From the NCBI RefSeq assembly GCF_024700885.2, contig NZ_CP117016.1: a DNA stretch of 64,000 nucleotides. One strand, given 5' to 3'. The stretch comes from Escherichia coli. GTDB taxonomy: Bacteria; Pseudomonadota; Gammaproteobacteria; Enterobacterales; Enterobacteriaceae. The position numbers were made by a program, and so were the translations under genes. Below, piece after piece: positions 1 to 64,000 of the stretch; positions within the stretch are counted from its first letter, which is position 1, and every line of letters starts with the position of its first letter. The notes beneath the pieces were generated by a model. That model did not search any database, was not told the DNA's origin, and worked only from the letters and a program-made list of their open reading frames with translations.

Positions 1-215
1 AGTCAAATTTGTCCAACTTCCCTTGATTAAAAACAACGAGTTTTTTTATAGAAAAGAAAAACTTTCTCGCATAAGCTGAACTAAAATTCACAGCAGTATA
101 GGCAAGGGTCTCTTTTATAGATGCTAATAAGATAGCATTAATGTTTCTTTCAAAATATGAGAAATTTAATTTAACATCTTTGCTGAGAAACCAAACACTA
201 TCATGTAAACTAAAA

Positions 216-1547
216 TTATTTCTGCTGTCTTTTGCCTTTAATACCAAGTAATTTTCTAACATTAATGCTTTCATCTATTTCTCCTTCAATTTTATTTATG
301 ATTTCTTGATTCACTAAATCTGCCTCTTCAAAAGCTTTTAAAGTTTCTTCACTAATATAACGATTGTTATAAATCAAAGCCGTTTTGGAGTTCATTTTCC
401 ACCCCATTCTTACGCATCTGATTCTATCTAATTGGGTCAATCTATATTGATCAGTGACTCCTATGTATTTTAAACTGTAAATATAGTTCCATGTGTGCCG
501 TAGACAATGCCCTGTGAAATTTTGAAAAGATACTCCATTGAATTCAATTCTACTTATTTGCTTAATTACTTTATGATATGCACTTATTGACAGAGGAAAT
601 CCTTCCGTAGGACCAGATTTTTGAGTAATAAATAAGTAATTATGATTTAAGCTTTTCGAATAGAAAGACCTATCATTGTCTATATATGAAGAGATTTGCA
701 TAGACAATTTTTTGCTAATATTTAATTCTCGTTCAAATGTTTTAACAAGTGGTTGAAAAACTCTTGGGTCTGCTGGATCATTTATTCTTTTACAAACTTT
801 CAGATATCTTTTTTCCTTGTTAAAATCAGTAATTTTCAAGTTCAATAGCTCACCCCCTCGCATTCCAGTTTCCTGAAGAATGAGGATTATGAGTTGATTT
901 CTTTTACGGCAACTGATATCAACAAATGGATTGTATTGGCTTTCAGGTTCTATACATTGCAATAGAATGTCTAAGCTTTCTTTTTCTAATGATTTAAAAT
1001 CATTATTCAAATAGAATTGAGAGTTTAATTTTGGTTTATGTTTACGAAAAAGCAAACTAACACTTTTTGATATAATGTTTGTCTCATATATTGTAGTGCT
1101 AAAATATGATTCATAAATCCAAGAAATGTAGGAACTAATTACTGTCAATCTATAATGAAGATTTTCTTGATTGATCTTTTTATACTCTTTTATATCTATA
1201 ACTTTTTGTTTTTTATTTTTAACTCTAAGTTGTTCTGACAATGAATAGATTTCAGTAAAGCTAAGGAAGGTCTTAGATCTAATTCTTTCGATAAGATTTA
1301 TATTTGATTCTATTAGATAATTTTCAAAAGCAATCAAAGTGTAAGCATTTCTCAATACTGTATTAAATGACTTATTCTTTTGCTTATATAGCAAACTAAG
1401 ATATATATTTTGATAATACAATGGCAAACCGTTTTTTGAATCCAAAATCATACAAAATCTGCTTCCATCACTCGCCATTAACTTCTTTACTGAATATCTC
1501 CTATTCATTATCACCCCATAATTTATTTTTTTATTTATAGGTAACAT
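216..1547 (-). mobile_element. Tyrosine site-specific recombinase (phage integrase family), AT-rich foreign gene
   Basis: 443 aa ORF; recombinase motifs seen in translation: ETGMRGGELLNL (box I Arg), GHCLRHTWNY (H-x-x-R), LIYNNRY (candidate catalytic Tyr). Strongly AT-rich codon usage unlike flanking core genes. ATG at 1545-1547. Confidence 0.6.
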
Positions 1548-1626
1548 AATTTTTTAGCAAGTTACAAATTTATTTGCTATTATTTTCAATGACCTTATTA
1601 CTCGCGACTCTAATAAAGAATCGGCC

Positions 1627-1652
1627 ATATATTCACCTTAAGGTGAATATAT
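1627..1652. promoter_or_regulatory. Perfect 26-bp palindrome ATATATTCACCTTAAGGTGAATATAT just upstream of the tRNA cluster; candidate operator or recombinase site
   Basis: Read directly: 11-bp inverted arms around a TTAA centre, followed by TTGACG at 1661-1666. Function unverified. Confidence 0.3.
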
Positions 1653-1680
1653 ATTCCCTCTTGACGCTCCAAAAAACAAT

Positions 1681-1757
1681 GCGGTAGTAGTTCAGTTGGT
1701 CAGAATATTCCCCTGTCACGGGAATGGTCGTGGGTTCGAGTCCCATCTATCGCGCCA
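1681..1757 (+). tRNA. tRNA-Asp (anticodon GUC), island-borne
   Basis: Manual cloverleaf fold: acceptor GCGGTAG/CTATCGC, D arm GTTC/GAAT, anticodon stem TTCCC/GGGAA with loop CTGTCAC, T arm GTGGG-TTCGAGT-CCCAT, discriminator G, encoded CCA. Confidence 0.7.
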
Positions 1758-1761
1758 GAAA

Positions 1762-1836
1762 GGGCAATTAACTCATTGGTAGAGTGTATCTCTTACAAAG
1801 ATATGGCGGTTGGTTCGATTCCAACATTGCCCACCA
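1762..1836 (+). tRNA. tRNA-Val (anticodon UAC), island-borne
   Basis: Manual fold: acceptor GGGCAAT/ATTGCCC, D arm ACTC/GAGT, anticodon stem TATCT/AGATA with loop CTTACAA, T arm GTTGG-TTCGATT-CCAAC, encoded CCA. Differs from the chromosomal E. coli tRNA-Val sequence as recalled. Confidence 0.7.
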
Positions 1837-1847
1837 AAACATAAAAT

Positions 1848-1918
1848 GCGTCAGTATTTCAATGGTAGAATAAAACATTGCCAATGTTTAGGTGAGGGTT
1901 CGATCCCCCTATATTTAC
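1848..1918 (+). tRNA. tRNA-like element with Gly (GCC) anticodon arm; 3-prime acceptor strand not complementary, so possible pseudo-tRNA or recombination remnant
   Basis: D arm TTTC/GAAT, anticodon stem AAACA/TGTTT with loop TTGCCAA, T loop TTCGATC present. 5-prime acceptor GCGTCAG has no complementary 3-prime strand (ATATTTA) and no CCA. Confidence 0.3.
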
Positions 1919-2104
1919 TTTAGTTAGTAACTCATTGATATAAAATAAATAATAGAAAAGTGTAATTTGTTTTGTAAAGCACAAATAAGAAATTAGAAAA
2001 TATTTAAATGTACAGTGTACGAAAAATTAACCAACTATGTTAATGGCAACTATATGATGATAAAATTACTCATCTAACGATCTATATTATATGAGTAATG
2101 TTTC

Positions 2105-2680
2105 ATGGTACGAAAAATCTCTACATTTTTAAAGATAATAGGAGTTATAGGTTCTTTATGCGGGATTATTGCGACAGTATTCACAATCTATGCGTACTAC
2201 AACCCGACCTCCCCTTCTACTCAGAGATATGACAGTATTGTAGGAAGCTGGCTATCTGATTACTCTTACACCGTAAAAGGGAATACCGTTAGGGTTAATG
2301 GAAAAACGACCTTCTTCTCTAATGGAAAATACAACTTTCATGGCAGTATCTCTATTGACTCTAATGCTCCAGGTGACCATATATTAATAGATTATCTTTC
2401 TGATGGTGCTGGTGATTGGGAACTATATGATAATGAGTTAATTACATCATTAAATAGCCTAAAAACAAAACCTATGAAGCTGGCTTTAAATAACGAAGAT
2501 CTTGATCCACTGAAAATAGAGGTGATAAACAATAAAAAGTTACCAACTATTGAGGAGAATATGGCTGATGGGAAAAACCAATCCTATAAAATAATAAAAT
2601 CTTCAAAAAGCCAGTTAACATTGGAGGTTATTAACGAAATCGGAAGCAATTTCAACTTTACTATGCAAAAAACAAAATAG
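2105..2680 (+). CDS. Hypothetical membrane-anchored protein (single N-terminal TM helix), island cargo
   Basis: 191 aa ORF; hydrophobic N-terminus FLKIIGVIGSLCGIIATVFTIYAYY; AT-rich; convergent with the helicase gene and sharing a terminator with it. Confidence 0.45.
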   Translation: MVRKISTFLKIIGVIGSLCGIIATVFTIYAYYNPTSPSTQRYDSIVGSWLSDYSYTVKGNTVRVNGKTTFFSNGKYNFHGSISIDSNAPGDHILIDYLSDGAGDWELYDNELITSLNSLKTKPMKLALNNEDLDPLKIEVINNKKLPTIEENMADGKNQSYKIIKSSKSQLTLEVINEIGSNFNFTMQKTK

Positions 2681-2682
2681 AA

Positions 2683-2714
2683 ATGATGGCGATCTGAAAT
2701 CGCCATCATTTTTC
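2683..2714. terminator. Bidirectional rho-independent terminator between convergent genes
   Basis: Hairpin TGATGGCGAT-cugaa-ATCGCCATCA followed by TTTTT. Confidence 0.5.
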
Positions 2715-4560
2715 AACCTTGATAATCTTCAGCCTCGATACCACAATAAGTTATCATGTTTGTTATTAACGGTATATCATTACAATTCTGCTTGAAAGAC
2801 CTGCCATAACTATTGTTTCTTATTTTACAACGAGTCATTAATACTTCTTCAATGGCTCTTGAAAATGCCACAAAGACTGTTTTTTGATTTTCTATTTGCT
2901 CTTCTTCTTTACCAAAATAGGCACCAGGTTCAAGCCCCACAACGATGACCTTCCTGAACTCTAACCCTTTACTTTTATGGATGGTCATAAGAGGTATTGT
3001 TTTATTGCCAAGTAATAAATCAATGGCTTCTGATGTGTTTTCTTTTACATCTAACTTATCGAGGTGGCGAGAAAGTAATTCTATGCTATATTCTAAAACA
3101 TTCCCACTCATATACTGCGGAAAGTAAGACTTTATTTTATCGACACCAAATATACTTAATAATGAATATAAATAATCGACAATTTCTCCTTTAATTACCC
3201 GATGAGATTTAATAAACTGGCTAAGTTCTTTTTCTAACCGTGTAACATCACCTCTTTTACTTACTCCTCTTATATTACATAGAAGCTCCATTGTAGTGGC
3301 CCAGCTTTCTATGGATTTTCTATTACAGACAAACATTAGCATTTGTAAAAGTAACTGTACTACAGCTTCATTTAAAAGATCCTGATACTCGTTCTCAAGG
3401 CGACATTGTATTTTCAAATATTGCAATGCTGAAATGATATCGTCTGTATATTGTTTAGCCGGGTTTCTTAGCAGTATACATATATCTCTTTCATTTACTC
3501 CTTCAGCAATCCATTGCTGGATACATAATGCTATATATGCCCCTTCAATACTACTTTCGTCAAATTGTAGTAACTTAGCTGAACCTTCATTTTCAATCAA
3601 CATCATATCAGGCTTTATATCAGCATGATTCATGAAAGCTTCCATCATGCGTTGATAATTTATGAGGTTTTTTAATGACCTTCTATTGCTAACTAATTCA
3701 TTAGATTGTTCGATTCCAAAATCTTTTTTAAACACATCAAAAGCATTGTGCATTGCACCTGCCCAACCCATTATTCTTTGTTTTGTATCACCGACTGCTG
3801 TTATTTTTATTTTTTTACCCAAGAAAATGCTCTTAAAAATCTCATATTGCCTATATGTTGTGTCCTGAAACTCATCGATAAAAGCATAGTCATATGTTGA
3901 ATTTATAGCATTAGATAAATATTGATTCCTACTAATAATATAATTAGCAAGAAAATTAATCATCTTGAATGAAATCCTTGATTTTGGTTTTAATAAGTGT
4001 AACCACACAAACCGTCTTATCCTGCCATCAACAGAATGTTCTAATGCTTTATTATAAGGAGTTACTATATAATTCTCTTCAAAATTATAAGGTTGTAATT
4101 TATTTAATTCTTCAGATGTTAAACCTTCAAAGCCTACGGCCTCTCTTTTAATTTCTTCAACTAAATCATTATTATTTGGAAAGATTATTTCATAGTCATT
4201 TGATGGACGATAAGATTCCGGAATAGTGCTTTTAAAGCGATCAACAATACTTTTACAGAATGCATCAAATGTTGTTGATTCAAATTTGTGTCTATATTTT
4301 GTATCAAGCCGTGAGTTTACTCTATCTTGAAGATTTTTGGCCGCATCTTTTTTAAAGGATAATGCAATTATTTTTTTATTGCTGCATTTTCCTGTCTCAA
4401 TCAAGAAACAAGCTTTCTGAGCCAATAATTCTGTTTTACCTGCACCGGGACCAGCAAGAACGAGATTATGCCCTGTACTATTTCGAATTACCCTCATAGC
4501 CTCGTCTTCTACTTCTTGGATATCCTTTAAAACCCAATCGGCATCTTTAATAGTCGGCAT
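2713..4560 (-). CDS. UvrD/PcrA-like superfamily 1 helicase (GajB-like)
   Basis: 615 aa; SF1 helicase motifs in translation: LAGPGAGKTELL (I), IDEFQDTT (II), GDTKQRIMGW (III), VSNRRS (IV), TIHKSKGLEF (V), VAFSRA (VI). ATG overlaps the upstream stop by 1 nt (TAATG). Confidence 0.8.
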   Translation of the reverse strand: MPTIKDADWVLKDIQEVEDEAMRVIRNSTGHNLVLAGPGAGKTELLAQKACFLIETGKCSNKKIIALSFKKDAAKNLQDRVNSRLDTKYRHKFESTTFDAFCKSIVDRFKSTIPESYRPSNDYEIIFPNNNDLVEEIKREAVGFEGLTSEELNKLQPYNFEENYIVTPYNKALEHSVDGRIRRFVWLHLLKPKSRISFKMINFLANYIISRNQYLSNAINSTYDYAFIDEFQDTTYRQYEIFKSIFLGKKIKITAVGDTKQRIMGWAGAMHNAFDVFKKDFGIEQSNELVSNRRSLKNLINYQRMMEAFMNHADIKPDMMLIENEGSAKLLQFDESSIEGAYIALCIQQWIAEGVNERDICILLRNPAKQYTDDIISALQYLKIQCRLENEYQDLLNEAVVQLLLQMLMFVCNRKSIESWATTMELLCNIRGVSKRGDVTRLEKELSQFIKSHRVIKGEIVDYLYSLLSIFGVDKIKSYFPQYMSGNVLEYSIELLSRHLDKLDVKENTSEAIDLLLGNKTIPLMTIHKSKGLEFRKVIVVGLEPGAYFGKEEEQIENQKTVFVAFSRAIEEVLMTRCKIRNNSYGRSFKQNCNDIPLITNMITYCGIEAEDYQG

Positions 4561-6548
4561 TAAAGTAATCCTCTTACTGTTTCGATAATTTCATTAAGAA
4601 CTTCAGGACTATCATCTCTTAACTTATCGTCTTCCATTTTTGATAGAACATAATTGTGCGATAATGGTTTACCTCTTCCTAAAAATAGGTAACGATACCA
4701 AAAATATTTTTCATAATCATCGAACTCACTAATATCAATATCTTTCTCTTCTTTTTTCAAAACTGCAGCAATTGCCGATTTAACTTTATTATCATATTCA
4801 TGATCGTCATCTTTTGGCAATCTTGGCCCACCATTTTTGGGAACAAATGTCTTATAATCCTCAAAGAATTTATTAAGCATTAGCCAATCTAAATCGTAGG
4901 GGTAAGAAAAATAAACATTATAATCTTTTAGACAATTAATCCATGCCGATTCATTATCTTGATCCTCATCCCATGTATGCATTTTTTCAAGCTCTTCATC
5001 ACTTAAAGTTCCTGAAGTAATACTTAACAATTCATTTTTATCTGCACCTATAGATATTAATTGTTTGACTGCATATTTAATTCTTCCCCAACCACCACCT
5101 CCTCCTCTCTTGAAATCATAGTCGAGAAGAGTCACATGTGGAATTGAAAGCTCATTGAGTAACTTCCAAAAATGATTAACATATCGCCCTCCTAATGGAG
5201 CAAATGTTATCAATGAAGTGTCAAGCTCTATACCATTTACTTGAGCTATTTTAGGTATTACTATTTCTTCGCTATCACCTTCACCAAGTATTACAACTTT
5301 TGCAAAATAAATTTCTGGATATGCCTTCACTGCTTCTTTTACATAAGTGAAAGTATCAACATTGTCTCCATCGTCTTCATCTTCGCTTGGTAATAATATT
5401 GGTTTGACAACAGTATTTTTATTATCATGTAGACGAAAATACCTTATATTTTCTGGTTCTACTCTATTGAGTAATGAAGGTGCGTGTGTTGTTAAAACAA
5501 CCTGTGCTCGATCATTCTCAGATATATCTTCACATAGTTTAACTATTCTTCCTAAATATTGGGGTGAAAGATGATTTTCTGGTTCTTCGATTAATATTAT
5601 CGTTAAATTTGGAGGATCTAATGCTTCTACTGATATTGATAATTCATTTTCTCCTGAATTAATGATCTCATCTTCAATATCAAATGCAGATTTGACTAAC
5701 GAAAGATAAAACAATGACTTCATACCATCACTCAATCTTTCAGTTGGTAATGGCTGAGTCACCGGAGTAGGCATAAATACAGTATCTATATGCTTTAATA
5801 CATCTTCTATTCCATTCATTACTGGCTGAATTTTAAGCTGTTCAAAATACCCTCCGCTAAAAAGAGTTTTCCAATTTCTGCCCAATGAAGATGTTATTGT
5901 CTGAACCCCAATTTCTTCTTGGAACTGGTTTCCGATTGATTCTGCAACCTCATCAACCGTTGAACTCATCTGTTCAGACCATTCAACTGCATTTATCAAA
6001 CGGTGCATGATGGTTCCGGCTGTTTGCTTCAGTTGTTGAGCAGGATCGCGATAAGCAGGGACATAATGAACATGGATTTTTGATCTTTCATATGCTGTAA
6101 TATTTTTTTCATATTCTCCTATTTCCCATACTAAATCACTATCTATATCCCCTTCTGCAAGATTAGTTTTTGTCCATTTAGCTTTTAATTTTGCTATACA
6201 GTATGGGATCTGGTCTGCTTCATTTGAGACCAAATGCTTAAAGAAATCAGCGACTGAATCGTCCTCACCATCTTGCAGATCTGCAAATTCAAATTTTACA
6301 CGAACTGATAATTCTCTTTCATCTTGAGTATCGATTTCATCTCCAGGAGGAACATAAAAATCATCAACTTGAACAATTCTATCGGAGCTTTTGACACCAA
6401 ACATCCTTGTCAATGCGAGGAGAACAGCCGTCTTACCTGTTCCATTCCCTCCAATTAAGCTGGTGAATGAATTTATATTTATAGTTTGCCCTACATTATC
6501 AAAGCTCTTAAAACCTTTGATCTCCATTTGTGTAATTTTCATTATCAC
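4560..6548 (-). CDS. OLD-family ABC-type ATPase with C-terminal TOPRIM nuclease domain (GajA-like)
   Basis: 662 aa ORF from a GTG; likelier ATG start at 6542 with GAGGTG Shine-Dalgarno. Walker A GGNGTGKT, ILIEEPENHLSP (Walker B/D-loop typical of OLD ATPases), VLTTHAP (H-loop), TOPRIM-like VVILGEGDSEEIV and LLDYDFKRGGGGGWG. Confidence 0.8.
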   Translation of the reverse strand: MIMKITQMEIKGFKSFDNVGQTININSFTSLIGGNGTGKTAVLLALTRMFGVKSSDRIVQVDDFYVPPGDEIDTQDERELSVRVKFEFADLQDGEDDSVADFFKHLVSNEADQIPYCIAKLKAKWTKTNLAEGDIDSDLVWEIGEYEKNITAYERSKIHVHYVPAYRDPAQQLKQTAGTIMHRLINAVEWSEQMSSTVDEVAESIGNQFQEEIGVQTITSSLGRNWKTLFSGGYFEQLKIQPVMNGIEDVLKHIDTVFMPTPVTQPLPTERLSDGMKSLFYLSLVKSAFDIEDEIINSGENELSISVEALDPPNLTIILIEEPENHLSPQYLGRIVKLCEDISENDRAQVVLTTHAPSLLNRVEPENIRYFRLHDNKNTVVKPILLPSEDEDDGDNVDTFTYVKEAVKAYPEIYFAKVVILGEGDSEEIVIPKIAQVNGIELDTSLITFAPLGGRYVNHFWKLLNELSIPHVTLLDYDFKRGGGGGWGRIKYAVKQLISIGADKNELLSITSGTLSDEELEKMHTWDEDQDNESAWINCLKDYNVYFSYPYDLDWLMLNKFFEDYKTFVPKNGGPRLPKDDDHEYDNKVKSAIAAVLKKEEKDIDISEFDDYEKYFWYRYLFLGRGKPLSHNYVLSKMEDDKLRDDSPEVLNEIIETVRGLL

Positions 6549-7195
6549 CTCAATTGCTGTTTTAAAAAATTATAATCACTAATTATTTCTGCGTTTGTAA
6601 TGATTTCTTGTGAGCACAGCTTAAAACATTCTAAAAATATATTTTTATTATCGTTATGTTCCCAATGTTTTTTCAAAGCTTCTTCAATTGAAATCCAAAT
6701 AACTTGAAAATCGTTATTAGATATTTGGCTTGTTAAAACTGTTTCTTCCACACAAAGTATATGCCCTAAGATGACATCATCGTATATGTCAGTATCTGAA
6801 TCTCTAACTCCTAACCTTTTTATTTTCCTTTTTTGGATGATTTTATTTTTAACAATAAAAGGATGTTCTTCTATAAAATCGGTCAATGATGTAAAAGCCA
6901 AGCCACGAACCTGAGCACCATGCATTGAACTATTTACTTTATGGATATCTCTCCAAACTCGCAGATCACCTAATACATAGAGAACCCGCTGATTTCTCGC
7001 TTTCGTATCTTCTGCTTGGTATTGGATATAAGGTGGCCCTCCCCCATTTTGTCTATATCGGGCAAGGGTTTTGATGCTTATGCCAAGAAAGACAGAAGCA
7101 AGCTCACTATTTACAGTGGCAGAATCAGGCATTTGACCAAATAGTTTCCATACCTCTGAATACTCCCGCAAAACTTCCACCACACTCATCTTCAC
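6545..7195 (-). CDS. HTH-domain protein (excisionase/MerR-like N-terminus plus uncharacterised ~130 aa C-terminal domain), first gene of the defense operon
   Basis: 216 aa ORF (GTG at 7195 or ATG at 7189). N-terminal ELASVFLGISIKTLARYRQNGGGPPYIQY resembles excisionase-type HTH. Starts within 2 nt of the integrase stop and ends 2 nt before the GajA-like start. Confidence 0.5.
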   Translation of the reverse strand: MKMSVVEVLREYSEVWKLFGQMPDSATVNSELASVFLGISIKTLARYRQNGGGPPYIQYQAEDTKARNQRVLYVLGDLRVWRDIHKVNSSMHGAQVRGLAFTSLTDFIEEHPFIVKNKIIQKRKIKRLGVRDSDTDIYDDVILGHILCVEETVLTSQISNNDFQVIWISIEEALKKHWEHNDNKNIFLECFKLCSQEIITNAEIISDYNFLKQQLR

Positions 7196-8655
7196 TCCCT
7201 CGTTTCAGGTAATGGAGGATACTTAGCCGAAGCAAGTAACACATTGTATAATTTAGGAGCAGTCATAAGCATATGCAACTCAATCCTTTGTAATGCTTCA
7301 AAAATCCGTTCTTGATCAGGTTCTGCATACCTTTCTGTTGGATCTGTTGTATTTCTGTGATTGAGCAGTCTCTTAACGACGGCATATGAAACAAGTTCTT
7401 CAGCAACCCTACCAAATGTCCTTCGTAGATCATGCATACCAAGCTTCAGGATTCCCGCCTCTTGGCAGATATATTCCCTTAGACTTTTACTATCGGAATA
7501 GTGACCAACTTTACTTCGAGAAGAACGGGCCGGGAAAACCCACTTCTGTTTGTCCTTCTGGGTTACCGTATCGTTTACTATGTCTCTTCTATCTTCCAAA
7601 ATTCTTTTGACAGCATCACAAATCGGAAGCTCGTGATCGTTTCGATTCTTAGTGTCGTAAAAACGGATAGTTCTGTTACTCAGGTCAACATAGCTTGTCG
7701 TTTTAGCTTCTTCCTTTGTAAGAGACTCTCGCCAACACAGAGAAGCTGTTTCTTCCTTACGAGCACCTAAGAGAACGGTAAGTAGCAGATAATCGCACCC
7801 AAGCCGGTTGAAGCTTCTCTTGTTGAACAATGCAGTCAAGAACCGACCAAGTGTATCCTTTGGTGATAAGGGGTTTCTGACACCTTTTGCCCGATAACTA
7901 TCCTCAAGCTCAGAACGTGTCCTAAACTTTTTCTGTACCTTTAAGATACTGAAAGGGTTGTAAGATAGAGAAGGTTGTCGTTGCTGGGTCTGAGCATTCC
8001 CAGCTTCAATCTCTATTGCGTGTTTTACAGCAACATTCGCCCACCTAAAGGTCTGTTCCGCTGCTGTTCTGGCTCTTGAAGCAATCTCATCAAACTTCCT
8101 AAGAATTTCATTACCAGTAAGATCTTTAACTCGCAAACCAGCCCACTCAGAAAGCCTGTTTTCTGCTTTATCTAATACAGCCAAGGTGTTGGGTTTAGCT
8201 GGTTTCGCTCTACCCAGCAGATGCTGGCGGTATTGTGCAAACACTTCACTGATAGTGAGTTCAGAAGCATCGGACTCCCGTTTTATTTTGTTAGGGTTCC
8301 TTTTGGTCAACTTCATGGTTTGAACTAAATTGCGAGCAACCTCGCGGGCTTGATCGATGTTAGCGAAATCAGAGACATTGCCAATTGTAGACCTGATAAC
8401 CTCAGATGGGGATTTTCCCCCTGTCTTAGGGCGATTGCCAGGAGAAGAGACTCGTCGCTGAACGATATAGGTCTTTTTCGTTGCACTGATTTTGACACCA
8501 AAACCAACGGGTGAATCCCGGTGATTATCAGTGATAAGATACGGTTTTCGCTCTGGATTGGGTAAGTAGACTACTCTGCCTTGCGGATCAAGGCTCGGTT
8601 TCACGTCGATAGATAACTTATTGATTATAATCGACTGATTGAGTGTCATTTTCAT
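7192..8655 (-). mobile_element. int: P4-type tyrosine integrase
   Basis: ORF track 7192..8763; trimmed to internal ATG (MKMTLNQ...) at 8653-8655. N-terminal arm-binding-like region (YLITDNHRDSPVGFGVKISATKKTYIVQRR), box I ARKEE, HDLRRTF, C-terminal ERY. Near-host GC, unlike the cargo. Confidence 0.8.
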
Positions 8656-8658
8656 CGA

Positions 8659-8717
8659 TGTATACCAGTGGTTCAAGTGTGTATACCAGATAGTAGCTAG
8701 AATACTTCTGGTATACA
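8659..8717. repeat. Three copies of TGTATACCAG (two direct, one inverted) at the integrase 5-prime end; candidate integrase-binding or att-associated sites
   Basis: Exact 10-mers at 8659-8668 and 8680-8689 (direct) and 8708-8717 (inverted), between the integrase start and mutS. Confidence 0.45.
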
Positions 8718-8787
8718 AATTTATGGGTTTATGTGAGTTTAAAGGGGTATCACTTGGGGCCACATAAGTACTCAGAAGACTTTAAAA

Positions 8788-11370
8788 ATGAGTAAAATCA
8801 ATATGAAAGAGTCTGCAAGCAAGGATCTATCAGACCACACTCCTATGATGCAGCAATATCTCAAGCTGAAAGCCCAGCATCCCGAGATCCTGCTGTTTTA
8901 CCGGATGGGTGATTTTTATGAACTGTTTTATGACGACGCAAAACGCGCGTCGCAACTGCTGGATATTTCACTGACCAAACGCGGTGCTTCGGCGGGAGAG
9001 CCGATCCCGATGGCGGGGATCCCCTACCATGCGGTGGAAAACTACCTCGCCAAACTGGTGAATCAGGGCGAGTCCGTTGCCATCTGCGAACAAATTGGCG
9101 ATCCGGCGACCAGCAAAGGTCCGGTTGAGCGCAAAGTTGTGCGTATCGTTACGCCAGGCACCATCAGCGATGAAGCCCTGTTGCAGGAGCGTCAGGACAA
9201 CCTGCTGGCGGCTATCTGGCAGGACAGCAAAGGTTTCGGCTACGCGACGCTGGATATCAGTTCCGGGCGTTTTCGCCTGAGCGAACCGGCTGACCGCGAA
9301 ACGATGGCGGCAGAGCTGCAACGCACTAATCCGGCAGAGCTGTTGTATGCAGAAAATTTCGCCGAGATGTCGCTGATTGAAGGTCGTCGCGGACTGCGCC
9401 GTCGCCCGCTATGGGAGTTTGAAATCGACACCGCGCGCCAGCAGTTGAATCTGCAATTTGGCACCCGCGATCTGGTCGGTTTTGGCGTCGAGAACGCGCC
9501 GCGCGGACTTTGTGCTGCCGGTTGTCTGTTGCAGTATGCGAAAGATACCCAACGTACGACTCTGCCGCATATTCGTTCCATCACCATGGAACGTGAGCAG
9601 GACAGCATCATTATGGATGCCGCGACGCGTCGTAATCTGGAAATCACCCAGAACCTGGCGGGTGGTGCGGAAAATACGCTGGCTTCTGTGCTCGACTGCA
9701 CCGTCACGCCGATGGGCAGCCGTATGCTGAAACGCTGGCTGCATATGCCAGTGCGCGATACCCGCGTCTTGCTTGAGCGCCAGCAAACTATTGGCGCATT
9801 GCAGGATTTCACCGCCGAGCTGCAGCCGGTACTGCGTCAGGTCGGCGACCTGGAACGTATTCTGGCGCGTCTGGCTTTACGAACTGCTCGCCCACGCGAT
9901 CTGGCCCGTATGCGTCACGCTTTCCAGCAACTGCCGGAGCTGCGTGCGCTATTAGAAAATGTCGATAGCGCTCCGGTACAGGCGCTGCGTGAAAAAATGG
10001 GCGAGTTTGCCGAGCTGCGCGATCTGCTGGAGCGAGCAATCATCGACACACCGCCAGTGCTGGTACGCGACGGTGGTGTTATCGCACCGGGCTATAACGA
10101 AGAGCTGGATGAGTGGCGCGCGCTGGCTGACGGCGCGACCGATTATCTGGAGCGTCTGGAAGTCCGCGAGCGTGAACGTACTGGCCTGGACACCCTGAAA
10201 GTCGGCTTTAACGCGGTTCATGGTTATTACATTCAGATCAGCCGTGGACAAAGCCATCTGGCACCCATCAATTACATGCGTCGCCAGACGCTGAAAAACG
10301 CCGAGCGCTACATTATTCCAGAGCTAAAAGAGTACGAAGACAAAGTTCTCACTTCAAAAGGCAAAGCACTGGCACTGGAAAAACAGCTTTATGAAGAGTT
10401 GTTCGACCTGCTGTTGCCGCATCTGGAAGCGTTGCAACAGAGCGCGAGCGCGCTGGCGGAACTCGACGTGCTGGTGAACCTGGCAGAACGGGCCTATACG
10501 CTGAACTACACCTGCCCGACCTTTATTGATAAACCGGGTATTCGCATCACCGAAGGCCGCCATCCGGTGGTTGAACAGGTGCTGAATGAGCCGTTTATCG
10601 CCAACCCGCTGAACCTGTCGCCGCAGCGTCGCATGTTGATCATTACCGGTCCGAATATGGGCGGTAAAAGTACCTATATGCGCCAGACCGCACTGATTGC
10701 GCTGATGGCCTACATCGGCAGCTATGTACCGGCACAAAAAGTCGAGATTGGACCTATCGATCGCATCTTTACCCGCGTAGGGGCAGCGGATGATCTGGCA
10801 TCCGGGCGTTCAACCTTTATGGTGGAAATGACCGAAACCGCCAATATTTTACATAACGCCACCGAGTACAGTCTGGTGCTGATGGATGAGATTGGGCGCG
10901 GGACGTCCACTTACGATGGTCTGTCGCTGGCGTGGGCGTGCGCGGAAAATCTGGCGAATAAGATTAAAGCGTTGACACTGTTTGCCACCCACTATTTCGA
11001 GCTGACCCAGTTACCGGAGAAAATGGAAGGCGTCGCCAACGTGCATCTCGATGCGCTGGAGCACGGCGACACCATTGCCTTTATGCACAGCGTGCAGGAT
11101 GGCGCGGCGAGCAAAAGCTACGGCCTGGCGGTTGCAGCTCTGGCAGGCGTGCCAAAAGAGGTTATTAAGCGCGCACGGCAAAAACTGCGTGAGCTGGAAA
11201 GCATTTCGCCGAACGCCGCCGCTACGCAAGTGGATGGTACGCAAATGTCTTTGCTGTCAGTGCCAGAAGAAACGTCGCCTGCGGTCGAGGCACTGGAAAA
11301 CCTCGACCCGGATTCACTGACTCCGCGTCAGGCGCTGGAGTGGATTTATCGCTTGAAGAGTCTGGTGTAA
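8788..11370 (+). CDS. mutS: DNA mismatch repair protein MutS, with a non-K-12 N-terminus
   Basis: 860 aa; near-identical to E. coli MutS from about residue 17 (HTPMMQQYL...). First ~16 residues ([16 protein letters not shown]) differ from the K-12 N-terminus (MSAIENFDA, from memory). Confidence 0.95.
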
Positions 11371-11376
11371 TAACAA

Positions 11377-11403
11377 TTCCCGATAGTCTTTTGCTATCGG
11401 GAA
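11377..11403. terminator. Hairpin downstream of mutS
   Basis: TTCCCGATAG-tcttttg-CTATCGGGAA inverted repeat. Confidence 0.4.
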
Positions 11404-11475
11404 TATTAACGACAACTGACGAATCAAATAAAAACACCCTGTATAATAGGAAATCTTATTTTACAGGGTAAAACC

Positions 11476-12132
11476 ATGCCATCTACACGCTATCAAAAAA
11501 TTAATGCCCATCACTATCGTTATATATGGGCCGTTGGTGATATTCATGGTGACTATCAATTATTACAATCCCGCTTACATCAACTCTCTTTTTGCCCTGA
11601 AACCGACTTACTTATTTCTGTCGGCGATAATATTGATCGTGGGCCGGAGAGTCTTAACGTACTACGCCTGTTAAACCAGCCCTGGTTTACATCGGTTAAA
11701 GGCAACCATGAAGCGATGGCGCTTGATGCATTCGAAACTGGCGATGGAAATATGTGGCTTGCCAGCGGCGGCGACTGGTTCTTTGAATTAAATGAGACGG
11801 AACAACAAGAAGCAATAAATCTGTTGCTGAAATTTCATCGCCTTCCACATATTATTGAAATCACTAACGATATAATAAAATATGTCATCGCACATGCAGA
11901 TTATCCGGGGAATGAATATCTCTTTGGCAAAGAAATAGCGGAGAGAGAACTACTCTGGCCTGTTGATCGTGTGCAGAAATCGCTTAATGGCGAGTTACAA
12001 CAAATAAACGGCGCTGATTATTTTATATTTGGACATATGATGTTTGATAACATTCAGACGTTCGCAAACCAGATTTATATTGATACCGGATCGCCGAAAA
12101 GCGGGCGGCTGTCATTTTATAAAATAAAGTAG
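11476..12132 (+). CDS. pphB: Serine/threonine protein phosphatase 2
   Basis: 218 aa, metallophosphatase motifs GDIHGD, GDNIDRG, GNHE; position after mutS as in K-12. Confidence 0.9.
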   Translation: MPSTRYQKINAHHYRYIWAVGDIHGDYQLLQSRLHQLSFCPETDLLISVGDNIDRGPESLNVLRLLNQPWFTSVKGNHEAMALDAFETGDGNMWLASGGDWFFELNETEQQEAINLLLKFHRLPHIIEITNDIIKYVIAHADYPGNEYLFGKEIAERELLWPVDRVQKSLNGELQQINGADYFIFGHMMFDNIQTFANQIYIDTGSPKSGRLSFYKIK

Positions 12133-12133
12133 T

Positions 12134-12159
12134 CTCATGCTTCTTCTGTGAAGCATGAG
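12134..12159. terminator. Bidirectional hairpin between pphB and ygbI
   Basis: CTCATGCTTC-ttctgt-GAAGCATGAG perfect inverted repeat. Confidence 0.4.
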
Positions 12160-12182
12160 TAACCCGGTGTTATTGCAGGCCA

Positions 12183-12980
12183 TTATTCATTTTTCGCTAC
12201 CAGCAAAGAGAGATCCTGCTTCGCCAGCGCGCGACTGGCACTCTCCGGCAAACCGTCGTCTGTAATAATCTGATCAAACTCGCTTAATGGTAACGCCAGC
12301 CATGTCGCCACCTGACCATATTTCGTCGCATCACAGACCAAAACTCGCTGGCGGCTGGCACTGGCAATCGCCCGTTTCACCGTGACTTTATCTTCCGCTG
12401 GCGTAGAAATCCCCCGCACACTCCATGACGATGCAGAAATAAAAGCCTGATCAATCATCAGGCTGCGCAGCATGGTCGCAGCGGCTTCCCCGACACAGGA
12501 ACGGTTTTCCCGACACACTGCACCGCCAGTGTGAATAATTGTGCAATTACTGTTGTCGAGCAAGTAGTCCGCAATAACGAAATCGTTTGTGACCACAGTC
12601 AGTGACTCCATGTGAATCAGATGCTGTGCTATCGCTAGCGTGGTCGTTCCCGCATCCAGATAGATACAACTTCCCGGCTGAACAAGACTTGCCGCCAGCT
12701 TGCCAATAGCCGCTTTTTGCGTCATTGCCAGCGCAGTTTTTACCTGATGAGAAGGTTCATGCGCCACGCGTCCCGGAGACTGGACGCCTCCGGACACCAG
12801 CACAACGGCTCCCTGCTGCTCCAGTTTTTGTAAATCCCGACGAATGGTCATATGTGACACATTCATTCTGTCCGTTAGTTCAGCAATACTGACAATGCCT
12901 TTTTCAGCTACCATCTCAAGGATGATTTGGCGACGCTCTACGGGTATCAACTTTTGCTCCTTCCTTTGTCCTGCTGACAT
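12183..12980 (-). CDS. ygbI: DeoR-family transcriptional regulator
   Basis: N-terminal HTH (MNVSHMTIRRDLQKLE) plus sugar-binding domain; ORF start may be over-extended by ~10 codons. Confidence 0.85.
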   Translation of the reverse strand: MSAGQRKEQKLIPVERRQIILEMVAEKGIVSIAELTDRMNVSHMTIRRDLQKLEQQGAVVLVSGGVQSPGRVAHEPSHQVKTALAMTQKAAIGKLAASLVQPGSCIYLDAGTTTLAIAQHLIHMESLTVVTNDFVIADYLLDNSNCTIIHTGGAVCRENRSCVGEAAATMLRSLMIDQAFISASSWSVRGISTPAEDKVTVKRAIASASRQRVLVCDATKYGQVATWLALPLSEFDQIITDDGLPESASRALAKQDLSLLVAKNE

Positions 12981-13145
12981 TCTACGCTATTTGCCTGCGA
13001 AACGTGCGCGGCGCAACTAACGCTTAGTTCACATAAAATAACACACAATGTTAATTTTTGTGAATCAGCTCACCATATCGTTATCTTTCAGCGCTTATAT
13101 TCACAATATCAAACAAAATATCACTTAAATTAACAAGGAGAGCAG

Positions 13146-14054
13146 ATGAAAACGGGATCTGAGTTTCATGTCGGTATCGTTGGCTTAGGGTCAATGGGAA
13201 TGGGAGCAGCACTGTCATGTGTCCGCGCAGGTCTTTCTACCTGGGGCGCAGACCTGAACAGCAATGCCTGCGCTACGTTGAAAGAGGCAGGTGCTTGCGG
13301 GGTTTCTGATAACGCCGCGACGTTTGCCGAAAAACTGGACGCTCTGCTGGTGCTGGTGGTCAATGCGGCCCAGGTTAAACAGGTGCTGTTTGGTGAAACA
13401 GGCGTTGCACAACATCTGAAACCCGGTACGGCAGTAATGGTTTCTTCCACTATCGCTAGTGCTGATGCGCAAGAAATTGCTACCGCTCTGGCTGGATTCG
13501 ATCTGGAAATGCTGGATGCGCCAGTTTCTGGTGGTGCAGTAAAAGCCGCTAACGGTGAAATGACTGTCATGGCCTCCGGTAGCGATATTGCCTTTGAACG
13601 ACTGGCACCCGTGCTGGAAGCCGTTGCCGGAAAAGTTTATCGCATAGGTGCAGAACCGGGACTAGGTTCGACCGTAAAAATTATTCACCAGTTGTTAGCG
13701 GGCGTACATATTGCTGCCGGAGCCGAAGCGATGGCACTTGCAGCCCGTGCGGGGATCCCGCTGGATGTGATGTATGACGTCGTGACCAATGCCGCCGGAA
13801 ATTCCTGGATGTTCGAAAACCGGATGCGTCATGTGGTGGATGGCGATTACACCCCGCATTCAGCCGTCGATATTTTTGTTAAGGATCTTGGTCTGGTTGC
13901 CGATACAGCCAAAGCCCTGCACTTCCCGCTGCCATTGGCCTCAACAGCATTGAATATGTTCACCAGCGCCAGTAACGCGGGTTACGGGAAAGAAGACGAT
14001 AGCGCAGTTATCAAGATTTTCTCTGGCATCACTCTACCGGGAGCGAAATCATGA
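13146..14054 (+). CDS. ygbJ: 3-hydroxyisobutyrate dehydrogenase-family oxidoreductase (L-threonate dehydrogenase)
   Basis: 302 aa, Rossmann GLGSMG motif; synteny with ygbK. Confidence 0.85.
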   Translation: MKTGSEFHVGIVGLGSMGMGAALSCVRAGLSTWGADLNSNACATLKEAGACGVSDNAATFAEKLDALLVLVVNAAQVKQVLFGETGVAQHLKPGTAVMVSSTIASADAQEIATALAGFDLEMLDAPVSGGAVKAANGEMTVMASGSDIAFERLAPVLEAVAGKVYRIGAEPGLGSTVKIIHQLLAGVHIAAGAEAMALAARAGIPLDVMYDVVTNAAGNSWMFENRMRHVVDGDYTPHSAVDIFVKDLGLVADTAKALHFPLPLASTALNMFTSASNAGYGKEDDSAVIKIFSGITLPGAKS

Positions 14055-15313
14055 TCAAGATTGGCGTTATCGCCGATGATTTTACCGGCGCGACGGATAT
14101 CGCCAGTTTTCTGGTGGAAAACGGTCTACCAACGGTACAAATTAACGGTGTTCCAACAGGTAAAATGCCGGAAGCAATCGACGCACTGGTGATCAGCCTG
14201 AAAACGCGTTCCTGTCCGGTGGTTGAAGCCACACAGCAATCGCTGGCGGCTCTGAGCTGGTTGCAACAGCAAGGTTGCAAACAGATCTATTTCAAATACT
14301 GCTCTACTTTCGACAGTACGGCGAAAGGTAATATCGGCCCGGTTACCGATGCATTAATGGATGCTCTCGACACGCCGTTTACGGTCTTCTCTCCGGCCCT
14401 GCCGGTCAACGGACGTACGGTTTATCAGGGGTATTTGTTCGTAATGAATCAACTGCTGGCCGAATCTGGGATGCGCCATCACCCGGTAAATCCCATGACC
14501 GACAGCTATCTTCCCCGTCTGGTTGAAGCGCAATCCACAGGGCGCTGCGGCGTCGTTTCGGCACATGTTTTCGAACAAGGTGTGGATGCCGTTCGTCAAG
14601 AGCTGGCTCGCTTACAGCAAGAGGGCTACCGCTACGCGGTGCTTGATGCGCTGACCGAACACCATCTGGAAATTCAGGGAGAAGCCTTGCGCGATGCCCC
14701 ACTGGTAACGGGCGGTTCTGGTCTGGCGATTGGCCTTGCCCGGCAGTGGGCGCAAGAAAACGGTAACCAGGCTCGCAAAGCAGGGCATCCGCTCGCTGGG
14801 CGCGGCGTAGTGCTCTCCGGTTCATGCTCTCAAATGACCAACCGCCAGGTAGCACATTACCGTCAAATTGCACCAGCCCGTGAAGTTGATGTGGCACGCT
14901 GCCTCTCAATTGAAACTCTGGCCGCTTATGCACACGAACTGGCAGAGTGGGTTCTGGGCCAGGAAAGTGTACTTGCTCCACTGGTTTTTGCCACCGCCAG
15001 CACTGACGCATTGGCAGCAATTCAACAGCAATACGGTGCACAAAAAGCCAGTCAGGCAGTAGAAACACTGTTTTCTCAACTAGCGACGCGGTTAGCCGCG
15101 GAAGGCGTGACACGCTTTATTGTCGCAGGCGGTGAGACCTCCGGCGTAGTCACACAGAGCCTGGGAATAAAAGGGTTTCATATTGGCCCAACCATTTCCC
15201 CCGGCGTGCCGTGGGTAAACGCACTGGATAAGCCTGTCTCACTCGCCCTTAAATCTGGCAACTTCGGTGATGAAGCCTTTTTTTCACGAGCCCAAAGAGA
15301 GTTTTTATCATGA
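14051..15313 (+). CDS. ygbK: Four-carbon acid sugar kinase (3-oxo-tetronate kinase)
   Basis: 420 aa; 4-nt overlap with ygbJ; K-12 synteny. Confidence 0.85.
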   Translation: MIKIGVIADDFTGATDIASFLVENGLPTVQINGVPTGKMPEAIDALVISLKTRSCPVVEATQQSLAALSWLQQQGCKQIYFKYCSTFDSTAKGNIGPVTDALMDALDTPFTVFSPALPVNGRTVYQGYLFVMNQLLAESGMRHHPVNPMTDSYLPRLVEAQSTGRCGVVSAHVFEQGVDAVRQELARLQQEGYRYAVLDALTEHHLEIQGEALRDAPLVTGGSGLAIGLARQWAQENGNQARKAGHPLAGRGVVLSGSCSQMTNRQVAHYRQIAPAREVDVARCLSIETLAAYAHELAEWVLGQESVLAPLVFATASTDALAAIQQQYGAQKASQAVETLFSQLATRLAAEGVTRFIVAGGETSGVVTQSLGIKGFHIGPTISPGVPWVNALDKPVSLALKSGNFGDEAFFSRAQREFLS

Positions 15314-15948
15314 GCGATTTCGCAAAAGTAGAGCAGTCTTTGCGAGAGGAGATGACGCGGATTGCCAGTTCATTCTTTCAGCGCGGCTATGCAACCGGTT
15401 CGGCTGGCAATCTGTCGCTGCTTTTACCTGACGGGAATTTACTGGCGACACCGACAGGTTCATGCCTGGGCAATCTCGATCCGCAGCGGCTTTCCAAAGT
15501 CGCCGCGGATGGCGAATGGTTAAGTGGTGACAAACCCTCGAAAGAGGTGCTCTTTCATCTGGCGCTGTATCGCAACAATCCGCGCTGTAAAGCGGTGGTG
15601 CATTTGCACAGCACATGGTCGACGGCGCTTTCCTGCCTGCAAGGGCTGGACAGCAGCAACGTTATTCGTCCGTTCACACCATACGTGGTGATGCGGATGG
15701 GAAATATCCCGCTGGTGCCTTATTACCGACCGGGCGATAAACGCATCGCACAGGATCTGGCGGAACTGGCAGCAGACAATCAGGCTTTTTTACTGGCAAA
15801 TCATGGCCCAGTGGTTTGCGGTGAAAGCCTGCAAGAAGCCGCCAACAATATGGAAGAGCTGGAGGAAACGGCAAAGCTGATTTTTATTCTCGGTGACCGC
15901 CCGATCCGTTATCTGACCGCAGGTGAAATTGCGGAATTAAGGAGTTAA
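15310..15948 (+). CDS. ygbL: Class II aldolase/adducin-family protein (3-oxo-tetronate 4-phosphate decarboxylase)
   Basis: 212 aa; overlaps ygbK stop; K-12 synteny. Confidence 0.85.
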
Positions 15949-15952
15949 TGCA

Positions 15953-16729
15953 ATGCCTCGTTTTGCAGCTAATTTATCCATGATGTTCACCGAAGTGCCT
16001 TTTATTGAACGCTTCGCCGCAGCGCGAAAAGCCGGGTTCGATGCTGTGGAATTTCTGTTTCCCTATAACTACTCCACCCTGCAAATCCAAAAGCAACTGG
16101 AGCAAAACCATCTGACACTGGCGCTGTTCAATACCGCTCCCGGAGATATTAATGCGGGGGAATGGGGATTATCCGCCCTTCCCGGACGTGAGCACGAAGC
16201 ACACGCAGACATCGACCTGGCACTGGAATATGCATTGGCGCTCAATTGTGAACAAGTCCATGTGATGGCAGGCGTCGTGCCCGCTGGCGAAGATGCTGAA
16301 CGGTACAGGGCAGTATTTATCGATAATATCCGCTACGCTGCCGACCGCTTTGCACCACACGGCAAGCGAATATTAGTTGAAGCACTCAGCCCCGGCGTTA
16401 AGCCTCATTATCTCTTCTCCAGCCAGTATCAGGCACTGGCTATTGTTGAAGAAGTTGCGCGAGATAACGTGTTTATTCAACTAGATACTTTTCATGCGCA
16501 AAAAGTAGATGGCAACCTGACGCATTTAATCCGCGACTACGCCGGGAAATATGCGCACGTACAAATTGCCGGACTACCTGATCGACATGAACCGGACGAT
16601 GGAGAAATCAACTATCCGTGGCTGTTCCGCCTGTTCGATGAGGTGGGATATCAGGGCTGGATCGGTTGTGAATATAAACCTCGTGGCCTCACCGAAGAAG
16701 GGCTTGGCTGGTTTGACGCCTGGCGCTAA
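15953..16729 (+). CDS. ygbM: Hydroxypyruvate isomerase-like TIM-barrel protein
   Basis: 258 aa; K-12 synteny. Confidence 0.85.
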
Positions 16730-16817
16730 TTCGTTAAATCCCTAATTACAACGTACCCATACATCCCCCCATCTACGGATGGGGTAGGTTAACTATAACT
16801 TTCAGACAGGGTTTCCC

Positions 16818-18182
16818 ATGTCCACAATTACATTGTTATGCATTGCGTTAACTGGCGTAATCATGCTGTTGCTGCTGGTCATCAAGGCAAAGGTACAACC
16901 ATTCGTTGCTCTGCTCCTCGTCAGCCTGTTAGTCGCACTTGCGGCGGGTATACCAGCGGGCGAAGTGGGTAAAGTGATGATCGCCGGGATGGGCGGTGTG
17001 CTTGGTTCCGTCACTATTATTATTGGTCTGGGCGCTATGCTGGGGCGTATGATCGAACACTCTGGTGGTGCAGAGTCACTGGCTAATTATTTCAGTCGCA
17101 AGTTAGGTGACAAACGAACTATCGCTGCGCTGACTCTGGCAGCGTTCTTCCTCGGTATTCCCGTCTTCTTTGATGTCGGCTTTATTATTCTTGCGCCAAT
17201 CATTTACGGTTTTGCCAAGGTTGCCAAAATATCGCCACTCAAATTTGGCCTGCCTGTCGCTGGAATCATGCTAACTGTTCATGTGGCGGTACCGCCGCAT
17301 CCAGGCCCTGTCGCCGCAGCGGGGTTACTCCACGCAGACATCGGCTGGCTAACCATCATCGGTATTGCGATTTCTATTCCAGCAGGGATTGTTGGCTACT
17401 TTGCAGCGAAAATAATCAATAAGCGCCAATATGCGATGTCGGTGGAAGTACTGGAACAGATGCAACTGGCTCCGGCCAGTGAGGAAGGCGCGACAAAATT
17501 AAGCGATAAAATAAATCCACCGGGCGTCGCGCTGGTCACCTCGCTAATTGTTATTCCTATCGCGATTATCATGGCGGGTACGGTTTCCGCAACACTGATG
17601 CCGCCTTCGCATCCCCTGCTTGGTACGCTACAGCTGATCGGCTCACCAATGGTAGCTCTAATGATTGCGCTGGTGCTGGCATTCTGGTTATTGGCTTTAC
17701 GTCGCGGCTGGAGCTTACAACACACCAGCGACATTATGGGCTCAGCCCTTCCCACTGCGGCGGTAGTGATTTTGGTTACTGGTGCTGGAGGGGTATTTGG
17801 CAAAGTGCTGGTGGAATCGGGCGTCGGCAAAGCCCTTGCCAACATGCTACAAATGATTGACCTGCCTCTGTTACCAGCCGCATTTATTATTTCACTGGCG
17901 CTGCGTGCATCGCAGGGGTCAGCAACCGTAGCAATCCTGACAACCGGCGGGTTACTCTCAGAAGCGGTGATGGGATTGAATCCGATTCAGTGCGTATTGG
18001 TGACGCTGGCAGCCTGCTTTGGTGGGCTTGGCGCGTCACATATTAATGACTCAGGGTTCTGGATTGTGACCAAATATCTGGGGTTGTCGGTAGCAGACGG
18101 TCTGAAAACCTGGACAGTGTTAACGACCATTCTCGGTTTTACCGGATTCTTAATTACCTGGTGCGTATGGGCGGTAATTTGA
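16818..18182 (+). CDS. ygbN: GntP-family permease
   Basis: 454 aa polytopic membrane protein; K-12 synteny. Confidence 0.85.
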   Translation: MSTITLLCIALTGVIMLLLLVIKAKVQPFVALLLVSLLVALAAGIPAGEVGKVMIAGMGGVLGSVTIIIGLGAMLGRMIEHSGGAESLANYFSRKLGDKRTIAALTLAAFFLGIPVFFDVGFIILAPIIYGFAKVAKISPLKFGLPVAGIMLTVHVAVPPHPGPVAAAGLLHADIGWLTIIGIAISIPAGIVGYFAAKIINKRQYAMSVEVLEQMQLAPASEEGATKLSDKINPPGVALVTSLIVIPIAIIMAGTVSATLMPPSHPLLGTLQLIGSPMVALMIALVLAFWLLALRRGWSLQHTSDIMGSALPTAAVVILVTGAGGVFGKVLVESGVGKALANMLQMIDLPLLPAAFIISLALRASQGSATVAILTTGGLLSEAVMGLNPIQCVLVTLAACFGGLGASHINDSGFWIVTKYLGLSVADGLKTWTVLTTILGFTGFLITWCVWAVI

Positions 18183-18190
18183 CCTTAATA

Positions 18191-18220
18191 AAAAGGTCCG
18201 ATGGGCATCGGACCTTTTAT
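18191..18220. terminator. Bidirectional rho-independent terminator between ygbN and the decarboxylase operon
   Basis: AGGTCCGATG-gg-CATCGGACCT hairpin with A-tract before and T-tract after. Confidence 0.5.
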
Positions 18221-18457
18221 TTAGCGCTTACCTTCCGCCAGCAGCGGCGGGATGCTCGGCACCATCGGCGCGTCATCAATATCTTTCTGCGTCATGCGGA
18301 ACGCTTCGGGATAATGTTCGCGGCTGGTGCGGCGTAGCGGTTCGGTATCGCGCCAGGTATAGAGGCAATGCTGGCACTGATAGATCGTCCAGACATCTTT
18401 TACCGGCGATTTCGCCATCACTTCAATCTGTTCATCAGCACAACGTGGACAAATCAT
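18221..18457 (-). CDS. Small zinc-ribbon subunit of hydroxyarylic acid decarboxylase (BsdD/EcdD-like)
   Basis: 78 aa with CPRC...CQHC cysteine pairs; directly downstream of the UbiD-family gene. Confidence 0.7.
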   Translation of the reverse strand: MICPRCADEQIEVMAKSPVKDVWTIYQCQHCLYTWRDTEPLRRTSREHYPEAFRMTQKDIDDAPMVPSIPPLLAEGKR

Positions 18458-18467
18458 CTTGTTCTCC

Positions 18468-19895
18468 TTATTTACGTGCGGCCAGCATAGCGGTCAGTTT
18501 TTCAGCCCAGGCTTTGGTTTCCGGTAAATCCACCACCGGCTGGCTGTAGTGACCACGGTTGTCCGGGGCGACAGGCGTGGTGGCGTCGATAATCAGCTTG
18601 TCGGTGATACCGGCCGGGCTTGAGCCGGGGTCGAGTTCCAGCACGGACATATTCGGCAACTGCACCAAATCCCCTGCCGGGTTCACTTTCGAAGAGAGCG
18701 CCCACATCACCTGCGGCAGGTTGAACGGATCAACGTCTTCATCGACCATAATCACCATCTTCACGTAGCCCAGACCGTGTGGCGTGGTCATCGCACGCAG
18801 GCCCACCGCGCGGGCAAAGCCACCGTAGCGTTTTTTGGTGGAGATAATCGCCAGCAGGCCGTGGGTGTACATGGCGTTCACCGCCTGCACTTCCGGGAAC
18901 TCGGCTTTCAGTTGCTGATACAGCGGCACGCAGGTGGCTGGCCCCATCAGGTAGTCGATTTCTGTCCACGGCATGCCGAGGTACAGCGATTCGAAAATCG
19001 GCCTGGTGCGGTAAGAGACTTTATCGATACGCACCACGGTCATGTTACGCCCGCCGGAGTAGTGCCCGGTAAACTCACCGAACGGCCCTTCGATTTCGCG
19101 TTTACGGCTTTCGATGACCCCTTCGAGGATCACCTCCGAGCCCCACGGCACATCAAAACCGGTCAATGGCGCGGTGGCGATCGGATACGGGCTTTCGCGC
19201 AGCGCGCCTGCCATTTCATACTCAGACTGATCGTATTTCAGCGGCGTGGCCCCCATCAGGGTGATGATCGGATCGTTACCGAGCGTGATTGCAATCGGCA
19301 GATCTTCACCGCGCTCTTCTGCTTTATGCAGATGCAGGGCGATATCGTGCATCGGCACCGGTTGCAGGCCGAGCTTACGCTTGCCCTTCACTTCCATGCG
19401 GTAGATGCCGACGTTCTGCTTGCCGAAGTTATCCGGATCAAGCGGATCGCGGGAAACCACGCACGCTTTGTCGAGATAGAAACCGCCATCGCCATCGTTT
19501 AAACGAAACAGCGGCAGGATATCGAACAGGTTGATCTCGTCGCCATCGACGGTGTTCTGCGCCCAGGCTGGATTGGCGCGGCGCTCCGGGGCAATCGGGA
19601 AGTTATCCCAGCGGCGGATAAACTCATCAATCTGCTTTTTGACCGGGGTGTTTGGCGGCAGGCCGAGGGAAATCGCGTGGTTCTGCCAGGAACCGATGGT
19701 ATTCATCGCCACACGGGCATCGGTAAAGCCGCGAATATTATCAAACCACAGCGCGGGCGCGCCGTCGCCGATACGCCCGGTGGCGTTAGCTGCTGCTGCC
19801 AGATCCGGTTCCGCGTTCACCTCTTCGCTGATTTTCAGTAACTGTCCGTGGTCATCAAGCGCCTGTAAAAAGCTGCGTAAATCATCAAATGCCAT
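18468..19895 (-). CDS. UbiD-family (prenyl-FMN-dependent) aromatic acid decarboxylase subunit
   Basis: 475 aa; UbiD-like throughout; overlaps upstream UbiX-like gene by 1 nt. Confidence 0.85.
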   Translation of the reverse strand: MAFDDLRSFLQALDDHGQLLKISEEVNAEPDLAAAANATGRIGDGAPALWFDNIRGFTDARVAMNTIGSWQNHAISLGLPPNTPVKKQIDEFIRRWDNFPIAPERRANPAWAQNTVDGDEINLFDILPLFRLNDGDGGFYLDKACVVSRDPLDPDNFGKQNVGIYRMEVKGKRKLGLQPVPMHDIALHLHKAEERGEDLPIAITLGNDPIITLMGATPLKYDQSEYEMAGALRESPYPIATAPLTGFDVPWGSEVILEGVIESRKREIEGPFGEFTGHYSGGRNMTVVRIDKVSYRTRPIFESLYLGMPWTEIDYLMGPATCVPLYQQLKAEFPEVQAVNAMYTHGLLAIISTKKRYGGFARAVGLRAMTTPHGLGYVKMVIMVDEDVDPFNLPQVMWALSSKVNPAGDLVQLPNMSVLELDPGSSPAGITDKLIIDATTPVAPDNRGHYSQPVVDLPETKAWAEKLTAMLAARK

Positions 19896-20488
19896 TATTC
19901 ATTCTCCTGAGAAAAATTCCGGACCTGCGGCAATCCTTGCCAGCGCCTGGCGTGGGGATGTTCGAGGCCAAATTGATCCAGCACGCGGGCTACCACGTGG
20001 TGGACAATGTCATCTACCGTTTCGGGATGGTTATAAAAGGCAGGCATCGGCGGCACCATCGCCACGCCCATGCGTGAAAGTGCGAGCATATTTTCGAGAT
20101 GGATGGTGCTAAGCGGCATTTCACGCGGCACCAGCACTAGTTTGCGGCCTTCTTTGAGCACGACGTCCGCCGCGCGCCCTACCAGGCCATCGGCGTAACC
20201 GGCACGGATACCGGCGAGCGTTTTCATACTGCACGGAATAACGATCATGCCGTCGGTACGAAAGGAACCTGAGGAGATGGTCGCCGCCTGATCCGCCGGG
20301 TTATGACTGAAGTCTGCGAGGGCAGCAACATCGCGAGCGCTGTAAGGCGTTTCCAGTTCAATGGTGGTTTTCGCCCACTTCGACATCACCAGATGAGTCT
20401 CGACATTCGGCATCTCCCGCAGCGCTTGCAGTAATGCCACCCCAAGAGGCGCACCGGTAGCCCCTGTCATCCCGACGATCAGTCTCAT
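19895..20488 (-). CDS. UbiX/Pad1-family flavin prenyltransferase
   Basis: 197 aa, N-terminal MRLIVGMTGATGAPLG flavoprotein motif. Confidence 0.85.
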   Translation of the reverse strand: MRLIVGMTGATGAPLGVALLQALREMPNVETHLVMSKWAKTTIELETPYSARDVAALADFSHNPADQAATISSGSFRTDGMIVIPCSMKTLAGIRAGYADGLVGRAADVVLKEGRKLVLVPREMPLSTIHLENMLALSRMGVAMVPPMPAFYNHPETVDDIVHHVVARVLDQFGLEHPHARRWQGLPQVRNFSQENE

Positions 20489-20601
20489 TGTTTATTCTCT
20501 TAATTGTTCGTATACGAACGTTATTATTAAAATACGCCTCTGTTTTCATCGCGGCAAGCACTGAAAAGTAACAACATCTTCTTCGTCACTGAAAAACCGC
20601 T

Positions 20602-21042
20602 ATGATAGCCACAGATAGTTTGCCCGGAGTTTACATGGCGTTACGAAATAAAGCGTTCCATCAGTTACGACAGCTTTTTCAGCAGCACACGGCTCGCTGG
20701 CAGCACGAGTTACCTGACCTCACCAAACCACAGTACGCGGTGATGCGCGCCATTGCTGATAAGCCTGGTATCGAACAGGTGGCACTGATGGAAGCAGCAG
20801 TCAGCACCAAAGCAACGCTGGCAGAAATGCTGGCAAGAATGGAAAATCGTGGCTTAGTCAGACGAGAACATGACACCGCTGATAAGCGGCGACGCTTTGT
20901 CTGGCTGACTGCCGAAGGAGAAAAGGTACTTGCTGCGGCGATACCGATTGGTGACAGCGTGGATGAGGAATTTTTGGGGCGTTTGAGTGCAGAAGAGCAG
21001 GAGCTGTTTATGCAGCTGGTGCGCAAGATGATGAACGCATAG
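20602..21042 (+). CDS. MarR/SlyA-family transcriptional regulator
   Basis: 146 aa winged-helix; divergent from the decarboxylase operon. Confidence 0.8.
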   Translation: MIATDSLPGVYMALRNKAFHQLRQLFQQHTARWQHELPDLTKPQYAVMRAIADKPGIEQVALMEAAVSTKATLAEMLARMENRGLVRREHDTADKRRRFVWLTAEGEKVLAAAIPIGDSVDEEFLGRLSAEEQELFMQLVRKMMNA

Positions 21043-21114
21043 GGGGCAAATTTCCGGATGCGACGCTATCGCGTCTTATCCAGACTACAAATACACCGAC
21101 TCACCAACCGAAAG

Positions 21115-21146
21115 AAAAAAGGCCAGCCTCGCTTGAGACTGGCCTT
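21115..21146. terminator. rpoS terminator hairpin (shared with convergent MarR gene)
   Basis: GGCCAG...CTGGCC stem with flanking A/T tracts immediately downstream of the rpoS stop. Confidence 0.5.
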
Positions 21147-21162
21147 TCTGACAGATGCTTAC

Positions 21163-22155
21163 TTACTCGCGGAACAGCGCTTCGATATTCAGCCCCTGCG
21201 TTTGCAGGATTTCGCGCAAACGGCGCAGGCCTTCAACCTGAATCTGGCGAACACGTTCACGGGTGAGGCCAATTTCACGACCTACATCTTCCAGTGTTGC
21301 CGCTTCGTACCCCAGCAAACCGAATCGACGTGCCAGTACTTCACGCTGTTTGGCGTTCAGCTCGAACAGCCATTTGACGATGCTCTGCTTCATATCGTCA
21401 TCTTGCGTGGTATCTTCCGGACCGTTCTCTTTTTCATCGGCCAGGATGTCCAGCAACGCTTTTTCGGAATCACCACCTAGCGGGGTGTCTACCGAGGTAA
21501 TGCGCTCGTTAAGACGAAGCATACGGCTGACGTCATCAACTGGCTTATCCAGTTGCTCTGCGATCTCTTCCGCACTTGGTTCGTGGTCCAGTTTATGGGA
21601 CAACTCGCGTGCGGTTCGCAGGTAAACGTTCAGCTCCTTTACGATGTGAATCGGCAAACGAATAGTACGGGTTTGGTTCATAATCGCCCGTTCGATCGTC
21701 TGGCGAATCCACCAGGTTGCGTATGTTGAGAAGCGGAAACCACGTTCCGGGTCAAACTTCTCTACCGCGCGGATCAGCCCCAGGTTGCCCTCTTCGATCA
21801 GGTCCAGCAACGCCAGACCACGATTGCCATAACGGCGGGCAATTTTTACCACCAGACGCAAGTTACTCTCGATCATCCGGCGGCGGGAGGCAACATCTCC
21901 ACGCAGTGCGCGACGCGCAAAATAAACTTCTTCTTCGGCCGTTAACAGTGGTGAATAACCAATCTCACCAAGGTAAAGCTGAGTCGCGTCCAACACACGC
22001 TGTGTGGCTCCCTGCGATAACAGTTCCTCTTCGGCCAAATCGTTATCACTGGGTTCCTCTTCTACTAAGGCCTTTTCGTCAAAAACCTCAACTCCGTTCT
22101 CATCAAATTCCGCATCTTCATTTAAATCATGAACTTTCAGCGTATTCTGACTCAT
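21163..22155 (-). CDS. rpoS: RNA polymerase sigma factor RpoS (sigma-38)
   Basis: ORF track gives 342 aa; trimmed to [11 protein letters not shown]... (330 aa) matching RpoS. Confidence 0.95.
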
Positions 22156-22217
22156 AAGGTGGCTCCTACCCGTGATCCCTTGACGGAACATTCAAGCAAA
22201 AGCCTGGTTCCGCCGAT

Positions 22218-23357
22218 TTATCGCTGCGGCAAATAACGCAGCGGGTTTACGGATTTCCCCTTGTAACGAATTTCAAAATGCAAGCGTGTTGAACTGGTTC
22301 CGGTGCTACCCATGGTTGCTATTTTTTGCCCCGCCTTCACTTCTTGTTGTTCCCGGACCAGCATTGTGTCGTTATGGGCGTAGGCACTCAGGTAATCATC
22401 ATTATGTTTGATGATAATCAGATTACCGTAGCCGCGCAGCGCGTTACCGGCATAAACAACGCGGCCATCTGCGGTCGCGATAATTGCCTGTCCTTTGCTG
22501 CCTGCGATATCAATCCCCTTGTTGCCCCCCTCAGAAGCGCCAAAGGTTTCGATCACTTTGCCCTCAGTCGGCCAGCGCCAGGTGGAGATAGGCGTACTGG
22601 TTGATGTACTGCTGACAGTCGGCTCGGTTGTGCTTGCTGTTGGCACCGTTACAGGCGCTGTGACCGTGGTCGCAGTTGGCTTGTTGTTCGGCAACATTTT
22701 GTTAGCACTCTGTTCACCCGAAGACTCAGAATACGTAATTGTCGGTTGCGACGCAACAGCAACGGTGGAATTTTGTGCAGGCTTGATCACAACTCCTTGC
22801 TCTGCTGCGTCGGCCTGGGTAATGGCATTTCCGCCAGTGATTGGCGTACCGGAAGCATTACCCACCTGCAAGGTCTGACCAACGTTCAGCGCGTATGGTG
22901 CCTGAATATTGTTGCGCTGAGCAAGGTCACGGAAATCGTTGCCAGTAATCCAGGCGATATAGAAAAGTGTGTCGCCTTTTTTCACGGTATAGGTACTGCC
23001 GCTATAACTGCCTTTCGGAATGTTCCCATACTGACGGTTATAGACGATGCGTCCGTTTTCCATCTGTACCGGCTGCTGAGCTACTGGCTGCACCGGCTGG
23101 ATTTGCGGTTGTTGAGTGGCCTGAATTTGTGGCTGCTGTACCGGCTGAATTTGCGGTTGCTGAGCTGTAGACGTCGTTCCCATTTTCGGCGGCGGCGTAA
23201 TCAACATACCAGAATTGGTATTTGCAGGCGCATTGCCATTAACGGAGCTGACCGGTGCCGGTGGATTTGAAGTGTCAGAACAGCCTGCCAGCCATAGCGA
23301 AACCAGTGACAAAGCCGCAATGCGGCGAACGGTGAATTTTGGGCTTCCCGCGCTCAT
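22218..23357 (-). CDS. nlpD: Murein hydrolase activator lipoprotein NlpD (LysM plus M23 domains)
   Basis: 379 aa; lipobox LAGC; internal QPQIQ repeats; upstream of rpoS as in K-12. Confidence 0.9.
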
Positions 23358-23496
23358 TTATCCCCCAGGAAAAATTGGTTAATAACCAGTGACATAATTA
23401 CCGTGCAAGGCACCATACTGAACACTGGAAAAGATGTTCACGATACGCTGACCTGCGGCAAAATAACCAGGAAAAATCCAGGTATTTCCTCACGTT

Positions 23497-24858
<1,362 letters not shown>

Positions 24859-24878
<20 letters not shown>

Positions 24879-25908
24879 AATCACCTGTTGTGTTGATAAG
24901 TTCCCTGACAACGCTGGTTGCAAAACTACCCGCCGGAAGCCAGAAACGGATTTCTACGGTGACGTCATCCCACCAGTTCCAGCTTAATTGTTGCGGATAC
25001 AGCAGCATCGCTCTGCGCGCTGCTTCAACTTTTTCGCGCACCAGTAAGGCTTGTAATTCAGTTTCTTCGGCGATAGCTGCTTGTTCGAATGCCAGCGCTT
25101 CACGCTGAGTTCCCCATTCACCACTGCCCGGCAATGCGGCGGTTATCATCAGCTCTTTATCGTTGACGCGACGCTGTAATTCCGCCAGTTCTTCGGTGGT
25201 TGCAACAAACCAGCTACCACGTCCGGCTAATTGTAGCGCATCGCCGTCAACAACTTGATTAACGTCTGCTTTTTTGAGGCGCTCAGCAACAATCTGATTA
25301 AACAACGCACTGCGGGCGGCCGACAACCAAAAACTCCGTTTATTGCGATCGCGCACCGGAGTATTGGTTTGCGCCCAGCGCAGCGCGCCCTGCAAGTTGC
25401 TACCGCCAATCCCAAAACGTTGGGCACCAAAATAGTTAGGCACGCCTTTTACGCAAATATCGATCAGACGTTGTTCAACGTCATCGCGATTGCTCACTTC
25501 GCGCAGAACCAGGGTAAAGGCGTTACCTTTCAGCGCGCCTAAACGCAGCTTGCGCTTGTGCCGCGCATACTCCAGCACCTGGCAGCCTTCCAGTTGAAAG
25601 GCGCTCAGATCGGGCATTTCCTTGCCCGGCACGCGAGCGCATAACCACTGTTCCGTAACAGCATGTTTGTCTTTTTGCCCAGCGAAGCTGACTTCACGGG
25701 CATGAATTTTAAGGAATTTTGCCAGTGCATCCGCCACAAAACGGGTATTGCAGCCGTTTTTGAGGATTCTAACCAGAATATGCTCACCTTCACCATCAGG
25801 CTCAAAGCCCAAATCTTCCACCACCACAAAGTCTTCCGGATTGGCTTTCAGCAGCCCGGTGCCTTGCGGTTTACCGTGGAGGTAAGTGAGATTATCAAAC
25901 TCAATCAT
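24859..25908 (-). CDS. truD: tRNA pseudouridine(13) synthase
   Basis: 349 aa; K-12 synteny. Confidence 0.9.
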
Positions 25909-26384
25909 TTTGTTGCCTTAATGAGTAGCGCCACCGCTTCACAGGCAATCCCTTCCCCACGTCCGGTAAATCCAAGTTTTTCCGTAGTAGTGGCTTTCAC
26001 GTTAACATCATCCATATGGCAGCCGAGATCTTCGGCAATAAACACGCGCATTTGTGGAATGTGCGGCAACATCTTCGGTGCCTGAGCGATGATAGTGACA
26101 TCGACGTTGCCAAGGGTATAACCCTTCGCCTGAATACGACGCCAGGCTTCGCGTAGCAGCTCGCGGCTATCGGCACCTTTAAATGCCGGATCGGTATCCG
26201 GGAACAGTTTGCCGATATCCCCCAGCGCCGCCGCGCCAAGCAATGCATCGGTCAACGCATGGAGCGCCACGTCGCCATCAGAATGCGCCAGCAATCCTTT
26301 TTCGTAAGGAATGCGTACGCCACCAATGATAATTGGGCCTTCACCGCCAAAGGCGTGTACGTCAAAACCGTGTCCAATTCGCAT
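25905..26384 (-). CDS. ispF: 2-C-methyl-D-erythritol 2,4-cyclodiphosphate synthase
   Basis: 159 aa, [10 protein letters not shown] start. Confidence 0.9.
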
Positions 26385-27094
26385 TATGTATTCTCCTGAT
26401 GGATGGTTCGGGTGAGGTAAAACTCGGCCAGTGCCAAATCTTCCGGTCGCGTGACTTTAATGTTATCCGCGCGGCCTTCGACCAACTGCGGATGGAATCC
26501 GCAATATTCCAGCGCCGAGGCTTCGTCGGTAATGGTAGCGCCTTCATTTAGAGCGCGCGTCAGGCAGTCATGTAACAGCTCGCGAGGGAAAAATTGCGGC
26601 GTCAGCGCGTGCCATAAGCCGTTGCGATCAACGGTATGAGCAATGGCATTTTTGCCCGGTTCGGCACGTTTCATCGTATCGCGCACTGGTGCGGCGAGGA
26701 TCCCCCCCGTGCGGCTGGTTTCGCTCAACGCCAACAATCGCGCGAGGTCATCCTGATGCAGACAAGGACGAGCGGCGTCATGCACCAATACCCACTGCGC
26801 GTCGCCAGCGGCTTTCAGACCTGCCAGCACCGAATCGGCACGCTCATCACCGCCATCTACAACGGTGATTTGCGGATGATTCGCCAGAGGAAGTTGTGCA
26901 AAACGGCTATCGCCAGGACTTATGGCAATGACGACACGTTTCACCCGGGGATGCGCCAGCAGCGCATGCACCGAGTGTTCAAGAATGGTTTGATTACCGA
27001 TTGAGAGATATTGCTTAGGACATTCCGTTTGCATTCGACGGCCAAATCCGGCCGCCGGAACCACGGCGCAAACATCCAAATGAGTGGTTGCCAT
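26384..27094 (-). CDS. ispD: 2-C-methyl-D-erythritol 4-phosphate cytidylyltransferase
   Basis: 236 aa; overlaps ispF. Confidence 0.9.
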
Positions 27095-27112
27095 GTTAAT
27101 TCCCGGGCTGAT

Positions 27113-27424
27113 TTATCGATTGTTTTGCCCCGCAGACTGTGCGCGCTTCGACGCGTCAGGCACCAGACGATAAAAAGTTTCGCCCGGCCTGGTCATGCTG
27201 AGTTCATTACGCGCACGCTCTTCGAGCGCCTCCTGGCCGCCATTGAGATCGTCAATTTCGGCAAAAAGTTGATCGTTTCGCGCTTTAAGTTTCGCGTTTG
27301 TAGCTTGCTGTGCCGCCACATCATCATTGACGCGGGTATAGTCATGTATACCGTTCTTACCGAACCACAGCGAATACTGTAGCCAGACCAGAATAGCCAG
27401 CAACAGCAGCGTTAGTTTACCCAT
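27113..27424 (-). CDS. ftsB: Cell division protein FtsB
   Basis: 103 aa, N-terminal TM plus coiled coil. Confidence 0.9.
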
Positions 27425-27617
27425 CCTGCCCCCTGAAAAACGGCATCATCATCCCATGCATCCGAAGACGACTCTACATCCTCTGTTGGGGATACCGCGA
27501 CAACGCGGGCAAATGTACCACATTTGTCCATTGTTACGTATACCCAGGGCGTGCAGAACATAATCTCATTATTAGTTACGGTTTGAATTATGAACAGAGG
27601 AGACAAGAAAGTACAAA

Positions 27618-27941
27618 TTAGCCCAGTAGCCACATAAACAGTGCGCCAAACATAATGCCTACTGTCATCAGGGTGAAAACAATACTGTAGCGTAGCTTTC
27701 CGTCCATCAATGAATGCAGCGCAATCCCCACCACTACCGCGACGGGCATCAGCGCCAGAAAGAAAGGCCAGGTGTAGATAAAGAAGAACAGCGTGTTAGA
27801 GCCATAAATCAACATCGGCATCGCCAGCGCAAATAACCAGGAGATAAAACCGACCACGGCACCAGGCAGTGACCATGTGGTTTCTTCATCCTCAGTAAGG
27901 CTGTCGTTATTTGTTAGTGTAATGTTATGGCTATTACGCAT
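27618..27941 (-). CDS. ygbE: DUF3561 inner membrane protein
   Basis: 107 aa hydrophobic protein; K-12 synteny. Confidence 0.8.
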   Translation of the reverse strand: MRNSHNITLTNNDSLTEDEETTWSLPGAVVGFISWLFALAMPMLIYGSNTLFFFIYTWPFFLALMPVAVVVGIALHSLMDGKLRYSIVFTLMTVGIMFGALFMWLLG

Positions 27942-27990
27942 ATTTGATCCTGTTACTTTGACGAACCGGGCATGGAAACCCGGTGGTGTC

Positions 27991-28596
27991 TCAGGATCTG
28001 ATAATATCGTTCTGTCTCAACAGATCTAATAATTGCTGTACCAAATTTGTTACTAATTGTTCACCATTGAGATGAATTTCTGCCGATTCAGGCGCTTCGT
28101 AAACAGAATCTATTCCCGTAAAGTTACGCAGTTCACCGGCACGCGCTTTCTTATATAAGCCTTTTGGATCGCGGGCTTCGCAAATCGCCAGCGGTGTATC
28201 GACAAACACTTCGATAAAGCGCCCTTCTCCTACGCGTTCGCGAACCATCTGGCGTTCGGCGCGGTGTGGCGAGATGAATGCGGTCAGCACCACCAGTCCG
28301 GCTTCAACCATCAAATTCGCCACTTCACCGACGCGACGGATATTCTCTTTACGATCGGCATCGCTAAAACCGAGATCGCTGCATAATCCGTGGCGAACAT
28401 TGTCGCCATCCAGCAGATACGTACTGACGCCGAGTTTATGTAACGCCTCCTCCAGCGCCCCGGCGACCGTTGATTTACCGGACCCGGAGAGGCCGGTAAA
28501 CCACAGCACTACACCACGATGACCGTGGTGTAGCTCGCGTTGTTGCACAGTGACCGGATGGCTATGCCAGACGACGTTTTCGTCATGCAGCGCCAT
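27991..28596 (-). CDS. cysC: Adenylyl-sulfate kinase
   Basis: 201 aa, Walker [10 protein letters not shown]. Confidence 0.9.
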
Positions 28597-30023
28597 TATT
28601 TATCCCCCAGCAAATCGCGCGCGCCCCAGTGCGGAAAGTGGCGACGAACCAGGGCATTCAATTCCAGTTCGAATGCACTGAATTCAGATGGCGCAGCAGT
28701 TGCCTGGCTAACTGGCTCGTGCACCATACCGGCACCCACGGTCACATTGCTCAGGCGATCGATAAAAATCAGCCCACCGGTAACCGGGTTTTGCTGATAA
28801 CGATCTAACACCAGTGGCTCGTCAAAAGTGAGATCCACCAGGCCGATGCCGTTCAGCGGCAGGTTTTCAACTTCGCGTTGGGTAAGGTTATTAATATCAA
28901 CCTGATAACGAATGCCATCAACACGAGCACGCGTCTTCTTACCGGCAATTTTGATGTCGTAACTCTGGCCTGGGGAAAGCGGCTGTTCCGCCATCCATAC
29001 CACATCCACCGACGCGCTCTGCACAGCCGGTAACGCTTCGTCTGCCGCCAGCAGCAGATCGCCACGGCTGATGTCGATCTCATCCGTTAGCACCAGGGTG
29101 ATCGCTTCTTCGGCAAAGGCTTCTTCGCGATCGCCATCAAAAGTCACGATCCGCGCGACGTTTGATTCCACACCAGAGGGCAGCACTTTGACACGTTGCC
29201 CGACTTCCACTCGACCGGATGCCAGCGTTCCGGCGTAGCCACGAAAATCGAGATTCGGGCGATTAACGTACTGCACCGGGAAGCGCATTGGCTGGGCATC
29301 CACCACTCGCTGGATCTCCACGGTTTCCAGCACTTCGAGCAGTGTCGGACCGCTGTACCACGGCATACTTTCACTTTGCGAAGCCACGTTGTCGCCTTCC
29401 AGTGCAGAGAGCGGCACAAAGCGGATATCCAGATTACCCGGCAGCTGCCCGGCAAACGTCAGATAATCTTCGCGAATACGGGTGAACGTCTCTTCACTGT
29501 AACCCACCAGATCCATTTTGTTGATCGCCACGACCAGATGTTTGATCCCCAACAGTGTGGAGATAAAACTGTGACGACGGGTTTGATCGAGCACGCCTTT
29601 ACGGGCGTCGATCAGTAAGATCGCCAGTTCGCATGTCGATGCGCCGGTCGCCATATTGCGGGTGTACTGCTCGTGCCCAGGGGTGTCGGCGATAATAAAT
29701 TTGCGCTTCTCGGTAGAGAAATAACGGTAAGCCACGTCAATGGTGATGCCCTGTTCGCGCTCAGCTTGCAGGCCGTCCACCAGCAGTGCCAGATCCAGTT
29801 TTTCGCCCTGGGTGCCGTGACGTTTACTGTCGTTATGCAGCGATGAGAGCTGATCTTCGTAGATTTGGCGGGTATCGTGCAGCAGGCGACCAATCAGGGT
29901 ACTTTTGCCGTCATCGACGCTACCACAGGTCAGAAAACGCAGCAGGCTTTTATGTTGTTGCGCAATCATCCAGGCTTCGACGCCGCCTTCATTGGCGATT
30001 TGTTGTGCTAGTGCGGTGTTCAT
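28596..30023 (-). CDS. cysN: Sulfate adenylyltransferase subunit 1 (GTPase)
   Basis: 475 aa, GTP-binding GSVDDGKST. Confidence 0.9.
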
Positions 30024-30024
30024 C

Positions 30025-30933
30025 TTAAAAATACCCCTGACGTTTTTTCAGCTCCATAGACCCCGCCTGGTCGCGGTCAATCACGCGGCCCTGACGTTCA
30101 CTGGTGGTGGAAACCAGCATCTCTTCGATGATCTCCGGCAGTGTTTGTGCATTTGACTCCACCGCGCCGGTCAGCGGCCAGCAGCCCAGCGTACGGAAAC
30201 GCACCATCCGTTTTTTAATCACTTCGCCCGGTTGCAGGTCGATACGGTTGTCATCAATCATCATCAACATACCGTCGCGTTCCAGAACCGGACGTTCCGC
30301 AGCGAGATACAGCGGCACAATGTCGATATTTTCCAGCCAGATGTATTGCCAGATATCCTGCTCGGTCCAGTTAGAGAGCGGGAAGACGCGGATGCTTTCG
30401 CCTTTGTTAATTTGCCCGTTGTAGTTGTGCCACAGCTCCGGGCGCTGATTTTTCGGATCCCAGCGATGGAAGCGGTCACGGAAAGAGTAAATTCGCTCTT
30501 TAGCGCGGGATTTCTCTTCGTCACGGCGCGCACCACCGAAGGCGGCATCAAAACCGTATTTGTTCAGCGCCTGTTTCAGGCCTTCAGTTTTCATAATATC
30601 GGTATGTTTCGCGCTGCCGTGCACGAATGGATTAATCCCCATCGCCACGCCTTCCGGGTTTTTATGCACCAGCAGCTCGCAGCCGTAGGCTTTCGCCGTA
30701 CGATCGCGGAACTCATACATCTCGCGGAATTTCCAGCCGGTATCGACATGCAGCAACGGGAAAGGCAGCGTACCTGGATAAAACGCCTTGCGCGCCAGAT
30801 GCAACATGACGCTGGAATCTTTACCGATAGAGTAGAGCATCACCGGATTTGAGAATTCTGCCGCCACCTCGCGAATAATGTGGATGCTTTCCGCCTCCAG
30901 TTGCCGCAGGTGAGTAAGTCGTTTTTGATCCAT
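30025..30933 (-). CDS. cysD: Sulfate adenylyltransferase subunit 2
   Basis: 302 aa, PAPS-reductase-like fold. Confidence 0.9.
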
Positions 30934-31184
30934 AACCGTTCCTTTGCAATACCGCTATTTTCTTGCCATCAGATGTTTCGACTATAGGGAGCGTAAGAGA
31001 ACGAATGAAATTACCAATTAGAATGAGTAGTTCCTTAACGGAATAACGATTTGGCAAAGCTAATATCAAAAAGTGCTTAAGGCACCGGATTTCGGGCGTT
31101 TAGGAAGATTTGAAATTGTTTTAGCGCAGCGGCAGTTTCATACTATGGCGGTAAAAAAATTTGCATGGTATTTAAGGACTCACT

Positions 31185-32222
31185 ATGTTTTCCGCATTGC
31201 GCCACCGTACCGCTGCCCTGGCGCTCGGCGTATGCTTTATTCTCCCCGTACACGCCTCGTCACCTAAACCTGGCGATTTTGCTAATACCCAGGCACGACA
31301 TATTGCTACTTTCTTTCCGGGACGCATGACCGGAACTCCTGCAGAAATGTTATCTGCCGATTATATTCGCCAACAGTTTCAGCAAATGGGTTATCGCAGT
31401 GATATTCGGACATTTAATAGTCGGTATATTTATACCGCCCGCGATAATCGCAAGAGCTGGCATAACGTGACGGGAAGTACGGTGATTGCCGCTCATGAAG
31501 GCAAAGCGCCGCAGCAGATCATCATTATGGCGCATCTGGATACTTACGCCCCGCTGAGCGATGCTGACGCCGATGCCAATCTCGGCGGGCTGACGTTACA
31601 AGGAATGGATGATAATGCCGCAGGTTTAGGTGTCATGCTGGAACTGGCAGAACGCCTGAAAAATACGCCTACCGAGTATGGTATTCGATTTGTGGCGACC
31701 AGTGGTGAAGAGGAAGGGAAATTAGGTGCTGAGAATTTACTCAAGCGGATGAGTGACACCGAAAAGAAAAATACGCTGCTGGTGATTAATCTCGATAACT
31801 TAATTGTTGGCGATAAATTGTATTTCAACAGTGGTGTAAAAACCCCTGAAGCAGTAAGGAAATTAACGCGCGACAGGGCACTGGCAATTGCGCGTAGTCA
31901 TGGAATTGCCGCAACGACCAATCCGGGTTTGAATAAAAATTATCCGAAGGGTACTGGCTGTTGTAATGACGCCGAAGTTTTCGACAAAGCCGGTATTGCC
32001 GTACTTTCGGTAGAAGCAACAAATTGGAATCTTGGGAATAAGGATGGTTATCAGCAACGCGCAAAAACAGCAGCATTCCCTGCGGGAAATAGCTGGCATG
32101 ACGTAAGACTGGATAATCAACAACATATTGATAAGGCACTTCCAGGAAGAATAGAACGTCGCTGCCGTGATGTTATGCGGATAATGCTACCGCTGGTGAA
32201 GGAGCTGGCGAAGGCGTCTTGA
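31185..32222 (+). CDS. iap: Alkaline phosphatase isozyme conversion aminopeptidase
   Basis: 345 aa with signal peptide; divergent from cysD as in K-12. Confidence 0.85.
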   Translation: MFSALRHRTAALALGVCFILPVHASSPKPGDFANTQARHIATFFPGRMTGTPAEMLSADYIRQQFQQMGYRSDIRTFNSRYIYTARDNRKSWHNVTGSTVIAAHEGKAPQQIIIMAHLDTYAPLSDADADANLGGLTLQGMDDNAAGLGVMLELAERLKNTPTEYGIRFVATSGEEEGKLGAENLLKRMSDTEKKNTLLVINLDNLIVGDKLYFNSGVKTPEAVRKLTRDRALAIARSHGIAATTNPGLNKNYPKGTGCCNDAEVFDKAGIAVLSVEATNWNLGNKDGYQQRAKTAAFPAGNSWHDVRLDNQQHIDKALPGRIERRCRDVMRIMLPLVKELAKAS

Positions 32223-32348
32223 TGGGTTTGAAATGATTACTCCCTTGCCTGCAGGAAATCAATGCCACCAGAAACAGAGTATAAAAAAGGGGTGCAGGAG
32301 GCCAAACTTTAACAATTCAATACGCGGGGTTTTACCCCCGCGTGGTGG

Positions 32349-32501
32349 CTACTTCTTCGATTCGTAAGCGAGAACTGCCTTAAACTCCATACCACGTTCT
32401 CTGATACTCAACTCACACAACGAGTCGCCTACCATCAGCGTGAATCCCAGTACTGTACAACACAGTACGATGATTGCCACAAGGGCATATTTTGTCAGCA
32501 T
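32349..32501 (-). CDS. Hok/Gef-family type I toxin (small membrane peptide), apparently intact
   Basis: 50 aa [53 protein letters not shown] with the SLCE...AYES signature of Hok/Gef toxins; GGAGG Shine-Dalgarno 6 nt upstream. Not in the ORF track (under 60 aa). Confidence 0.6.
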
Positions 32502-32765
32502 GTCTTGCCTCCCTGCAAAGAAGAGACTAACATTCGAATTGCTTAGGTTCGAACGCTGGCCTCAGGTTGATAGAAATATCGCCTGGGGCTTTTGTCCATC
32601 TGGAACCTCGCGAATGCTTAACGCCAGACAGCCTCAAGCACCCAACTCCATTCTATACCTGTTAATTCTCCCTGCGATGTTCACCTTTAAATGCCGGAAT
32701 GCTGCTCGCAAAATAAAAACGCCCCCATCATTTCTGACAGAGGCGTTTAATTTATCCGGCAATAT

Positions 32766-33500
32766 TTACCCTTCGTGTAACCCACATTCCCTTTTTAAGC
32801 CAAAGAAACGCGTTTCTTCTTCCGCCATGCCGGGTTCCCATTTACGGGTTGTATGGGTATCGCCCACCGATAAATATCCTTCGTCCCATAATGGGTGATA
32901 TTTCAGGCCATGTTTTTGCAGGTACTGATAAATAGTTCGGTTATCCCAGTCGATAATCGGCAGCACTTTAAATACGCCACGCTGAATTGCCAGCACCGGT
33001 AAATTGGCGCGGCTGCCGGATTGTTCACGGCGCAGGCCAGCAAACCAGGTTTGCGCGTTAAGTTCTTTCAGCGCCCGGTTCATCGGTTCGACTTTGTTGA
33101 TGTCATTGTACTTTTCAATGCCTTCAACGCCCTGCTCCCACAGTTTGCCGTAGCGCGCTTCCTGCCAGGCGGCGCTTTCGGTAGCGCGGTACACTTTCAG
33201 GTTGAGCTTGAGTTTGTCCGTTAACTCGTCAATAAAGCGGTAGGTTTCCGGGAACAGATAACCCGTATCGGTCAGGATCACCGGGATATCCGGGTGAATC
33301 TGATTCACCAGATGCAGGCTCACCGCCGCCTGAATGCCGAAACTGGAAGAAAGTACATATTCACCGGGCAGATTATCCAGCGCCCAGGCAACGCGGCCTT
33401 CAGCATCCAGTTTTTCCAGTTCGGCGTTAGTTTCTGCCAGCGCCAGAATGCGATCTACCTTCGGCAGTTCGTTCAGGGCGTTTAGATCGAGTTTGGACAT
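32766..33500 (-). CDS. cysH: Phosphoadenosine phosphosulfate reductase
   Basis: ORF trimmed to [12 protein letters not shown]... (244 aa); the track extension reads through a REP element. Confidence 0.9.
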
Positions 33501-33521
33501 AGATTCCTCACTGTTTGCCTT

Positions 33522-33557
33522 GCCTGATGCGACGCTCACGCGTCTTATCAGGCCTAC
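33522..33557. repeat. REP (repetitive extragenic palindromic) element between cysI and cysH
   Basis: GCCTGATGCGACGCTCACGCGTCTTATCAGGCCTAC, the typical E. coli REP consensus shape. Confidence 0.5.
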
Positions 33558-33573
33558 AAGACCGGGCTGATGG

Positions 33574-35286
33574 TTAATCCCACAAATCGCGCGCCGGATC
33601 GAGCACCGGGCGAATGATGCCCGCACGCACCGTAAAGTCGCCGAAGCCTTCACCCGCTTCGCGCTCTTTCGCCCAGCGCCCTATCAGTTCATCAAGCGAC
33701 GCCAGGATTTCCGGCTCGGTGATGTTTTCTTTATACATCCGTGGGATACGTGTCCCAATGCGGTTGCCGCCAAGATGCAGGTTGTAGCGACCCGGCGCTT
33801 TCCCCACCAGACCCACTTCCGCCAGCATCGCGCGACCACAACCGTTCGGGCAGCCTGTTACACGCATCACGATATGCTCATCGCTGACACCATGTTTCGC
33901 CATTAAATTATCGATGTTGTCGATAAAAGACGGCAGGAAACGCTCCGCTTCCGCCATCGCCAGCGGGCAAGTCGGGAATGACACGCAGGCCATTGAGTTT
34001 TCACGTTGCGGCGTGACGGCATTCATTAACCCGCTTTCTTTGGCGATCTTATCGATCTTCGCTTTCTCGCTTTCCGGCACTCCGGCGATGATCAGATTCT
34101 GGTTCGCCGTAATGCGGAAATCACCTTTGTGGATCTTCGCGATCTCCAGCAGGCCGGTTTTCAGCGGACGCCCAGGATAATCAAGGATACGACCATTTTC
34201 GATAAACAGCGTCAGATGCCAGTTATCATCAATGCCCTTAACCCAGCCAATACGATCGCCGCGTCCGGTGAACTCATACGGGCGGATCGGTTCAAATTTG
34301 ATCCCCGCGCGACGTTCAACTTCCGCTTTAAACGTCTCAACCCCTACGCGCTCCAGCGTGTATTTGGTTTTGGCATTTTTACGATCGGTTCGGTTACCCC
34401 AGTCGCGCTGAGTCGTCACGACGGCTTCTGCCACCGCCAGCGTATGCTCCAGCGGCAGATAACCAAACTCACTCGCCGTGCGGGCATAGGTTTTCTTGTT
34501 GCCGTGCTCGATGGAAAGCCCACCGCCCACCAGCAGGTTAAAGCCCACCAGCTTGCCGTTTTCGGCGATCGCCACGAAGTTCATGTCGTTGGCGTGCAGA
34601 TCGATATCGTTCTGCGGCGGGATCACTACCGTGGTTTTGAACTTACGCGGCAGGTAGGTCTGACCAAGGATCGGCTCTTCATCAGTAGTGGCGACTTTTT
34701 CCTGATCGAGCCAGATCTCCGCATACGCGCGGGTACGTGGCAGCAGATGTTCAGAGATTTTCTTCGCCCATTCATATGCTTCCGCGTGCAACTGCGACTC
34801 GTAAGGGTTCGAAGTGCACAGCACGTTACGGTTCATATCGTTGGCGGTCGCCAGCGCATCAAGACCGACCGAGTGCAGCATCTGGTGCACCGGTTTGACG
34901 TTCTTTTTCAGAATGCCGTGGAACTGGAACGTCTGGCGGTTGGTCAGGCGAATGCTGCCATAGATGGTGTTTTCACCGGCAAATTTATCGATCGCCTGCC
35001 ACTGTTTGGTGGTAATCACCCCACCCGGCAGACGACAGCGCAACAGCATTGCATGACGTGGCTCCAGCTTCTGTTCAGCACGTTCGGCGCGGATGTCGCG
35101 GTCATCCTGCTGATACATGCCGTGGAAGCGGATCAGCAGGAAGTTATCGCCCTTAAAGCCGCCGGTCAGACCGTCGTTTAAATCTTCCGCAATGGTGCCG
35201 CGCAGGTAGTTGCTTTCAAGCTTCATGCGCTCGGCGTCTGTCAGTTTTCCTTCGACCACTAAAGGCCCTGGATGTTTTTCGCTCAT
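33574..35286 (-). CDS. cysI: Sulfite reductase hemoprotein beta subunit
   Basis: 570 aa; K-12 synteny. Confidence 0.9.
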
Positions 35287-37085
35287 TAGTAGACATCTCG
35301 CTGATAACGGCGCTCTACGCGCAGCTCACTTAAAAATTCATCCGCCGCTTCGGTGTCCATGCCACCAAATTCGGCAATCACTTCCAGAAGTGCCTGCTCA
35401 ACGTCTTTCGCCATGCGATTAGCGTCGCCGCAGACATAAATGTGGGCACCGTCATTGATCCAGCGCCACAGCTCCGCGCCCTGTTCGCGCAGTTTGTCTT
35501 GTACATAAACTTTTTCTTTTTGGTCGCGCGACCAGGCAAGATCGATGCGGCTCAATACGCCTTCTTTCACGTAGCGCTGCCACTCCACCTGGTAGAGGAA
35601 ATCTTCCGTAAAGTGCGGGTTGCCAAAGAACAGCCAGTTTTTACCTGGCGCTTCGTCAGCGGCGCGTTGCTGCATAAAGGCGCGGAACGGCGCGATGCCG
35701 GTGCCTGGGCCAATCATAATCACCGGGGTTTCCGGGTTGGCTGGCAGGCGGAAGTTATCGTTATGTTCGATAAAGACGCGGACTTCGCCCTCTTCTTCCA
35801 CGCGATCCGCGAGGAAGCTGGAGGCACCACCGGCACGGGCTCGGCCTTCCACGTCGTAACGCACCACACCAACGGTGACATGTACTTCGTTCTCGACTTC
35901 CGCCTGCGAGGAGGCGATGGAATACAGGCGCGGGGTCAGCGGGCGCAGCAGGTTAATCAGCGCTTCGGCATCCAGTTGCGCCGGAGAGAAACGCACCATG
36001 TCAACAATCGGCGTGGTCGCGGCGTAATGCTGTAACTTCGCTTTATCGCCCACCAGCGGCAGCAGCGTTTCGCTGCGGGTAAGCGTGGCGTAGTTCTCAA
36101 CAATATTCGCGGTGTTGACGGTGAGTTCAAAGTGCCACTGGAGCGCTTCGCTCAGGGTCAGCGTTTTGCCCTCAACGGTGACAGGTTCATCGCCTTTCAG
36201 CCACAGCAGTTCGACAAGTTCTTTCACCAGTGCCGGATCGTTCTGATACCAGATGCCCAGCGCGTCACCCGGCTGATAACGCAGGCCAGAGTCACCTAAG
36301 TCAATTTCGATATGGCGAACGTCTTTTTCAGAGTTACGCCCGGTAATTTTCTGGTTAACCGAAAGGCTCGCCACCAGCGGCGCGTCTTTGCTGTACGGGC
36401 TGGTGTGGATTTCATTTACCGCGCCAGTAGCGACGGATTGCGAAGGTGCCGCGACAGGCGCACGGGACTTCAGAACATCAACCACGCGGGCGCGCCACTC
36501 GCTGGCAGCAGCCTGGTATTCAACGTCGGCATCGACACGGTCGAGCAGGCGTTCACCGCCCAGTTCCGCCAGCTTGCTGTCAAAATCTTTCCCGGACTGG
36601 CAGAAAAATTCATAAGAGCTATCGCCGAGGCTAAACACGGCAAATGCAGTGTTTTCCAGCTTTGGCGCTTTTTTGGAGAACAGGAACTTATGCAGCGCGA
36701 CGGCTTCTTCCGGCGGTTCCCCTTCCCCTTGCGTTGACGTCACCACGATGAGCAGTTTTTCGCTGGCGATTTGTTTGAATTTATAGTCGCCCGCGTTCAC
36801 CAGCTTAACGTTCAGTTTTGCCGCTAATAAATCATCGCGTAATGCTTCAGCAACCCGGCGCGCATTGCCGGTTTGCGAAGCGGAGATAATAGTTATACCC
36901 GGCATTTCTGCGGCGGGCGCAGGCGTCGCTGCAAGCGCTGCAGGCTGCTGGTTGAGTACGCCCCAGAAATAGCCAGAAACCCAGGCAAGCTGGGTGGGAG
37001 TTAAATCGGTCGTGGCCGCCTGAAGGCGTGCCAGTTGCTCCGGGTTCAACGGAAGCAACGCGGAAGGTGGGACCTGTGTCGTCAT
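35286..37085 (-). CDS. cysJ: Sulfite reductase flavoprotein alpha subunit
   Basis: 599 aa, flavodoxin plus FAD/NADPH domains. Confidence 0.9.
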
Positions 37086-37400
37086 GCGTCGTTATGTTCC
37101 AGTAAGCAAAGCTGTTTCTGCGCCCTGTCAGCGCCCATAAAACAGAAGAGAAGGTAAGGTTAACGGGGTGAACGGTGTGGATTAAAGACGGGATAGCGAT
37201 AACTAATAACCAAATCGACTAACCTGTTTTAGCAATAGTCTTTAACAACAAAACAGATTAACCAACCCAATGAAAAACAAATGAAATTAGCCAATCATTA
37301 AGATAAATTAGCGATTTTGCGCAACAAAGTCGTTTTAGATAATGCGAAAAAACAGCCTTTCCGGTACTCTACGGCGGTTTTATCGTCCTGTAGAGAAATT

Positions 37401-37766
37401 ATGATGTCCACCACGTTATTTAAAGATTTCACCTTCGAAGCCGCTCACCGCTTACCACACGTCCCGGAAGGGCATAAATGTGGTCGCCTGCACGGGCATT
37501 CCTTTATGGTGCGACTGGAAATTACCGGGGAAGTCGATCCGCATACGGGCTGGATTATCGATTTCGCTGAACTGAAAGCGGCGTTTAAGCCAACTTATGA
37601 GCGCCTCGATCACCATTATCTCAATGATATTCCAGGTCTGGAAAACCCAACCAGCGAAGTTTTAGCAAAATGGATTTGGGATCAGGTTAAACCGGTTGTT
37701 CCGCTGTTAAGTGCGGTTATGGTGAAAGAAACCTGCACCGCAGGTTGCATCTATCGCGGCGAATGA
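37401..37766 (+). CDS. queD: 6-carboxy-5,6,7,8-tetrahydropterin synthase
   Basis: ORF trimmed to [10 protein letters not shown]... (121 aa). Confidence 0.85.
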
Positions 37767-37843
37767 TAAGAGTGTGTCGGCGGTCAATTTCCCTTAAGTA
37801 ACGCTATGTTAGGGTGTTGCGCTCTGGATATATGGGGCACGAC

Positions 37844-39115
37844 ATGGAAGACGACTGCGACATTATTATTATCGGTGCCGGCATTGCGGGCACCGCTTGT
37901 GCGTTACGCTGCGCGCGGGCAGGTTTATCCGTTCTGTTACTGGAACGTGCTGAAACCCCTGGCAGCAAAAATCTTTCTGGCGGGCGTTTATACACCCATG
38001 CGCTCGCGGAACTCCTCCCGCAATTTCATCTGACCGCGCCTCTTGAACGACGCATCACTCACGAAAGCCTTTCCCTGTTAACGCCGGATGGCGCAACGAC
38101 GTTTTCCAGCTTACAGCCCGGCGGAGAATCCTGGAGCGTATTACGTGCACGGTTCGATCCGTGGCTGGTTGCCGAAGCCGAAAAAGAAGGTGTCGAATGC
38201 ATCCCTGGTGCGACGGTGGATGCGCTGTATGAAGAAAACGGCAGGGTGTGTGGTGTCATTTGTGGTGACGATATTCTCCGCGCCCGTTATGTGGTGCTGG
38301 CAGAAGGTGCCAACAGCGTCCTGGCTGAGCGTCACGGGTTAGTGACTCGTCCTGCTGGCGAAGCGATGGCGTTGGGGATCAAAGAAGTGCTGGCGCTGGA
38401 AACATCCGCTATTGAAGAACGTTTTCATCTGGAGAATAACGAAGGCGCAGCGTTGCTGTTCAGCGGCGGAATCTGTGATGACTTACCCGGCGGCGCATTT
38501 CTTTATACTAATCAACAAACGCTCTCGTTAGGGATTGTTTGCCCGCTCTCTTCACTTACGCAAAGTCGTGTTCCAGCAAGCGAGCTGCTGGCTCGCTTTA
38601 AAACGCATCCGGCAGTGCACCCGCTTATCAAAAACACGGAATCACTGGAGTATGGTGCGCATCTGGTGCCAGAAGGTGGCTTGCACAGTATGCCAGTGCA
38701 ATACGCCGGTAACGGCTGGCTGCTGGTGGGCGATGCGTTGCGCAGTTGCGTCAATACCGGAATTTCCGTGCGCGGTATGGATATGGCGCTGGCTGGCGCA
38801 CAGGCGGCGGCACAAACGCTGATAAGCGCCTGCCTGCACCGCGAGCCGCAAAATCTGTTTCCGCTTTATCATCACAACGTCGAGCGCAGCCTGCTATGGG
38901 ATGTTCTACAACGTTATCAGCATGTTCCGGCGCTTTTGCAACGACCTGGCTGGTATCGGGCGTGGCCTGCGTTAATGCAGGATATTTCCCGTGATTTATG
39001 GGATCAGGGTGATAAACCTGTTCCGCCGCTGCGCCAGTTATTCTGGCGTCATTTACGTCGTCACGGCCTGTGGCATCTGGCGGGCGATGTTATCAGGAGT
39101 CTGCGATGTCTGTAG
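37844..39115 (+). CDS. ygcN: FAD-dependent oxidoreductase (ETF-QO/FixC-like)
   Basis: Trimmed to MEDDCDIIIIGAGIAG... (423 aa), Rossmann FAD motif. Confidence 0.8.
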   Translation: MEDDCDIIIIGAGIAGTACALRCARAGLSVLLLERAETPGSKNLSGGRLYTHALAELLPQFHLTAPLERRITHESLSLLTPDGATTFSSLQPGGESWSVLRARFDPWLVAEAEKEGVECIPGATVDALYEENGRVCGVICGDDILRARYVVLAEGANSVLAERHGLVTRPAGEAMALGIKEVLALETSAIEERFHLENNEGAALLFSGGICDDLPGGAFLYTNQQTLSLGIVCPLSSLTQSRVPASELLARFKTHPAVHPLIKNTESLEYGAHLVPEGGLHSMPVQYAGNGWLLVGDALRSCVNTGISVRGMDMALAGAQAAAQTLISACLHREPQNLFPLYHHNVERSLLWDVLQRYQHVPALLQRPGWYRAWPALMQDISRDLWDQGDKPVPPLRQLFWRHLRRHGLWHLAGDVIRSLRCL

Positions 39116-39366
39116 CCCGTAATCTCTGGCGCGTTGCCGATGCGCCGCACATTGTTCCGGCTGACTCCGTTGAGCGCCAGACGGTACAACGGTTGATTAA
39201 CGCTTGTCCGGCTGGTCTTTTTTCGCTCACACCGGAAGGTGATTTACGCGTTGATTATCGCGGCTGCCTGGAGTGTGGCACCTGCCGTTTGCTGTGCGAC
39301 GAATCAACACTACAACAGTGGCGCTATCCGCCTTCCGGATTCGGCATCACCTACCGTTTTGGATAA
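39106..39366 (+). CDS. ygcO: Ferredoxin-like protein (FixX-like)
   Basis: Trimmed to MSVARNLW... (86 aa); cysteine motif CLECGTCRLLC. Confidence 0.75.
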   Translation: MSVARNLWRVADAPHIVPADSVERQTVQRLINACPAGLFSLTPEGDLRVDYRGCLECGTCRLLCDESTLQQWRYPPSGFGITYRFG

Positions 39367-39382
39367 ATAATAAGGATAATTT

Positions 39383-39958
39383 ATGCCCCTCTTACACCTG
39401 CTCCGCCAGAATCCGGTGATTGCTGCCGTTAAAGATAATGCCAGCCTGCAACTGGCAATCGACTCTGAATGCCAGTTTATTTCCGTGTTGTACGGCAATA
39501 TCTGCACCATTAGTCAAATCGTTAAAAAGATTAAAAATGCCGGAAAATATGCTTTTATTCATGTTGATTTGCTGGAAGGCGCGTCAAATAAAGAAGTGGT
39601 GATTCAGTTTTTGAAACTGGTGACAGAGGCGGACGGAATTATCAGTACCAAAGCCTCAATGCTGAAAGCAGCAAGAGCGGAAGGTTTTTTCTGTATTCAT
39701 CGCCTGTTTATTGTTGATTCAATTTCGTTTCACAACATTGATAAGCAAGTTGCGCAATCGAATCCGGATTGTATTGAGATCCTGCCAGGCTGTATGCCCA
39801 AAGTGCTGGGCTGGGTGACGGAGAAAATCCGCCAACCGCTGATTGCTGGCGGGCTGGTGTGCGATGAAGAAGATGCGCGTAATGCGATTAACGCAGGTGT
39901 CGTGGCGCTTTCCACCACGAATACCGGGGTCTGGACGCTAGCGAAAAAATTGCTTTGA
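39383..39958 (+). CDS. ygcP: GlpP-family glycerol-3-phosphate-responsive antiterminator-like protein
   Basis: 191 aa; K-12 synteny. Confidence 0.8.
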   Translation: MPLLHLLRQNPVIAAVKDNASLQLAIDSECQFISVLYGNICTISQIVKKIKNAGKYAFIHVDLLEGASNKEVVIQFLKLVTEADGIISTKASMLKAARAEGFFCIHRLFIVDSISFHNIDKQVAQSNPDCIEILPGCMPKVLGWVTEKIRQPLIAGGLVCDEEDARNAINAGVVALSTTNTGVWTLAKKLL

Positions 39959-39989
39959 CGGGATAATCGTAACGAATTGAATTTGTGTG

Positions 39990-40062
39990 ATTTGTAGGCT
40001 GCACGCCACATCCGACATTCAGCGCCTGATGCGACGCTTGACGCGTCTTATCAGGCCTACAA
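39990..40062. repeat. REP/BIME palindromic element between ygcP and ygcQ
   Basis: GCCTGATGCGACGCTTGACGCGTCTTATCAGGCCTAC preceded by a second REP-like arm. Confidence 0.45.
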
Positions 40063-40104
40063 GTCCCCAGCCCAGAACCGTAGGCAGGATCATCCGGCAA
40101 CACG

Positions 40105-40965
40105 TTATTGGCAATCTGCGTGAATGTTTGTCACCAGTGCCTCCAGCACCACTTTCCAGTCATCAACCACGCCAACATCTGCCTGTGAAAATACCGCTGC
40201 GCTGGCGTCATGATTAATCGCCACCACAAACTTGCTATTGCGTACGCCCGCCATTAACGCTGCTGCGCCGGAAGCGCCAACAACAATACACACCTCAGGT
40301 GCCAGCAGATGTCCGGAAATACCAATCACTTTTTCAGCATCAACGCCACCGTTCATCACTCGCGCCCGACTGTAGCCCACTTCGGCTCCCAGCTTTTCTG
40401 CCAGCATAGCGATTTCCTGGTTATCTGCCTCTCCGCCCTGCCCCACCACCAGCACCCGTCTGGCTTCAGCTAATGGGTCGCGGGTAACATTTTTCAGGTT
40501 TTCTATGCTAACCAGCCAGTCGGGAAGCGCACCTGGGACAATGTTCAGTTGCTGCATACCAGAGGGCAACGTGGCGTTTTTATCTGCTCCCGCCTGACGT
40601 GCCAGCGAAAGGCATAGCGGGCGTTTTTCTGTTTGCAGCGTCGCCGTTAGCGCATTTCCCCAGTGGGATTTGCGCACGCTTACGGTTGGAATATCTAACG
40701 AAGTCACCTGGCAGATGCTTGCACCATGTAAACGCCAGGCCAGCCGGGTCGACAGTTCATCGCCAAACGTTCCCGGCGGAAAGAGAACAACGTCCGCTGG
40801 CGTTCGCTGCCACTGTTCCACCAGCGCATCCAGCACCTGTTCCGCCACTACGGGCTGAGGTTCAATATGCCAGTGTGCCAGGGTACAACCGCTGAAATCC
40901 TGTTCTGCCAGCCAGCTCGCTATTGCGGCATTCTCCTGATTTATTGTCACAATTGCGATATTCAT
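40105..40965 (-). CDS. ygcQ: Electron transfer flavoprotein alpha-subunit-like protein
   Basis: Trimmed to MNIAIVTINQ... (286 aa); ATGA overlap with ygcR. Confidence 0.8.
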   Translation of the reverse strand: MNIAIVTINQENAAIASWLAEQDFSGCTLAHWHIEPQPVVAEQVLDALVEQWQRTPADVVLFPPGTFGDELSTRLAWRLHGASICQVTSLDIPTVSVRKSHWGNALTATLQTEKRPLCLSLARQAGADKNATLPSGMQQLNIVPGALPDWLVSIENLKNVTRDPLAEARRVLVVGQGGEADNQEIAMLAEKLGAEVGYSRARVMNGGVDAEKVIGISGHLLAPEVCIVVGASGAAALMAGVRNSKFVVAINHDASAAVFSQADVGVVDDWKVVLEALVTNIHADCQ

Positions 40966-41741
40966 GGCTGCATCCTTTGGCGTAAATAGTCCTGCCATAG
41001 CTTTTGCGCTTTTTCTGCTACCGTTTGCCCATCAATCAGCGTCGCTCCGCGTTGTTGCTCTGCTCTTGCCAGTTGCAGACACTGCATCGCTGGCGATTCG
41101 GCAGCAACAGTTTTACGGATAATTTCTGCTTTCCCCGCCGCCATACGCTGGCGCATTCCCGGTACTGGCAAGGCCACTTCACCGCACTGACGCACGGCAA
41201 TCACCGCAGGCAAGCGAACCCGGCAACAGCGCAGCCCGTTTTCAGTACGCTGTTCGAGGGTGATAAACGGCGCGTCGAGAGTAAAACGCTCCACCTGGGT
41301 GAAGCAGGGCCAGCCCAGCATTTCCGCCAGCAAAAATGGCGTTTGCCCATTCTGCCCTTCGCTGCTTTGGCAGCCGGTAATTATCAGATCCAGCGGATTC
41401 TGACGCTGCCATTCGGCAATATGGCGAGCGACAAATTCCGGCGCAAAGCGCAGATCTGCCGCCGTCTCCAGCAATACAGCTTCCTCAAACCCAAGCGCCA
41501 TGAGATAGCGCAGCCAGTGCAACGCCCGTTCATCCCCCATGCTCAACGCGGTTAAGGACATCGACGTACCGTTTTTTCTCTGCGCCAACAGCAGCGCGGC
41601 GGCAGCCTGTTCATCAGCACCGAGTAAACTTCGCAGAAGCGAAACATCCGGTCCGCTATTACCCTGAGCCGCCGCCTGCCACTCTTTTTCCGCCAGCATT
41701 CCGGCATCCGGTTCGGCTTTAAACGCTAACAGAATGTTCAT
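40962..41741 (-). CDS. ygcR: Electron transfer flavoprotein beta-subunit-like protein
   Basis: 259 aa from MNILLAFKAEPD. Confidence 0.8.
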   Translation of the reverse strand: MNILLAFKAEPDAGMLAEKEWQAAAQGNSGPDVSLLRSLLGADEQAAAALLLAQRKNGTSMSLTALSMGDERALHWLRYLMALGFEEAVLLETAADLRFAPEFVARHIAEWQRQNPLDLIITGCQSSEGQNGQTPFLLAEMLGWPCFTQVERFTLDAPFITLEQRTENGLRCCRVRLPAVIAVRQCGEVALPVPGMRQRMAAGKAEIIRKTVAAESPAMQCLQLARAEQQRGATLIDGQTVAEKAQKLWQDYLRQRMQP

Positions 41742-43056
41742 TCGCACCTCCTACATTTCCCGCCGCCACCAGCGGGAGTGCTTTGGTTTCTGGTGCCCAT
41801 AGCCAGGTCACAACAAAACCAACCAACAACACTGCCGCCAGGAGCATTAAGGTGACTTGCATTCCCCACTGCGCCAGCACCCACGGCAGCAGGCCAGTAC
41901 TTACCGCCGCCCCCAACCGACTCATGGCGGTGGCAAAACCGACGCCCAGCGAGCGAATGTCAGTAGGAAAACTTTCCGCAGGCAAAATGCCCACCAGATT
42001 ACTGACTGCCGAAATGGTGGTGCTGAAGAGAACAAAAAGCAGCAGCGTTAATGAACTGCCGGAAGGCAAACAAGCCATCACTACCAGCGTTGCCGCCAGC
42101 AGCAAAAAACTTCCCAGCAAAAATTTGCGATGTGCCAGCAGGTGCGTCAGAACTAATCCCAGCAGCGCACCCACAATTAACAACGCATTAAGCATCAGGC
42201 TAGCGGTCAACGCATCTTCCAGACCAATAGTCTGGGCGATAGTTGGCAGCCAGGTATAAATCACAAACCATGGGATTACGAGGCAGACAAAGAAGACGCT
42301 GTTAAACGCCGTGCGCCGCCAGTAGCGCGAAGAGAACAAGGTTTTGATGTGTTTATGGGTCGCCGTTGCCACTTCATCGCCCAGTAAAACATGGGGACCA
42401 AAATAGCGATGCACGATAGCGTGAGCTTCTGCAAAACGCCCCTGCCGCAGTAGCCAGCGTGGCGATTCTGGCGTTCCCCAGCGTAATAACGTAATCAACA
42501 ATGCGGGCAGAGCTGCCGATGCCAGCAGCCAGCGCCAGGCCTCCGGGCTTTCGCTAATAAAGTGATGTCCGGCAATACTTGCCAGCACATAGCCTACGGT
42601 CCACACCACGCTGAATGCGCCCAGCAAAATACCGCGATGGCGGCGCGGAGAAAATTCAGCCAGCAAGGTGTGGCCTACTGAGTAATCGCCTCCCAGACCA
42701 ATGCCGATCAAAATGCGCAGTCCAATAAGATGCTCTGGCGTGGTGGCAAAAAATTGTAAGAACGAAGCGAGCGTAATCAGCAAAAAGCTGAAGGTGAAGA
42801 TTTTTTGCCGACCAATATGGTCGGAGATCCACCCCAAAACCAGGCTACCGATAAACAGGCCAAGTAGCGCCGAGCCGCCAATCATTCCCGCCATAAACGG
42901 CGTCAGTTGCATGGCGGGTGTAAGCTGAATAATGGCGTAACCAATGACGCCGAGAACATAACCGTCGGTCAGGTGCGCGCCGAAAGTGAGCGCAGCAATT
43001 CGACAGTGAAAACGGTTAAGCGGTAAATCATCCATTCGCACCGGTGAAGTGTTCAT
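41719..43056 (-). CDS. ygcS: MFS transporter
   Basis: Trimmed to MNTSPVRMDD... (445 aa). Confidence 0.8.
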   Translation of the reverse strand: MNTSPVRMDDLPLNRFHCRIAALTFGAHLTDGYVLGVIGYAIIQLTPAMQLTPFMAGMIGGSALLGLFIGSLVLGWISDHIGRQKIFTFSFLLITLASFLQFFATTPEHLIGLRILIGIGLGGDYSVGHTLLAEFSPRRHRGILLGAFSVVWTVGYVLASIAGHHFISESPEAWRWLLASAALPALLITLLRWGTPESPRWLLRQGRFAEAHAIVHRYFGPHVLLGDEVATATHKHIKTLFSSRYWRRTAFNSVFFVCLVIPWFVIYTWLPTIAQTIGLEDALTASLMLNALLIVGALLGLVLTHLLAHRKFLLGSFLLLAATLVVMACLPSGSSLTLLLFVLFSTTISAVSNLVGILPAESFPTDIRSLGVGFATAMSRLGAAVSTGLLPWVLAQWGMQVTLMLLAAVLLVGFVVTWLWAPETKALPLVAAGNVGGANEHSVSV

Positions 43057-43148
43057 CTTTACCCCTTCATTGTCCGGTAATAAGAACGGCTTCTCGCCTG
43101 AGAAGCCGAAAAGGCAACGCCCCTCATAGCGGAACGCTGCCTCACACA

Positions 43149-44603
43149 TTATTTTTCAATCGGATAGATAGTACCCGTATTCATAATGCCGTTAGGATCG
43201 AACTGTTTTTTCAGACCTTCCAGCAACGTCCACGCGCTGCCGTGTTCCAGTTTGCTCCAGTGAACGCGATGTTTACCAATACCGTGGTGGTGCACCATCG
43301 AACCGCCGAGGCGAATGGTTTCTTCGCAGATGATTTTGTTGAGCGGATTGTGGTACTTGTCGATTTCCTCTTCCGGCTTACAGTCGACAACGTTGTAGTC
43401 GTAAACGAAGTACATGTTGGTGCCGTTCTGGTAGCTGTGAGAGGAGTGACCGCCCAGCATGGTGATGTCGTCGGCGTGCGGGAACTCGGTACGAATACGG
43501 TTAATAACGCTTTCGTAGATTTCGTGGATGCAGCTCCAGCAGCCGGACACTTCGGTGGTAAAGCCCATGTTGCCGGTTTTGAGGATCTGCACACGTTCAG
43601 CGGCCACTTTATCCGGCCCCCAGTTCAGGTGATTAAACCAGGTTTCGATCAGCTTGCTGTCCACTCGCTGGCATTGCGGGTAACGTGCCACGATTTCCGC
43701 AATCCCTTCGCCTGTCGCCTTCGCAATGCGAGGGTTACCTTCAGCCATAAAGATCAGCACACATTTACCATCGGCAAAATGGGTGAAGTGTTGGGTGCCA
43801 TCTTCAGCGTCATACAAACGAGCGATCGACGGACGATACCCTTCCACCATGATTTCACGCAGGATGTTGAAGCCGGTTTTCATGTCTTCCAGGATATAGC
43901 CGTAGAAGAGGTTGTTTTCCGGGGTGAACTTAAAGATTTTCACAGTTACTTCAGTGATATAGCACAATGCACCTTCGTTGCCGATGATGATGTGACGAAT
44001 GTCCGGGCCTGCCGCGCGGCGTGGTACGTTTTTAATGCGTGTTACGGTGCCATCAGCCAATACTGCTTCCAGACCAACGACCATATCTTCGATTGCGCCG
44101 TAGAGTGTGGAGAACTGCCCGATACTGCGGGTTGCTACCAGGCCGCCCATCTGCGCCAGCGGCTTTGACTGCGGAGAATGCCCCGTGGTGTAACCTTTTT
44201 CACGCAACGCGTTTTCCAGCACCTCCAGCGGAACGCCACATTGCGCCGTCGCCTGCATATTCTCAATATCAATATTAATGATTTGATTCATGGCGGAGCC
44301 GTCGAGCACCACCGAGTTTTCCACAACGGTTTCCAGCCCACCTTCAGTGGCGGAAGCGCCGGTACGCGGCACACCGTTAATTTTGTGCGCATTCATAAAA
44401 TTCAGCACACGGGAGACTTGTTCTGTGGAACCGAGTTTTACGACCGCTGCCGGAATCGGCAAAGTATAAATACCATGAATATCCGGAAATTTACGAAAAC
44501 GGTCAATACTGTTTTTCTTTAATACTGTTTCATCGGTAATTACGCGATCTGCACCAACAATTTCCTTTAGCTGGTCGACAATCGCTGCGCGAGATAAAGA
44601 CAT
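43149..44603 (-). CDS. ygcU: FAD-linked oxidase (alkyl-DHAP synthase-like)
   Basis: 484 aa; K-12 synteny. Confidence 0.8.
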   Translation of the reverse strand: MSLSRAAIVDQLKEIVGADRVITDETVLKKNSIDRFRKFPDIHGIYTLPIPAAVVKLGSTEQVSRVLNFMNAHKINGVPRTGASATEGGLETVVENSVVLDGSAMNQIINIDIENMQATAQCGVPLEVLENALREKGYTTGHSPQSKPLAQMGGLVATRSIGQFSTLYGAIEDMVVGLEAVLADGTVTRIKNVPRRAAGPDIRHIIIGNEGALCYITEVTVKIFKFTPENNLFYGYILEDMKTGFNILREIMVEGYRPSIARLYDAEDGTQHFTHFADGKCVLIFMAEGNPRIAKATGEGIAEIVARYPQCQRVDSKLIETWFNHLNWGPDKVAAERVQILKTGNMGFTTEVSGCWSCIHEIYESVINRIRTEFPHADDITMLGGHSSHSYQNGTNMYFVYDYNVVDCKPEEEIDKYHNPLNKIICEETIRLGGSMVHHHGIGKHRVHWSKLEHGSAWTLLEGLKKQFDPNGIMNTGTIYPIEK

Positions 44604-44672
44604 AGTAATTCCTTCCTGATAATAAAAATGGAATAATCATTAATAAGAGAAAACAGAAACCACCGTTATGGA

Positions 44673-45458
44673 TTAGCGCACTAAATAACCGCCATCGACC
44701 ACTAATAAATGCCCGTTAACATAATTTGAAGCCGGACTTGCGAGGAATACGGCTGCGCCCATTAAATCCTGAGTATCGCCCCAACGGTTTGCCGGAATAT
44801 GATCAAGAACGCGCTGGTTAGTTTCTGGATTACTACGGGTCGCCAGAGTGATATCGGTAGCGTAATATCCCGGGGCAATACCATTCACCTGAATATTATA
44901 TTGACCTAATTCATCGCAATAGGCTTTGGTGAATCCGGCAAGAGCATGTTTAGTGGCAGAATAAGCAGGTGACCATTGTCCACCTAAGTAAGAGAACAAT
45001 GAACAGATATTAATGATTTTACCGCTTTTCTGCGGGATCATAATTTTTGCAGCTTCATAGCTTAACTCGAATGCGGCGGTCAGGTTCACATCAATCATTG
45101 GATCCCAGTCGGCACGACCGAAGTCCAGCACCTTATTCAGCTTACAAATACCGGCATTGTTAACCAGAATATCGACGGTACCGAAACGTTCGCAACAGGC
45201 GGCGATTATCTTCTGCGGCGCGCCTTTTGCGGTGATATCCACCTGCATGAAGTCTACTTCAACACCCTGTTTTTCAATCATTTCCTTTGTTTCGCCGTTA
45301 TCTTTGACGAAGCTTGGAATAAAGATATTTGCGCCTGCTTTGGCCAGCGCCATGGCAAATGCCTGGCCTAAACCGCTATTCCCGCCGGTAACAATTGCGG
45401 TTTTACCTTTCAGGGAGAAAAAATCCATTGAGAACGCATTGAGAGATTCGATTGACAT
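44673..45458 (-). CDS. ygcW: Short-chain dehydrogenase/reductase
   Basis: Trimmed to MSIESLNAF... (261 aa), GGNSGLG Rossmann motif. Confidence 0.8.
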   Translation of the reverse strand: MSIESLNAFSMDFFSLKGKTAIVTGGNSGLGQAFAMALAKAGANIFIPSFVKDNGETKEMIEKQGVEVDFMQVDITAKGAPQKIIAACCERFGTVDILVNNAGICKLNKVLDFGRADWDPMIDVNLTAAFELSYEAAKIMIPQKSGKIINICSLFSYLGGQWSPAYSATKHALAGFTKAYCDELGQYNIQVNGIAPGYYATDITLATRSNPETNQRVLDHIPANRWGDTQDLMGAAVFLASPASNYVNGHLLVVDGGYLVR

Positions 45459-45776
45459 AGTTAGCTCCAATTTCCGTAAGGCAAAAAAAAAGAAAGGTAA
45501 CTTCCCCCGCGAGAGGGAAGTTACCTTTCTCATTATCTCTGGTAACTGGAGATAATTTTTATCATAAGGGCATAATCGCTAATGTGATCGTAATCACAGT
45601 GTGATATTCGAATTGTCAAATAATTTTAAAAAGCAGAAGCGTGATTACTCTCACACAACACCACTGCTTTCCATGTTATTTCTTATTGCAATTACTAGAG
45701 ACCTGAGAAAAGTAATCCACCTGAAAGGGCGGCTTACTTTTCTCTTTTTTTTGTCTATTACAAATGGGAATACGAT

Positions 45777-47054
45777 ATGCAACACAACTCATGTCGCCGT
45801 TGGATAACCCTCGCGATAATTAGTTTTAGCGGCGGCGTTAGTTTCGACCTGGCTTATTTACGTTATATTTATCAAATTCCCATGGCGAAATTTATGGGAT
45901 TCAGCAATACCGAGATAGGTTTAATAATGAGTACCTTTGGTATTGCGGCTATTATTCTTTATGCCCCCAGCGGCGTTATTGCCGATAAATTTTCACACCG
46001 CAAAATGATTACTTCCGCGATGATCATTACCGGATTACTGGGTCTGTTAATGGCAACATATCCACCGCTGTGGGTAATGCTCTGTATTCAGGTCGCCTTT
46101 GCGATAACGACGATTTTAATGCTGTGGTCGGTGTCGATTAAAGCCGCCTCGTTGCTGGGCGATCATAGCGAGCAAGGGAAAATTATGGGCTGGATGGAAG
46201 GGCTGCGCGGCGTCGGTGTAATGTCGCTGGCGGTGTTTACCATGTGGGTCTTTTCTCGCTTTGCACCGGATGACAGCGCCAGCCTGAAAACGGTCATTAT
46301 TATCTATAGTGTGGTTTACATTCTGCTGGGCATTTTGTGTTGGTTTTTTGTTAGCGATAACAACAACCTGCGCAATACCAATAACGAAGAAAAACATTCA
46401 TTCCAGCTTAGCGACATCCTGGCCGTTTTGCGCATCAGAACCACCTGGTATTGCAGCATGGTGATTTTTGGTGTCTTCACCATCTACGCCATTCTGAGTT
46501 ACTCCACCAACTATCTGACCGAAATGTACGGCATGTCGCTGGTGGCGGCGAGCTACATGGGGATTGTGATCAACAAAATCTTCCGCGCGCTGTGCGGCCC
46601 ACTTGGTGGCATTATCACCACCTACAGCAAAGTGAAATCCCCTACCCGCGTGATCCAAATCCTTTCCGTACTCGGCTTGCTGGCGTTAACTGCCCTGCTC
46701 GTCACGAACTCTAACCCGCAATCGGTCGCGATGGGGATTGGCCTGATTTTACTGCTGGGATTCACCTGTTACGCCTCACGCGGGCTGTACTGGGCCTGCC
46801 CTGGCGAAGCGAGAACACCGTCTTACATTATGGGCACCACGGTAGGTATTTGTTCGGTGATTGGATTCCTGCCGGATGTCTTCGTTTACCCGATTATCGG
46901 CTACTGGCAAGACACCCTGCCCGCTGCAGAAGCCTACCGCAATATGTGGCTGATGGGCATGGCGGCGCTTGCCATGGTGATCGTCTTTACCTTTTTGCTG
47001 TTCCAAAAAATTCGTACTGCTGATAGCGCCCCTGCTATGGCTAGCAGCAAGTAA
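45777..47054 (+). CDS. yqcE: MFS transporter
   Basis: 425 aa; K-12 synteny. Confidence 0.8.
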   Translation: MQHNSCRRWITLAIISFSGGVSFDLAYLRYIYQIPMAKFMGFSNTEIGLIMSTFGIAAIILYAPSGVIADKFSHRKMITSAMIITGLLGLLMATYPPLWVMLCIQVAFAITTILMLWSVSIKAASLLGDHSEQGKIMGWMEGLRGVGVMSLAVFTMWVFSRFAPDDSASLKTVIIIYSVVYILLGILCWFFVSDNNNLRNTNNEEKHSFQLSDILAVLRIRTTWYCSMVIFGVFTIYAILSYSTNYLTEMYGMSLVAASYMGIVINKIFRALCGPLGGIITTYSKVKSPTRVIQILSVLGLLALTALLVTNSNPQSVAMGIGLILLLGFTCYASRGLYWACPGEARTPSYIMGTTVGICSVIGFLPDVFVYPIIGYWQDTLPAAEAYRNMWLMGMAALAMVIVFTFLLFQKIRTADSAPAMASSK

Positions 47055-47080
47055 GTCCAGAAAATTACAGGAGAAAAATC

Positions 47081-48559
47081 ATGTCGAAAAAATACATCAT
47101 AGGGATTGATGGCGGAAGTCAGAGCACAAAAGTGGTGATGTACGATCTGGAAGGTAACGTGGTTTGCGAAGGCAAAGGCTTATTACAGCCGATGCACACG
47201 CCAGATGCCGATACTGCAGAACATCCTGACGACGATTTATGGGCATCATTATGTTTTGCCGGTCACGATTTGATGAGTCAGTTTGCCGGAAATAAAGAAG
47301 ATATTGTCGGTATTGGTCTGGGATCCATCCGTTGCTGCCGTGCGTTATTGAAAGCCGATGGCACGCCAGCTGCGCCGTTGATTAGCTGGCAGGATGCTCG
47401 CGTTACACGCCCTTACGAACATACGAATCCTGACGTGGCATATGTCACCTCTTTTTCGGGTTATCTGACGCATCGCTTAACCGGCGAGTTTAAAGATAAT
47501 ATCGCCAACTATTTTGGTCAGTGGCCGGTGGATTATAAGAGCTGGGCATGGAGCGAAGAGGCTGCGGTAATGGATAAGTTTAATATCCCCCGTCATATGC
47601 TGTTTGATGTGCAAATGCCTGGCACCGTCCTCGGACATATCACACCACAAGCCGCGCTGGCGACACATTTCCCGGCTGGGCTGCCGGTTGTTTGTACCAC
47701 CAGTGATAAACCGGTAGAAGCACTGGGAGCCGGGTTACTGGATGATGAAACTACGGTAATTTCTCTTGGCACTTACATCGCGTTGATGATGAACGGCAAA
47801 GCACTGCCGAAAGATCCGGTAGCGTACTGGCCGATTATGTCTTCTATTCCGCAAACATTGCTGTATGAAGGTTACGGTATCCGCAAAGGCATGTGGACAG
47901 TGAGCTGGCTGCGCGACATGTTAGGCGAGTCGTTAATTCAGGATGCCAAAGCACAGGATCTTTCACCGGAAGATTTGCTCAACAAAAAAGCGTCTTGTGT
48001 GCCGCCTGGCTGTAATGGTCTGATGACGGTGCTGGACTGGCTGACCAATCCGTGGGAACCGTACAAACGCGGGATTATGATCGGCTTTGATTCCAGCATG
48101 GATTACGCATGGATATATCGTTCGATACTGGAAAGCGTGGCGCTGACGCTGAAGAACAATTACGACAATATGTGTAATGAAATGAATCACTTTGCAAAGC
48201 ATGTGATCATTACTGGCGGCGGTTCGAACAGCGATCTGTTTATGCAGATTTTTGCCGACGTGTTCAACCTTCCGGCACGCCGTAACGCCATTAATGGTTG
48301 TGCAAGTCTGGGGGCAGCGATTAATACGGCGGTAGGTCTGGGGCTATACCCGGATTACGCAACGGCTGTCGACAAAATGGTTCGCGTGAAAGATATCTTT
48401 ATGCCTGTTGAGAGCAACGCCAAACGCTACGACGCGATGAATAAAGGCATTTTCAAAGACCTAACCAAGCACACTGATGTGATCCTGAAAAAATCGTATG
48501 AAGTGATGCATGGTGAGCTGGGGAATGAAGATTCGATCCAGAGCTGGTCGAATGCGTAA
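47081..48559 (+). CDS. ygcE: FGGY-family carbohydrate kinase
   Basis: 492 aa; K-12 synteny. Confidence 0.8.
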   Translation: MSKKYIIGIDGGSQSTKVVMYDLEGNVVCEGKGLLQPMHTPDADTAEHPDDDLWASLCFAGHDLMSQFAGNKEDIVGIGLGSIRCCRALLKADGTPAAPLISWQDARVTRPYEHTNPDVAYVTSFSGYLTHRLTGEFKDNIANYFGQWPVDYKSWAWSEEAAVMDKFNIPRHMLFDVQMPGTVLGHITPQAALATHFPAGLPVVCTTSDKPVEALGAGLLDDETTVISLGTYIALMMNGKALPKDPVAYWPIMSSIPQTLLYEGYGIRKGMWTVSWLRDMLGESLIQDAKAQDLSPEDLLNKKASCVPPGCNGLMTVLDWLTNPWEPYKRGIMIGFDSSMDYAWIYRSILESVALTLKNNYDNMCNEMNHFAKHVIITGGGSNSDLFMQIFADVFNLPARRNAINGCASLGAAINTAVGLGLYPDYATAVDKMVRVKDIFMPVESNAKRYDAMNKGIFKDLTKHTDVILKKSYEVMHGELGNEDSIQSWSNA

Positions 48560-48605
48560 GTGAGGAAGGCCGGGCGGGAAACTGCCCGGCCTGAACATAC
48601 CTGAA

Positions 48606-48877
48606 TGGTTATCCCCGCTGACGCGGGGAACTCGCCAGTGCCTGGTCATATGTGTAACACCTATCCGGTTTATCCCCGCTCGCGCGGGGAACTCTTGCTG
48701 TATAGAGATTATCGGCGTGGGATTGTCGGTTTATCCCCGCTCGCGCGGGGAACTCGTTTGCGGCTTGCAAACATTTTAATGCGTATTCGGTTTATCCCCG
48801 CTCGCGCGGGGAACTCCCAGCCCGACACAAATAATGCAGCATTGCGCGCGGTTTATCCCCGCTCGCGCGGGGAACTC
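48606..48877 (-). CRISPR. Orphan type I-E-like CRISPR array: 4 intact 29-bp repeats plus 1 degenerate terminal repeat, four 32-bp spacers; AT-rich leader on the right (transcribed on minus strand)
   Basis: Repeats CGGTTTATCCCCGCTCGCGCGGGGAACTC at 48666-48694, 48727-48755, 48788-48816, 48849-48877; degenerate copy at 48606-48633. Spacers at 48634-48665, 48695-48726, 48756-48787, 48817-48848. Reverse complement matches the E. coli I-E repeat except one loop base. No cas genes in the window. Confidence 0.9.
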
Positions 48878-49216
48878 TCTAAACATAACCTATTATTAAT
48901 TAATGATTTTTTAAGCCAGTCACAATCTACCAACTTTACAGTATCACACAAACAACACATCTATTATGTTAAAGAGCACTTAATCCATTGATTGAAAAGG
49001 TAAATATTTAAAATAACTCTATACAAACTAAAATCTACCAAACTCCGACGTAATAATTTTCACCTCAGAGAAAAATTAACGCCACAGAATTTGTAGAGAA
49101 TGACAATGATTAGTCCGGAATGGGCAAAATGGATGAGTTTTCAGAGGCGACAAAAAATATAAATGAGTGGAAGTCTTTACAGGTTCCACCCATTTATAAC
49201 GCATATAAATGTGTAA

Positions 49217-49888
49217 TCAGGCAATATTTAAATATTTATGTGTTTGCATCGACAAACGCCAGTTACGCGCAATGCAAGTTTCAATGCACAAACGTGTGGC
49301 ATCATCCTTTTGGCTAATCGGCTGCAGTGCAATGACTCGCGGTTTATCATCGGTCAGCGTCGCAAGCAATTCATCCAGTGCTTCGATATCACGTACGCGT
49401 CCAACTGGGTGTTTGATTTCGTTAGCTCGCTCCAGGGCTTGCGACAATACTTCATAACCACCACGCATATTTAGCTTTGGCGACACGGTGACCCAGGTAT
49501 TCGACGTACAACGCACTTCATGAGTACCGCTGGTTTCTATCTGGCAACTGAAACCGTTCTTTTCGAGCAGATCAGTTAGTGGCATCAAGTCATGAATACA
49601 AGGTTCACCACCCGTAATCACCACGTGACGCGCGGTGTATCCCTGACGACCGATGACTGCGAGTAAGTCTTCACTGCTTGCTGCTCCCCACTTATCACTC
49701 TCTTTCGTTTTACCCAGAATGCTGAAAAGGGAAACTTCCCGATCCTCAAGCTTTTCCCATGTGTGTTTGGTGTCGCACCAGGCACAGCCGACCGGGCATC
49801 CCTGTAAACGAATAAAAATGGCGGGAACGCCGGTAAAGTAACCCTCACCTTGCAGGGTCTGGAACATCTCGTTAATCGGGTACTGCAT
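49217..49888 (-). CDS. queE: 7-carboxy-7-deazaguanine synthase (radical SAM)
   Basis: 223 aa, radical-SAM cysteine motif CPVGCAWCD. Confidence 0.9.
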   Translation of the reverse strand: MQYPINEMFQTLQGEGYFTGVPAIFIRLQGCPVGCAWCDTKHTWEKLEDREVSLFSILGKTKESDKWGAASSEDLLAVIGRQGYTARHVVITGGEPCIHDLMPLTDLLEKNGFSCQIETSGTHEVRCTSNTWVTVSPKLNMRGGYEVLSQALERANEIKHPVGRVRDIEALDELLATLTDDKPRVIALQPISQKDDATRLCIETCIARNWRLSMQTHKYLNIA

Positions 49889-50181
49889 AGCATTCTCTGT
49901 GAAGTGGATAATTGTTAATTATTGCAGATCCTGCCACAACAATCATGTCTTATTAACATTCTGTTACAGGCAGGTTTAAAGAAAAATGAGAAACAGATCG
50001 TTAATAATAAAAGGGAGTAACGTATTATGTCAGAAATAAATAAAGTAAAGGGATTTAATCATGTCAAAAACATTCACCAAAATTATACTTATTTTTTCTG
50101 TGTTCGTTTTTAATTATAACGAATCTCAAATTACCGATGCCGCCGTCAATTTATTTATCCAGCTTTAATGGGACATTTATA

Positions 50182-51054
50182 ATGCGCTATTTCATACCAA
50201 TATTCACATTCGTGTGTTCCTTTGTTGCAGCCCAACCAACTATTGTCCCATCATTACAGCAACAAGTTACGGATCTTACGAGTAGCTTAAACTCACAAGA
50301 AAAGAAAGAACTGACGTACAAGTTAGAATCTATTTTCAATAATACCCAAGTGCAAATTGCTGTATTAATTGTTCCCACAACCAAAGACGAGACAATTGAA
50401 AAATATGCTACACGGGTTTTTGACAATTGGCGTTTAGGAGATGCCAAACGTAATGATGGGATACTGATCATTGTTGCCTGGTCGGATCGTACTGTCCGCA
50501 TCCAGGTAGGTTATGGGCTGGAAGAAAAGGTAACCGATGCTCTGGCTGGAGATATCATCCGTAGCAACATGATACCCGCATTTAAACAACAAAAATTAGC
50601 TCAGGGATTAGAGCTAGCTATAAACGCTTTGAATAACCAACTCACTTCACAACACCAATATCCGGCTAATCCTTCAGAAATTGAATCAGCGTCTTCCAGT
50701 GATCATTATTACTTTGCTATTTTTTGGGTATTTGCAGTGATGTTCTTCCCTTTCTGGTTTTTTCATCAAGGCAGTAATTTTTGTCGCGCATGTAAAAGCA
50801 GTGTCTGTATTTCAGCAATCTATCTTTTAGATTTATTCCTGTTCTCCGATAAAACTTTTTCCATTGCTGTATTTTTCTTCTTTTTTACTTTCACCACCAT
50901 TATGGTCTTTACCTGTTTATGTGTACTTCAGAAAAAAGCATCTGGTAGAAGTTATCATTCAGACAACAGCGGTTCCGGTGGCGGCTCAAGTGGCGGCGGA
51001 TTTAGCGGCGGGGGCGGTTCTTCTGGCGGTGGCGGCGCGTCCGGTCGCTGGTAA
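50182..51054 (+). CDS. ygcG: TPM-domain membrane protein with Gly/Ser-rich C-terminal tail
   Basis: Trimmed to MRYFIPIF... (290 aa). Confidence 0.8.
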
Positions 51055-51113
51055 CTCAACCATAAAAAATGCCAGCCCGAAGGCTGGCATTTTTAAATCA
51101 GATAAAGTCAGAC

Positions 51114-52427
<1,314 letters not shown>

Positions 52428-52499
52428 TCACTAGTTAAACTGAAACTCCAGACAAACAACGCGTACCCAGGGTACGCGTTGCCGTTCTAACTTTTTTAC

Positions 52500-54152
<1,653 letters not shown>

Positions 54153-54363
54153 TTAGGTTGAAAAGACGATGGAATAACCAGGACGGGAAAGCAGTATACC
54201 CGAACATGACCTGTGCCACAAACTTTCATTATCCCTCCTCTTCGCCAGCGCACTATTGAAATCAGGAGTGAGAAAATAGCCCCTTTGGGGTAAATGTTTT
54301 TGACGCAAATCAAGCGCTTGTCATTTAAAAATGACACAAATGGCGCTTGACCGCGTAATTCCC

Positions 54364-55155
54364 TTAGAGATCAATTTCCTGCCGTTTTACCTGTTGCCAG
54401 ACTTCTTCCATTGTTTCGAGGTCAACACCTGTCATTTCCAGTCCACGCGCGGCAACAATACGCTCCACTTCGCGAAAACGACGCTCGAATTTTTCGTTCG
54501 CTTTTTGCAATGCGATTTCCGCTTTTGTCCCTAAATGACGAGCCAGATTGACTGTGGCAAACAGCAGGTCACCCATTTCCTCCTCCAGTTTAGCCTGGTC
54601 GACAACAGCCTGCCGCGCTTCGTACATCACCTCATCGATCTCTTCGTAGACTTTATCGACTACCGGGCCAAGCGTCGTCCAGTCGAAGCCAACGTTGGCG
54701 CAACGTTTCTGGATTTTTTGTGCGCGCATTAAGGCGGGTAAACTACGAGGAATATCGTCCAGCGCCGAATGCTGCGCTTTTTGCGCGCGCTCTTCGGTTT
54801 TGATCTCCTCCCAACGGGCGAGAACTTCGCGGCTGTTTCCGGCAGAACTGTCAGCAAAAACATGCGGATGGCGACGTTCTAATTTATCGCTGATCGCGGC
54901 GCAAATATCATTAAAGTCAAAGCGCCCTTCTTCCTGGGCCATTTGTGCGTAAAACACCACCTGGAACAGCAGATCGCCGAGTTCACCGCGCAGATCGTCA
55001 AAATCTTCACGGGCAATGGCGTCCAGCACTTCGTAGGTTTCTTCAAGGGTGTAAGGCGCAATGGTGGCAAATGTCTGCTCTTTATCCCACGGGCAGCCGT
55101 TTTCCGGGTCGCGCAGGCGCTGCATAATAGTGAGCAAACGGTCGATTTGATTCAT
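54364..55155 (-). CDS. mazG: Nucleoside triphosphate pyrophosphohydrolase MazG
   Basis: 263 aa; downstream of mazEF. Confidence 0.9.
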   Translation of the reverse strand: MNQIDRLLTIMQRLRDPENGCPWDKEQTFATIAPYTLEETYEVLDAIAREDFDDLRGELGDLLFQVVFYAQMAQEEGRFDFNDICAAISDKLERRHPHVFADSSAGNSREVLARWEEIKTEERAQKAQHSALDDIPRSLPALMRAQKIQKRCANVGFDWTTLGPVVDKVYEEIDEVMYEARQAVVDQAKLEEEMGDLLFATVNLARHLGTKAEIALQKANEKFERRFREVERIVAARGLEMTGVDLETMEEVWQQVKRQEIDL

Positions 55156-55225
55156 TGAATTGTCCTGAAAATTGCGGGTCTGTCAGGTGGAAACCTGTGA
55201 CCAGAATAGAAGTGAGTAAGTAACA

Positions 55226-55561
55226 CTACCCAATCAGCACGTTAATTTTGGCTTTAATGAGCTGTAATTCCTCTGGGGCAACCTTTCCTTTCTTCGTTGC
55301 TCCTCTTGCCCGCCAGGCGATACTTTTTACCTGATCAGCTAACGCTACGCCATCACGTTCCTGACCGGATAGAACAACTTCGAACGGATATCCTTTTGAT
55401 TGCGTTGTACAAGGAACACACAGACACATACCTGTTTTGTTGTTGTACATGAACGGACTCAGGACAACAGCCGGACGATGTCCGGCTTGCTCGCTACCTT
55501 TTGTCGGGTCAAAATCAACCCAAATCAGATCGCCCATATCGGGTACGTATCGGCTTACCAT
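55226..55561 (-). CDS. mazF: mRNA interferase toxin MazF
   Basis: 111 aa, [19 protein letters not shown]. Confidence 0.9.
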   Translation of the reverse strand: MVSRYVPDMGDLIWVDFDPTKGSEQAGHRPAVVLSPFMYNNKTGMCLCVPCTTQSKGYPFEVVLSGQERDGVALADQVKSIAWRARGATKKGKVAPEELQLIKAKINVLIG

Positions 55562-55809
55562 TACCAGACTTCCTTATCTTTCGGCTCTCCCCAGTCGATA
55601 TTCTCGTGGAGGTTTTCCGGCGTGATGTCGTTGACCAGTTCAGCAAGCGTAAATACGGGCTCTTTACGCACTGGCTCAATAATTAATTTGCCATCCACCA
55701 GGTCAATCTTCACTTCATCATCAATATTCAGATTGAGCGCCTGCATTAACGTAGCCGGGATCCGCACCGCTGGTGAATTTCCCCAACGCTTTACGCTACT
55801 GTGGATCAT
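55561..55809 (-). CDS. mazE: Antitoxin MazE
   Basis: 82 aa, [18 protein letters not shown]; 1-nt overlap with mazF. Confidence 0.9.
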
Positions 55810-55830
55810 AACCCTTTCCTCAAACCGCTA

Positions 55831-55880
55831 TCATATGTAGATACAGTATATATCAATCTACATTGTAGATACGAGCTAAT
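55831..55880. promoter_or_regulatory. mazEF promoter/operator region with alternating palindrome
   Basis: TGTAGATA direct and inverted copies (ATCATATGTAGATACAGTATATATCAATCTACATTGTAGATAC) between relA and mazE. Confidence 0.4.
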
Positions 55881-55886
55881 TTCGGC

Positions 55887-58121
55887 CTAACTCCCGTGCA
55901 ACCGACGCGCGTCGATAACGTCTGGCACCTGATTGAGTTTACCCAGCACGCGGCCCAGCACTTGCAGATTGTAAATCTCAATGGTCATGTCGATGGTCGC
56001 CAGTTGCTGTTTGGTGTCGCTACGGCTGGCAACGCCAAGTACGTTCACCTTCTCGTTGGCGAGAATGGTCGTGATATCACGTAACAACCCACTACGATCA
56101 TTAGCCACCACGCGGACCACCAGCGAATATCCGGCGGAGTAGCTCTCGCCCCATACCGCGTCAACAATGCGTTCTGGCGCATGGGAGCGCAGTTCCGCCA
56201 GTTGCTCACAGTCTGCACGATGCACTGAAATACCGCGTCCCTGAGTAATGAAACCAACAATTTCATCACCAGGAATCGGCTGACAGCAGCGCGCGATGTG
56301 GTGCATCAGGTTACCGACCCCTTCAACCACCACACGACCGTTATCTTTACTGCGGTTTTGCGGCGTATAGCTTTTTTGCTGAAGTTGCTTCAGCGCGGCG
56401 GCATCCTGCTCTTCGGCACTCGGCTTATTAAATTGCGATTGCAGGAAGTTCACCATCTGATTGAGACGGATATCCCCGCCACCAATTGCCGCCAGCAACT
56501 CGTCGACATCATTGAAGTTGTAACGCGGCAGCAGATGTTTTTCTGCTTCTTTCAGGCTGATCCCCAGATGTTCCAGCTCGTCGTCAAGGATTTGCCGCCC
56601 AGCCAGAATGTTTTTGTCACGGTCCTGTTTACGGAACCAGGCGTGAATTTTCGAACGCCCACGGCTGGTTGTGACGTAACCGAGGTTTGGGTTTAACCAG
56701 TCACGGCTGGGGTTCGGCTGTTTCTGGGTAATAATTTCAATCTGGTCTCCCATCTGCAGCTGGTAGGTGAACGGCACAATGCGCCCGCCTATTTTTGCCC
56801 CGATGCAGCGGTGCCCGACATCACTGTGGATGTGGTAAGCGAAGTCCAGCGGCGTTGATCCCGCAGGCAAATCAACGACGTCACCTTTCGGCGTAAAGAC
56901 GTACACCCGGTCGTCAAAGACCTGGCTGCGTACTTCGTCGAGCATTTCGCCGGAATCAGCCATCTCTTCCTGCCACGCAATCAGTTTACGCAGCCAGGCA
57001 ATTCGGTCTTCATGTCCCGAACGTGCGCCGCCAGCTGCCGCGCCCTCTTTATATTTCCAGTGCGCAGCAACACCCAACTCTGCATCTTCATGCATCTGTT
57101 TGGTGCGGATTTGGATCTCTACGGTTTTGCCACCTGGTCCCAGAACCACGGTATGAATAGACTGATAACCGTTTGGTTTCGGGTTAGCGACGTAATCGTC
57201 AAACTCATCCGGCAGGTGGCGATAGTGAGTGTGCACTATCCCCAGTGCGGCATAACAATCCTGTAAACGCTCGGCGACAATACGTACCGCACGCACATCA
57301 AACAGCTCATCGAAGGCGAGGTTCTTTTTCTGCATTTTGCGCCAGATGCTGTAGATGTGTTTCGGACGACCATACACTTCAGCTTTAACGCCTTCAGCTT
57401 TCATCTCAGCGCGCAGATGGCCGACAAACTCTTCGATATAGTGTTCGCGGTCGAGACGGCGTTCATGCAGCAGTTTTGCGATGCGTTTGTATTCGGTCGG
57501 GTGGAGATAACGGAAGCAGTAATCTTCCAGCTCCCATTTCAGTTGTCCAATCCCAAGACGGTTCGCCAACGGCGCGTAGATATTGGTGCACTCTTTTGCC
57601 GCCAGTACGCGTTCATCTTCCGGCGCGTCTTTTACTTCGCGCAGATGAGCAATACGCTCTGCCAGTTTGATGACCACGCAGCGAAAATCATCGACCATCG
57701 CCAATAACATCCGGCGAACGTTATCGACCTGTTCGGAGGAAACAGAATCGGTATGCGTCGCTTTCAGCTGGCGGATCGCCGCCATATCACGCACGCCGTG
57801 AATAAGGTTAACGACCGACTTACCGACGCACTCACGCAGCACATCTTCGCTGACTACGTTGGCATCCGCCAGAGGGAACAGCAGCGCCGCCCGCAGCGTG
57901 TCAATGTCCATACTTAATGTCGAGAGGATCTCCACCATCTCAACACCACGCCACAATAACAGACTGGCATCCGGATGCCCCTGCGTCTGTTGCAGACAAT
58001 ACGCCCAGGTTTCGGCTAAGCACTCACACGACTTCTGGCTGGTAATACCCAGACTTGCGATCCATTTTTCCGGATCAAATTCACCAGCCTTATTGATATG
58101 TGCACTTCTTACCGCAACCAT
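55887..58121 (-). CDS. relA: GTP pyrophosphokinase ((p)ppGpp synthetase I)
   Basis: 744 aa; K-12 synteny. Confidence 0.95.
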   Translation of the reverse strand: MVAVRSAHINKAGEFDPEKWIASLGITSQKSCECLAETWAYCLQQTQGHPDASLLLWRGVEMVEILSTLSMDIDTLRAALLFPLADANVVSEDVLRECVGKSVVNLIHGVRDMAAIRQLKATHTDSVSSEQVDNVRRMLLAMVDDFRCVVIKLAERIAHLREVKDAPEDERVLAAKECTNIYAPLANRLGIGQLKWELEDYCFRYLHPTEYKRIAKLLHERRLDREHYIEEFVGHLRAEMKAEGVKAEVYGRPKHIYSIWRKMQKKNLAFDELFDVRAVRIVAERLQDCYAALGIVHTHYRHLPDEFDDYVANPKPNGYQSIHTVVLGPGGKTVEIQIRTKQMHEDAELGVAAHWKYKEGAAAGGARSGHEDRIAWLRKLIAWQEEMADSGEMLDEVRSQVFDDRVYVFTPKGDVVDLPAGSTPLDFAYHIHSDVGHRCIGAKIGGRIVPFTYQLQMGDQIEIITQKQPNPSRDWLNPNLGYVTTSRGRSKIHAWFRKQDRDKNILAGRQILDDELEHLGISLKEAEKHLLPRYNFNDVDELLAAIGGGDIRLNQMVNFLQSQFNKPSAEEQDAAALKQLQQKSYTPQNRSKDNGRVVVEGVGNLMHHIARCCQPIPGDEIVGFITQGRGISVHRADCEQLAELRSHAPERIVDAVWGESYSAGYSLVVRVVANDRSGLLRDITTILANEKVNVLGVASRSDTKQQLATIDMTIEIYNLQVLGRVLGKLNQVPDVIDARRLHGS

Positions 58122-58168
58122 CGTCCTCTCCTTTAGGGACCAGACCTGCCGAAATCGGCAAATCGCAA

Positions 58169-59470
58169 CTATTTAACGCGCGAGAAAAGTACCATCGATT
58201 CCAGATGTCCCGTGTGTGGGAACATATCCAGCATCGCCAGTCGCGCAATGGTATATCCTGCTTTTAATAACGCTTCGCTATCCCGAGCCAGCGTTGCAGG
58301 GTTACAGGATACATAAACTATACGAATAGGTTCCAGTTTTATAATTTGCTGCATAACACCTGCGGCACCTGCTCGCGCCGGGTCCAGCAACACTTTATCG
58401 AAGCCGTTTTTCGCCCACGGCTGCTTTGTGACATCTTCTTCAAGATTTTCGTGATAAAACGTCACATTGTGTAAGCCATTAAGACGCGCATTCTGCTGGC
58501 CTTTTTCCACCAGCGCCGGAACACCTTCTACACCCACCACACTGGCAGCTTGTGTCGCTAATGGCAGTGTAAAGTTGCCCATACCGCAGAACAAATCCAG
58601 TACGCGATCTTCAGGTTGCACATCCAGCCATTCCAACGCACGCGCTACCATTTTTTGGTTCACACCCGCATTGACCTGAATAAAATCGCGCGGGCTAAAA
58701 GTTAAGCGCAACCCGTTTGAGTCATACCAGGGCATCTCACCAGCGACGGTTTCGAGTATCTCACTATCGGGGGCGAGATACAGATCCAGGCCTTCAGAAT
58801 GCGAAAAGCGTTCCAGTTTTTCGCGATCAGCCGAACTTAGCGGTGCGGTATGGCGCAAAATCATCAGCGTGCCGCTGGTTGCCTGTACCAGTTCAACATG
58901 ACCAAGATGGCGCATAGCTTGTAAGCTGTCCAGGCATGCCCTGACTTTGGGCAGCAATGCTTCAAGTTGGGGCACTAAAATGGGGCATTGTTTAACGTCG
59001 ACAATGTCACTGGAGCCCGCTTTGCGAAACCCCATCTGAAGTTGCTGTGTTTTCGGTAAGTAGTTCAGACTTAAACGCGCGCGACGGCGATAGCCCCAGG
59101 GAACATCGGCGATCACTTCAGAGACTTCGTGTTTCATTAATCGGGCGAGTGCCGCACTTTTGCTTCGCTGCTGTAAATCCACGCTGGCGTGTTGTTGCTG
59201 ACAGCCGCCGCATACGCCAAAATGAGGGCAGCGTGGCGTTTCGCGTTCCGGGCTATCGCTTAACCGGCGCACGACTTTAGCGCGGGCGTATTGTTTTTTA
59301 TCTTCAGTAACAGTAACTTCCGCGTTTTCCTGTGGCAATAATCCAGGAATAAATAACGCTTTGCCGTTATGTCGTGCCACGCCCTGACCAAAAGAGTCGA
59401 GGTCGTTGACTGAAACAGTTATGATCTGACGCGTCGTCGTGCGTCGTTTTGCAGAGTAGAATTGCGCCAT
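58169..59470 (-). CDS. rlmD: 23S rRNA (uracil1939-C5)-methyltransferase
   Basis: 433 aa, TRAM plus methyltransferase domains. Confidence 0.9.
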
Positions 59471-59526
59471 TGGCGAGACTTTCTCAATTTAACAGTGTGA
59501 CCTTAATTGTCCCATAACGGAACTCC

Positions 59527-62283
59527 ATGACCAACTACAGCCTGCGCGCACGCATGATGATTCTGATCCTGGCACCGACCGTCCTTATTGGTTTATTGCT
59601 GAGTATCTTTTTCGTTGTGCATCGCTATAACGACTTGCAGCGTCAACTGGAAGATGCCGGAGCCAGCATTATTGAGCCGCTTGCAGTTTCTACTGAATAT
59701 GGCATGAGCCTGCAAAATCGCGAATCTATCGGTCAGTTAATAAGCGTACTGCATCGTCGCCATTCCGATATTGTTCGCGCGATTTCGGTTTATGATGAAA
59801 ATAATCGACTCTTTGTCACCTCCAATTTTCATCTTGATCCCTCATCAATGCAGCTCGGCAGCAACGTGCCGTTTCCTCGCCAGCTCACTGTCACCCGTGA
59901 CGGCGATATTATGATCCTCCGCACGCCGATTATTTCTGAGAGTTACTCCCCCGACGAATCGCCCAGTAGCGATGCCAAAAATAGTCAAAATATGCTGGGA
60001 TATATTGCGCTGGAGCTGGATCTTAAATCGGTTCGCTTGCAGCAATATAAAGAGATCTTTATTTCCAGCGTGATGATGCTGTTTTGTATCGGTATTGCGC
60101 TTATTTTTGGCTGGCGCTTAATGCGCGATGTAACCGGTCCGATTCGCAATATGGTGAATACCGTCGACCGCATCCGTCGCGGGCAACTCGACAGCCGGGT
60201 GGAAGGATTTATGCTCGGCGAGCTGGATATGCTGAAAAACGGTATCAACTCGATGGCAATGTCGCTGGCTGCTTATCACGAAGAGATGCAGCACAATATC
60301 GACCAGGCGACGTCCGATCTGCGTGAAACGCTGGAGCAGATGGAAATTCAGAACGTTGAGTTGGATCTGGCGAAAAAGCGCGCCCAGGAAGCGGCGCGTA
60401 TTAAATCCGAGTTTCTTGCAAATATGTCACACGAGCTGCGTACACCACTGAATGGTGTTATTGGCTTTACCCGCCTGACGCTGAAAACAGAATTAACACC
60501 AACACAGCGCGATCACCTGAATACGATTGAACGTTCGGCAAATAATTTGCTGGCAATTATTAATGATGTTCTCGACTTCTCGAAACTGGAAGCAGGTAAG
60601 CTGATTCTGGAAAGTATTCCATTCCCACTACGCAGCACGCTGGATGAAGTCGTTACCCTGCTGGCACATTCTTCTCACGATAAAGGGTTGGAACTGACGC
60701 TCAATATTAAGAGCGACGTGCCCGATAACGTGATCGGCGACCCACTGCGATTACAGCAAATCATCACTAACCTGGTGGGGAATGCAATTAAATTCACCGA
60801 GAATGGCAACATTGATATTCTGGTAGAAAAACGTGCGCTGAGTAATACTAAAGTGCAGATTGAAGTGCAGATTCGGGATACCGGCATTGGTATTCCTGAA
60901 CGCGATCAATCGCGCTTATTCCAGGCCTTCCGACAGGCTGATGCCAGTATTTCCCGCCGTCATGGTGGCACCGGGCTGGGGCTGGTGATTACACAAAAAC
61001 TGGTTAATGAAATGGGCGGCGATATTTCGTTCCATAGCCAGCCGAATCGCGGTTCAACTTTCTGGTTCCACATTAATCTCGATCTGAACCCGAACATTAT
61101 TATCGAAGGGCCATCCACCCAGTGCCTAGCCGGCAAGCGCCTGGCCTATGTCGAACCAAACTCCGCAGCAGCGCAATGCACGCTGGATATTTTAAGTGAA
61201 ACGCCGCTGGAAGTGGTTTATAGCCCAACGTTCTCCGCGCTGCCTCCCGCGCATTACGACATGATGTTGTTAGGCATCGCGGTGACCTTCCGCGAGCCGT
61301 TAACAATGCAACATGAGCGATTAGCGAAAGCGGTATCGATGACCGATTTCCTGATGCTGGCACTTCCTTGCCATGCACAAGTCAATGCTGAAAAACTTAA
61401 GCAAGATGGTATCGGCGCGTGTCTGCTGAAACCATTAACACCTACGCGCCTGTTACCTGCCCTGACGGAATTTTGTCATCACAAACAAAACACGCTTTTG
61501 CCTGTAACCGATGAAAGTAAGCTGGCAATGACAGTCATGGCGGTTGATGACAACCCCGCTAACCTGAAACTTATCGGCGCATTGCTGGAAGATATGGTGC
61601 AACATGTGGAACTTTGCGATAGCGGGCATCAGGCGGTTGAACGGGCGAAACAGATGCCGTTCGATTTGATCTTAATGGATATTCAAATGCCGGACATGGA
61701 CGGCATTCGGGCCTGCGAACTCATCCACCAGCTCCCCCATCAGCAACAAACGCCAGTTATCGCGGTAACGGCGCATGCAATGGCCGGGCAAAAAGAGAAG
61801 CTGCTTGGCGCAGGGATGAGCGATTATCTGGCGAAACCGATTGAAGAAGAGCGATTGCATAATTTGTTGTTGCGCTACAAGCCTGGCAGCGGTATTTCCT
61901 CTCGCGTCGTGACGCCCGAAGTCAACGAAATTGTGGTGAACCCGAATGCGACCCTCGACTGGCAACTGGCACTACGCCAGGCAGCAGGAAAAACCGATTT
62001 AGCGCGCGATATGCTGCAAATGTTACTCGATTTCCTGCCTGAAGTTCGCAACAAAGTTGAGGAACAGCTGGTTGGAGAAAACCCGGAAGGCCTGGTTGAT
62101 TTGATTCATAAACTGCATGGCAGTTGCGGCTATAGCGGTGTGCCGCGTATGAAGAATCTCTGCCAACTGATCGAACAACAGCTACGTAGCGGTACTAAAG
62201 AAGAAGATTTGGAGCCGGAGCTGCTGGAACTGTTGGACGAGATGGATAATGTAGCGCGCGAAGCCAGCAAAATTCTCGGGTAA
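59527..62283 (+). CDS. barA: Hybrid sensor histidine kinase BarA
   Basis: 918 aa: TM, HAMP, HisKA ([12 protein letters not shown]), receiver (VDDN...DIQMPDMDG), HPt. Confidence 0.95.
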
Positions 62284-62345
62284 CGGACGTCTTGTCGAGT
62301 AGCAATCGGCTTTTTATGACGCTGGTTTCAGATTGGTGACAAAGT

Positions 62346-62391
62346 GCCTGTGTTTATTCCGGATGCGGCGTTAACGCCTTATCCGGCCTAC
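62346..62391. repeat. REP-like palindromic element downstream of barA
   Basis: GCCTGTGTTTATTCCGGATGCGGCGTTAACGCCTTATCCGGCCTAC. Confidence 0.45.
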
Positions 62392-62513
62392 AAAACCAAT
62401 TAAATTCAATGAATTAAAAAGTATGTTGGCCTGATACGTAGCGCAACAGGCAATTTTGCGTTTGGCATCAGTCTCAAACCGGCTCCTGACAGAGCCGGTT
62501 TTGGTTTTCTGTC

Positions 62514-63854
62514 TTAACGCACCATGCACGGACGCTTGTTATCGAACGTCCAGCCAGGAATCAGATACTGCATTCCCATTGCATCGTCACGCGCGCCAAG
62601 CCCGTGTTTCTGATACAGCTCGTGGGCTTTCATCACCTGATCCATATCGATTTCTACGCCCAATCCTGGTTTTTGCGGCACCTGTACCAGCCCGCCTTTG
62701 ATCTCAAACGGTTCTTTGGTCAGACGCTGATTGCCTTCCTGCCAGATCCAGTGCGTATCAATAGCAGTAATTTTACCCGGTGCAGCAGCGGCTACATGGG
62801 TAAACATCGCCAGGGAAATATCGAAGTGGTTGTTAGAGTGTGAACCCCAGGTCAGGCCAAATTCATGGCACATTTGCGCCACACGTACCGAACCTTGCAT
62901 CGTCCAGAAATGCGGATCCGCCAGCGGGATATCAACGGATTGTAACGAGAGCGTATGGCCCATCTGCCGCCAGTCGGTGGCGATCATATTGGTTGCAGTC
63001 GGCAGACCTGTCGCGCGGCGGAACTCTGCCATCACTTCACGCCCGGAAAAACCTTGCTCCGCACCACACGGATCTTCTGCATAAGCCAGCGAACCTTTCA
63101 GGTATTTACCGATTTTAATCGCTTCGTTCAGCGACCAGGCACCGTTAGGATCGAGGGTAATACGCGCCTGCGGGAAGCGTTGCGCCAGTGCCACAATAGA
63201 TTCTGCTTCTTCTTCCCCGGCCAGTACACCGCCCTTCAGTTTGAAATCGTTGAAGCCATATTTTTCATATGCCGCTTCCGCCAGGCGCACCACCGCATCC
63301 GGCGTCATCGCTTCTTCGTGACGCAGGCGATACCAGTCACATGAGTCATCCGGCTGGCTTTGATACGGCAGCGGTGTGGCTTTGCGATTACCGACGAAGA
63401 ACAGATAACCGAGCATTTCGACTTCGCTACGCTGTTGACCATCGCCCAGCAGCGATGCCACGTTAACCCCCAGATGCTGCCCCAGCAGATCCAGCATTGC
63501 CGCTTCTATCCCGGTAACCACATGAATAGTGGTCCGCAGGTCAAATGTCTGCAAACCGCGCCCGCCGGCATCACGATCGGCAAATGTATTACGCACCAGC
63601 GTCAGAACGTTTTTGTATTCACCCAGCGTTTTACCCACCACTAGCGGAATCGCATCTTCCAGCGTTTTACGGATTTTCTCGCCGCCGGGAATTTCCCCTA
63701 CGCCGGTGTGACCAGAATTATCTTTGATAATCACAATATTACGCGTGAAGAACGGTGCGTGTGCACCACTCAGATTCATCAGCATACTGTCATGGCCCGC
63801 CACCGGGATGACCTGCATTTCAGTAACAACAGGCGTCGTAAATTGAGAACTCAT
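62514..63854 (-). CDS. gudD: Glucarate dehydratase
   Basis: Trimmed to [15 protein letters not shown]... (446 aa). Confidence 0.9.
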
Positions 63855-63874
63855 ATTTATGTCCTTTTTCAAAA

Positions 63875-64000
63875 TCAATGACGGCCGAAAACGGGACGTT
63901 TACGGTCAAAGGTCCAGCCGGGGATCAGGTACTGCATCGGGCCCGCGTCGTTACGCGCACCGCCAGGCAGACGTTTATAGGCCTCATGCGCCTTTTGTAC
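63875..64000 (-). CDS. gudX: Glucarate dehydratase-related protein, 3-prime end only (runs off window)
   Basis: Minus-strand reading ends ...[20 protein letters not shown], a paralogous C-terminus to gudD. Confidence 0.75.

Follow-up and report, generated by a model that had tools for sequence, protein, structure and literature searches.

The adjacent genes gajA and gajB, which lie on the minus strand of a 64,000-nucleotide stretch of Escherichia coli DNA (the window), very probably encode a Gabija anti-phage system, composed of the class 2 OLD nuclease GajA and the UvrD-like helicase GajB. We put the probability of this reading at about 0.88. The original prediction had proposed a Gabija architecture for the two genes, and full-length matches to the PADLOC profiles, Pfam domains, predicted folds and hhalign comparisons all agree with it. 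The locus is probably intact and functional. It represents a long Gabija subfamily that is widespread in Enterobacterales, and it is already a known kind, in that the standard Gabija profile set covers the long subtype. Our literature search found no publication that demonstrably tests this subfamily; it did find two validations of E. coli Gabija in which the subfamily is not discernible.

A gene pair carried on a mobile island

Both open reading frames of the original prediction (4560..6548, 662 aa, and 2713..4560, 615 aa, both on the minus strand) were found where it had placed them. The stop/start overlap was likewise present: the gajA stop and the gajB start share 1 nt within TAATG at 4558-4562 on the minus strand. 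The 662-aa product held as a reading frame, but its start probably lies at the ATG. The ATG, which gives a protein beginning MKITQ..., is more likely than the GTG because a GAGGTG Shine-Dalgarno sequence lies 5 nt before it, RefSeq annotates it and homologues are 659 aa long. gajA and gajB come last in a string of four genes, integrase-orf214-gajA-gajB, in which the junctions are at most 2 nt or overlapping, and a promoter scan returned nothing above background and no convincing dedicated promoter for the pair. The hairpin beyond gajB (AAATGATGGCGAT...ATCGCCATCATTT, with a T-rich tail behind it) is a terminator-like site by consensus match only; it would probably work as an intrinsic terminator in both directions and so close the gajAB transcript.

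Table 1. Features of the gajAB locus and its surroundings (positions in the window)
Feature	Position	Strand	Description
orf191	2105..2680	+	small protein, convergent with gajB
hairpin	2681..2711	.	14-bp stem, between convergent gajB and orf191
gajB	2713..4560	-	615 aa, SF1 UvrD/PcrA/Rep-like helicase
gajA	4560..6542	-	660 aa, ATG start at 6542; alternative GTG at 6548 gives 662 aa
orf214	6545..7189	-	backbone gene upstream of gajA, 2-nt gap; not a Gabija component
tyrosine integrase	7192..8655	-	487 aa (RefSeq), adjacent to mutS, heads the four-gene string

The gene pair is carried on an integrase-bearing, mobilisable island beside mutS, at a site already described in the literature as E. coli defence hotspot #8 (mutS-ygbA). 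As had been claimed, the region is AT-rich: its GC content is 0.25-0.38 over positions 1-7000, whereas the core genes that begin with mutS have 0.51-0.60. The same island backbone elsewhere carries DRT3 as cargo, and related islands at the mutS site carry retron Ec48 and ABC-3C, an AAA+HNH pair, or ToxN. gajAB forms cargo of this mobile island, and the island's relatives bear other defence systems.

Positions 1-9000 hold three annotated recombinase/integrase genes, orf191, orf214, gajA, gajB and short antisense open reading frames. The integrase (PHROG integrase match, 5e-15) occupies the same position in related islands. The start of orf214 lies within a few bases of the integrase stop or overlaps it, and its product has a weakly helix-turn-helix-like N-terminus and returned no significant match in family searches; a homologue with 52% identity, most of whose conservation falls within the first ~110 residues, occupies the corresponding position in the island that carries DRT3. 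The product of orf191 carries an N-terminal hydrophobic segment that is probably membrane-spanning, and family searches gave no matches for it. Its gene has a dN/dS of 0.27, adjoins gajB in all eight enterobacterial loci examined as part of the same cargo block of enterobacterial islands, and is absent beside the distant Gabija relatives (6 loci). Four annotated neighbour open reading frames that were tested had no PADLOC, reverse-transcriptase or defence-family matches. A three-tRNA insert is optional, and Rfam, run over positions 1400-2800 only, returned tRNAs alone.

Such surroundings are also what would be seen if gajAB were the island's own DNA-processing or maintenance module, serving excision, replication, transfer or the exclusion of rival plasmids and islands, and had not been selected for phage defence. 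The genes are packed, operon-like, right behind the integrase and orf214, a relaxase and further recombinases are also present on the island, and the Gabija system of Pseudomonas aeruginosa PA14 is reported to act on plasmid DNA too. We nevertheless regard this as improbable. gajA followed by gajB, adjacent and co-directional, is kept in eight enterobacterial loci and in 6/6 distant relatives (30-46% identity). All six of the latter lack the island backbone and lie by unrelated defence or toxin genes, their neighbours being HipA, EcoRII, SLFN-like or reverse-transcriptase genes. In each of the six, a gene for a UvrD-like helicase of 602-632 aa abuts or overlaps the GajA gene downstream. Sister islands, moreover, hold DRT3 in the equivalent slot, which is a defence and not a mobility function, and in many relatives ToxN parts the integrase from orf214-gajAB, so the association with the integrase is variable. 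The two genes stay together even where their surroundings differ widely.

A further reading is that gajAB is no longer active and persists only as a passenger of the island. In favor of it, the copy is broken in two of the 13 complete E. coli genomes with the subtype (interrupted by IS3 in one, fragmented in the other), and the promoter scan described above can be counted on the same side. Decay of this kind is extremely unlikely here, however: both open reading frames are intact in this locus and in five other alleles, the catalytic residues are all retained, and dN/dS for gajA and gajB stays at 0.06-0.16, also between alleles whose synonymous divergence is saturated. Purifying selection acts on both genes, and a working Gabija locus remains our preferred reading. 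The gajA/gajB alleles are mosaic, and the C-terminal ~180 residues of GajA (TOPRIM insert and helical tail) have been exchanged among alleles independently of GajB and of the remaining GajA sequence.

Domains, motifs and predicted folds of GajA and GajB

GajA matches the PADLOC profile PDLC00090 with 798 bits (residues 3-660 on 1-652 of 659) and GajB matches PDLC00103 with 659 bits (residues 3-610 on 3-608 of 612), in both cases near end to end and with E-values, 1.9e-240 and 2.6e-198, far beyond chance. The domains that the original prediction expected were all recovered in Pfam: AAA_15 (1e-25), AAA_21 (1.4e-17) and OLD-like_TOPRIM (PF20469, 1.5e-15, residues 415-478) in GajA, and UvrD-helicase (6.9e-36) and UvrD_C in GajB. 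The motifs it had listed were also present in the translations, namely GGNGTGKT, ILIEEPENHLSP, VVILGEGDSEEIV and DYDFKRGGGGG in the first protein and GPGAGKT, DEFQDT, GDTKQR, TIHKSKGLEF and VAFSRA in the second.

Among 109 GajA relatives with 30-46% identity, the Walker A residues G31/N33/G36/K37, the Walker B residues E319/E320, and the TOPRIM residues E421/G422 and D474/D476 (DxD) are invariant, and the H-loop H353 and the TOPRIM G452 are each at least 90% conserved. The ATPase residues align with K35, E288/E289 and H320 of Bacillus cereus GajA, and E421 and D474/D476 align with its E379 and D432/D434; of these, H320, E379 and D432/D434 have been named as active site (PMC10781630). By its position, G452 is taken as the counterpart of the invariant B. 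cereus G409. Residues D550, K625 and H629 in the helical tail are invariant. The residues on which ATP binding and hydrolysis and two-metal DNA cleavage by the TOPRIM domain depend are all kept in GajA.

The AlphaFold2 (AF2) model of GajA (pLDDT 91.6) has solved GajA, 8u7i_A, as its best PDB match in Foldseek (E 2.6e-24), as the original prediction would have it, although the score hardly separates it from the class 1 OLD of Thermus scotoductus (6P74, E 1.8e-22). In the model, long helices at residues 167-184, 190-209, 211-227 and 272-296 lie between the strands of the ATPase domain. An equivalent helical dimerisation insert has been described in B. cereus GajA (PMC10781630), and by likeness the predicted insert that splits the ATPase domain here would serve dimerisation. 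Four further helices, spanning residues 485-539, lie between TOPRIM strands 469-474 and 543-546 (pLDDT about 90-96). Class 2 OLDs are told apart from those of class 1 by a helical insertion of this kind in the TOPRIM domain (PMC10568477), and GajA is predicted to possess it, as read from the secondary structure of the model.

Motifs I, II, III, V and VI of GajB are invariant in 59 relatives, including G37-P38-G39, G41 and K42; D229-E230-F231-Q232-D233; G257, D258 and Q261; R294; T526, H528 and K531-E534; and S567 and R568. The SF1 motor motifs are in this sense kept. The AF2 model of GajB (pLDDT 84.9) has the fold of PcrA, UvrD and Rep (E 1e-30 to 1e-26); solved GajB is absent from its top 50 fold matches, and GajB ranks nearer to these housekeeping helicases than to its solved namesake. 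Because of this closeness, the geometry and stoichiometry of the complex and the role of the helicase could differ from those in Bacillus.

Likeness to named systems

[quoted passage not shown] In both systems GajA combines an ABC ATPase that bears a helical dimerisation insert with an OLD-type TOPRIM domain whose active site has E, G and DxD, and GajB is a UvrD-like helicase of SF1 with the box DExQD. Using hhalign against a B. cereus gajA/gajB pair of canonical size, GajA aligned at 99.2% probability (E 1.8e-19, residues 1-484 on 1-441) and GajB aligned to the GajB-type protein at 99.3% probability (E 1e-20, residues 22-603 on 4-485). The alignment of GajA ends at ~484 and leaves its C-terminal ~175 residues unaligned to the Bacillus protein. 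The canonical sizes given in the original prediction (about 580 and 495 aa) were close to the actual 578 and 494 aa, and its suggestion of a divergent subtype is upheld, since both proteins are longer (660 and 615 aa) and only ~22-23% identical to their Bacillus counterparts. The extra length of GajB lies largely in two regions, residues ~105-190 and ~400-500. Unlike B. cereus VD045, the host here is Gram-negative and the system resides on a chromosomal mobilisable island. In both respects it resembles P. aeruginosa PA14, where Gabija is found on the PAPI-1 island, where defence depends on both genes as well as on their ATPase, TOPRIM and DExx residues, and where expression is modulated by native upstream sequence (PMC12407980).

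Similarity also extends to other OLD proteins. GajA resembles the class 2 TOPRIM domains of 6njv (E 9.8e-9 over residues 411-507) and 6nk8 (E 9.2e-5). These are the OLD proteins of Xanthomonas campestris and Burkholderia pseudomallei, for which C-terminal regions alone were solved, according to the account of Schiltz et al. 2019 given in PMC10568477. The B. pseudomallei protein acts as a nonspecific 5'-3' exonuclease, is affected only negligibly by nucleotides and has no known phage target (PMC10568477), and in the literature we consulted no phage target was found for the X. campestris protein. Class 1 OLDs such as phage P2 Old and the Thermus protein share the ABC ATPase and TOPRIM fold, but they stand alone, without a helicase partner or a TOPRIM helical insert, whereas the GajA relatives examined all keep the helicase.

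These resemblances bear on whether the locus is a different OLD-based system: a stand-alone class 1 OLD beside an unrelated helicase, a PARIS-like system, or one like retron Eco8. The near-equal Foldseek score of the Thermus protein speaks for such a reading, as do weaker PADLOC matches to Old, AriA and PtuA and NCBIfam matches to PtuA and the retron Eco8 effector that fall far below their cut-offs. It is hardly credible, however, given that the helicase partner is conserved, overlapping or abutting, in all relatives examined, that the GajA profile score compares with only 105 bits for Old and 99 for AriA, and that the class 2 TOPRIM insert is present in the GajA model. The overlapping UvrD-like gene downstream, here and in the relatives examined, speaks against a class 1 OLD of the P2 Old type. 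For a retron of the Eco8 type (class 3 OLD), there is no reverse transcriptase nearby and the NCBIfam effector model reaches 30.7 bits where its cut-off is 250; positions 1-9000 contain no reverse transcriptase, HNH or AriB-like open reading frame. PARIS is rejected because the ATPase and TOPRIM domains are fused here in one 660-aa protein with a helicase as its partner, while AriA and AriB are separate proteins; the AriA profile covers GajA residues 3-359 only (98.6 bits).

Proposed mechanism and implications

How a Gabija system at this locus would act can be outlined from the B. cereus and Pseudomonas PA14 systems (PMC8136825, PMC10781630, PMC12407980, PMC10568477). We envision that GajA oligomerises through the helical insert of its ATPase domain and that GajB docks to form one complex, which in B. 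cereus contains GajA and GajB at 4:4. In uninfected cells the nuclease would be kept quiet by nucleotide binding to the GajA ATPase and by RecBCD acting on host DNA. Upon infection the complex would engage phage DNA, probably at exposed linear ends without RecBCD, with GajB contributing DNA-end sensing and (d)NTP hydrolysis, and the TOPRIM site of GajA would then nick or cleave the DNA and stop phage replication. Direct clearance and abortive infection are both under discussion even for the model Gabija systems. The PA14 model holds that linear DNA ends free of RecBCD are attacked non-abortively, in contrast to the abortive nucleotide-depletion model from Bacillus (PMC12407980).

The long subfamily might depart in detail from the Bacillus model. 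Its GajB has a full-size PcrA/UvrD-like build and could be a translocating helicase rather than mainly a DNA-end-triggered NTPase. A tentative proposal, which we hold to be rather unlikely as a whole, is that GajB is a true translocating helicase and that the C-terminal ~180 residues of GajA form an exchangeable module for specificity or for evasion of inhibitors. If this reading of the GajA module were true, alleles would differ in the phages or DNA structures that they attack.

As one more intact Gabija system on an E. coli accessory island, the locus carries little weight beyond annotation. RefSeq labels the two products "ATP-dependent nuclease" and "UvrD-helicase domain-containing protein", and the gain is a correct functional label. 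Beyond this, a long subfamily native to E. coli would be convenient for deciding between the nucleotide-depletion and RecBCD/DNA-end models, and its mosaic alleles provide natural chimeras for mapping which part of the system sets phage specificity.

The gajA-gajB pair and its assignment to Gabija

Every feature that we tested fits the definition of Gabija, in keeping with the original prediction that an OLD nuclease and a UvrD-like helicase here form such a system, and we conclude that gajA-gajB is Gabija, a real and ordinary system of a kind already known. Both proteins match the PADLOC Gabija models essentially end to end: GajA aligns to the GajA model PDLC00090 (E 1.9e-240, 798 bits, residues 3-660 on profile positions 1-652 of 659) and GajB to the GajB model PDLC00103 (E 2.6e-198, 659 bits, residues 3-610 on profile positions 3-608 of 612). 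The best non-Gabija PADLOC models trailed by a wide margin (Old 105 bits, AriA 99 bits and, for the helicase, RTasHel 207 bits). The Pfam searches proposed at the outset returned AAA_15, AAA_21 and OLD-like_TOPRIM in the first protein and UvrD-helicase, AAA_19 and UvrD_C in the second. No NCBIfam model reached its cut-off for either protein, and the matches far below threshold were to PtuA, MAD3, the retron Eco8 effector, UvrD, PcrA and Rep, a result that neither supports nor contradicts the Gabija assignment. Because nothing lies above these cut-offs, the RefSeq names are generic ('ATP-dependent nuclease' and 'UvrD-helicase domain-containing protein').

The subfamily is already covered by full-length PADLOC models (2023), and a literature search found no paper that demonstrably characterised it. 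E. coli Gabija systems have been validated in two studies, whose texts give no accessions; the residue numbers used there (K35/H317; E466) do not fit the catalytic positions of the protein described here, and those systems probably represent a different subfamily.

A six-frame ORF list gives minus-strand ORFs of 662 aa (4560..6548) and 615 aa (2713..4560), and all of the motifs quoted from the sequence are present in their translations. The stop/start overlap was also read correctly: the TAA of gajA and the ATG of gajB share one base (...ACTTTAATGCCG...). The 662-aa ORF itself exists, and it is its start that we revise. Upstream of gajA, in GAGGTGATAATGAAA, the ATG at 6542 sits 5 bases past a GAGGTG ribosome-binding site; since this ATG is also the RefSeq start and gajA homologues are 659 aa long, the product is most likely 660 aa, and GajA residues are numbered accordingly. 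The two genes are the tail of a four-gene string (integrase, orf214, gajA, gajB) with junctions of at most 2 nt or overlapping. A promoter scan found fewer sigma-70-like sites than in shuffled sequence (21 versus a mean of 28.5), and the site at 6676-6647 is a consensus match only.

Coordinates of the gajAB region and its flanking elements
Feature	Position	Strand	Remarks
Palindrome	1628-1653		perfect, 26 bp
tRNA insert	1654-1904		251 bp, AT-rich
tRNA-Asp(GTC)	1681-1757	+	CCA encoded
tRNA-Val(TAC)	1762-1836	+	CCA encoded
tRNA-like element	1855-1910	+	3'-truncated, without acceptor stem; 34 bits in Rfam; anticodon loop resembles Gly-GCC
orf191	2105-2680	+	191 aa; convergent with gajB
Hairpin	2681-2711		14 bp; between gajB and convergent orf191
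gajB	2713-4560	-	615 aa
gajA	4560-6542	-	660 aa from the favoured start
orf214	6545-7189	-	second of four-gene string; start overlaps the integrase stop or lies a few bases from it, end 2 nt before gajA
Integrase	7192-8655	-	first of four-gene string

Conserved residues and predicted folds

A search of 1.84 billion cluster representatives returned 292 GajA relatives at E < 1e-30. When 109 full-length relatives with 30-46% identity to the query are aligned, the invariant positions comprise the Walker A residues G31, N33, G36 and K37, the Walker B region E319, E320, P321 and E322, the TOPRIM glutamate columns E421, G422 and E425, the DxD aspartates D474 and D476, and also D550, K625 and H629; H353 of the H-loop and G452 are kept in at least 90%. 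All SF1 motor motifs of GajB are invariant among 59 relatives, including G37-P38-G39, G41 and K42, D229-E230-F231-Q232-D233, G257/D258/Q261, R294, T526/H528/K531-E534 and S567/R568. Compared with an allele from another enterobacterial genome, gajA has a dN/dS of 0.16 and gajB of 0.14; both genes are under purifying selection. That the pair is a dead relic is unlikely, given that the ORFs are intact, the catalytic residues conserved and dN/dS low.

The phmmer search of PDB sequences found GajA and GajB weakly and over partial lengths (E about 1e-11), so that profile and fold comparisons were needed. As Bacillus reference we used a canonical-size B. cereus plasmid pair of 578 and 494 aa, whose gajA carries that name in RefSeq. 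By hhalign, GajA aligns to its B. cereus counterpart with 99.2% probability (E 1.8e-19, 22% identity, residues 1-484 on 1-441) and GajB to its own with 99.3% probability (E 1e-20, 23% identity, residues 22-603 on 4-485), a profile-to-sequence comparison that indicates clear homology. The suggestion of a divergent, longer subtype is borne out by these identities of 22-23% and by the lengths (660 versus 578 aa and 615 versus 494 aa). The extra length of GajB relative to B. cereus GajB falls mostly in residues ~105-190 and ~400-500, whereas the last ~175 residues of GajA lack an aligned counterpart in the B. cereus protein. In phmmer and hhalign alignments K37, H353, E421 and D474/D476 lie opposite B. 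cereus K35, H320, E379 and D432/D434; the complete TOPRIM active site of B. cereus GajA consists of E379, D432, D434 and G409 (PMC10781630).

The AlphaFold2 model of GajA (pLDDT 91.6, pTM 0.90) has a solved GajA, 8u7i_A, as its top PDB match (E 2.6e-24, TM 0.58/0.61); next in rank come Thermus OLD, further GajA structures and the retron Eco8 effector. The margin over the class 1 Thermus OLD is small, so the fold by itself identifies an OLD-family protein without singling out Gabija. Other OLD-based systems are excluded on their defining features: a class 1 OLD by the conserved helicase partner, PARIS by the fusion of ATPase and TOPRIM, and a retron type by the absence of a reverse transcriptase from 1-9000. 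In the model the ATPase domain is split by a helical insert (helices 167-227 and 272-296) and four helices (485-539) lie between TOPRIM strands, helices inserted in the TOPRIM being a hallmark of class 2 OLD proteins (PMC10568477); as modelled, both insertions fit published descriptions. The GajB model (pLDDT 84.9) has full-size PcrA, UvrD and Rep as fold matches (E 1e-30 to 1e-26), and solved Bacillus GajB is absent from its top 50 fold matches.

Genomic setting, distribution and allelic variation

The AT-rich island noted from the sequence is evident in base composition, with a GC content of 0.25-0.38 over 1-7000 versus 0.51-0.60 from mutS onward. The Gabija genes are cargo of an island between ygbA and mutS that covers positions 1-8655 and extends past the window's left end (locus L001, 1-8000). 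Beyond that end follow a second recombinase, more hypothetical genes and a relaxase, and the island is therefore an integrative, mobilisable element. Its gene set comprises the integrase beside mutS, a pair of overlapping tyrosine recombinases, proteins of 548 and 127 aa and the relaxase. The 548-aa protein gave no recombinase signal when checked for a 'GInt' three-integrase cassette with the second recombinase pair.

Comparison with a related island of shared backbone, which carries DRT3a/b instead, puts the borders of the cargo near 2014 and 6875, and the cargo block consists of orf191, gajB, gajA and the 3' half of orf214. In other islands the cargo at this site is retron Ec48 with an ABC-three-component system, and further islands at the mutS site carry an AAA ATPase and HNH pair or an added ToxN toxin. 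For the mutS-ygbA interval, defence hotspot #8 of E. coli, Hochhauser et al. 2023 (S1 Table) give an occupancy of 27 in 1322 genomes. This context supports a defence role, at a site that is already published.

We considered both neighbouring genes as a third Gabija component and rejected both: neither has family matches, and orf214 also occurs in the DRT3 island while orf191 is absent beside distant Gabija relatives. The first ~110 residues of orf214 (HTH-like, ...SIKTLARYRQNGGGPPYIQY...) are conserved with the DRT3 island copy and the C-terminal half is much more diverged, the DNA-level cargo border lying inside the gene; the product may be an excisionase-like or regulatory protein. The orf191 product has a hydrophobic N-terminal segment that is probably membrane-spanning, and it is found with the Gabija cargo in every enterobacterial island that we examined (91% identity, dN/dS 0.27).

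In source contigs of six GajA relatives with 30-46% identity, the GajA gene is always followed directly by a gene for a UvrD-family protein of 602-632 aa, which abuts it or overlaps its 3' end; the neighbours vary (HipA toxin, EcoRII restriction-modification, SLFN-like helicase, reverse transcriptase and others). The conserved unit is a two-gene module, found among defence and toxin genes. Close homologues with 80-93% amino-acid identity occur in Klebsiella, Enterobacter, Salmonella, Citrobacter, Pantoea, Yersinia, Pectobacterium and Dickeya, and all eight enterobacterial loci examined lie in the same integrase-bearing island beside mutS. A role in maintaining this island or processing its DNA is unlikely, since the pair travels without it in distant relatives and other defence systems fill the slot in sister islands. 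The window itself matches E. coli strain MLI114 at 100% identity. This gajAB subtype is rare in the species: of 5426 complete genomes only 13 have it, always on the chromosome. Relatives in plasmid and phage collections reach no more than 39% identity. Two of the 13 E. coli copies are disrupted (NZ_CM173848.1 and NZ_CP053281.1), one by an IS3 insertion and one with fragmented ORFs.

The gajAB alleles are mosaics of three independently recombining segments, GajA 1-480, GajA 481-660 and GajB, as judged by comparing 2713-6542 with five other loci carrying gajAB alleles (L013, L024, L025, L026 and L027). Against L027, GajB is 97% identical and the GajA C-terminus only about 56%; against L013, another enterobacterial island, the GajA N-terminus is about 100% identical and GajB 71%. 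Between segments dS ranges from 0.09 to >3 (saturation). A test for positive selection in the variable segments gave a dN/dS of 0.06-0.15 throughout and no detectable diversifying selection, so the pattern is one of recombination between old alleles under purifying selection.

A separate feature of the island is the tRNA insert, which carries tRNA-Asp, tRNA-Val and a third tRNA-like element. It is an indel: 4 of the 13 E. coli islands that carry this Gabija have it, the DRT3 island and L013 lack it, and no copy was found elsewhere in the 5426 E. coli genomes. Its best phage matches, at 74-80% identity, are to tRNA-Asp genes from phiKZ-like and Vibrio phages, and a scan of viral contigs yielded no exact match to the tRNA-Val. 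The palindrome (ATATATTCACCTTAAGGTGAATATAT) directly borders the insert on its left, downstream of a recombinase gene, and could be a terminator or a recombination site.

A proposed mode of action

The ATP-binding site and TOPRIM active site of GajA and the SF1 motor of GajB are intact, the genes are tightly coupled and the pair is conserved. In B. cereus, a GajA tetramer and two docked GajB dimers make up a complex of 4:4 stoichiometry and about 500 kDa, and this complex cleaves phage DNA (PMC10781630). GajA nicks site-specifically and is strongly inhibited by higher ATP, and its proposed trigger is the fall in nucleotides during phage replication and transcription (PMC10568477); this nucleotide-sensing endonuclease is also described by Cheng et al. 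2021. The Gabija of P. aeruginosa PA14 is non-abortive: it keeps linear phage DNA from circularising when phage proteins shield the ends from RecBCD. Because GajB keeps the full PcrA/UvrD-like build in its predicted structure, real translocation or unwinding by this protein is plausible.

By analogy, our favoured reading is that the GajA-GajB complex would be held inactive through nucleotide binding and the handling of host DNA ends by RecBCD. Upon infection it would engage incoming linear phage DNA, which would then be cut at the TOPRIM site of GajA, and the outcome could be either direct clearance of the phage or abortive infection.

Follow-up and report, generated by a model that had tools for sequence, protein, structure and literature searches.

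Within the 64,000-nucleotide stretch of Escherichia coli DNA analyzed here (the window), a gene coding for a helix-turn-helix (HTH) protein is wedged between the gene for a tyrosine integrase and the two genes of a Gabija defence system. The question is to which of its neighbours this gene belongs. The earlier note had offered two readings: a third component of Gabija that regulates the module or senses its trigger, or an excision factor of the island. Our analysis points to the second: the HTH gene is probably a backbone gene of islands inserted at mutS, most likely an excision or regulatory partner of the integrase, with Gabija as interchangeable cargo.

The open reading frame had been placed on the minus strand at 6545-7195 and assigned 216 aa. 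The frame exists, but the gene almost certainly starts with the ATG at 7189 rather than at 7195, because a GGGAG Shine-Dalgarno sequence is located upstream of this ATG, all homologues begin at the corresponding position, and the PGAP annotation also uses 7189. The gene occupies 6545..7189 and encodes a two-domain protein of 214 aa. Both tight junctions described for it were found. On the integrase side the sequence reads GAG TGA AG ATG, with the integrase stop codon (7192-7194) within 2 nt of the HTH start, and on the other side it reads AGG TGA TA ATG, with the HTH stop codon (6545-6547) 2 nt before the gajA ATG at 6542. The neighbours are also those that had been named, a tyrosine integrase by Pfam and GajA and GajB by PADLOC. 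The HTH frame is a genuine gene and not a chance open reading frame, since its homologues formed 195 clusters in the first search and 353 clusters (at 50% identity) in a profile search, and since dN/dS is low, 0.04-0.1 in the N-terminal half and 0.2-0.45 in the C-terminal half. The gene is under purifying selection. These 353 clusters represent a widespread, uncharacterized family of two-domain integrase partners that has no Pfam family.

The integrase gene (7192..8655, minus strand, 487 aa) is divergent from mutS and is the constant upstream partner of the HTH gene. Its product was matched by Pfam Phage_integrase (E = 2.3e-10), weakly by Arm-DNA-bind_3, and by a PHROG integrase family; a PDB sequence search gave no match. 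Integrase identity across all loci was 75-100%. In each of the 46 loci holding an HTH homologue, the homologue was located downstream of the mutS-adjacent integrase and on the same strand. These loci span at least 10 genera of Enterobacterales and came from Escherichia, Klebsiella, Citrobacter, Salmonella, Yersinia, Erwinia, Pantoea, Rahnella, Dickeya, Pectobacterium, Yokenella and Pseudocitrobacter. Remote homologues (profile E-values of 6e-53 to 8e-17) directly followed a tyrosine integrase in four of four cases, often with a 4-nt overlap, and adjoined mutS wherever the flank was visible. In both sets the gene lies beside a site-specific integrase and is co-inherited with it, as is characteristic of a recombination directionality factor (RDF). 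This invariable linkage to a mutS-targeting integrase, together with the fold described below, favours the excision factor of the two readings that had been proposed.

Residues 1 to ~100 of the HTH protein form an excisionase-type winged-helix DNA-binding fold. The description of the N-terminus as excisionase/MerR-like was borne out by this fold and by a PDB profile match to RdfS (E = 0.006). Pfam HTH_17 was not significant (E = 0.21), and for remote homologues the HTH_17 match on record is weak or faint. Searches of NCBIfam and PHROGs gave nothing useful. An uncharacterized C-terminal domain is present as had been stated, although it comprises ~110 aa (residues ~105-214) and not ~130. It is composed of a beta-hairpin module, which follows the winged helix, and a helical part with a long helix of 35 residues near the C-terminus. 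Searches with this domain gave no known relative, and its role is therefore a guess. RdfS, the recombination directionality factor of ICEMlSymR7A (PDB 8dgl), is a single domain of 91 aa, whereas the HTH protein contains an additional C-terminal domain, and its gene immediately follows that of its own integrase. Similarly, it differs from the AlpA-family/HTH_17 excisionases (GIsul2 Xis 8c3t, Tn916 Xis, TorI and Pukovnik Xis) in its non-significant HTH_17 match, its two domains and the position of its gene after, not before, the integrase. Typical RDFs are small single-domain proteins of about 55-130 aa; with 214 aa and a second domain, the HTH protein is about twice their size.

A different island function, such as anti-defence, partition or replication control, could in principle be carried by a gene that rides beside the integrase. 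The C-terminal fold without a known relative evolves fast (dN/dS up to 0.45), and fold comparison found similar winged helices also in small terminase subunits, Par proteins and RppC, both of which would suit such a function. However, over very large evolutionary distances the HTH gene keeps its strict place after the integrase and its translational coupling to it, which marks a recombination module rather than an accessory gene, and we regard such a function as improbable.

The island lies within the 5' end of mutS (8803..11370, plus strand), whose promoter and first ~12 codons come from the island instead of the native ones, which encode MSAIENFDAH. Inside the mutS 5' coding region, an att core sequence, CCACACTCCTATGATGCAGCAATATC (8835..8860, plus strand), is matched by CCATACGCCCATGATGCAGCAGTACC at the far island end, the two forming imperfect 26-bp direct repeats. 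Next to CCATACGCCCATGATGCAGCAGTACC, the native promoter of mutS and its first 17 codons remain in orphaned form. An island 99.9% identical to this one is present in strain NCTC8623, and CFSAN061761 is a further carrier strain. Because these islands rewrite the mutS promoter and first codons, they may influence mismatch-repair expression. A comparable arrangement is that of SXT/R391, whose insertion at the start of the prfC coding region provides a new promoter and N-terminal codons while the gene stays intact, as is seen here for mutS; the target gene and integrase differ, and in the present case a small mobilizable island is inserted in mutS. In addition to the integrase and att repeats, the annotation of the island includes a relaxase, which lies outside the window, and no conjugation apparatus was seen in the part of the island viewed. 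This combination, with a relaxase but without a full conjugation apparatus, is that of an integrative mobilizable element (IME).

The same site, mutS-ygbA, is E. coli defence hotspot #8 of Hochhauser et al. 2023 (PMC10121019), whose S2 Table assigns its islands to IME or IME+GInt, with CONJScan typing as IME. Mageeney et al. 2020 (PMC7192596) noted mutS-targeting integrase clades and suggested inactivation of mutS. Like the island in the window, the islands of these accounts occupy this site as IME or IME+GInt, with interchangeable cargo (Qat, retron, AbiP2, RM and Her). The HTH gene, two cargo slots and a preserved mutS frame are not described in the sections of the two accounts considered here.

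Three exact copies of a 9-mer, GTATACCAG, two direct and one inverted, are located at 8660..8716, between the integrase start and mutS. The 64-kb sequence contains four matches to this motif compared to 0.21 expected, and near-copies occur at the other island end. The repeat layout is conserved, with lineage-specific variants of the motif. These repeats are candidate binding sites for the arm domain of the integrase or for the HTH protein. Their location, precisely in the region of the divergent integrase and mutS promoters, would also fit a MerR/AlpA-like island transcription factor instead of an architectural excisionase. Such a factor would turn on or off the integrase-HTH-cargo operon, the genes for mobilization or the mutS promoter that points outward, and its C-terminal domain would serve in dimerization or signal sensing; the 35-residue helix could dimerize, most cargo has the same orientation as the integrase and HTH genes, and no terminator was found before the end of gajB. 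However, the nearest fold and sequence matches of the HTH protein are excisionases and not MerR proteins, Pfam MerR gave no match, and the long helix does not directly follow the winged helix, as the antiparallel coiled-coil dimerization helix of MerR proteins does, but is separated from it by the beta-hairpin module. We consider a transcription factor unlikely, although well worth keeping in mind. Since many RDFs also regulate transcription, it overlaps with an excision partner of the integrase and does not exclude it.

The genes found beside the HTH gene vary among loci. The neighbouring cargo is Gabija in the window and DRT3 or a Sll1717-type ATPase in other loci, and the slot after the HTH gene is empty in four (L030, L031, L034 and L036). 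In further loci, QatABCD, Hachiman or ToxN separates the integrase gene from the HTH gene. The HTH gene is flanked by two cargo slots, one in the integrase-HTH interval and one after the gene. It marks the border between the integration module of the island and the swappable cargo, and its family could be used as a marker for mutS-targeting islands and for their two flanking defence-cargo slots.

This distribution bears on the proposal that this Gabija subtype includes the HTH protein as a third, accessory component. Gabija neighbourhoods are only some of those in which homologues occur, as others adjoin DRT3, Qat, Hachiman, ToxN, the Sll1717-type ATPase, further genes or an empty slot. Conversely, the earlier note had named absence of the gene from other loci with the same GajA/GajB subtype as part of a refutation, and the gene is absent beside the Gabija of Pantoea agglomerans (L044-46), whose GajA and GajB are 88% identical to those in the window. 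These loci are in an island of the P4-type-integrase kind; homology begins only 36 nt upstream of gajA, and all that remains of the HTH gene is a remnant of ~31 nt from its 3' end. In addition, no PADLOC family matched the HTH protein at E <= 0.01. A functional tie to Gabija would be consistent with the 2-nt spacing between the HTH gene and gajA, which is constant in all mutS-island Gabija loci (GajA identity of 82-100%), and with a distinctive Gabija-linked variant of the C-terminal domain, which carries a 14-aa insertion, is no more than 38% identical to any other variant and has 27% GC. Recombination junctions are found repeatedly where the two domains of the HTH protein meet (codon ~103), and this variant is co-inherited with gajA across them. 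Co-inheritance is explained by physical linkage, though a functional tie could remain. In L012-15, however, Gabija has been replaced, yet the same C-domain variant is retained together with a 54-nt gajA remnant. ToxN can part the HTH gene from the integrase and not from gajA, as expected from simple adjacency. Thus, a third component appears to be largely refuted already by these comparative data, and we find it hardly credible. Position inside a defence operon does not by itself make a gene part of the defence system, and the present case corrects a tempting misreading of this kind.

A narrower version would have the divergent C-terminal domain of the Gabija-bearing lineages recruited to sense or regulate, tying the expression or activation of Gabija to island excision. 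Since excision returns mutS to its native promoter and N-terminus, mismatch repair would be modulated by the same switch. Although this coupling is very doubtful, it would, if true, place a link between phage defence and mutation rate under the control of a mobile element.

Recombination within the HTH gene was considered in other ways. That cargo determines the type of C-terminal domain was rejected as a general rule, because identity matrices revealed one C-domain lineage with different cargo or with none; loci sharing Hachiman as cargo have C-domains only 44% identical. Insertion of a trio element into the HTH gene with a replacement 3' half was also rejected, because no displaced remnants were detected: a six-frame search of all loci with N- and C-domain HMMs gave chance-level matches only. 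A site-specific recombination site at codon ~103 does not fit the sequences either, in which third-codon positions vary freely and no invariant run of at least 6 nt is present. These junctions are more simply explained by homologous recombination, with selection for hybrids that stay in frame.

Gabija itself is represented by gajA (4560..6542, minus strand), coding for an OLD-family ATPase/TOPRIM nuclease (PADLOC GajA PDLC00090, E = 1.9e-240), and gajB (2713..4560, minus strand), coding for a UvrD-like helicase (GajB PDLC00103, E = 2.6e-198). Both matches are full length, as in canonical two-gene Gabija, and the genes overlap in TAATG at 4560; by its distribution, the HTH gene is outside this system. 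A single 4,625-bp blastn segment (1955..6578), 87.4% identical to a Pantoea agglomerans island of another type, delimits the moving cassette. It contains the final ~31 nt of the HTH frame, gajA, gajB, a 191-aa gene and ~150 nt beyond. The 2-nt spacing between the HTH gene and gajA is explained by this cassette junction, which falls inside the last HTH codons. These codons hold TATAAT (6569-6574) and the gajA ribosome-binding site, and Gabija is thus probably served by a -10 box and a ribosome-binding site of its own there. A further promoter-like site, TTGAAA-18-GATAAT (6647..6676, minus strand), lies in the part coding for the C-terminal domain, ~100 nt upstream of gajA. It is weak evidence, and internal promoters are a conjecture, because promoter-like sites in the region were not more numerous than in shuffled sequence. 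A strong hairpin terminator with a 14-bp stem (2681..2711, minus strand) is located just after gajB, between gajB and the convergent 191-aa gene, and closes the co-oriented integrase-HTH-gajA-gajB block, in which no terminator was found upstream of it. Judging from this layout, co-transcription of the HTH gene with Gabija is plausible.

Returning to the HTH protein as integrase partner, we propose that the two genes form a module of integrative mobilizable islands at the ygbA-mutS site. The N-terminal winged helix would most likely bind DNA near the island ends or at the integrase promoter, and the protein could act as a recombination directionality factor, as an autoregulator of the integrase, or as both, promoting excision. 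The faster-evolving C-terminal domain would probably mediate oligomerization or contact with the integrase. Gabija is cargo in one of the two slots beside the HTH gene.

Several other genes of the island were analyzed. The 191-aa predicted membrane-anchored protein (2105..2680, plus strand) moves with Gabija into Pantoea (79% identity), and homologues of it (40-46% identity) also adjoin the recombinase trio in islands without Gabija. The first gene of this trio is at 216..1508 (minus strand), and a second recombinase overlaps positions 1-274 and runs off the left window edge. The set codes for two tyrosine recombinases, for a protein of ~548 aa and for a small protein, and it resembles in gene layout GInt, defined by ginABCD (PMC5385486), with three consecutive integrase-like genes and a small fourth one; the 548-aa protein had no Pfam or PDB match. 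Gamma-Mobile-Trio elements have the same layout, but the set does not belong to them, as the NCBIfam models stayed far below cut-off (GmtY, 29 bits against 340) and GmtZ and GmtX had no matches in the trio. ARAGORN predicted a tRNA-Asp(GTC) and tRNA-Val(TAC) pair at 1681..1836 (plus strand). This pair is carried on a ~250-bp insertion found in only some islands, being absent from L004, L012, L016, L037 and L040 and present in L039.

Positions 1-8800 of the window were 100% identical to strain CFSAN061761 (Escherichia coli). Four genes are arranged head to tail on the minus strand: a tyrosine integrase (7192-8655), the helix-turn-helix (HTH) ORF (6545-7189, or to 7195 if an upstream GTG is counted), gajA (4560-6542) and gajB (2713-4560). 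The earlier note had described an ORF tightly spaced between integrase and gajA, and this was borne out: the junctions, TGA-AG-ATG on the integrase side and TGA-TA-ATG on the gajA side, matched exactly. The likely start is the ATG at 7189, given the GGGAG upstream, the use of the same start in all homologues and the PGAP annotation of 214 aa. From integrase through gajB, no terminator-like hairpin was found before a 14-bp stem at 2681-2711, directly after gajB.

The HTH ORF is a genuine gene. Its homologues formed 195 clusters in one search, and a profile search gave 353 at 50% identity. Among close relatives, dN/dS was 0.04-0.1 in the N-terminal half and higher, 0.2-0.45, in the C-terminal half. 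An AlphaFold model (51 homologues, pLDDT 73) predicted two domains and a poorly ordered linker.

Distribution of the gene followed the integrase. When 5,426 complete E. coli genomes were searched by megablast with the first 8.8 kb of the window, 107 gave a match and only 13 contained the whole segment; in most of the remainder, the match was limited to the integrase plus ~300 nt at the start of the HTH ORF, and in annotated examples DRT3 or other genes occupied the place of Gabija in an otherwise unchanged frame. Comparison loci were gathered by four routes (exact-protein look-ups, one genome per species, GajA homologues and remote profile hits). In all 46 loci holding an HTH homologue, which span at least 10 genera of Enterobacterales, it lay downstream of a mutS-facing integrase on the same strand. 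Remote homologues (profile E down to 8e-17) followed a 450-500-aa tyrosine integrase in four of four cases, several with a 4-nt overlap between the two genes, and mutS was again the divergent neighbor where the flank was visible. Cargo 3′ of the HTH gene was Gabija, DRT3, a Sll1717-family ATPase, assorted unknowns, or none (the next backbone gene being 158 nt away in loci L030, L031 and L034 and 53 nt away in L036), and QatABCD, Hachiman or ToxN could be present between integrase and HTH gene. Because cargo differs among islands on either side of it, the HTH gene is flanked by two cargo slots within a conserved island backbone. The ToxN/AbiQ-type toxin gene of loci L004-L011 (9124-9630) is on the opposite strand, and this form of the Gabija island is widespread (224 contigs). 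In L051, a remotely related version of the island site, mutS is flanked on its other side by genes for a ThsB-like TIR protein and a protein with a SLATT domain (202-654 and 1-193).

In complete E. coli genomes, this Gabija subtype was confined to these islands (13 genomes); outside E. coli, it was also found in other settings. The proposed survey of GajA neighborhoods identified GajA and GajB of 88% identity in Pantoea agglomerans, within an island with a P4-type integrase in which a homologue of the HTH ORF was absent. This absence, together with the varied cargo around the gene, argues against the suggestion that the HTH protein is a third Gabija component. DNA homology between the window and the Pantoea island was a single 4,625-bp block (6578 to 1955), extending from 36 nt upstream of gajA to ~150 nt past a gene for a 191-aa protein. 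These 36 nt form the 3′ end of the HTH ORF; within them lie a TATAAT (6569-6574) and, as ribosome-binding site for gajA, GAGGTG. Since the homology begins inside the ORF, the tight HTH/gajA spacing results from a cassette junction within its last codons and not from a functional fusion. Loci L012-L015 kept the Gabija-linked variant of the HTH protein together with ~54 nt from the start of gajA, although Gabija itself had been replaced. The 191-aa predicted membrane-anchored protein (2105-2680, convergent with gajB) travels with the cassette into the Pantoea island (79% identity), and in islands that lack Gabija, homologues of 40-46% identity also adjoin the recombinase trio. In Pantoea (L044-L046, 1-4881), the cassette adjoins an 1,837-aa DUF4011/AAA_11/AAA_12/DUF3320 helicase-like protein, possibly another defense gene.

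The HTH gene is itself mosaic. Compared to the window, L004-L011 showed only 72% identity in the N-terminal domain, with saturated dS, versus 93-94% in the C-terminal domain (dS 0.14) and 93% in GajA. Sliding identity placed the switch at nt ~300-310, which coincided with the breakpoint of DRT3 islands and locus L040; three independent recombination junctions fall at the interdomain linker (6875-6890). GC content also shifts there, from 42.9% in the N-terminal half (integrase, 43.4%) to a cargo-like 27.3% in the C-terminal half, a trend recurring in other Enterobacterales. Neither a conserved site at the nucleotide level at this junction nor displaced fragments of the HTH gene were found, and we therefore read the mosaic as cargo blocks exchanged by homologous recombination, selection having favored hybrids joined in frame at the domain linker. 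As a general rule, the C-terminal domain is not specific to the cargo.

In CFSAN061761 the island measures ~18.6 kb, of which the window contains only the 8.8 kb nearest mutS. At the far end, beside ygbA, the native promoter of mutS and its first 17 codons have been left orphaned, followed by island sequence (locus L050, ~9771-9900); at the near end (8656-8860), the new mutS promoter region and N-terminus come from the island. Both junctions carry a 26-bp imperfect direct repeat, the near copy at 8835-8860. The orphaned native start, the island-supplied start and these repeats together indicate insertion within the 5′ coding end of mutS with the reading frame kept, similar to SXT, which likewise inserts in the 5′ end of prfC in frame. 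Between the integrase start and mutS, three exact copies of the 9-mer GTATACCAG (0.21 expected in the whole window) lie within 57 bp (8660-8716), two direct and one inverted, and near-copies occur beside the far end. In other island lineages, the layout is unchanged but the repeated motif differs (GTAGCTCAC/GGGCTAC). The GTATACCAG repeats are candidate sites at which the arm domain of the integrase, or the HTH protein, would bind. The invariant integrase linkage and the predicted fold make an island excision factor, a reading that the earlier note had offered as well, the best-supported function for the HTH gene, the chief rival being a mainly regulatory role.

The mutS-ygbA site is reported as E. 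coli defense hotspot #8, occupied in 27 of 1,322 genomes, its islands being typed there as IME or IME+GInt with Qat, retron, AbiP2, RM or Her cargo (PMC10121019). Integrase clades targeting mutS are also on record (PMC7192596), and in Morganellaceae, IMEs have been placed immediately upstream of mutS (PMC9058013). The HTH gene is an unusual two-domain form of a known kind, in an island type and hotspot already catalogued; three features merit follow-up, namely how the 5′ end of mutS is replaced, the pair of cargo slots, and the junction that recurs where the two domains meet. The mobilizable island carries a GInt-like set of two tyrosine recombinases, a 468-548-aa protein without a Pfam match and a 127-aa protein (window 1-1508; locus L001, 6511-10508). 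With its 548-aa form, this set has the same layout as ginABCD (PMC5385486); Gamma-Mobile-Trio cut-offs were not reached. Its third gene is truncated by IS1 in the present strain. In addition, tRNA-Asp(GTC) and tRNA-Val(TAC) (1681-1836) lie within the island on an insertion of ~250 bp, immediately upstream of the first recombinase of the trio, and this pair occurs in only some islands (the window and L039), being missing from otherwise collinear ones.

Follow-up and report, generated by a model that had tools for sequence, protein, structure and literature searches.

Probable integrase arm-type sites in the attachment site of a mutS-targeting mobilizable island of Escherichia coli

The island and the rebuilt mutS gene

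The window, that is, the whole 64-kb stretch of E. coli DNA analysed here, is 100% identical to the sequence of strain MLI114 (full record L001; window coordinate = L001 − 13001). Positions 1 to ~8844 form the right part of an AT-rich island with 30–44% GC vs ~52%, which in L001 is ~17.9 kb long and lies between ygbA and mutS. Read from the mutS end, the island contains int, the 216-aa ORF2, a Gabija system, tRNA-Asp and tRNA-Val genes, two more tyrosine recombinases and a relaxase (Table 1); it is a mobilizable, integrative, mutS-targeting element with Gabija as cargo.

Table 1 Features of the island end and of the adjoining mutS gene (window coordinates)
Feature	Coordinates	Strand	Remarks
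Two overlapping tyrosine-recombinase genes, then genes for ~548-aa and ~127-aa proteins	216..1547, continuing left (L001 9896–14509)	−	
tRNA-Asp(GTC) and tRNA-Val(TAC)	1681..1836	+	Between Gabija and the second recombinase module
Gabija, complete	2713..6548	−	GajA 4560–6548 (E 2e-240); GajB 2713–4560 (E 3e-198)
ORF2, 216 aa	6545..7195	−	Start overlaps the int stop by 4 nt; excisionase-like N-terminal HTH
int, 487-aa tyrosine integrase	7192..8655	−	Pfam Phage_integrase (PF00589), E 1e-11
P1, predicted arm-type site TGTATACCAG	8659..8668	+	Exact; −4 to −13 from the int start codon
P2, predicted arm-type site TGTATACCAG	8680..8689	+	Exact here; least conserved copy
P3a, degenerate fourth copy	8697..8706	−	Plus strand CTAGAATACT, reverse complement AGTATTCTAG; 7/10 matches
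P3 (P3b), predicted arm-type site, plus strand CTGGTATACA	8708..8717	−	Exact inverted copy
Conserved spacer, P3 to mutS start	8718..8802	.	Common to both island types (20 attR regions aligned), many genera
Island-supplied replacement mutS 5′ end	8803..8844	+	Replaces MSAIENFDAHTP...; ~14 codons exchanged
Core / crossover region ATGATGCAGCAATA	8845..8858	+	Identity block of attL, attR and attB; encodes MMQQY of MutS
mutS, chimeric, intact	8803..11370	+	Pfam MutS_I to MutS_V; RefSeq annotation in L001

The ends of the island were defined by comparing attL, attR and attB, the last taken from K-12; the far end lies outside the window and was taken from the identical record L001. Genomes with an empty site match the window only from ~8835 onward, and a 14-bp core, ATGATGCAGCA(G/A)TA, is common to both island ends and the K-12 attB. 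At attL, ...ATGATGCAGCAGTA is followed by island DNA in 13/13 far ends (10 from E. coli and three from other genera), and at attR the chromosomal mutS resumes after the same core block. The same junctions were found in all ten E. coli islands as well as in Pectobacterium, Serratia and Brenneria. The recurrence of identical junctions in many genera shows that integration is site-specific; an intact attB is common. The repeats described below had been placed at the island–chromosome junction when the sequence was first read, but the junction is located 137–186 bp further on, inside mutS.

At the far junction, the native mutS promoter and first codons (MSAIENFDAHTPMMQQ) pass into island DNA directly after the core, ~18 kb away from the rest of the gene (L001 3974–4024). 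At the window end, the frame stays open and MutS retains its five domains; thus, the comparison of junctions indicates that the island enters mutS within its 5′ coding end and, rather than disrupting the gene, reconstitutes it, which the sequence-only reading had missed. Integrase clades that target mutS have been described, and it was suggested that their insertions inactivate the gene (Mageeney et al. 2020, PMC7192596); in contrast, the frame and domains are preserved here, and this qualifies that idea. Arm sites were not described in that study.

Because the native promoter is left so far away, mutS must be expressed from island DNA, and the spacer between P3 and the mutS start must hold or adjoin a substitute promoter. 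A consensus scan of 8500–8900 found no consensus sigma-70 promoter for int or mutS, and a permissive scan of the 20 aligned attR regions found no conserved −35/−10 pair on either strand. The spacer, AAATTTATGGGTTTATGTGnGTTTAAAGGGGTTTCACnTGGGGCCAC...GAGTAAAATCAATATG, carries GGGTTT/GAGTTT-like repeats with a period of ~10–11 bp, which may be sites for a recombination directionality factor (RDF) or may belong to the substitute mutS promoter; sites for accessory proteins may also lie in the spacer. The whole int–mutS interval is bracketed by a 14-nt inverted repeat, TATTGATTATAATC at 8619–8632 and GAGTAAAATCAATA at 8790–8803, which is 86% complementary; its arms fall in early int codons and at the mutS start, and it could have arisen by chance.

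In the attR flank just after the core (8859–8866), four islands have CTCAAG (Lys), while K-12 and two other islands have CTCAGG (Arg). We considered a displaced crossover and rejected it, since L006 and L007 have CTCAGG, so that the difference is a flanking polymorphism. Because this flank differs among islands, it suggests that some of them moved from strain to strain along with adjacent mutS sequence through homologous recombination, not by fresh integration.

A repeated word in both arms of the island

Between int and the core, in the region that we call the P arm, the word TGTATACCAG is present in three exact copies, which are the only ones in the window. The triplication reported in the sequence-only reading is therefore borne out, with 3 exact matches observed against a mean of 0.06 in dinucleotide-preserving shuffles, and so is the arrangement that it gave, since the direct copies P1 and P2 are 21 bp apart from start to start and P3 is inverted. 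The motif had also been described as lying just upstream of the integrase start and ~70 bp before mutS. Indeed, P1 begins 3 nt away from the annotated int start codon (ATG at 8655–8653, minus strand), and the distance from the end of P3 to mutS is 71 nt if measured to its first in-frame ATG (8788) and 86 nt if measured to the annotated start (8803). The count of three holds for exact copies, but a fourth, degenerate copy, P3a, was missed; it sits 11 bp before P3, with which it forms a tandem pair. A near-perfect copy, CCGGTATAC, stands at the P3a position in E. coli AH65, Salmonella diarizonae and Tatumella (L007, L010 and L027 in the 20-junction alignment).

The copies are not equally conserved. 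P1 is invariant in 6/6 E. coli islands of the same type and in the loci of Dickeya, Citrobacter, Salmonella, Brenneria and Erwinia/Pantoea, and P3 is unchanged in the same number of E. coli islands, in each of which it is the top match of a crude weight matrix (PWM) built from P1 and P3. In relatives, P2 drifts to CGAG, TGGG, CCCG or TGTATTCTTG, and because of this drift it is probably a weaker or dispensable site. A chance repeat, or the relic of a transposon or IS end without current function, could be proposed for the three copies in view of the P2 drift and of the repeat-prone nature of AT-rich island DNA. Against this, 0/100 shuffles reach three copies, and P1 and P3 are invariant across several genera and among islands with integrase divergence of up to 20%.

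The sequence-only reading had put forward a search of the far end of the island for the same word as a check, and this search found a one-mismatch copy together with a weaker one, 73–93 bp inside the junction. In L001, TGTATACCAT is at 4092–4101 (P′2) and the weaker copy, AGTAAACCAG, at 4081–4090, 11 bp from it; both are oriented as P3 and cover +73..+93 from the first core base. With the same matrix, trained on P1 and P3, the four best matches in the 17.9-kb island are P3, P1, P2 and the far-end P′2. Weak motif-like words at L001 6308–6382 were set aside as chance matches, as their scores are much lower than those of the arm sites and no core lies next to them.

We then find the same layout in other islands. 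Five further E. coli islands have integrases that are 80–96% identical at the DNA level and different cargo (DRT3, retron Ec48, retron Eco8). Their far arms are practically unalignable, yet ATGGnATACAT is at +81..+94 in 5/5, and a weaker copy precedes it by 11 bp in all five. The far ends of Serratia quinivorans, Brenneria and Pectobacterium fontis show the same word and layout, so that ATG(G/A)nATAC lies at about +81..+94 from the core in 9/9 window-type far ends (E. coli, Serratia, Brenneria, Pectobacterium). A repeated word distinct from the core is thus present on both arms. In addition, an IHF-type element similar to WATCAAnnnnTTR, identified as a consensus match only, is located at +29..+31 in 7/13 far arms with ≤1 mismatch and in 10/13 with ≤2; the background of such matches is 0.17 anywhere in 61 nt of island.

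A second word and the N-terminal domain of the integrase

A scan of one genome per species yielded 25 loci, nearly all with an integrase gene divergent from mutS. Many of them keep TGTATACCAG, while ten enterobacterial loci do not (Citrobacter, Yokenella, Pseudocitrobacter, Yersinia, Rahnella, Erwinia dacicola, Serratia nevei, Klebsiella michiganensis). In these islands, termed type B, the same positions of the P arm are occupied by TGTAGCCCA, once direct, and then by TGGGCTACA and GAGCTACA, inverted and 11 bp apart; P3a aligns with GGGCTACA of the TGTAGCCCA-type islands. The locus of the betaproteobacterium Methylotenera, with an Int that is 55% identical, is also without TGTATACCAG and carries TGTAGCCCA in the layout of type B. 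A layout that is retained with a different word in a betaproteobacterium is hard to reconcile with a chance repeat or a relic; together with the conservation of P1 and P3, these comparative data effectively refute that explanation, which we regard as extremely improbable.

Among complete E. coli genomes, type B is at mutS in 84 vs 51 for the window type, and the two types together account for the ~133 genomes that have an island-type mutS 5′ end. The type-B far ends of four strains (H1, 4/4, M159-1 and 97.3) were compared, two of these ends being 85% alike, and only 11 of the 84 type-B genomes share one far-end sequence. At +83..+94 the four far ends have ATAAGCTACT, ATAGGCTACT, ATAGGCTACA and ATGGGCTACT, respectively, and AT(A/G)(A/G)GCTAC is common to 4/4. 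An arm word is therefore at about +81..+94 in 13/13 islands of both types, amid otherwise unalignable DNA. The base before TAC is A in 9/9 window-type arms and C in 4/4 type-B arms (Fisher exact 1/715, which becomes about 1/120 once near-duplicate arms are merged). From these alignments, the word switches in both arms together, and the P and P′ arms are 14–25 kb apart when the island is integrated and meet only in the excised circle.

To place the protein encoded by int, we used an exhaustive search, which retrieved 544 relatives at E ≤ 1e-10, and aligned the 52 full-length ones (26–84% identity). R299, K336, H408, R411, H433 and Y443 are invariant in this alignment; this and the PF00589 match assign the product to the tyrosine recombinase superfamily by sequence. 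Its N-terminal region (residues 44–127) matches Arm-DNA-bind_3 (PF13356) with E 0.009, its 16.5 bits falling short of the 27 that Pfam requires, while 40/52 aligned homologues match this family (E ≤ 0.001; best 1e-16). PF13356, formerly DUF4102, is the arm-binding domain of P4-like or CP4-57-type integrases, and the earlier guess of a P4-type integrase fits with these matches: as in P4-like integrases, PF13356 and PF00589 occur together in those 40 homologues, and the R-K-H-R-H-Y set is invariant. The window Int differs from P4-like integrases in that it falls below the PF13356 cutoff, is longer at 487 aa, includes an additional helix and hairpin near its N-terminus (residues 7–32), and targets a protein-coding gene, not a tRNA gene.

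An AF2 model of Int, built on the alignment of the 52 relatives, has a mean pLDDT of 92.9. Its N-domain, in which strands 39–43, 52–56, 61–70 and 84–93 are packed on helix 100–117, precedes the core-binding and catalytic domains. A search with the Int sequence against PDB chains returned nothing useful, whereas the best Foldseek matches to the model in the PDB are integrases, including full-length lambda Int. In the whole-model Foldseek comparison, full-length lambda Int chains align over 430–440 columns vs ~325 for the 75–356 construct, which fits a matching N-domain in the model. On the basis of family matches and model, residues ~1–130 are assigned as the predicted arm-binding N-domain and the remainder as the core-binding and catalytic domains.

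The integrases of the two island types differ mainly in this N-domain. Identity between type-B and window Ints is 58–70% in residues 1–130 and 84–99% in 131–487, and window-type Ints are 85–100% identical in residues 1–80 even when their catalytic halves are at 72–90%. With Methylotenera included, 15/15 columns that discriminate the two types fall in residues 1–130 and none in 131–487 (positions 3, 23, 25, 27, 31, 41, 42, 44, 58, 82, 85, 88, 90, 98 and 116); residues 41, 42 and 44 and residues 85, 88 and 90 are on the predicted strands 39–43 and 84–93. The island of strain 4/4 is a natural chimera, with P and P′ arms of type B and a Gabija backbone as in the window. Its Int residues 1–130 are 65% identical to the window's and 88% to type B, while residues 131 to the end are 93% and ORF2 98% identical to the window's. 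Of the candidates compared, the N-terminal region of Int alone tracks the word, and the catalytic domains do not. The coding sequence of the N-domain abuts the P arm, so the co-variation of the two could be partly due to linkage; independent support comes only from the distant P′ arm, with four type-B far ends compared.

ORF2 was the other candidate for a reader of the word. HTH_17 is matched by six members of its family (E 3e-4 to 0.09, all below the Pfam cutoff), and one homologue matches phrog_66, "excisionase and transcriptional regulator", with E 5e-4. The N-terminus is conserved and has the look of an excisionase/MerR-type HTH (LGISIKTLARYRQNGGGPPYIQY...LGDLRVWRD), while the C-terminal half is variable; ORF2 is thus a plausible candidate RDF. 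As a reader of the word it was rejected, since ORF2 type and word type are uncoupled in strain 4/4 and in AH65, where the window-type island (L007) encodes an ORF2 with 83% identity to one of type B and 44% to that of the window. Strain FCI51 has a gene for an HNH endonuclease between int and its ORF2 homologue.

These comparisons also bear on whether the repeats could be an operator for a separate island regulator such as ORF2, controlling divergent int and mutS promoters and having no role in recombination. The position of the sites between two divergent genes and over the int leader, the 16-nt imperfect palindrome that includes P2 and P3, and the excisionase-type HTH in ORF2 would all suit an operator. 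Yet the far end, 14–25 kb off, has the word too, at a constant spacing from the core, and there is nothing to regulate there. ORF2 is nearly the same in the TGTATACCAG island of the window and in the TGTAGCCCA island of strain 4/4, while the window-type island L007 has a type-B-like ORF2. The sites are thus neither confined to the promoter region nor tracking ORF2, and we consider a pure operator quite improbable, a judgement that covers ORF2 among the possible regulators; an HTH protein is also annotated in L007 and in type-B islands.

In the same way, the inverted copies might be the stem of an RNA (or cruciform) hairpin in the int or mutS leader that governs stability, termination or translation, with the identity of the copies a by-product of pairing. 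The hairpin predicted for the int-sense strand has −17.9 kcal/mol and a z of −3.5, and z is still −3.1 in one type-B island, where both arms have changed. However, such a potential arises automatically from inverted protein sites, and no terminator-like T-run was found. A hairpin leaves the direct copies P1 and P2, the tandem P3a and P3, the co-varying far-end sites and the tracking of a protein domain unexplained, and this makes it improbable as the reason for the repeats.

A lambda-type attachment site and its setting

We observed the anatomy of the two arms, the presence of the word at both ends, its concerted switching and its co-variation with the N-domain of Int. The last three support the reading of the repeats as integrase binding sites that had been offered before, and we conclude that the TGTATACCAG copies are very probably integrase arm-type sites in the lambda-type att site of a mutS-targeting mobilizable island. 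In such a site, the core-binding and catalytic domains of Int would act on the 14-bp core in mutS, while the N-domain (~1–130) would dock on P1, P2, P3a and P3, 137–186 bp from the core beside int, and on the two P′ words, 73–93 bp from the core at the other island end. In the excised circle, the P and P′ arms would flank the core with a predicted junction ...CCTATGATGCAGCA(G/A)TACCATTTT..., and a bend at the IHF-like element at ~+30 would let Int bridge arm and core sites in a lambda-type intasome for integration and excision. Int binding, the DNA bend, present-day excision and the autoregulation discussed below are steps that we infer from this anatomy.

We looked for the junction of an excised island. 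A synthetic attP has no contiguous match in PLSDB, where the only match is a misfiled Salmonella chromosomal mutS region; in 5,426 complete E. coli genomes there is no excised attP or tandem junction (no place covers ≥80%), and a degenerate attP pattern has 0 matches in metagenome contigs. Low-frequency excision may be compatible with the absence of a P-core-P′ junction from assemblies.

In lambda attP, the arm-type sites P1, P2 and P′1–P′3 are bound by the N-terminal domain of Int, and IHF bends the DNA. The island resembles this system in its short words unlike the core, which occur in several copies on both sides within ~280 bp and in tandem ~11 bp apart, in the IHF-like element between the core and the P′ sites, and in its three-domain integrase. 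It differs in the word and the integrase clade, as the island Int is ~15% identical to lambda Int in the structural alignment. Furthermore, the island int points away from the core, so that the P arm overlaps the int leader, and the element enters a protein gene at its 5′ coding end, which it rebuilds; the arm sites here are predicted ones. Islands with dusA-specific integrases enter a housekeeping gene at its 5′ end and restore it. The mutS island resembles them in inserting site-specifically close to the start of a conserved gene, for which it provides a substitute 5′ end.

The geometry of the island forces the int promoter into the arm (8656–8845). Since P1 is at −4 to −13 and the whole int upstream region is inside the arm, Int bound to the P-arm sites over its own leader would likely repress int as well, which would give the same sites an operator function as a second role. 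There is a precedent in the IntS/TorI system of KplE1 (CPS-53), where arm-type sites overlap the intS promoter and cause negative autoregulation (Panis et al. 2010, PMC2951348). In both, the int promoter and leader necessarily fall within an attachment arm, arm sites are near the int start and there is an HTH excisionase-like partner. The KplE1 arm is attL beside a tRNA gene, and a small, separate protein serves as RDF there, whereas the island targets mutS and its candidate RDF of ~200 aa is co-transcribed with int.

A mobile island at the start of a mismatch-repair gene has also been described in Streptococcus pyogenes, where SpyCI in the 5′ end of mutL separates mutL from its promoter and acts as a growth-phase mutator switch (PMC3430984). 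The mutS island may likewise influence the expression of its target, although unlike SpyCI it rebuilds the gene. As mutS would be transcribed from the ~150-bp P arm bearing predicted sites for Int and possibly RDF, the occupancy of the arm by these proteins, and hence the excision state, could tune the expression of the relocated mutS and the host mutation rate. This extrapolation from the layout seems unlikely to us. If true, it would be an enterobacterial counterpart of the SpyCI–mutL switch on a defence island that ~2.5% of complete E. coli genomes carry.

The fhlA–mutS interval (SPI-1 locus) was identified as an island hotspot without a recognisable integration site in a 2020 study (PMC7232297), and the att site proposed here would supply a mechanism for it. 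In the literature that we searched, with incomplete coverage, we found no description of these mutS-island arm sites. The analysis gives the att-site anatomy (core, P and P′ words, a probable site of bending) of an integrase family by which defence islands are inserted at the start of mutS, and it leaves the known picture of tyrosine integrase action unchanged. The two co-varying pairs of word and N-domain point to ~15 residues that may set arm-site specificity and would be useful for orthogonal integrases; if the pairs are what they seem, they are a ready-made natural specificity code for Arm-DNA-bind_3.

Such islands are carried by ~135 of the 5,426 complete E. coli genomes, and loci are also found in >12 other genera. 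Sister islands have, at the same two cargo positions, DRT3, retron Ec48 with ABC-3C, retron Eco8, Kiwa, a type I R-M system or DUF4297/HerA; the islands are a family of integrative mobilizable elements with defence cargo. The tRNA-Asp/tRNA-Val pair is also present in strain 4/4 and is absent from the otherwise similar island of 19KM2415N. The module of two recombinases is conserved in several islands of both word types and absent from AH65 and H1-type islands; possible interpretations are a nested element and a second module for recombination.

Tatumella sp. JGM91 has two int 5′ ends with P arms in one genome (L031 and L027). In L031, P1 and P2 are partly deleted, and the mutS-like segment gives way to unrelated DNA after ...CCAATGATACATTGG; this locus could be a decayed second copy or an insertion at a secondary site. 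Finally, Pectobacterium fontis (L026), Serratia quinivorans (L028), Brenneria (L030) and Samsonia (L032) have 4–5-kb or truncated islands with a partial int. These short islands look like decaying remnants and thus suggest that the mutS site has been repeatedly occupied and eroded; in L026, L028 and L030, attL, attR and the P′ words are still recognisable.

Follow-up and report, generated by a model that had tools for sequence, protein, structure and literature searches.

Gene content and boundaries of the ygbN-rpoS segment

The window (the whole stretch of Escherichia coli DNA that was analysed) is 64,000 nucleotides in length. The cassette described here is flanked by ygbN on the left (16818-18182, plus strand) and rpoS on the right (21163-22155, minus strand). 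Three of its four ORFs lie on the minus strand. The subunit D gene (18221-18457) encodes a 78-aa zinc ribbon, the subunit C gene (18468-19895) a 475-aa UbiD-type decarboxylase, and the subunit B gene (19895-20488) a 197-aa UbiX-type flavin prenyltransferase. The fourth, hosA (20635-21042, plus strand), is divergent and encodes a 135-aa protein of the MarR family. An earlier sequence-only reading had proposed a three-gene decarboxylase operon with a divergent MarR gene, and this arrangement is confirmed in place. Pfam domains are UbiD_N, UbiD, and UbiD_C in C, Flavoprotein in B, and MarR in the regulator. With these matches and those to NCBIfam, the four are not chance ORFs. Antisense ORFs exist within C (for example, 18777-19502, 241 aa) and are treated as by-products of high GC. 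Across papers, the cassette is called hadBCD, ecdBCD, kpdBCD, or pad1-yclC.

Junction mapping against K-12 places the variable segment at 18222-21116, a length of 2,895 bp that agrees with the 2.9 kb given in the literature (PMC5491219). The left boundary (18221/18222) falls within the stop codon of D, and the right boundary is at 21116/21117. The K-12 counterpart of the segment is 8 bp, GTGCACAG. The entire ygbN-rpoS interval of K-12 MG1655 is a 93-bp spacer with zero genes, as the sequence-only reading held. The polymorphism of this mutS-rpoS site, also mentioned there, is indeed known (PMC4209514, PMC5491219).

Hairpin structures are found at both ends. The left hairpin (18190-18221, no strand assigned) is flanked by A/T runs, AAAAAGGTCCGATGGGCATCGGACCTTTTATT, and direct sequence comparison finds it in K-12 as well. 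The ygbN and D genes converge on it from either side, and it is probably a bidirectional terminator. On the right, a terminator scan identifies the rpoS intrinsic-terminator hairpin (21116-21149, minus strand), common to K-12 and Nissle. Between hosA and this terminator is a palindromic element, CCGGATGCGACGCTATCGCGTCTTATCCAGACTAC (21054-21088, no strand assigned), which is REP-like by comparison with the REP consensus. Its score against the REP-derived Rfam family naRNA4 is 33.7 bits, below the gathering score of 59.5. This weak match was the only one in an Rfam scan of 18000-22400 at a permissive E-value, in which nothing reached its gathering score.

The decarboxylase subunits and the HosA regulator

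The B (UbiX-like), C (UbiD-like), and D (small subunit) genes are adjacent and co-oriented, in that order. All three products pass the curated NCBIfam cut-offs for VdcB (312.8 bits, cut-off 290), VdcC (790.5 bits, cut-off 650), and VdcD (120.5 bits, 1.9e-35, cut-off 30), respectively. The TAA stop of B and the ATG start of C share one base (TAATG), and the 10-nucleotide gap between C and D holds an AGGAG sequence located 7 nucleotides 5’ of the D ATG. Because of the stop/start overlap and the Shine-Dalgarno sequence, BCD is read as a co-translated operon.

Subunit B differs by three residues from PDB 1SBZ (E. coli O157:H7 Pad1; E 1.3e-128) and matches the UbiX-family prenyltransferases (TIGR00421) with 246 bits. 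Subunit C aligns with VdcC/ShdC (PDB 7AE4 chain A) over residues 3-471 at 2e-160. It retains the Glu-Arg-Glu catalytic triad of UbiD as R166 in the motif NVGIYR and E269 and E274 in EGPFGE, the latter two aligned to ShVdcC E273 and E278. The triad assignments other than E274 follow those of Fdc1. The triad role of E278 in ShVdcC is described in PMC8379154. Subunit D matches ShdD (PDB 7AE4 chain a) at 4.3e-11 and contains two CxxC knuckles (MICPRC...QCQHC). The four cysteines (Cys3, Cys6, Cys28, and Cys31) occupy positions identical to those of C3, C6, C28, and C31, which bind zinc in ShVdcD (PMC8379154). C is under purifying selection, with dN/dS of 0.013-0.036, and the cassette is intact. By analogy with these homologs, B would make prFMN, C would be the prFMN-dependent catalytic subunit, and D would act as a zinc-ribbon activator of C.

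The regulator differs at two positions from PDB 8AGA (Transcriptional regulator HosA; 133/135 identical, 134 aligned residues) and fails the SlyA equivalog (28.4 bits, cut-off 120). The earlier description of a MarR/SlyA-type regulator is correct as to the MarR family and not as to SlyA itself. Judged by sequence, the regulator is HosA and is SlyA-like at the MarR-family level only. Its start is most likely at 20635, and not at the ATG at 20602 that had been chosen, because a GGAG sequence is present at 20626-20629, PGAP uses this start in identical genomes, and the resulting length is that of the crystallised HosA.

An inverted-repeat search of the divergent intergenic region identified a perfect 14-bp palindrome, GTTCGTATACGAAC (20506-20519, no strand assigned), 18-31 nucleotides 5’ of the B start. 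The published HosA binding-site oligonucleotides hold this palindrome with the same flanks (supplement of PMC6261655). A consensus promoter scan of 18100-21300, with the divergent intergenic region included, returned no sigma-70 site over threshold. By eye, the B strand shows a possible weak site (TTGCCG-17-TATTTT) upstream of the operator.

Repression of the operon by HosA and its release by 4-hydroxybenzoate (4-HBA) are attributed to Roy and Ranjan (2016) in the preprint bioRxiv 10.1101/2024.04.24.590444. HosA binds 4-HBA with a KD of 4.74 uM (PMC6261655), and its response in vivo is 38-fold and specific (PMC13355054). A link between HosA and EPEC motility is also on record (Ferrandiz 2005, as cited in PMC5491219 and bioRxiv 10.1101/2024.04.24.590444), so the regulon may extend beyond the cassette.

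Another identity weighed for the enzyme was that of an AroY/LpdC-type decarboxylase acting on protocatechuate or gallate, in place of a 4-hydroxybenzoate/vanillate enzyme. Such an enzyme belongs to the same UbiD superfamily, VdcCD substrate ranges are broad (PMC8379154), and Enterobacter EcdB/EcdD are mentioned in PMC5779730 as boosting AroY activity in muconate engineering. However, C matches 5O3M and 5NY5 at only 1e-25 to 1e-27, far from its score against VdcC/ShdC, and NCBIfam puts it in VdcC. The highly specific in vivo inducer of HosA, 4-HBA, also points away from AroY/LpdC (PMC6261655, PMC13355054). On the PDB scores, an AroY-type enzyme is unlikely, with a slim chance of being correct. 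The BagM/FevK-BagN/FevL (bagremycin/ferroverdin) and BagL set was likewise tried and failed, with B at 343.1 of 420 bits, C at 115.5 of 1000, and the regulator at 89.3 of 230.

Distribution and origin of the cassette

The two comparisons proposed in the sequence-only reading, with O157:H7 and with B2 strains, were carried out. O55:H7, the closest O157:H7-type genome among the matches listed, has this cassette too, with 95.9% identity. There it is directly after pphB, and ygbI-N are deleted. EPEC O127:H6 carries the cassette at 97.6% identity. The B2 strain Nissle has a different allele at the site, composed of an MBL-fold hydrolase and a flavodoxin.

The cassette is present in 2,380 of the 5,426 complete E. 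coli genomes (~44%), and the alternative B2-type allele in 1,040. At least 80% of the entire 14.6-kb mutS-nlpD arrangement is shared by 1,632. Carriers include canine, chicken, lake-water, and seawater isolates. MLI114 and strain 1190 match this strain at 100% over the whole cassette. Given its frequency and its animal and water sources, the cassette is not a pathogen marker. The window contains ygbI-ygbN with the decarboxylase/hosA segment between ygbN and rpoS, which is the EPEC type of long mutS-rpoS haplotype, defined as “pattern IV” by Ewers 2014 (PMC4209514). It is this haplotype, and not pathogenicity, that the cassette marks. The typing of the strain excludes the K-12-like empty, Nissle-like B2, and O55:H7-type (ygbI-N-deleted) forms.

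Outside E. coli, rpoS is beside the cassette in 51 of the 72 other species with enough flank. Among these 72 informative loci, the nlpD-rpoS-hosA-BCD order is direct in 37 species, interrupted by an insert of ~2.6 kb in nine, and inverted in five. In comparisons with Citrobacter, Salmonella, and Klebsiella, C has a dS of 0.8-0.9, equal to or above that of rpoS. An excess of dS relative to Escherichia sp. E1V33 suggests recombination within the species. Because of the synteny with rpoS and a dS that matches it, the cassette is ancestral in the Enterobacteriaceae and not an insertion, and the K-12 state is a deletion. Both lines independently back the view that the cassette is ancestral and repeatedly lost.

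These same data bear on a recent horizontal origin, for example from Shigella, in which the segment would be a “pathogenicity islet” with a SlyA-like virulence regulator as its main product and a marker of pathogenic lineages. The segment has a GC content of 55.8% against ~52% in the flanks, the GC3 of C is 0.70, and historically the cassette was described in EPEC and EHEC (PMC4209514, PMC5491219). The preprint cited above claims transfer from Shigella (bioRxiv 10.1101/2024.04.24.590444), and an effect of HosA on EPEC motility is cited in that preprint and PMC5491219. The synteny and dS contradict the transfer claim, and the GC3 is equally high in other genera. No integrase, att repeats, or IS were found at the segment junctions, both of which lie between two terminators. 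A mobile-island origin is rejected on the junctions, conserved synteny, and high dS, and with the commensal, animal, and water sources of the carriers, the islet is largely refuted and very improbable.

The cassette is tightly linked to the rpoS 3’ end throughout the family, and this might reflect function and not history, although that is a long shot. Convergent hosA transcription through the REP-like element and the shared terminator could alter 3’-end formation of the rpoS mRNA or the RpoS level. If so, the three alleles (cassette, B2-type, and empty) would add to the known strain variation in RpoS activity.

Proposed function and comparison with known systems

The segment is read, with a probability of about 90%, as an ancestral HosA-regulated non-oxidative hydroxyarylic acid decarboxylase cassette with the following mechanism. 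HosA would bind the palindrome just 5’ of B and repress both the operon and its own gene, and 4-hydroxybenzoate would bind HosA and release it from the DNA. B would prenylate FMN to prFMN, and D would keep C active. C with prFMN would reversibly convert 4-hydroxybenzoate to phenol and probably vanillate to guaiacol. K-12-like lineages would have lost the cassette by deletion, and in the B2 strain Nissle and the 1,040 genomes similar to it another allele would have taken its place. Gene identities, intactness, operator, junctions, population frequency, synteny, and purifying selection come from the present analysis, while repression, ligand, D role, and substrates come from literature on near-identical or homologous proteins.

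Phenol is formed from 4-HBA by lysate of E. coli that expresses kpdBCD of K. pneumoniae (Lupa 2005, cited in PMC6424909). The C subunits of the sampled Klebsiella species are 96-97% identical to C here. We infer the same enzyme activity in this strain. By analogy, the cassette is likely to decarboxylate 4-hydroxybenzoate or vanillate reversibly with the help of prFMN, under induction by 4-hydroxybenzoate. No enzymatic assay of the E. coli cassette itself was found in the literature, so the range of substrates is an extrapolation. Because enzymes of the VdcCD type are sensitive to oxygen (PMC8379154), activity in aerobic E. coli is uncertain. Like ~44% of sequenced E. coli, the strain is predicted to be able to make phenol from dietary or paraben-derived 4-hydroxybenzoate in the gut.

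That B and C are spare UbiX/UbiD paralogues for ubiquinone biosynthesis is extremely improbable, since, although the folds are identical in kind and B, as a true UbiX-family prenyltransferase, could feed prFMN to UbiD, C fails the UbiD equivalog (NF008175; 173.7 bits, cut-off 788), K-12 does without the cassette altogether, and a dedicated D subunit with a 4-HBA-sensing repressor suits a catabolic or detoxifying role on a soluble substrate.

The segment, regulator, operator, ligand, and enzyme family have all been published, and the NCBI pipeline already names every gene of the cassette. Among the closest known systems is the 2.9-kb mutS-rpoS segment of E. coli O157:H7/EPEC (slyA/hosA, pad1, yclC; ecdBCD/kpdBCD), credited to Herbelin 2000 in PMC5491219 and PMC4209514. 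It has the same genes, order, ygbN-rpoS position, and size with no substantive difference, except that O55:H7 also has the ygbI-N deletion (“pattern I”) and the window keeps the long form. HosA of E. coli UMN026 / E2348/69 (PDB 8AGA; Roy and Ranjan 2016) has an identical 14-bp operator with identical flanks, and the regulator here carries the substitutions I52M and A80T. VdcCD/ShdCD of Sedimentibacter hydroxybenzoicus (PDB 7AE4; PMC8379154) has the same C-D pair, catalytic motifs, and zinc-ribbon cysteines, and C aligns over its full length. D here is 10 residues longer, the host is a facultative anaerobe, and the E. coli activity is predicted. UbiX/UbiD of the E. coli ubiquinone pathway share their prFMN chemistry and folds with B and C, but are of another subfamily, have no D subunit, and act on a polyprenylated substrate, and C is far under the UbiD equivalog cut-off.

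Genes of the decarboxylase cassette

The phenolic-acid decarboxylase cassette lies between ygbN (16818-18182) and rpoS (21163-22155), with nlpD beyond rpoS. Three ORFs on the minus strand encode the UbiX-type subunit B (19895-20488, 197 aa), the UbiD-type subunit C (18468-19895, 475 aa), and the zinc-ribbon subunit D (18221-18457, 78 aa). B matches Pfam Flavoprotein and NCBIfam VdcB at 312.8 bits (cut-off 290), C matches Pfam UbiD_N/UbiD/UbiD_C and VdcC at 790.5 bits (cut-off 650), and D matches VdcD at 120.5 bits (cut-off 30). VdcB, VdcC, and VdcD are jointly named in NCBIfam as subunits B, C, and D of the non-oxidative hydroxyarylic acid decarboxylases. The divergent hosA gene (20635-21042, plus strand) encodes a 135 aa Pfam MarR protein. 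All four ORFs were located by the ORF listing exactly where the sequence-only reading had placed them, and its identification of a UbiX/UbiD/small-subunit decarboxylase with a MarR regulator is supported by Pfam, the NCBIfam cut-offs, and PDB matches.

The TAA stop of B overlaps the ATG start of C in TAATG, and the 10-nucleotide gap between C and D contains AGGAG, an arrangement that makes B, C, and D a single translationally coupled operon. The hosA start is most likely at position 20635. It is preceded by GGAG at 20626-20629, is the start placed by PGAP in identical genomes, and yields a product of the same length as the crystallised protein (PDB 8AGA). These observations disfavour the start first assigned to the regulator, an in-frame ATG upstream at 20602.

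The cassette is already known and is annotated routinely. This copy is ordinary: its genes are all full length, its operator is intact, and its sequence is identical to that in many other genomes. Nothing unusual was found in the cassette copy of the window. The earlier observation as a whole is confirmed, and its interpretation holds with minor corrections.

The variable segment and its surroundings in E. coli

In alignment, the 39 bp after ygbN (18183-18221), containing a hairpin, and the 46 bp before rpoS (21117-21162), containing the rpoS terminator, are identical to K-12 MG1655. Between them, MG1655 has GTGCACAG in place of 2,895 bp (18222-21116), and the cassette genes are missing from K-12 as had been claimed. 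This interval corresponds to what the literature calls the ‘2.9 kb’ segment (PMC5491219), and Ewers et al. (PMC4209514) class ygbN with kpdDCB and slyA/hosA as ‘pattern IV’.

Alleles were counted over 5,426 complete E. coli genomes. The decarboxylase/hosA cassette is present in 2,380 (44%) at coverage ≥80%, and the alternative B2-type allele, of the Nissle 1917 type with an MBL-fold hydrolase and a flavodoxin, in 1,040. By difference, about 2,000 have neither allele at ≥80% coverage; this unsorted remainder includes K-12-like empty spacers. The whole long mutS-nlpD arrangement is present in 1,632. In the O157:H7-type comparison, O55:H7 carries the cassette directly 3’ of pphB, with ygbI-N deleted; in the B2 comparison, Nissle 1917 carries the different allele.

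Strain MLI114 (human stool, Mali) matches the 14.6-kb mutS-nlpD region at 100% identity. At least 23 further genomes, including O166:H15, have it in essentially identical form; they come from dog, chicken, human, lake water, and seawater. Because isolates of such varied origin share it, the allele carries lineage information and does not indicate pathogenicity; of the proposal that the site marks strain background in pathogenic lineages, only the lineage part stands.

A REP-like palindromic element lies at 21054-21088, within the variable segment close to its rpoS-proximal end, and a similar sequence occupies the same place in the Nissle allele (L003:7890-7930). This common position hints that the cassette and B2-type alleles share an old right-hand end. 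The rpoS ORF is full length (330 aa). Its protein in nucleotide-identical genomes is WP_000081550.1, common to Nissle 1917 and O55:H7, unlike the WP_000081588.1 of the MG1655 record.

The most interesting feature near the cassette, though outside the original finding, is an integrative element inserted in the 5’ end of mutS. It occupies window positions 1-8845 and extends past the window start (see L084:1-12060); identity to island-free strains resumes at approximately 8835-8845. The element rebuilds the MutS N-terminus, from MSAIENFDAHTPMM (the MSAIENFDA start) to a start of M(SKINM). It contains two tyrosine recombinases (216-1547 and 7192-8763), tRNA-Asp (1681-1757), tRNA-Val (1762-1836), Gabija GajB (2713-4560, 659 bits) and GajA (4560-6548, 798 bits), and a 216 aa ORF with no family match (6545-7195). 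MLI114 has two further tyrosine recombinases upstream in the element. A related integrase module is present in 107 of the 5,426 genomes, adjoins mutS in 11 of 12 among the matches listed, and in some copies is accompanied by other cargo such as ToxN/AbiQ.

Farther along, iap (31185-32222) and cysH (ORF 32766-33653) are approximately 540 bp apart (32223-32765). In K-12 the type I-E CRISPR-Cas locus lies between these two genes; given the short gap, that locus appears to be absent between iap and cysH of the window. MLI114 has a Hok/Gef family gene in the gap.

Descent of the cassette

A species scan with C as the query, one genome per species, gave 80 loci with C 89-100% identical, 72 of them with enough flank for arrangement to be scored. 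In 37, nlpD-rpoS directly adjoins hosA-BCD as in the window (Citrobacter, Kluyvera, Klebsiella, Enterobacter, Kosakonia, Atlantibacter, Franconibacter, Mangrovibacter, and others). An insert of ~2.6 kb separates rpoS and hosA in nine, from Klebsiella (oxytoca group), Enterobacter, Leclercia, and Lelliottia (loci L015, L018, L019, L028, L032, L034, L042, L044, and L060). The whole cassette is inverted, with rpoS 300 bp after D, in five from Salmonella and Phytobacter (L017, L020, L022, L046, and L048). The other 21, mostly Rahnella, Pantoea, Erwinia, and other non-Enterobacteriaceae, have no rpoS nearby.

Against Citrobacter, Salmonella, and Klebsiella, C has a Nei-Gojobori dS of 0.82-0.93 and a dN/dS of 0.013-0.036, and the adjacent rpoS has a dS of 0.44-1.06. 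All genera have high GC3. Together with the synteny, these values indicate that the cassette descended vertically from an ancestor of the Enterobacteriaceae, was strongly constrained, and was deleted in K-12-like lineages. Herbelin’s ‘conservation and loss’, as cited in PMC5491219, is in line with this. The same results contradict the statement that the cassette was ‘transferred from Shigella’ (preprint bioRxiv 10.1101/2024.04.24.590444).

The amino-acid identity of C to Citrobacter, Salmonella, Klebsiella, and Enterobacter is 96-98%, nearly the conservation of RpoS, although more than half of E. coli genomes lack the cassette. HosA shows much lower conservation (70-81%). Against Escherichia sp. 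E1V33 (L005; window 18221-23357), the cassette genes have a dS of 0.29-0.51 and the adjacent rpoS and nlpD 0.12. This 2.5-4-fold greater synonymous divergence within Escherichia suggests older coalescence or recombination of the segment. In twelve loci, B is missing and hosA is directly 5’ of C-D (L040, L052, L053, L062, L064, L067, L072, L073, L075, L078, L082, and L083); these clusters presumably use the housekeeping UbiX for prFMN.

Regulation and likeness to characterised proteins

A perfect 14-bp palindrome, GTTCGTATACGAAC, is located at 20506-20519, 18-31 nucleotides 5’ of the B start codon. It occurs with identical flanks in oligonucleotides with which the binding of HosA to its E. coli UMN026 site was studied (PMC6261655, supplement). 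As cited in bioRxiv 10.1101/2024.04.24.590444, Roy & Ranjan 2016 reported that HosA acts as a repressor of the decarboxylase operon and of its own gene, that its site lies 3’ of the transcription start, and that it is released by 4-hydroxybenzoate (4-HBA). The KD of HosA for 4-HBA is 4.74 µM (PMC6261655), and O157:H7 HosA gives a specific in vivo response of up to 38-fold (PMC13355054).

On entering the cell, 4-HBA takes HosA off the operator, which would allow BCD expression. B would supply prFMN, and C with D would carry out reversible decarboxylation of 4-HBA to phenol and, probably, of vanillate to guaiacol. For this strain, we infer the steps from BCD expression onward from the Sedimentibacter and Bacillus enzymes and from kpdBCD of K. 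pneumoniae. The latter, expressed in E. coli, gave 4-HBA-to-phenol activity (Lupa 2005, cited in PMC6424909), and C of the sampled Klebsiella species is 96-97% identical to C of the window.

HosA of the window has 2 residue differences relative to PDB 8AGA (‘Transcriptional regulator HosA’), and B has 3 over its 197 residues relative to 1SBZ, a Pad1/UbiX-like protein of E. coli O157:H7. D resembles ShdD and has Cys3, Cys6, Cys28, and Cys31, which in ShVdcD are described as the four zinc-binding residues; ShVdcD is a zinc-ribbon subunit strictly required for C activation (PMC8379154). C contains NVGIYR with R166 and EGPFGE with E269 and E274; the latter motif aligns to E273/E278 of ShVdcC, in which E278 is the catalytic glutamate (PMC8379154). 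Over residues 3-471, C aligns at 2e-160 to the VdcC/ShdC chain in the structure of the VdcCD complex from Sedimentibacter hydroxybenzoicus (7AE4), whereas its matches to AroY and Fdc1 structures are far weaker (about 1e-23 to 1e-28).

Follow-up and report, generated by a model that had tools for sequence, protein, structure and literature searches.

An octapeptide tandem repeat in the N-terminal linker of NlpD and its rare in-frame length variants in Escherichia coli

Inside nlpD, upstream of rpoS, a 64,000-nucleotide stretch of Escherichia coli DNA (the whole of which we refer to as the window) carries a run of near-repeats, and the locus raises the question of what these repeats are, whether their number differs between strains and whether, as the original prediction held, the region that contains them also contains the rpoS promoter. 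The reading that we consider very likely is that this DNA encodes an octapeptide tandem, (QQPQIQxx)x3 followed by a degenerate fourth unit, which forms part of a flexible linker spacer of NlpD. The gene and its surroundings are laid out as follows:

22218..23357, minus strand: nlpD coding sequence, 379 amino acids plus stop, a murein hydrolase activator lipoprotein (open reading frame list, Pfam and RefSeq annotation of matching loci).
23280..23357, minus strand: signal peptide with lipobox L-A-G-C, lipidated residue Cys26 (translation; lipoprotein nature from PMC5533458).
23055..23279, minus strand: N-terminal low-complexity linker, residues 27-101 (composition and gap placement in the alignment).
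22863..22991, minus strand: LysM domain, residues 123-165, directly after the linker (Pfam).
22242..22523, minus strand: Peptidase_M23 (LytM-type) domain, residues 279-372 (Pfam and PDB matches).
21163..22155, minus strand: rpoS coding sequence, 330 amino acids plus stop, downstream of nlpD (open reading frame list and RefSeq annotation of matching loci).

The assignment to nlpD was borne out by the Pfam domains, the pcm and rpoS neighbors and the RefSeq name. Pfam found LysM (PF01476; E 2.7e-12, 46.8 bits against a cutoff of 20.9) and Peptidase_M23 (PF01551; E 4.6e-33, 113.7 bits against a cutoff of 28.7), and a PDB search matched the C-terminal region to the LytM domains of DipM and EnvC. 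The protein thus has the lipobox cysteine (Cys26, invariant in an alignment of 30 NlpD orthologues), LysM followed by a C-terminal M23/LytM domain, and the position between pcm (23497-24123) and rpoS that is seen in the surE-pcm-nlpD-rpoS cluster (from the open reading frames and RefSeq annotation). RefSeq labels the matching segment 'murein hydrolase activator NlpD' in 5420 of 5426 complete E. coli genomes. In K-12, NlpD activates the amidase AmiC and, together with envC, has a cell-separation phenotype (PMC5533458).

Two side observations concern the reading frame itself. The PGAP/RefSeq start of nlpD is TTG codon 16 (window 23310-23312, minus strand), 45 nt into the frame that we read from the ATG, giving a coding sequence of 1095 rather than 1140 nt; this start looks like a mis-call because the signal peptide would lose its positively charged n-region (KFTVRR). 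The nlpD frames of Citrobacter amalonaticus AUH_CA_2023_1 (275 amino acids) and Enterobacter sp. EA-1 (172 amino acids) are short, against 369-390 amino acids in the other 28 species, and could reflect a frameshift, a pseudogene or an assembly error.

The near-repeats themselves are real and in tandem. The 15-mers CTGGATTTGCGGTTG (23097-23111), CTGAATTTGTGGCTG (23121-23135) and CTGAATTTGCGGTTG (23145-23159) occur exactly on the plus strand with a period of 24 nt, and the degenerate pattern CTGRATTTGYGGYTG has three matches in the 64-kb window and none in 100 shuffles. Tandem Repeats Finder (TRF) reports one array (23087-23163, period 24, 3.2 copies, score 85). Codon shuffles gave maximum TRF scores of 61 (2000 shuffles of nlpD) and 58 (2000 shuffles of the linker only); because no shuffle of either set reaches 85, the array is not a chance match. 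The minus-strand translation reads the repeats as in-frame octapeptide units, so that the QPQIQ repeats predicted from them are indeed what they encode. The full in-frame array is 96 nt long (23162-23067, minus strand), lies inside nlpD at about residues 66-98, and is composed of the following parts:

23139..23162, minus strand: repeat unit 1 (u1), CAGCAACCGCAAATTCAGCCGGTA, encoding QQPQIQPV, residues 66-73.
23115..23138, minus strand: repeat unit 2 (u2), CAGCAGCCACAAATTCAGGCCACT, encoding QQPQIQAT, residues 74-81.
23091..23114, minus strand: repeat unit 3 (u3), CAACAACCGCAAATCCAGCCGGTG, encoding QQPQIQPV, residues 82-89, the partner of u1 in 48-nt deletions and duplication.
23067..23090, minus strand: degenerate unit 4 (u4), CAGCCAGTAGCTCAGCAGCCGGTA, encoding QPVAQQPV, residues 90-97.
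23082..23099, minus strand: nested 9-nt QPV tandem, CAGCCGGTG then CAGCCAGTA, present in one, two or three copies across E. coli genomes.

At the DNA level u1 and u3 are the closest pair (21/24 identical positions, compared with 17/24 for u1/u2 and 15/24 for u2/u3), and the best repeat therefore falls in the 48-nt register (30 nt at 90% identity). Exact matches between unit copies are just 7-12 nt, the longest being 12 nt. The array arose by tandem duplication of a 24-nt unit; the copies then drifted apart, chiefly through synonymous changes and at residues 7-8, and in our reading this divergence now largely stabilizes the array.

We then come to the proposed overlap with the rpoS promoter, which did not hold. 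The major rpoS promoter lies inside nlpD and initiates transcription 567 nt before the rpoS ATG (PMC10948607); with that ATG at 22155, the start site maps to 22722, near nlpD codon 212. The two hexamers, TATTCT (-11 to -6 relative to this site) and TTGCGT (-34 to -29), are separated by 17 nt and give one further feature:

22722..22756, minus strand: internal rpoS promoter, -35 TTGCGT at 22756-22751, -10 TATTCT at 22733-22728, start site about 22722 (mapped from the distance in PMC10948607).

On the same scale the array occupies -345 to -440 and the interval in which the repeats were first flagged (23040-23170) occupies -318 to -448. At a distance of 345 nt from the start site, the repeat therefore neither contains nor adjoins the rpoS promoter: the array begins 345 nt or more from 22722, and neither the start site nor the -10 and -35 hexamers overlap 23067-23162. 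The tract plays no part in that promoter, which is situated downstream of it in nlpD, and it is transcribed only within nlpD and the nlpD-rpoS readthrough mRNA.

These distances also bear on the idea that the repeat acts in cis on rpoS, for example as regulator sites or an upstream element in the promoter region, so that its copy number alters transcription. In its favor are the presence of the main rpoS promoter inside nlpD (PMC10948607) and the transcription of the repeat into nlpD-rpoS bicistronic mRNA from the nlpD promoters. The array, however, is far from the core promoter (-345 to -440), holds neither an Rfam family nor a sigma-70-like site, and differs among E. coli alleles only synonymously, which is constraint at the level of protein; moreover, Luo et al. 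2012 (PMC3391293) likewise judged the 12-bp in-frame nlpD deletion of Salmonella Typhimurium UK-1 to fall outside the rpoS promoter. We therefore regard a cis-regulatory function of the repeat as extremely improbable. At gathering thresholds Rfam returned no family in nlpD, and a generic sigma-70 scan found no promoter in 22100-23500, a scan that also misses the known PrpoS because its -35 matches the consensus at just three of six positions and that is therefore uninformative on this point.

Whether the repeat number varies was addressed with a 311-nt query across the array (window 22950-23260), which matched 5420 of 5426 complete E. coli genomes, every sampled match spanning 311 nt. The usual allele, with three units, two QPV copies and a 379-residue NlpD, is carried by about 99% of the 5420 genomes. 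A 48-nt deletion that leaves one unit (363 amino acids) is present in 44 of the 5420 and arose in at least three independent events, and a 48-nt duplication that yields five QQPQIQxx units (395 amino acids) is present in one, a baboon isolate (at least one event). The QPV tandem accounts for the remaining variants: loss of 9 nt to one QPV (376 amino acids) in seven genomes of identical sequence (at least one event), and gain of 9 nt to three QPV (382 amino acids) in four, namely three that are identical and strain Rb-50 (at least two events, Rb-50 being counted as independent because a different QPV copy is duplicated). Together the length variants number 56 of 5420 (1.0%), from at least seven independent events, and there are five length classes. 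These counts are lower bounds, since the junction queries tolerate few SNPs and missed Rb-50, and three divergent records in the 90-95% identity band stand outside them.

The search strategy matters for these numbers. A whole-segment megablast with identity bands hides 48-nt gaps (wild type scored 98.7-99% against the +48 and deletion queries) because BLAST pieces are joined across the repeat, and a total of 12 variants obtained in that way was overturned when junction queries revealed the 44 deletion genomes. The 48-nt-deletion census accordingly uses a 64-nt query specific to the junction, with hits accepted up to an E-value of 1e-18, and the three of the 44 genomes that were translated each encode a 363-residue NlpD with a single QQPQIQPV unit. 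Synthetic alleles with one unit removed or added (-24 and +24 nt) gave no gap-free match among E. coli genomes. The observed steps are -48, +48, -9 and +9 nt, all in frame.

The original prediction was that such repeats can vary in copy number, and it named an identical number in all strains as the outcome that would speak against it; the comparison of strains shows that copy number does differ (44 one-unit, one five-unit and 11 QPV variants among 5420), so that outcome did not occur. What stands is that one, three or five units are found. The variation is nevertheless rare: about 99% of genomes have the same length, and the changes come in 48- and 9-nt steps and never in steps of 24 nt.

Among the 44 deletion genomes, 28 are 5.39-5.57 Mb in size and share one deletion junction. 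Those labeled O157:H7 comprise TW14359, EC4115, SS17, SS52, JEONG-1266, F7386 and two Argentine isolates; the spinach isolate RM6067W is also in this large-genome set, and we infer that its unlabeled members are O157:H7 as well. The other deletion genomes are 14 of non-O157 type (4.5-5.0 Mb) and two pig isolates with a different crossover point. The O157:H7 strain TR01 keeps the normal 311-nt span. Across nlpD the three deletion alleles examined are 7-11 substitutions apart, as much as unrelated alleles, and the junctions fall at two microhomologies, CAACCGCAAAT (11 nt) and GTGCAGC (7 nt); from three nlpD backgrounds and two crossover points it follows that the deletion arose at least three times. 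Rare misalignment of u1 with u3 in the 48-nt register, or within the 9-nt QPV pair, produces in-frame deletions and duplications of this kind, and in our reading slippage at short microhomologies occasionally shortens or lengthens the tract.

Such recurrence could point to a hypervariable contingency locus (VNTR), one in which high-frequency copy change switches or tunes the expression of NlpD or rpoS among close relatives. The events counted are three or more 48-nt deletions, a single 48-nt duplication, one -9 change and two +9 changes, and a 12-bp in-frame nlpD indel is also reported from S. Typhimurium UK-1 (PMC3391293). Against this, a single length is common to about 99% of 5420 complete genomes, the units are 62-88% identical in DNA with exact matches of at most 12 nt, and one deletion junction is common to the 28 large-genome (O157:H7-type) records, a pattern that points to stable inheritance and not to flicker. 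The changes are all multiples of 3, and therefore none can switch nlpD off. There are thus few length alleles, diverged units (adjacent pairs 15-17/24) and no shift of frame or of promoter spacing, and we give the contingency-locus explanation next to no likelihood. Classical VNTR and contingency loci resemble the array in being tandem DNA repeats in a surface-associated gene that change length by copy misalignment; the array differs from them in that its units are diverged, its changes are always in frame, about 99% of genomes share one allele and there is no on/off switching.

The window is not K-12 DNA. Its 311-nt segment matches strains 7/2 (human) and GPEC874 (chicken) at 100% identity, against 98.1% for K-12 MC4100, and only 261 of the 5420 genomes reach 99% identity to it. 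The K-12 tract encodes the same amino acids with synonymous DNA differences only, and tract differences were synonymous only among the E. coli alleles compared.

Two further observations were made in the course of the census. TW14359 carries RpoS accession WP_000081559.1 (locus positions 2278-2664), compared with WP_000081550.1 in the other loci examined; the accessions differ, and this strain therefore has an RpoS amino-acid variant besides the 48-nt nlpD deletion. The 311-nt segment had zero match in six of the 5426 complete E. coli genomes, in which nlpD, perhaps nlpD-rpoS, may be deleted or disrupted.

Beyond E. coli, 42 Enterobacteriaceae loci were retrieved with a degenerate DNA pattern for an invariant motif that closely follows the array. 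Four QQPQIQxx units are found in E. albertii. The three-unit form is shared by E. coli (including RM9387, the most divergent genome labeled 'E. coli'), E. whittamii and three unnamed Escherichia lineages, and two units are seen in a Cedecea-like group. In Salmonella, Citrobacter, Enterobacter and Kosakonia a single PQIQPV leads into a degenerate xQPxxQPxQ tract. Overall, most Enterobacteriaceae other than E. coli and E. albertii show one or two units or a degenerate tract. The lipidated Cys and GRIVY are 64-84 residues apart (median 70) in the 42 loci. Every Escherichia unit keeps the QQPQIQ core unchanged, with variation at residues 7-8, and across genera PQIQ recurs as the flanking residues drift. 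The P/Q-rich repeat is reported in E. coli and Salmonella and is absent from all Yersinia NlpD (PMC2736372).

Conservation of the core raises the possibility that QQPQIQ recognizes a partner in a sequence-specific way, for example one in the divisome, the outer membrane or peptidoglycan, as an interaction module whose copy number would set avidity. The invariant core in all Escherichia units and the recurrence of PQIQ across genera with drifting flanks would fit such a module, as would the weak midcell enrichment of a fusion that consists of the N-terminal linker only (PMC5533458). Several observations weigh the other way: the tract is wholly absent from Yersinia NlpD (PMC2736372), most genera have one recognizable unit, a successful O157:H7 lineage has one unit, and LysM alone suffices for septal localization (PMC5533458). 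We consider an interaction module very unlikely. Even so, the strict conservation of QQPQIQ exceeds what a pure length spacer needs and leaves room for a sequence-specific role as a minority possibility.

For the preferred reading, a flexible spacer, the evidence comes from composition, position and published work. The array makes up the final third of the N-terminal linker that joins Cys26 to LysM, and 77% of linker residues 27-101 are P, Q, S, T, N, G or A, with just 1 of 75 being F, W, Y, C or L. In the first 120 columns of the alignment of 30 sequences, gaps fall mostly in the Q/P tract and in a Ser/Gly/Asn patch upstream of it. This second indel-prone patch (NlpD residues ~40-50, window ~23205-23240, minus strand, alignment columns 43-55) varies in length by up to 6 residues between Enterobacteriaceae genera. 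The PDB search found no chain covering NlpD before residue 235.

An AlphaFold2 model of NlpD built on the 30-sequence alignment had a mean pLDDT of 35.5, low throughout because the alignment had merely 30 close sequences; it was discarded as evidence of disorder, the folded LysM and M23 domains scoring low too. With that model uninformative, the claim of disorder rests on composition and on published predictions, in which both NlpD linkers are predicted to be disordered by DISOPRED (PMC5533458). On this basis the N-terminal linker, including the repeat array, is probably disordered.

What such a spacer might do can be outlined from experiments on its neighbors. LysM is necessary and sufficient for septal localization of NlpD, and the N-terminal linker alone gives weak midcell enrichment (PMC5533458). 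Deletion of residues 29-64 leaves about 60% of the protein in the inner membrane, and NlpD without these residues does not rescue the chaining of an envC nlpD mutant (bioRxiv 10.1101/2021.01.05.425367). As a flexible Pro/Gln-rich spacer in which overall length and disorder would outweigh exact copy number, the tract would help Lol-dependent sorting of the lipoprotein and would give the LysM and dLytM domains access to septal peptidoglycan and AmiC. An adaptive version of this proposal, in which unit number (1, 3, 4 or 5) tunes the reach of NlpD to septal peptidoglycan/AmiC or its Lol sorting and the recurrent 16-residue deletion is adaptive and not neutral, we judge to be very unlikely; were it true, that deletion would give a measurable envelope or cell-separation phenotype.

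The comparison with known systems places the array as an already known, ordinary feature of NlpD. 'Unusual amino acid repeat sequences' of E. coli NlpD are named in the title of Ichikawa et al. 1994, and the repeats are also covered in Tidhar 2009. Gene, N-terminal position and P/Q-rich repeats are the same, and the feature is identical to the one described in another E. coli strain, from which it shows no structural difference; what is added here is the census of 5420 genomes and 42 Enterobacteriaceae loci. Like the disordered linkers of RcsF, Pal and NlpD studied by El Rayes et al. (bioRxiv 10.1101/2021.01.05.425367), the array is of low complexity and lies after the lipidated Cys/sorting signal in the NlpD linker, partial removal of which impairs Lol-dependent targeting to the outer membrane, but the NlpD deletion made in that work (residues 29-64) ends one residue short of the array (66-98). 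The UK-1 indel (PMC3391293) is likewise a strain-specific, in-frame length change of nlpD outside the rpoS promoter; it differs in species and in size (12 bp, compared with 48 or 9 bp in E. coli). The UK-1 12-mer had no match in the two Salmonella nlpD loci searched.

The repeat thus matters little on its own, being a long-known feature of a well-studied lipoprotein and lying outside the rpoS promoter. New here are the copy-number allele census and the finding that the one-unit allele marks TW14359/EC4115-type O157:H7 genomes; within the literature collection searched, we found no paper linking nlpD to these strains. The 48-nt in-frame deletion is a clean marker for 44 genomes, including TW14359/EC4115/SS17-type O157:H7 strains, and the natural 1-, 3-, 4- and 5-unit alleles constitute a ready allelic series for the study of linker length in NlpD sorting and amidase activation.

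Elsewhere in the window, away from nlpD, Rfam scans returned other matches. A full-length match to sok (RF01794) at 32486-32643 on the minus strand (111.7 bits against a gathering threshold of 59) suggests, as a sequence match, a chromosomal hok/sok-type toxin-antitoxin locus at these positions. Three adjacent tRNA matches (RF00005) lie on the plus strand at 1681-1754, 1762-1833 and 1855-1910, the third of which is a weak match (34.4 bits) that covers only part of the model (positions 8-63).

Follow-up and report, generated by a model that had tools for sequence, protein, structure and literature searches.

The question raised by this locus is whether a small toxin gene has taken the place of the type I-E cas operon between iap and cysH, and whether that gene is part of a toxin–antitoxin (TA) module that might still function. 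An earlier note on this DNA had suggested that an intact hok-family ORF sits there instead of cas, in a natural cas-minus lineage of E. coli with a possibly functional type I TA locus. The window analysed here is the whole stretch of E. coli DNA, 64,000 nucleotides from contig NZ_CP117016.1.

The interval between iap and cysH

On the basis of the sequence, the ORF list and the annotation, the interval from the iap stop to the cysH stop is 32223-32765, or 543 bp, and hok is the only gene of the window that lies within it. The annotation used for comparison was that of the strain 1190 record, which is 99.98–99.99% identical to positions 8835-64000 of the window. The flanking features are as follows.

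31185..32222, plus strand: iap CDS, left flank (345-aa ORF; annotated iap in strain 1190)
32766..33500, minus strand: cysH CDS, right flank (annotated cysH in strain 1190)
32717..32748, minus strand: terminator of the cysJIH operon (terminator scan)

The 543-bp gap, the 50-aa Hok ORF, its Shine-Dalgarno (SD) sequence and the GC-rich hairpin were each found at the positions reported previously. A match to the Rfam family ctRNA_p42d (24.9 bits, against a gathering score of 50) was rejected, being explained by overlap with the stem-loop of the cysH terminator. It is worth adding that a palindromic element lies beyond cysH, at the cysI-cysH junction (33513-33554). It resembles the REP-like Rfam family naRNA4 on both strands, but its scores of 33.6 and 23.2 bits are below the gathering score of 59.5.

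A toxin gene of the Hok family

The toxin ORF lies on the minus strand, where it is preceded by a strong SD sequence.

32349..32501, minus strand: hokX toxin CDS, 50 aa (ORF; Pfam PF01848; RefSeq WP_000956458.1)
32508..32512, minus strand: hok SD sequence GGAGG, 6 nt before the ATG (sequence; kept in nine of ten loci)

The translation of 32349..32501 carries both the SLCE and the AYES motif. It matches the Pfam family HOK_GEF (PF01848) with an E value of 6.3e-10 over model positions 1-42 of 42, and the identical RefSeq product, WP_000956458.1, is labelled 'Hok/Gef family protein'. There are 318 homologues of the peptide, nearly all of which bear PF01848. Judged by its sequence, the predicted peptide is therefore a member of the Hok family, and the full Pfam match and the RefSeq annotation bear out the original identification of the ORF as a Hok-type toxin gene. 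The only NCBIfam models that it matches are the HokA equivalog and the Hok subfamily, in both cases below the curated cut-off (53 against 89 bits, and 39.5 against 73 bits, respectively). Because 53 bits is below the HokA cut-off, the peptide is not HokA.

The coding sequence is highly conserved. It differs at 0–1 nt from those of ST131 and 2009C-3133, and the remaining 390 bp of the interval differ from ST131 at 17 positions. Across phylogroups the flanking sequence diverges by 3–5%, whereas the hokX CDS is nearly invariant.

For wider comparison, ten loci from six genera were aligned. These are the window, E. coli ST131, an EHEC-type E. coli, Klebsiella, two Citrobacter, two Enterobacter copies, Scandinavium and Superficieibacter.

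The absence of cas genes and the distribution of the locus

There are no type I-E cas genes and no CRISPR2.1 array in the 543-bp interval. Nor does the interval contain the I-E CRISPR repeat, which in this window is confined to 48.6–48.9 kb. No cas genes are annotated in the stretch of strain 1190 that matches the window position, or in the stretch of strain MLI114 that matches positions 1-8834 of the window, which are absent from strain 1190. The sequence and the two annotations thus agree with the earlier note that neither the type I-E cas operon nor its array is present between iap and cysH.

The suggestion that the Hok ORF is there instead of cas does not survive comparison with cas-positive strains. 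In strain 2009C-3133 the identical Hok protein (WP_000956458.1) is encoded between cas3 and cysH, and a full cas operon and array separate hok from iap. In an EHEC-type contig, the identical Hok together with its regulatory RNA region is likewise found between cas3 and cysH. Since the identical Hok protein adjoins cas3 in cas-positive strains, the presence of hok is independent of cas. The toxin gene is a resident neighbour of cysH and not a replacement for cas.

The locus is very widely distributed. A megablast search with the 543-bp query found it in 5425 of 5426 complete E. coli genomes. At least 80% of the query is present in 4144 of the 5426, always on the chromosome and annotated as 'Hok/Gef family protein', and the form containing the ORF occurs in approximately 4144–4219. 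The earlier note stated that K-12 has only a remnant, and this is correct: the K-12 match spans positions 32499-32765 of the window and stops at the hok ATG, so that in K-12 (C600, MG1655) the hok ORF is lost, and what is left is the leader with the curated 59-nt sokX (b4701).

The cas-less arrangement can be recognised by a short segment next to iap.

32234..32281, no strand assigned: 48-nt junction segment found in cas-less genomes only (absent from the two cas-positive loci compared)

When the iap-hok junction was used as a query, it was found unbroken in 1123 genomes, ST131 and ATCC 25922 among them. A 65-nt query (32228-32292) that spans the 48-nt segment is present as a single copy in 1120 of 5426 genomes (21%), including CFT073, and is at least 99% identical in 1116 of these 1120. 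A junction shared by 1120–1123 of the 5426 complete genomes is not the mark of an unusual cas-minus lineage. Homology between cas-positive and cas-less loci resumes at 32282, directly after the U-run that follows a conserved GCACCC, and the boundary of the cas absence is thus just past the 3′ end of the predicted hok transcript. The part of the window from hok to cysH is 3.3% diverged from ST131, and the 68-nt junction is 100% identical. No similarity of the 48-nt segment to the I-E repeat or to the cas-positive loci was detected. The idea that the segment is a degenerate CRISPR repeat was discarded, since in local alignment to the I-E repeat it scored lower than the mean of the shuffles.

Both the locus and its cas-less arrangement have been described already, in publications from 2014, 2020 and 2025. 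Almendros et al. (2014) distinguished nine arrangements of the iap-cysH locus, the cas-less one being "arrangement B", and reported hok sok in all strains except carriers of the cas-E2 (K-12) variant (PMC3903273). In 2020 the homologue of hokX at cysH-iap in AIEC NRG857c was described as "hok-5", the name hokX being that used in E. coli B (PMC7232551). In a 2025 study of 237 urological strains, hok and sokX were found beside cysH in 90% and sokX alone in the rest; they adjoin cysH with or without cas, and in about half of the strains the region is devoid of CRISPR-Cas components (PMC12736100). The absence of cas is a separate event, an ancient deletion or non-acquisition, which affects approximately one fifth of sequenced E. 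coli.

The antisense RNA and the predicted promoters

The Rfam sok family matches positions 32643-32486 with 111.7 bits, compared to a gathering score of 59. This match falls on the hok-sense strand and thus spans the hok leader; the curated K-12 sokX lies inside it, on the opposite strand. The following features were identified.

32541..32599, plus strand: SokX antisense RNA, equivalent of K-12 b4701 (57/59 nt identical to curated K-12 sokX)
32505..32533, plus strand: predicted sokX promoter, TTGCCT (32505-32510), 17-nt spacer, TAACAT (32528-32533) (inferred from sequence)
32650..32655, minus strand: predicted −10 of the hok promoter, TAGAAT, 6 nt upstream of the GGGUGC start (inferred from sequence)

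SokX is predicted to fold into a 5′ tail, a terminator hairpin and a U-run (−22.7 kcal/mol, z −3.6). In nine of the ten loci the Sok strand folds more stably than the sense strand, which fits with selection acting on the hairpin in the antisense RNA. An antisense sok promoter was among the features that the earlier note had proposed to look for, and the candidate TTGCCT-17-TAACAT, predicted from the sequence, is kept in nine of the ten loci. It matches the consensus at 8 of 12 positions and so fell below the threshold of the consensus promoter scan, which missed both the hok and the sok promoter. The scan gave two hits, one inside the CDS and one inside the 3′ UTR, which are probably due to chance. 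For the hok promoter, a TAnnAT box occurs at the matching distance in all aligned loci, and no good −35 was found upstream of TAGAAT. On these predictions, the locus contains a cis-encoded antisense Sok that overlaps the hok leader and has its own putative promoter and terminator. The only published hint of expression that we found is the low read counts for sok_15/sokX in EHEC (PMC5331693).

Predicted structure of the hokX mRNA

The ends of the hokX mRNA were placed using the start of the Rfam sok model and the 5′ and 3′ blocks conserved in the ten loci. The predicted transcript and its elements are as follows.

32287..32643, minus strand: predicted full-length hokX mRNA, ~357 nt, from 5′ GGGUGC to 3′ GCACCC plus U-run (predicted ends)
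32612..32643, minus strand: tac element and 5′ metastable hairpin (local fold)
32523..32563, minus strand: Sok-target stem-loop of the hok mRNA, GAGGC...GUCUC base, loop with CUAA (local fold)
32322..32343, minus strand: GC-rich 3′ stem-loop, predicted terminal protective hairpin and IS186/IS421 target (folds; ten-locus alignment)
32290..32303, minus strand: fold-back inhibitory (fbi) element, GGCCUCCUGCACCC (complementarity to the 5′ end)

The alignment shows a series of conserved blocks. At the 5′ side there is a TAnnAT −10 box, 6–7 nt before an invariant GGGUGC 5′ end. The leader also contains the Sok terminator region, the target stem GAGGC...GNCUC, the block ATGNTA, which is the complement of the sok −10, and the block GGAGGCAA, whose two strands provide the hok SD and the sok −35 TTGCCT, respectively. 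At the 3′ side the conserved blocks are the ORF, the GC-rich hairpin and GCACCC, which is located 60–70 nt past the stop codon.

The full-length mRNA has a fold z-score of −3.1. The 5′ sequence GGGUGCUUGAGGCU is complementary to the 3′ sequence GGCCUCCUGCACCC at 12 of 14 positions, giving a duplex of −24.1 kcal/mol. The fbi core GCACCC is kept in the ten loci, with a compensatory extension in Citrobacter and Scandinavium; for example, Citrobacter has 5′ GGGUGCCG with 3′ CGGCACCC. Across the ten loci, three pairs of the tac-fbi helix are changed on both sides. In the unconstrained minimum free energy (MFE) fold the 3′ element pairs not with tac but with the hok SD region, to which its complementarity is worth −20.9 kcal/mol. 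A fold forced to contain the tac-fbi pairing has −126.9 kcal/mol compared to the MFE of −127.2 kcal/mol, and because only 0.3 kcal/mol separates them, the two alternative pairings of the 3′ element are indistinguishable by energy. The predicted structure sequesters the hok SD sequence GGAGG.

The local elements are also well conserved. The Sok-target stem-loop (−17.1 kcal/mol) is 92% paired over the ten loci with three compensatory pairs. The 5′ metastable hairpin (−17.5 kcal/mol) is 90.7% paired, compared to 37–46% in slid controls, with little covariation. The 3′ hairpin is CGCGGGG-N6-CCCCGCG at 32323-32342, and is 91% paired with one compensatory pair; by analogy with R1 hok it is predicted to have a protective role at the end of the processed hok mRNA (PMC9841398). 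Taken together, the tac-fbi, target and 3′ hairpin helices are 87.5% paired, compared to 31–53% when the partners are slid, where the percentage of paired cells is inflated by the fact that the structure tested came from the window sequence. These helices contain seven pairs with changes on both sides, a number reached by none of 500 shuffles. The long-distance tac/fbi pairing, the metastable 5′ hairpin and the terminal 3′ hairpin of the R1 paradigm are thus all present in the predicted structure.

The missing mok frame

In R1, Sok targets the translation initiation region of mok, and truncation of mok or premature stops within it abolish the translation of Hok (PMC9841398). An overlapping mok frame, which the earlier note had also proposed to look for, is absent in its canonical form, as judged from three-frame translation and the ten-locus alignment. 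The codon equivalent to the R1 mok start, which comes 8 nt after GAGGC, reads UCG in the window, and only three of the ten loci have AUG. These three are Klebsiella and the two Enterobacter copies, in which the AUG is in frame with hok and yields gene calls of 67 aa. One further candidate is present in the window.

32543..32599, minus strand: candidate non-canonical, interrupted mok-like ORF starting at AUG 32599, with SD GAGG (three-frame translation)

This ORF ends at a TAA codon (32545-32543), 47 nt short of hok. In K-12 and EHEC-type alleles the same codon is CAA and the frame is open. AUG 32599 itself is not kept in other genera. A third possibility, a 12-codon ORF from AUG 32533 whose TGA overlaps the hok ATG, was rejected, as its phase varies among genera; its ATG (32533-32531) is invariant, which is more readily accounted for by the sok −10 box TAACAT, to which it is complementary. 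None of the three candidates is conserved in both position and phase across the ten loci. The lack of a canonical mok frame makes the translation of Hok from the window allele uncertain, and we consider the chances that Hok is actually translated to be roughly even. A HokE/HokX clade without a conserved mok frame bears on how general the translational-coupling model from R1 is.

Two observations on the relatives may be added here. In Klebsiella a hokE-like gene lies between the gene for decarboxylase subunit D and mutS. The Enterobacter contig has two tandem copies of the hokE/X type (172-375 and 701-853), approximately 480 bp apart and with the same 50-aa Hok core, the first of which is called as the 67-aa, in-frame extended ORF.

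Natural inactivation of hok loci

Inactivated copies of this locus are often found in nature. Of the 4219 genomes that give any match to a query placed around the 3′ hairpin, 3415 match it without a break. In the other approximately 800 genomes the hairpin is interrupted or incompletely matched, and the one case inspected is an IS421 insertion. In VTB96933v, whose flanking proteins are identical to those of the window, IS421 lies inside the 3′ hairpin with a 12-bp target duplication; here, as with IS186 in K-12 hokE, the insertion cuts hok off from fbi. Elements of the IS421/IS186 family are thus seen at the matching 3′-hairpin position in two hok paralogues (VTB96933v 10548-12030; K-12 hokE 2008-3352; locus coordinates), which suggests that IS186 targets this hairpin repeatedly.

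In the EHEC-type allele (657-1008 of its locus) 5 nt are deleted, and with them the core of the hok SD and the sok −35 are lost. For this allele gene callers give an 81-aa ORF that fuses an upstream frame to Hok, which is found on 424 contigs. The allele is probably inactivated and mis-annotated as a longer protein. The hokX gene of E. coli B is inactivated by an insertion element, and the hok loci of K-12 have been called non-functional, citing Pedersen and Gerdes, 1999 (PMC7232551).

The window copy has no IS insertion, no SD deletion and no loss of the CDS. The locus looks structurally intact, and in view of the missing canonical mok frame it may or may not be functional.

Other elements in the window

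The window contains an orphan type I-E CRISPR array (48605-48877), with five repeats (CGGTTTATCCCCGCTCGCGCGGGGAAC, period 61) and four spacers. It is located at the CRISPR-II locus, between ygcE and queE.

Positions 1-8834 form an island adjacent to mutS, which is absent from strain 1190; of 5426 E. coli genomes, only 13 contain at least 80% of it. PADLOC identifies a Gabija pair on it, both genes being on the minus strand, with 798 bits for GajA (4560-6542) and 659 bits for GajB (2713-4560). The island also carries three tyrosine recombinase/integrase genes, two hypothetical genes, a tRNA-Asp (1681-1757) and a tRNA-Val (1762-1836). Although it has no I-E cas genes at iap-cysH, the strain retains this orphan array, and its Gabija system is encoded 24 kb from that locus, on an island that few genomes share.

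Between rpoS and mutS lies a variable region, at approximately 17.5–21.0 kb (placed by correspondence with the strain 1190 record, 1132049-1134870), with genes for a regulator of the MarR family and for subunits B, C and D of hydroxyarylic acid decarboxylase. A second TA module of the window, the type II pair mazE-mazF, is located downstream of relA at approximately 55.1–55.8 kb, as placed from annotation only by correspondence with positions 1097281-1097864 of the strain 1190 record.

Interpretation

On the basis of these observations, the locus is very probably a chromosomal hokX/sokX type I TA module, a close paralogue of hokE/sokE, which occupies its normal place on the cysH side of a known cas-less form of the iap-cysH region. 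For its function, the R1 mechanism would appear to be the best-supported model, in which the RNA elements are those predicted here and the dynamics are taken over by analogy. The full-length hokX mRNA would be held closed by its 3′ element, which could pair with either the 5′ tac or the hok SD region at nearly equal predicted energy. Slow trimming of the 3′ end back to the GC hairpin would open the mRNA; SokX would pair with the target loop, and the duplex would be degraded. If SokX were lost, Hok would be made and would depolarise the inner membrane.

A length of just 50 codons could suggest that the ORF is a chance product of intergenic sequence. The likelihood of this is practically nil, given the full-length Pfam match, the Rfam sok match at nearly twice the gathering score, the 318 homologues and the conserved RNA architecture. 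It is also very improbable that the hok module replaced the cas operon, or was acquired in its place, and so marks an unusual cas-minus lineage. This reading draws on the position of hok as the only gene between iap and cysH in the window, but the identical hok/sok unit stands between cas3 and cysH in cas-positive genomes, the homology between cas-positive and cas-less loci begins at the 3′ end of the hok transcript (32282), and the arrangement occurs in 21% of complete genomes and has been in print since 2014.

A more serious alternative is that the locus is a silent or decaying relic, in which the RNA elements persist while Hok is untranslated, the mok-type coupling being missing or interrupted, and there is no TA activity. 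The mok frame is indeed not conserved, the upstream ORF of the window is stopped by the TAA at 32545-32543, and premature stops in mok prevent Hok translation in R1 (PMC9841398). Natural inactivation is moreover frequent, as suggested by the approximately 800 genomes in which the match across the 3′ hairpin is broken or incomplete, by the 5-nt deletion of the EHEC-type allele and by the loss of the K-12 CDS, and the hok loci of K-12 are described as non-functional (PMC7232551). We nevertheless consider a relic unlikely, if well worth keeping in mind. The CDS is nearly invariant across phylogroups while its flanks diverge by 3–5%, and the peptide and all of the RNA elements are conserved in six genera with compensatory changes. 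The gene has a strong GGAGG SD of its own, sequestered in the predicted structure, which would be pointless for an untranslated ORF. The repeated, independent inactivation can itself be read the other way, since it suggests that the intact form is costly, and hence active.

We also put forward a more speculative idea, which we consider improbable: that the HokE/HokX clade is a natural mok-less variant, in which the 3′ fold-back silences hok through the SD as well as tac, and that the module acts as a 'do-not-delete' anchor. The notion of an anchor arises because one end of the cas deletion is only a few bases away from the 3′ terminus of the hok transcript, and because the only common toxin-less lineage, the K-12 type, has kept the antitoxin, as addiction logic would predict.

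Returning to the hokX/sokX module, the practical outcome is a correct annotation of the locus, and the correction of a tempting misreading in which a toxin replaced cas, when the configuration is a standard and published one. The window allele is an uninterrupted copy of hokX, and this makes it a reasonable substrate for testing the activity of chromosomal hok.

Comparison with known systems

The features that define R1 hok/Sok were taken from PMC9841398; in R1 they also include 3′ processing of the mRNA, cleavage of the hok-Sok duplex by RNase III and differences in RNA stability. The window locus resembles R1 hok/sok in its Hok-family toxin, in an antisense Sok with a 5′ tail and terminator hairpin, in the tac/fbi pairing, and in the metastable 5′ hairpin, the GAGGC...GNCUC target stem and the terminal 3′ hairpin, as far as these are predicted. 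It differs in that R1 has mok at the overlapping site, where the window has no mok frame and a shorter 5′ leader, and in that the 3′ element of the window is also complementary to the hok SD. The window locus is chromosomal, unlike that of plasmid R1, and plasmid stabilisation is therefore not its role.

K-12 hokE/sokE is 78% identical to the window hokX in amino acid sequence and approximately 78% identical in nucleotide sequence across the transcription unit, and its 5′ end, Sok hairpin, SD and 3′ hairpin all match. It is found at a different site, ybdK-entD, and its 3′ hairpin is interrupted by IS186, which separates it from fbi. Its upstream frame relations are shifted relative to those in the window by a difference of 4 nt ahead of the ATG.

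The organisation of the region is that of arrangement B (PMC3903273), namely iap, short intergenic DNA, hok sok and cysH, with no cas-E genes, leader or CRISPR2.1. Strains of B2, for example CFT073 and ST131, typically have this arrangement.

The closest counterpart is E. coli hokX/sokX itself, which shares the site adjacent to cysH, directly after the terminator of the cysJIH operon. The Hok protein is identical to WP_000956458.1 of both cas-positive and cas-less strains, and sokX is identical to that of K-12 at 57 of 59 nt. The K-12 copy lacks the toxin ORF, which the window copy has, and the copies of E. coli B and VTB96933v carry insertions, from which the window copy is free. There is no difference of kind between the window locus and E. 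coli hokX/sokX.
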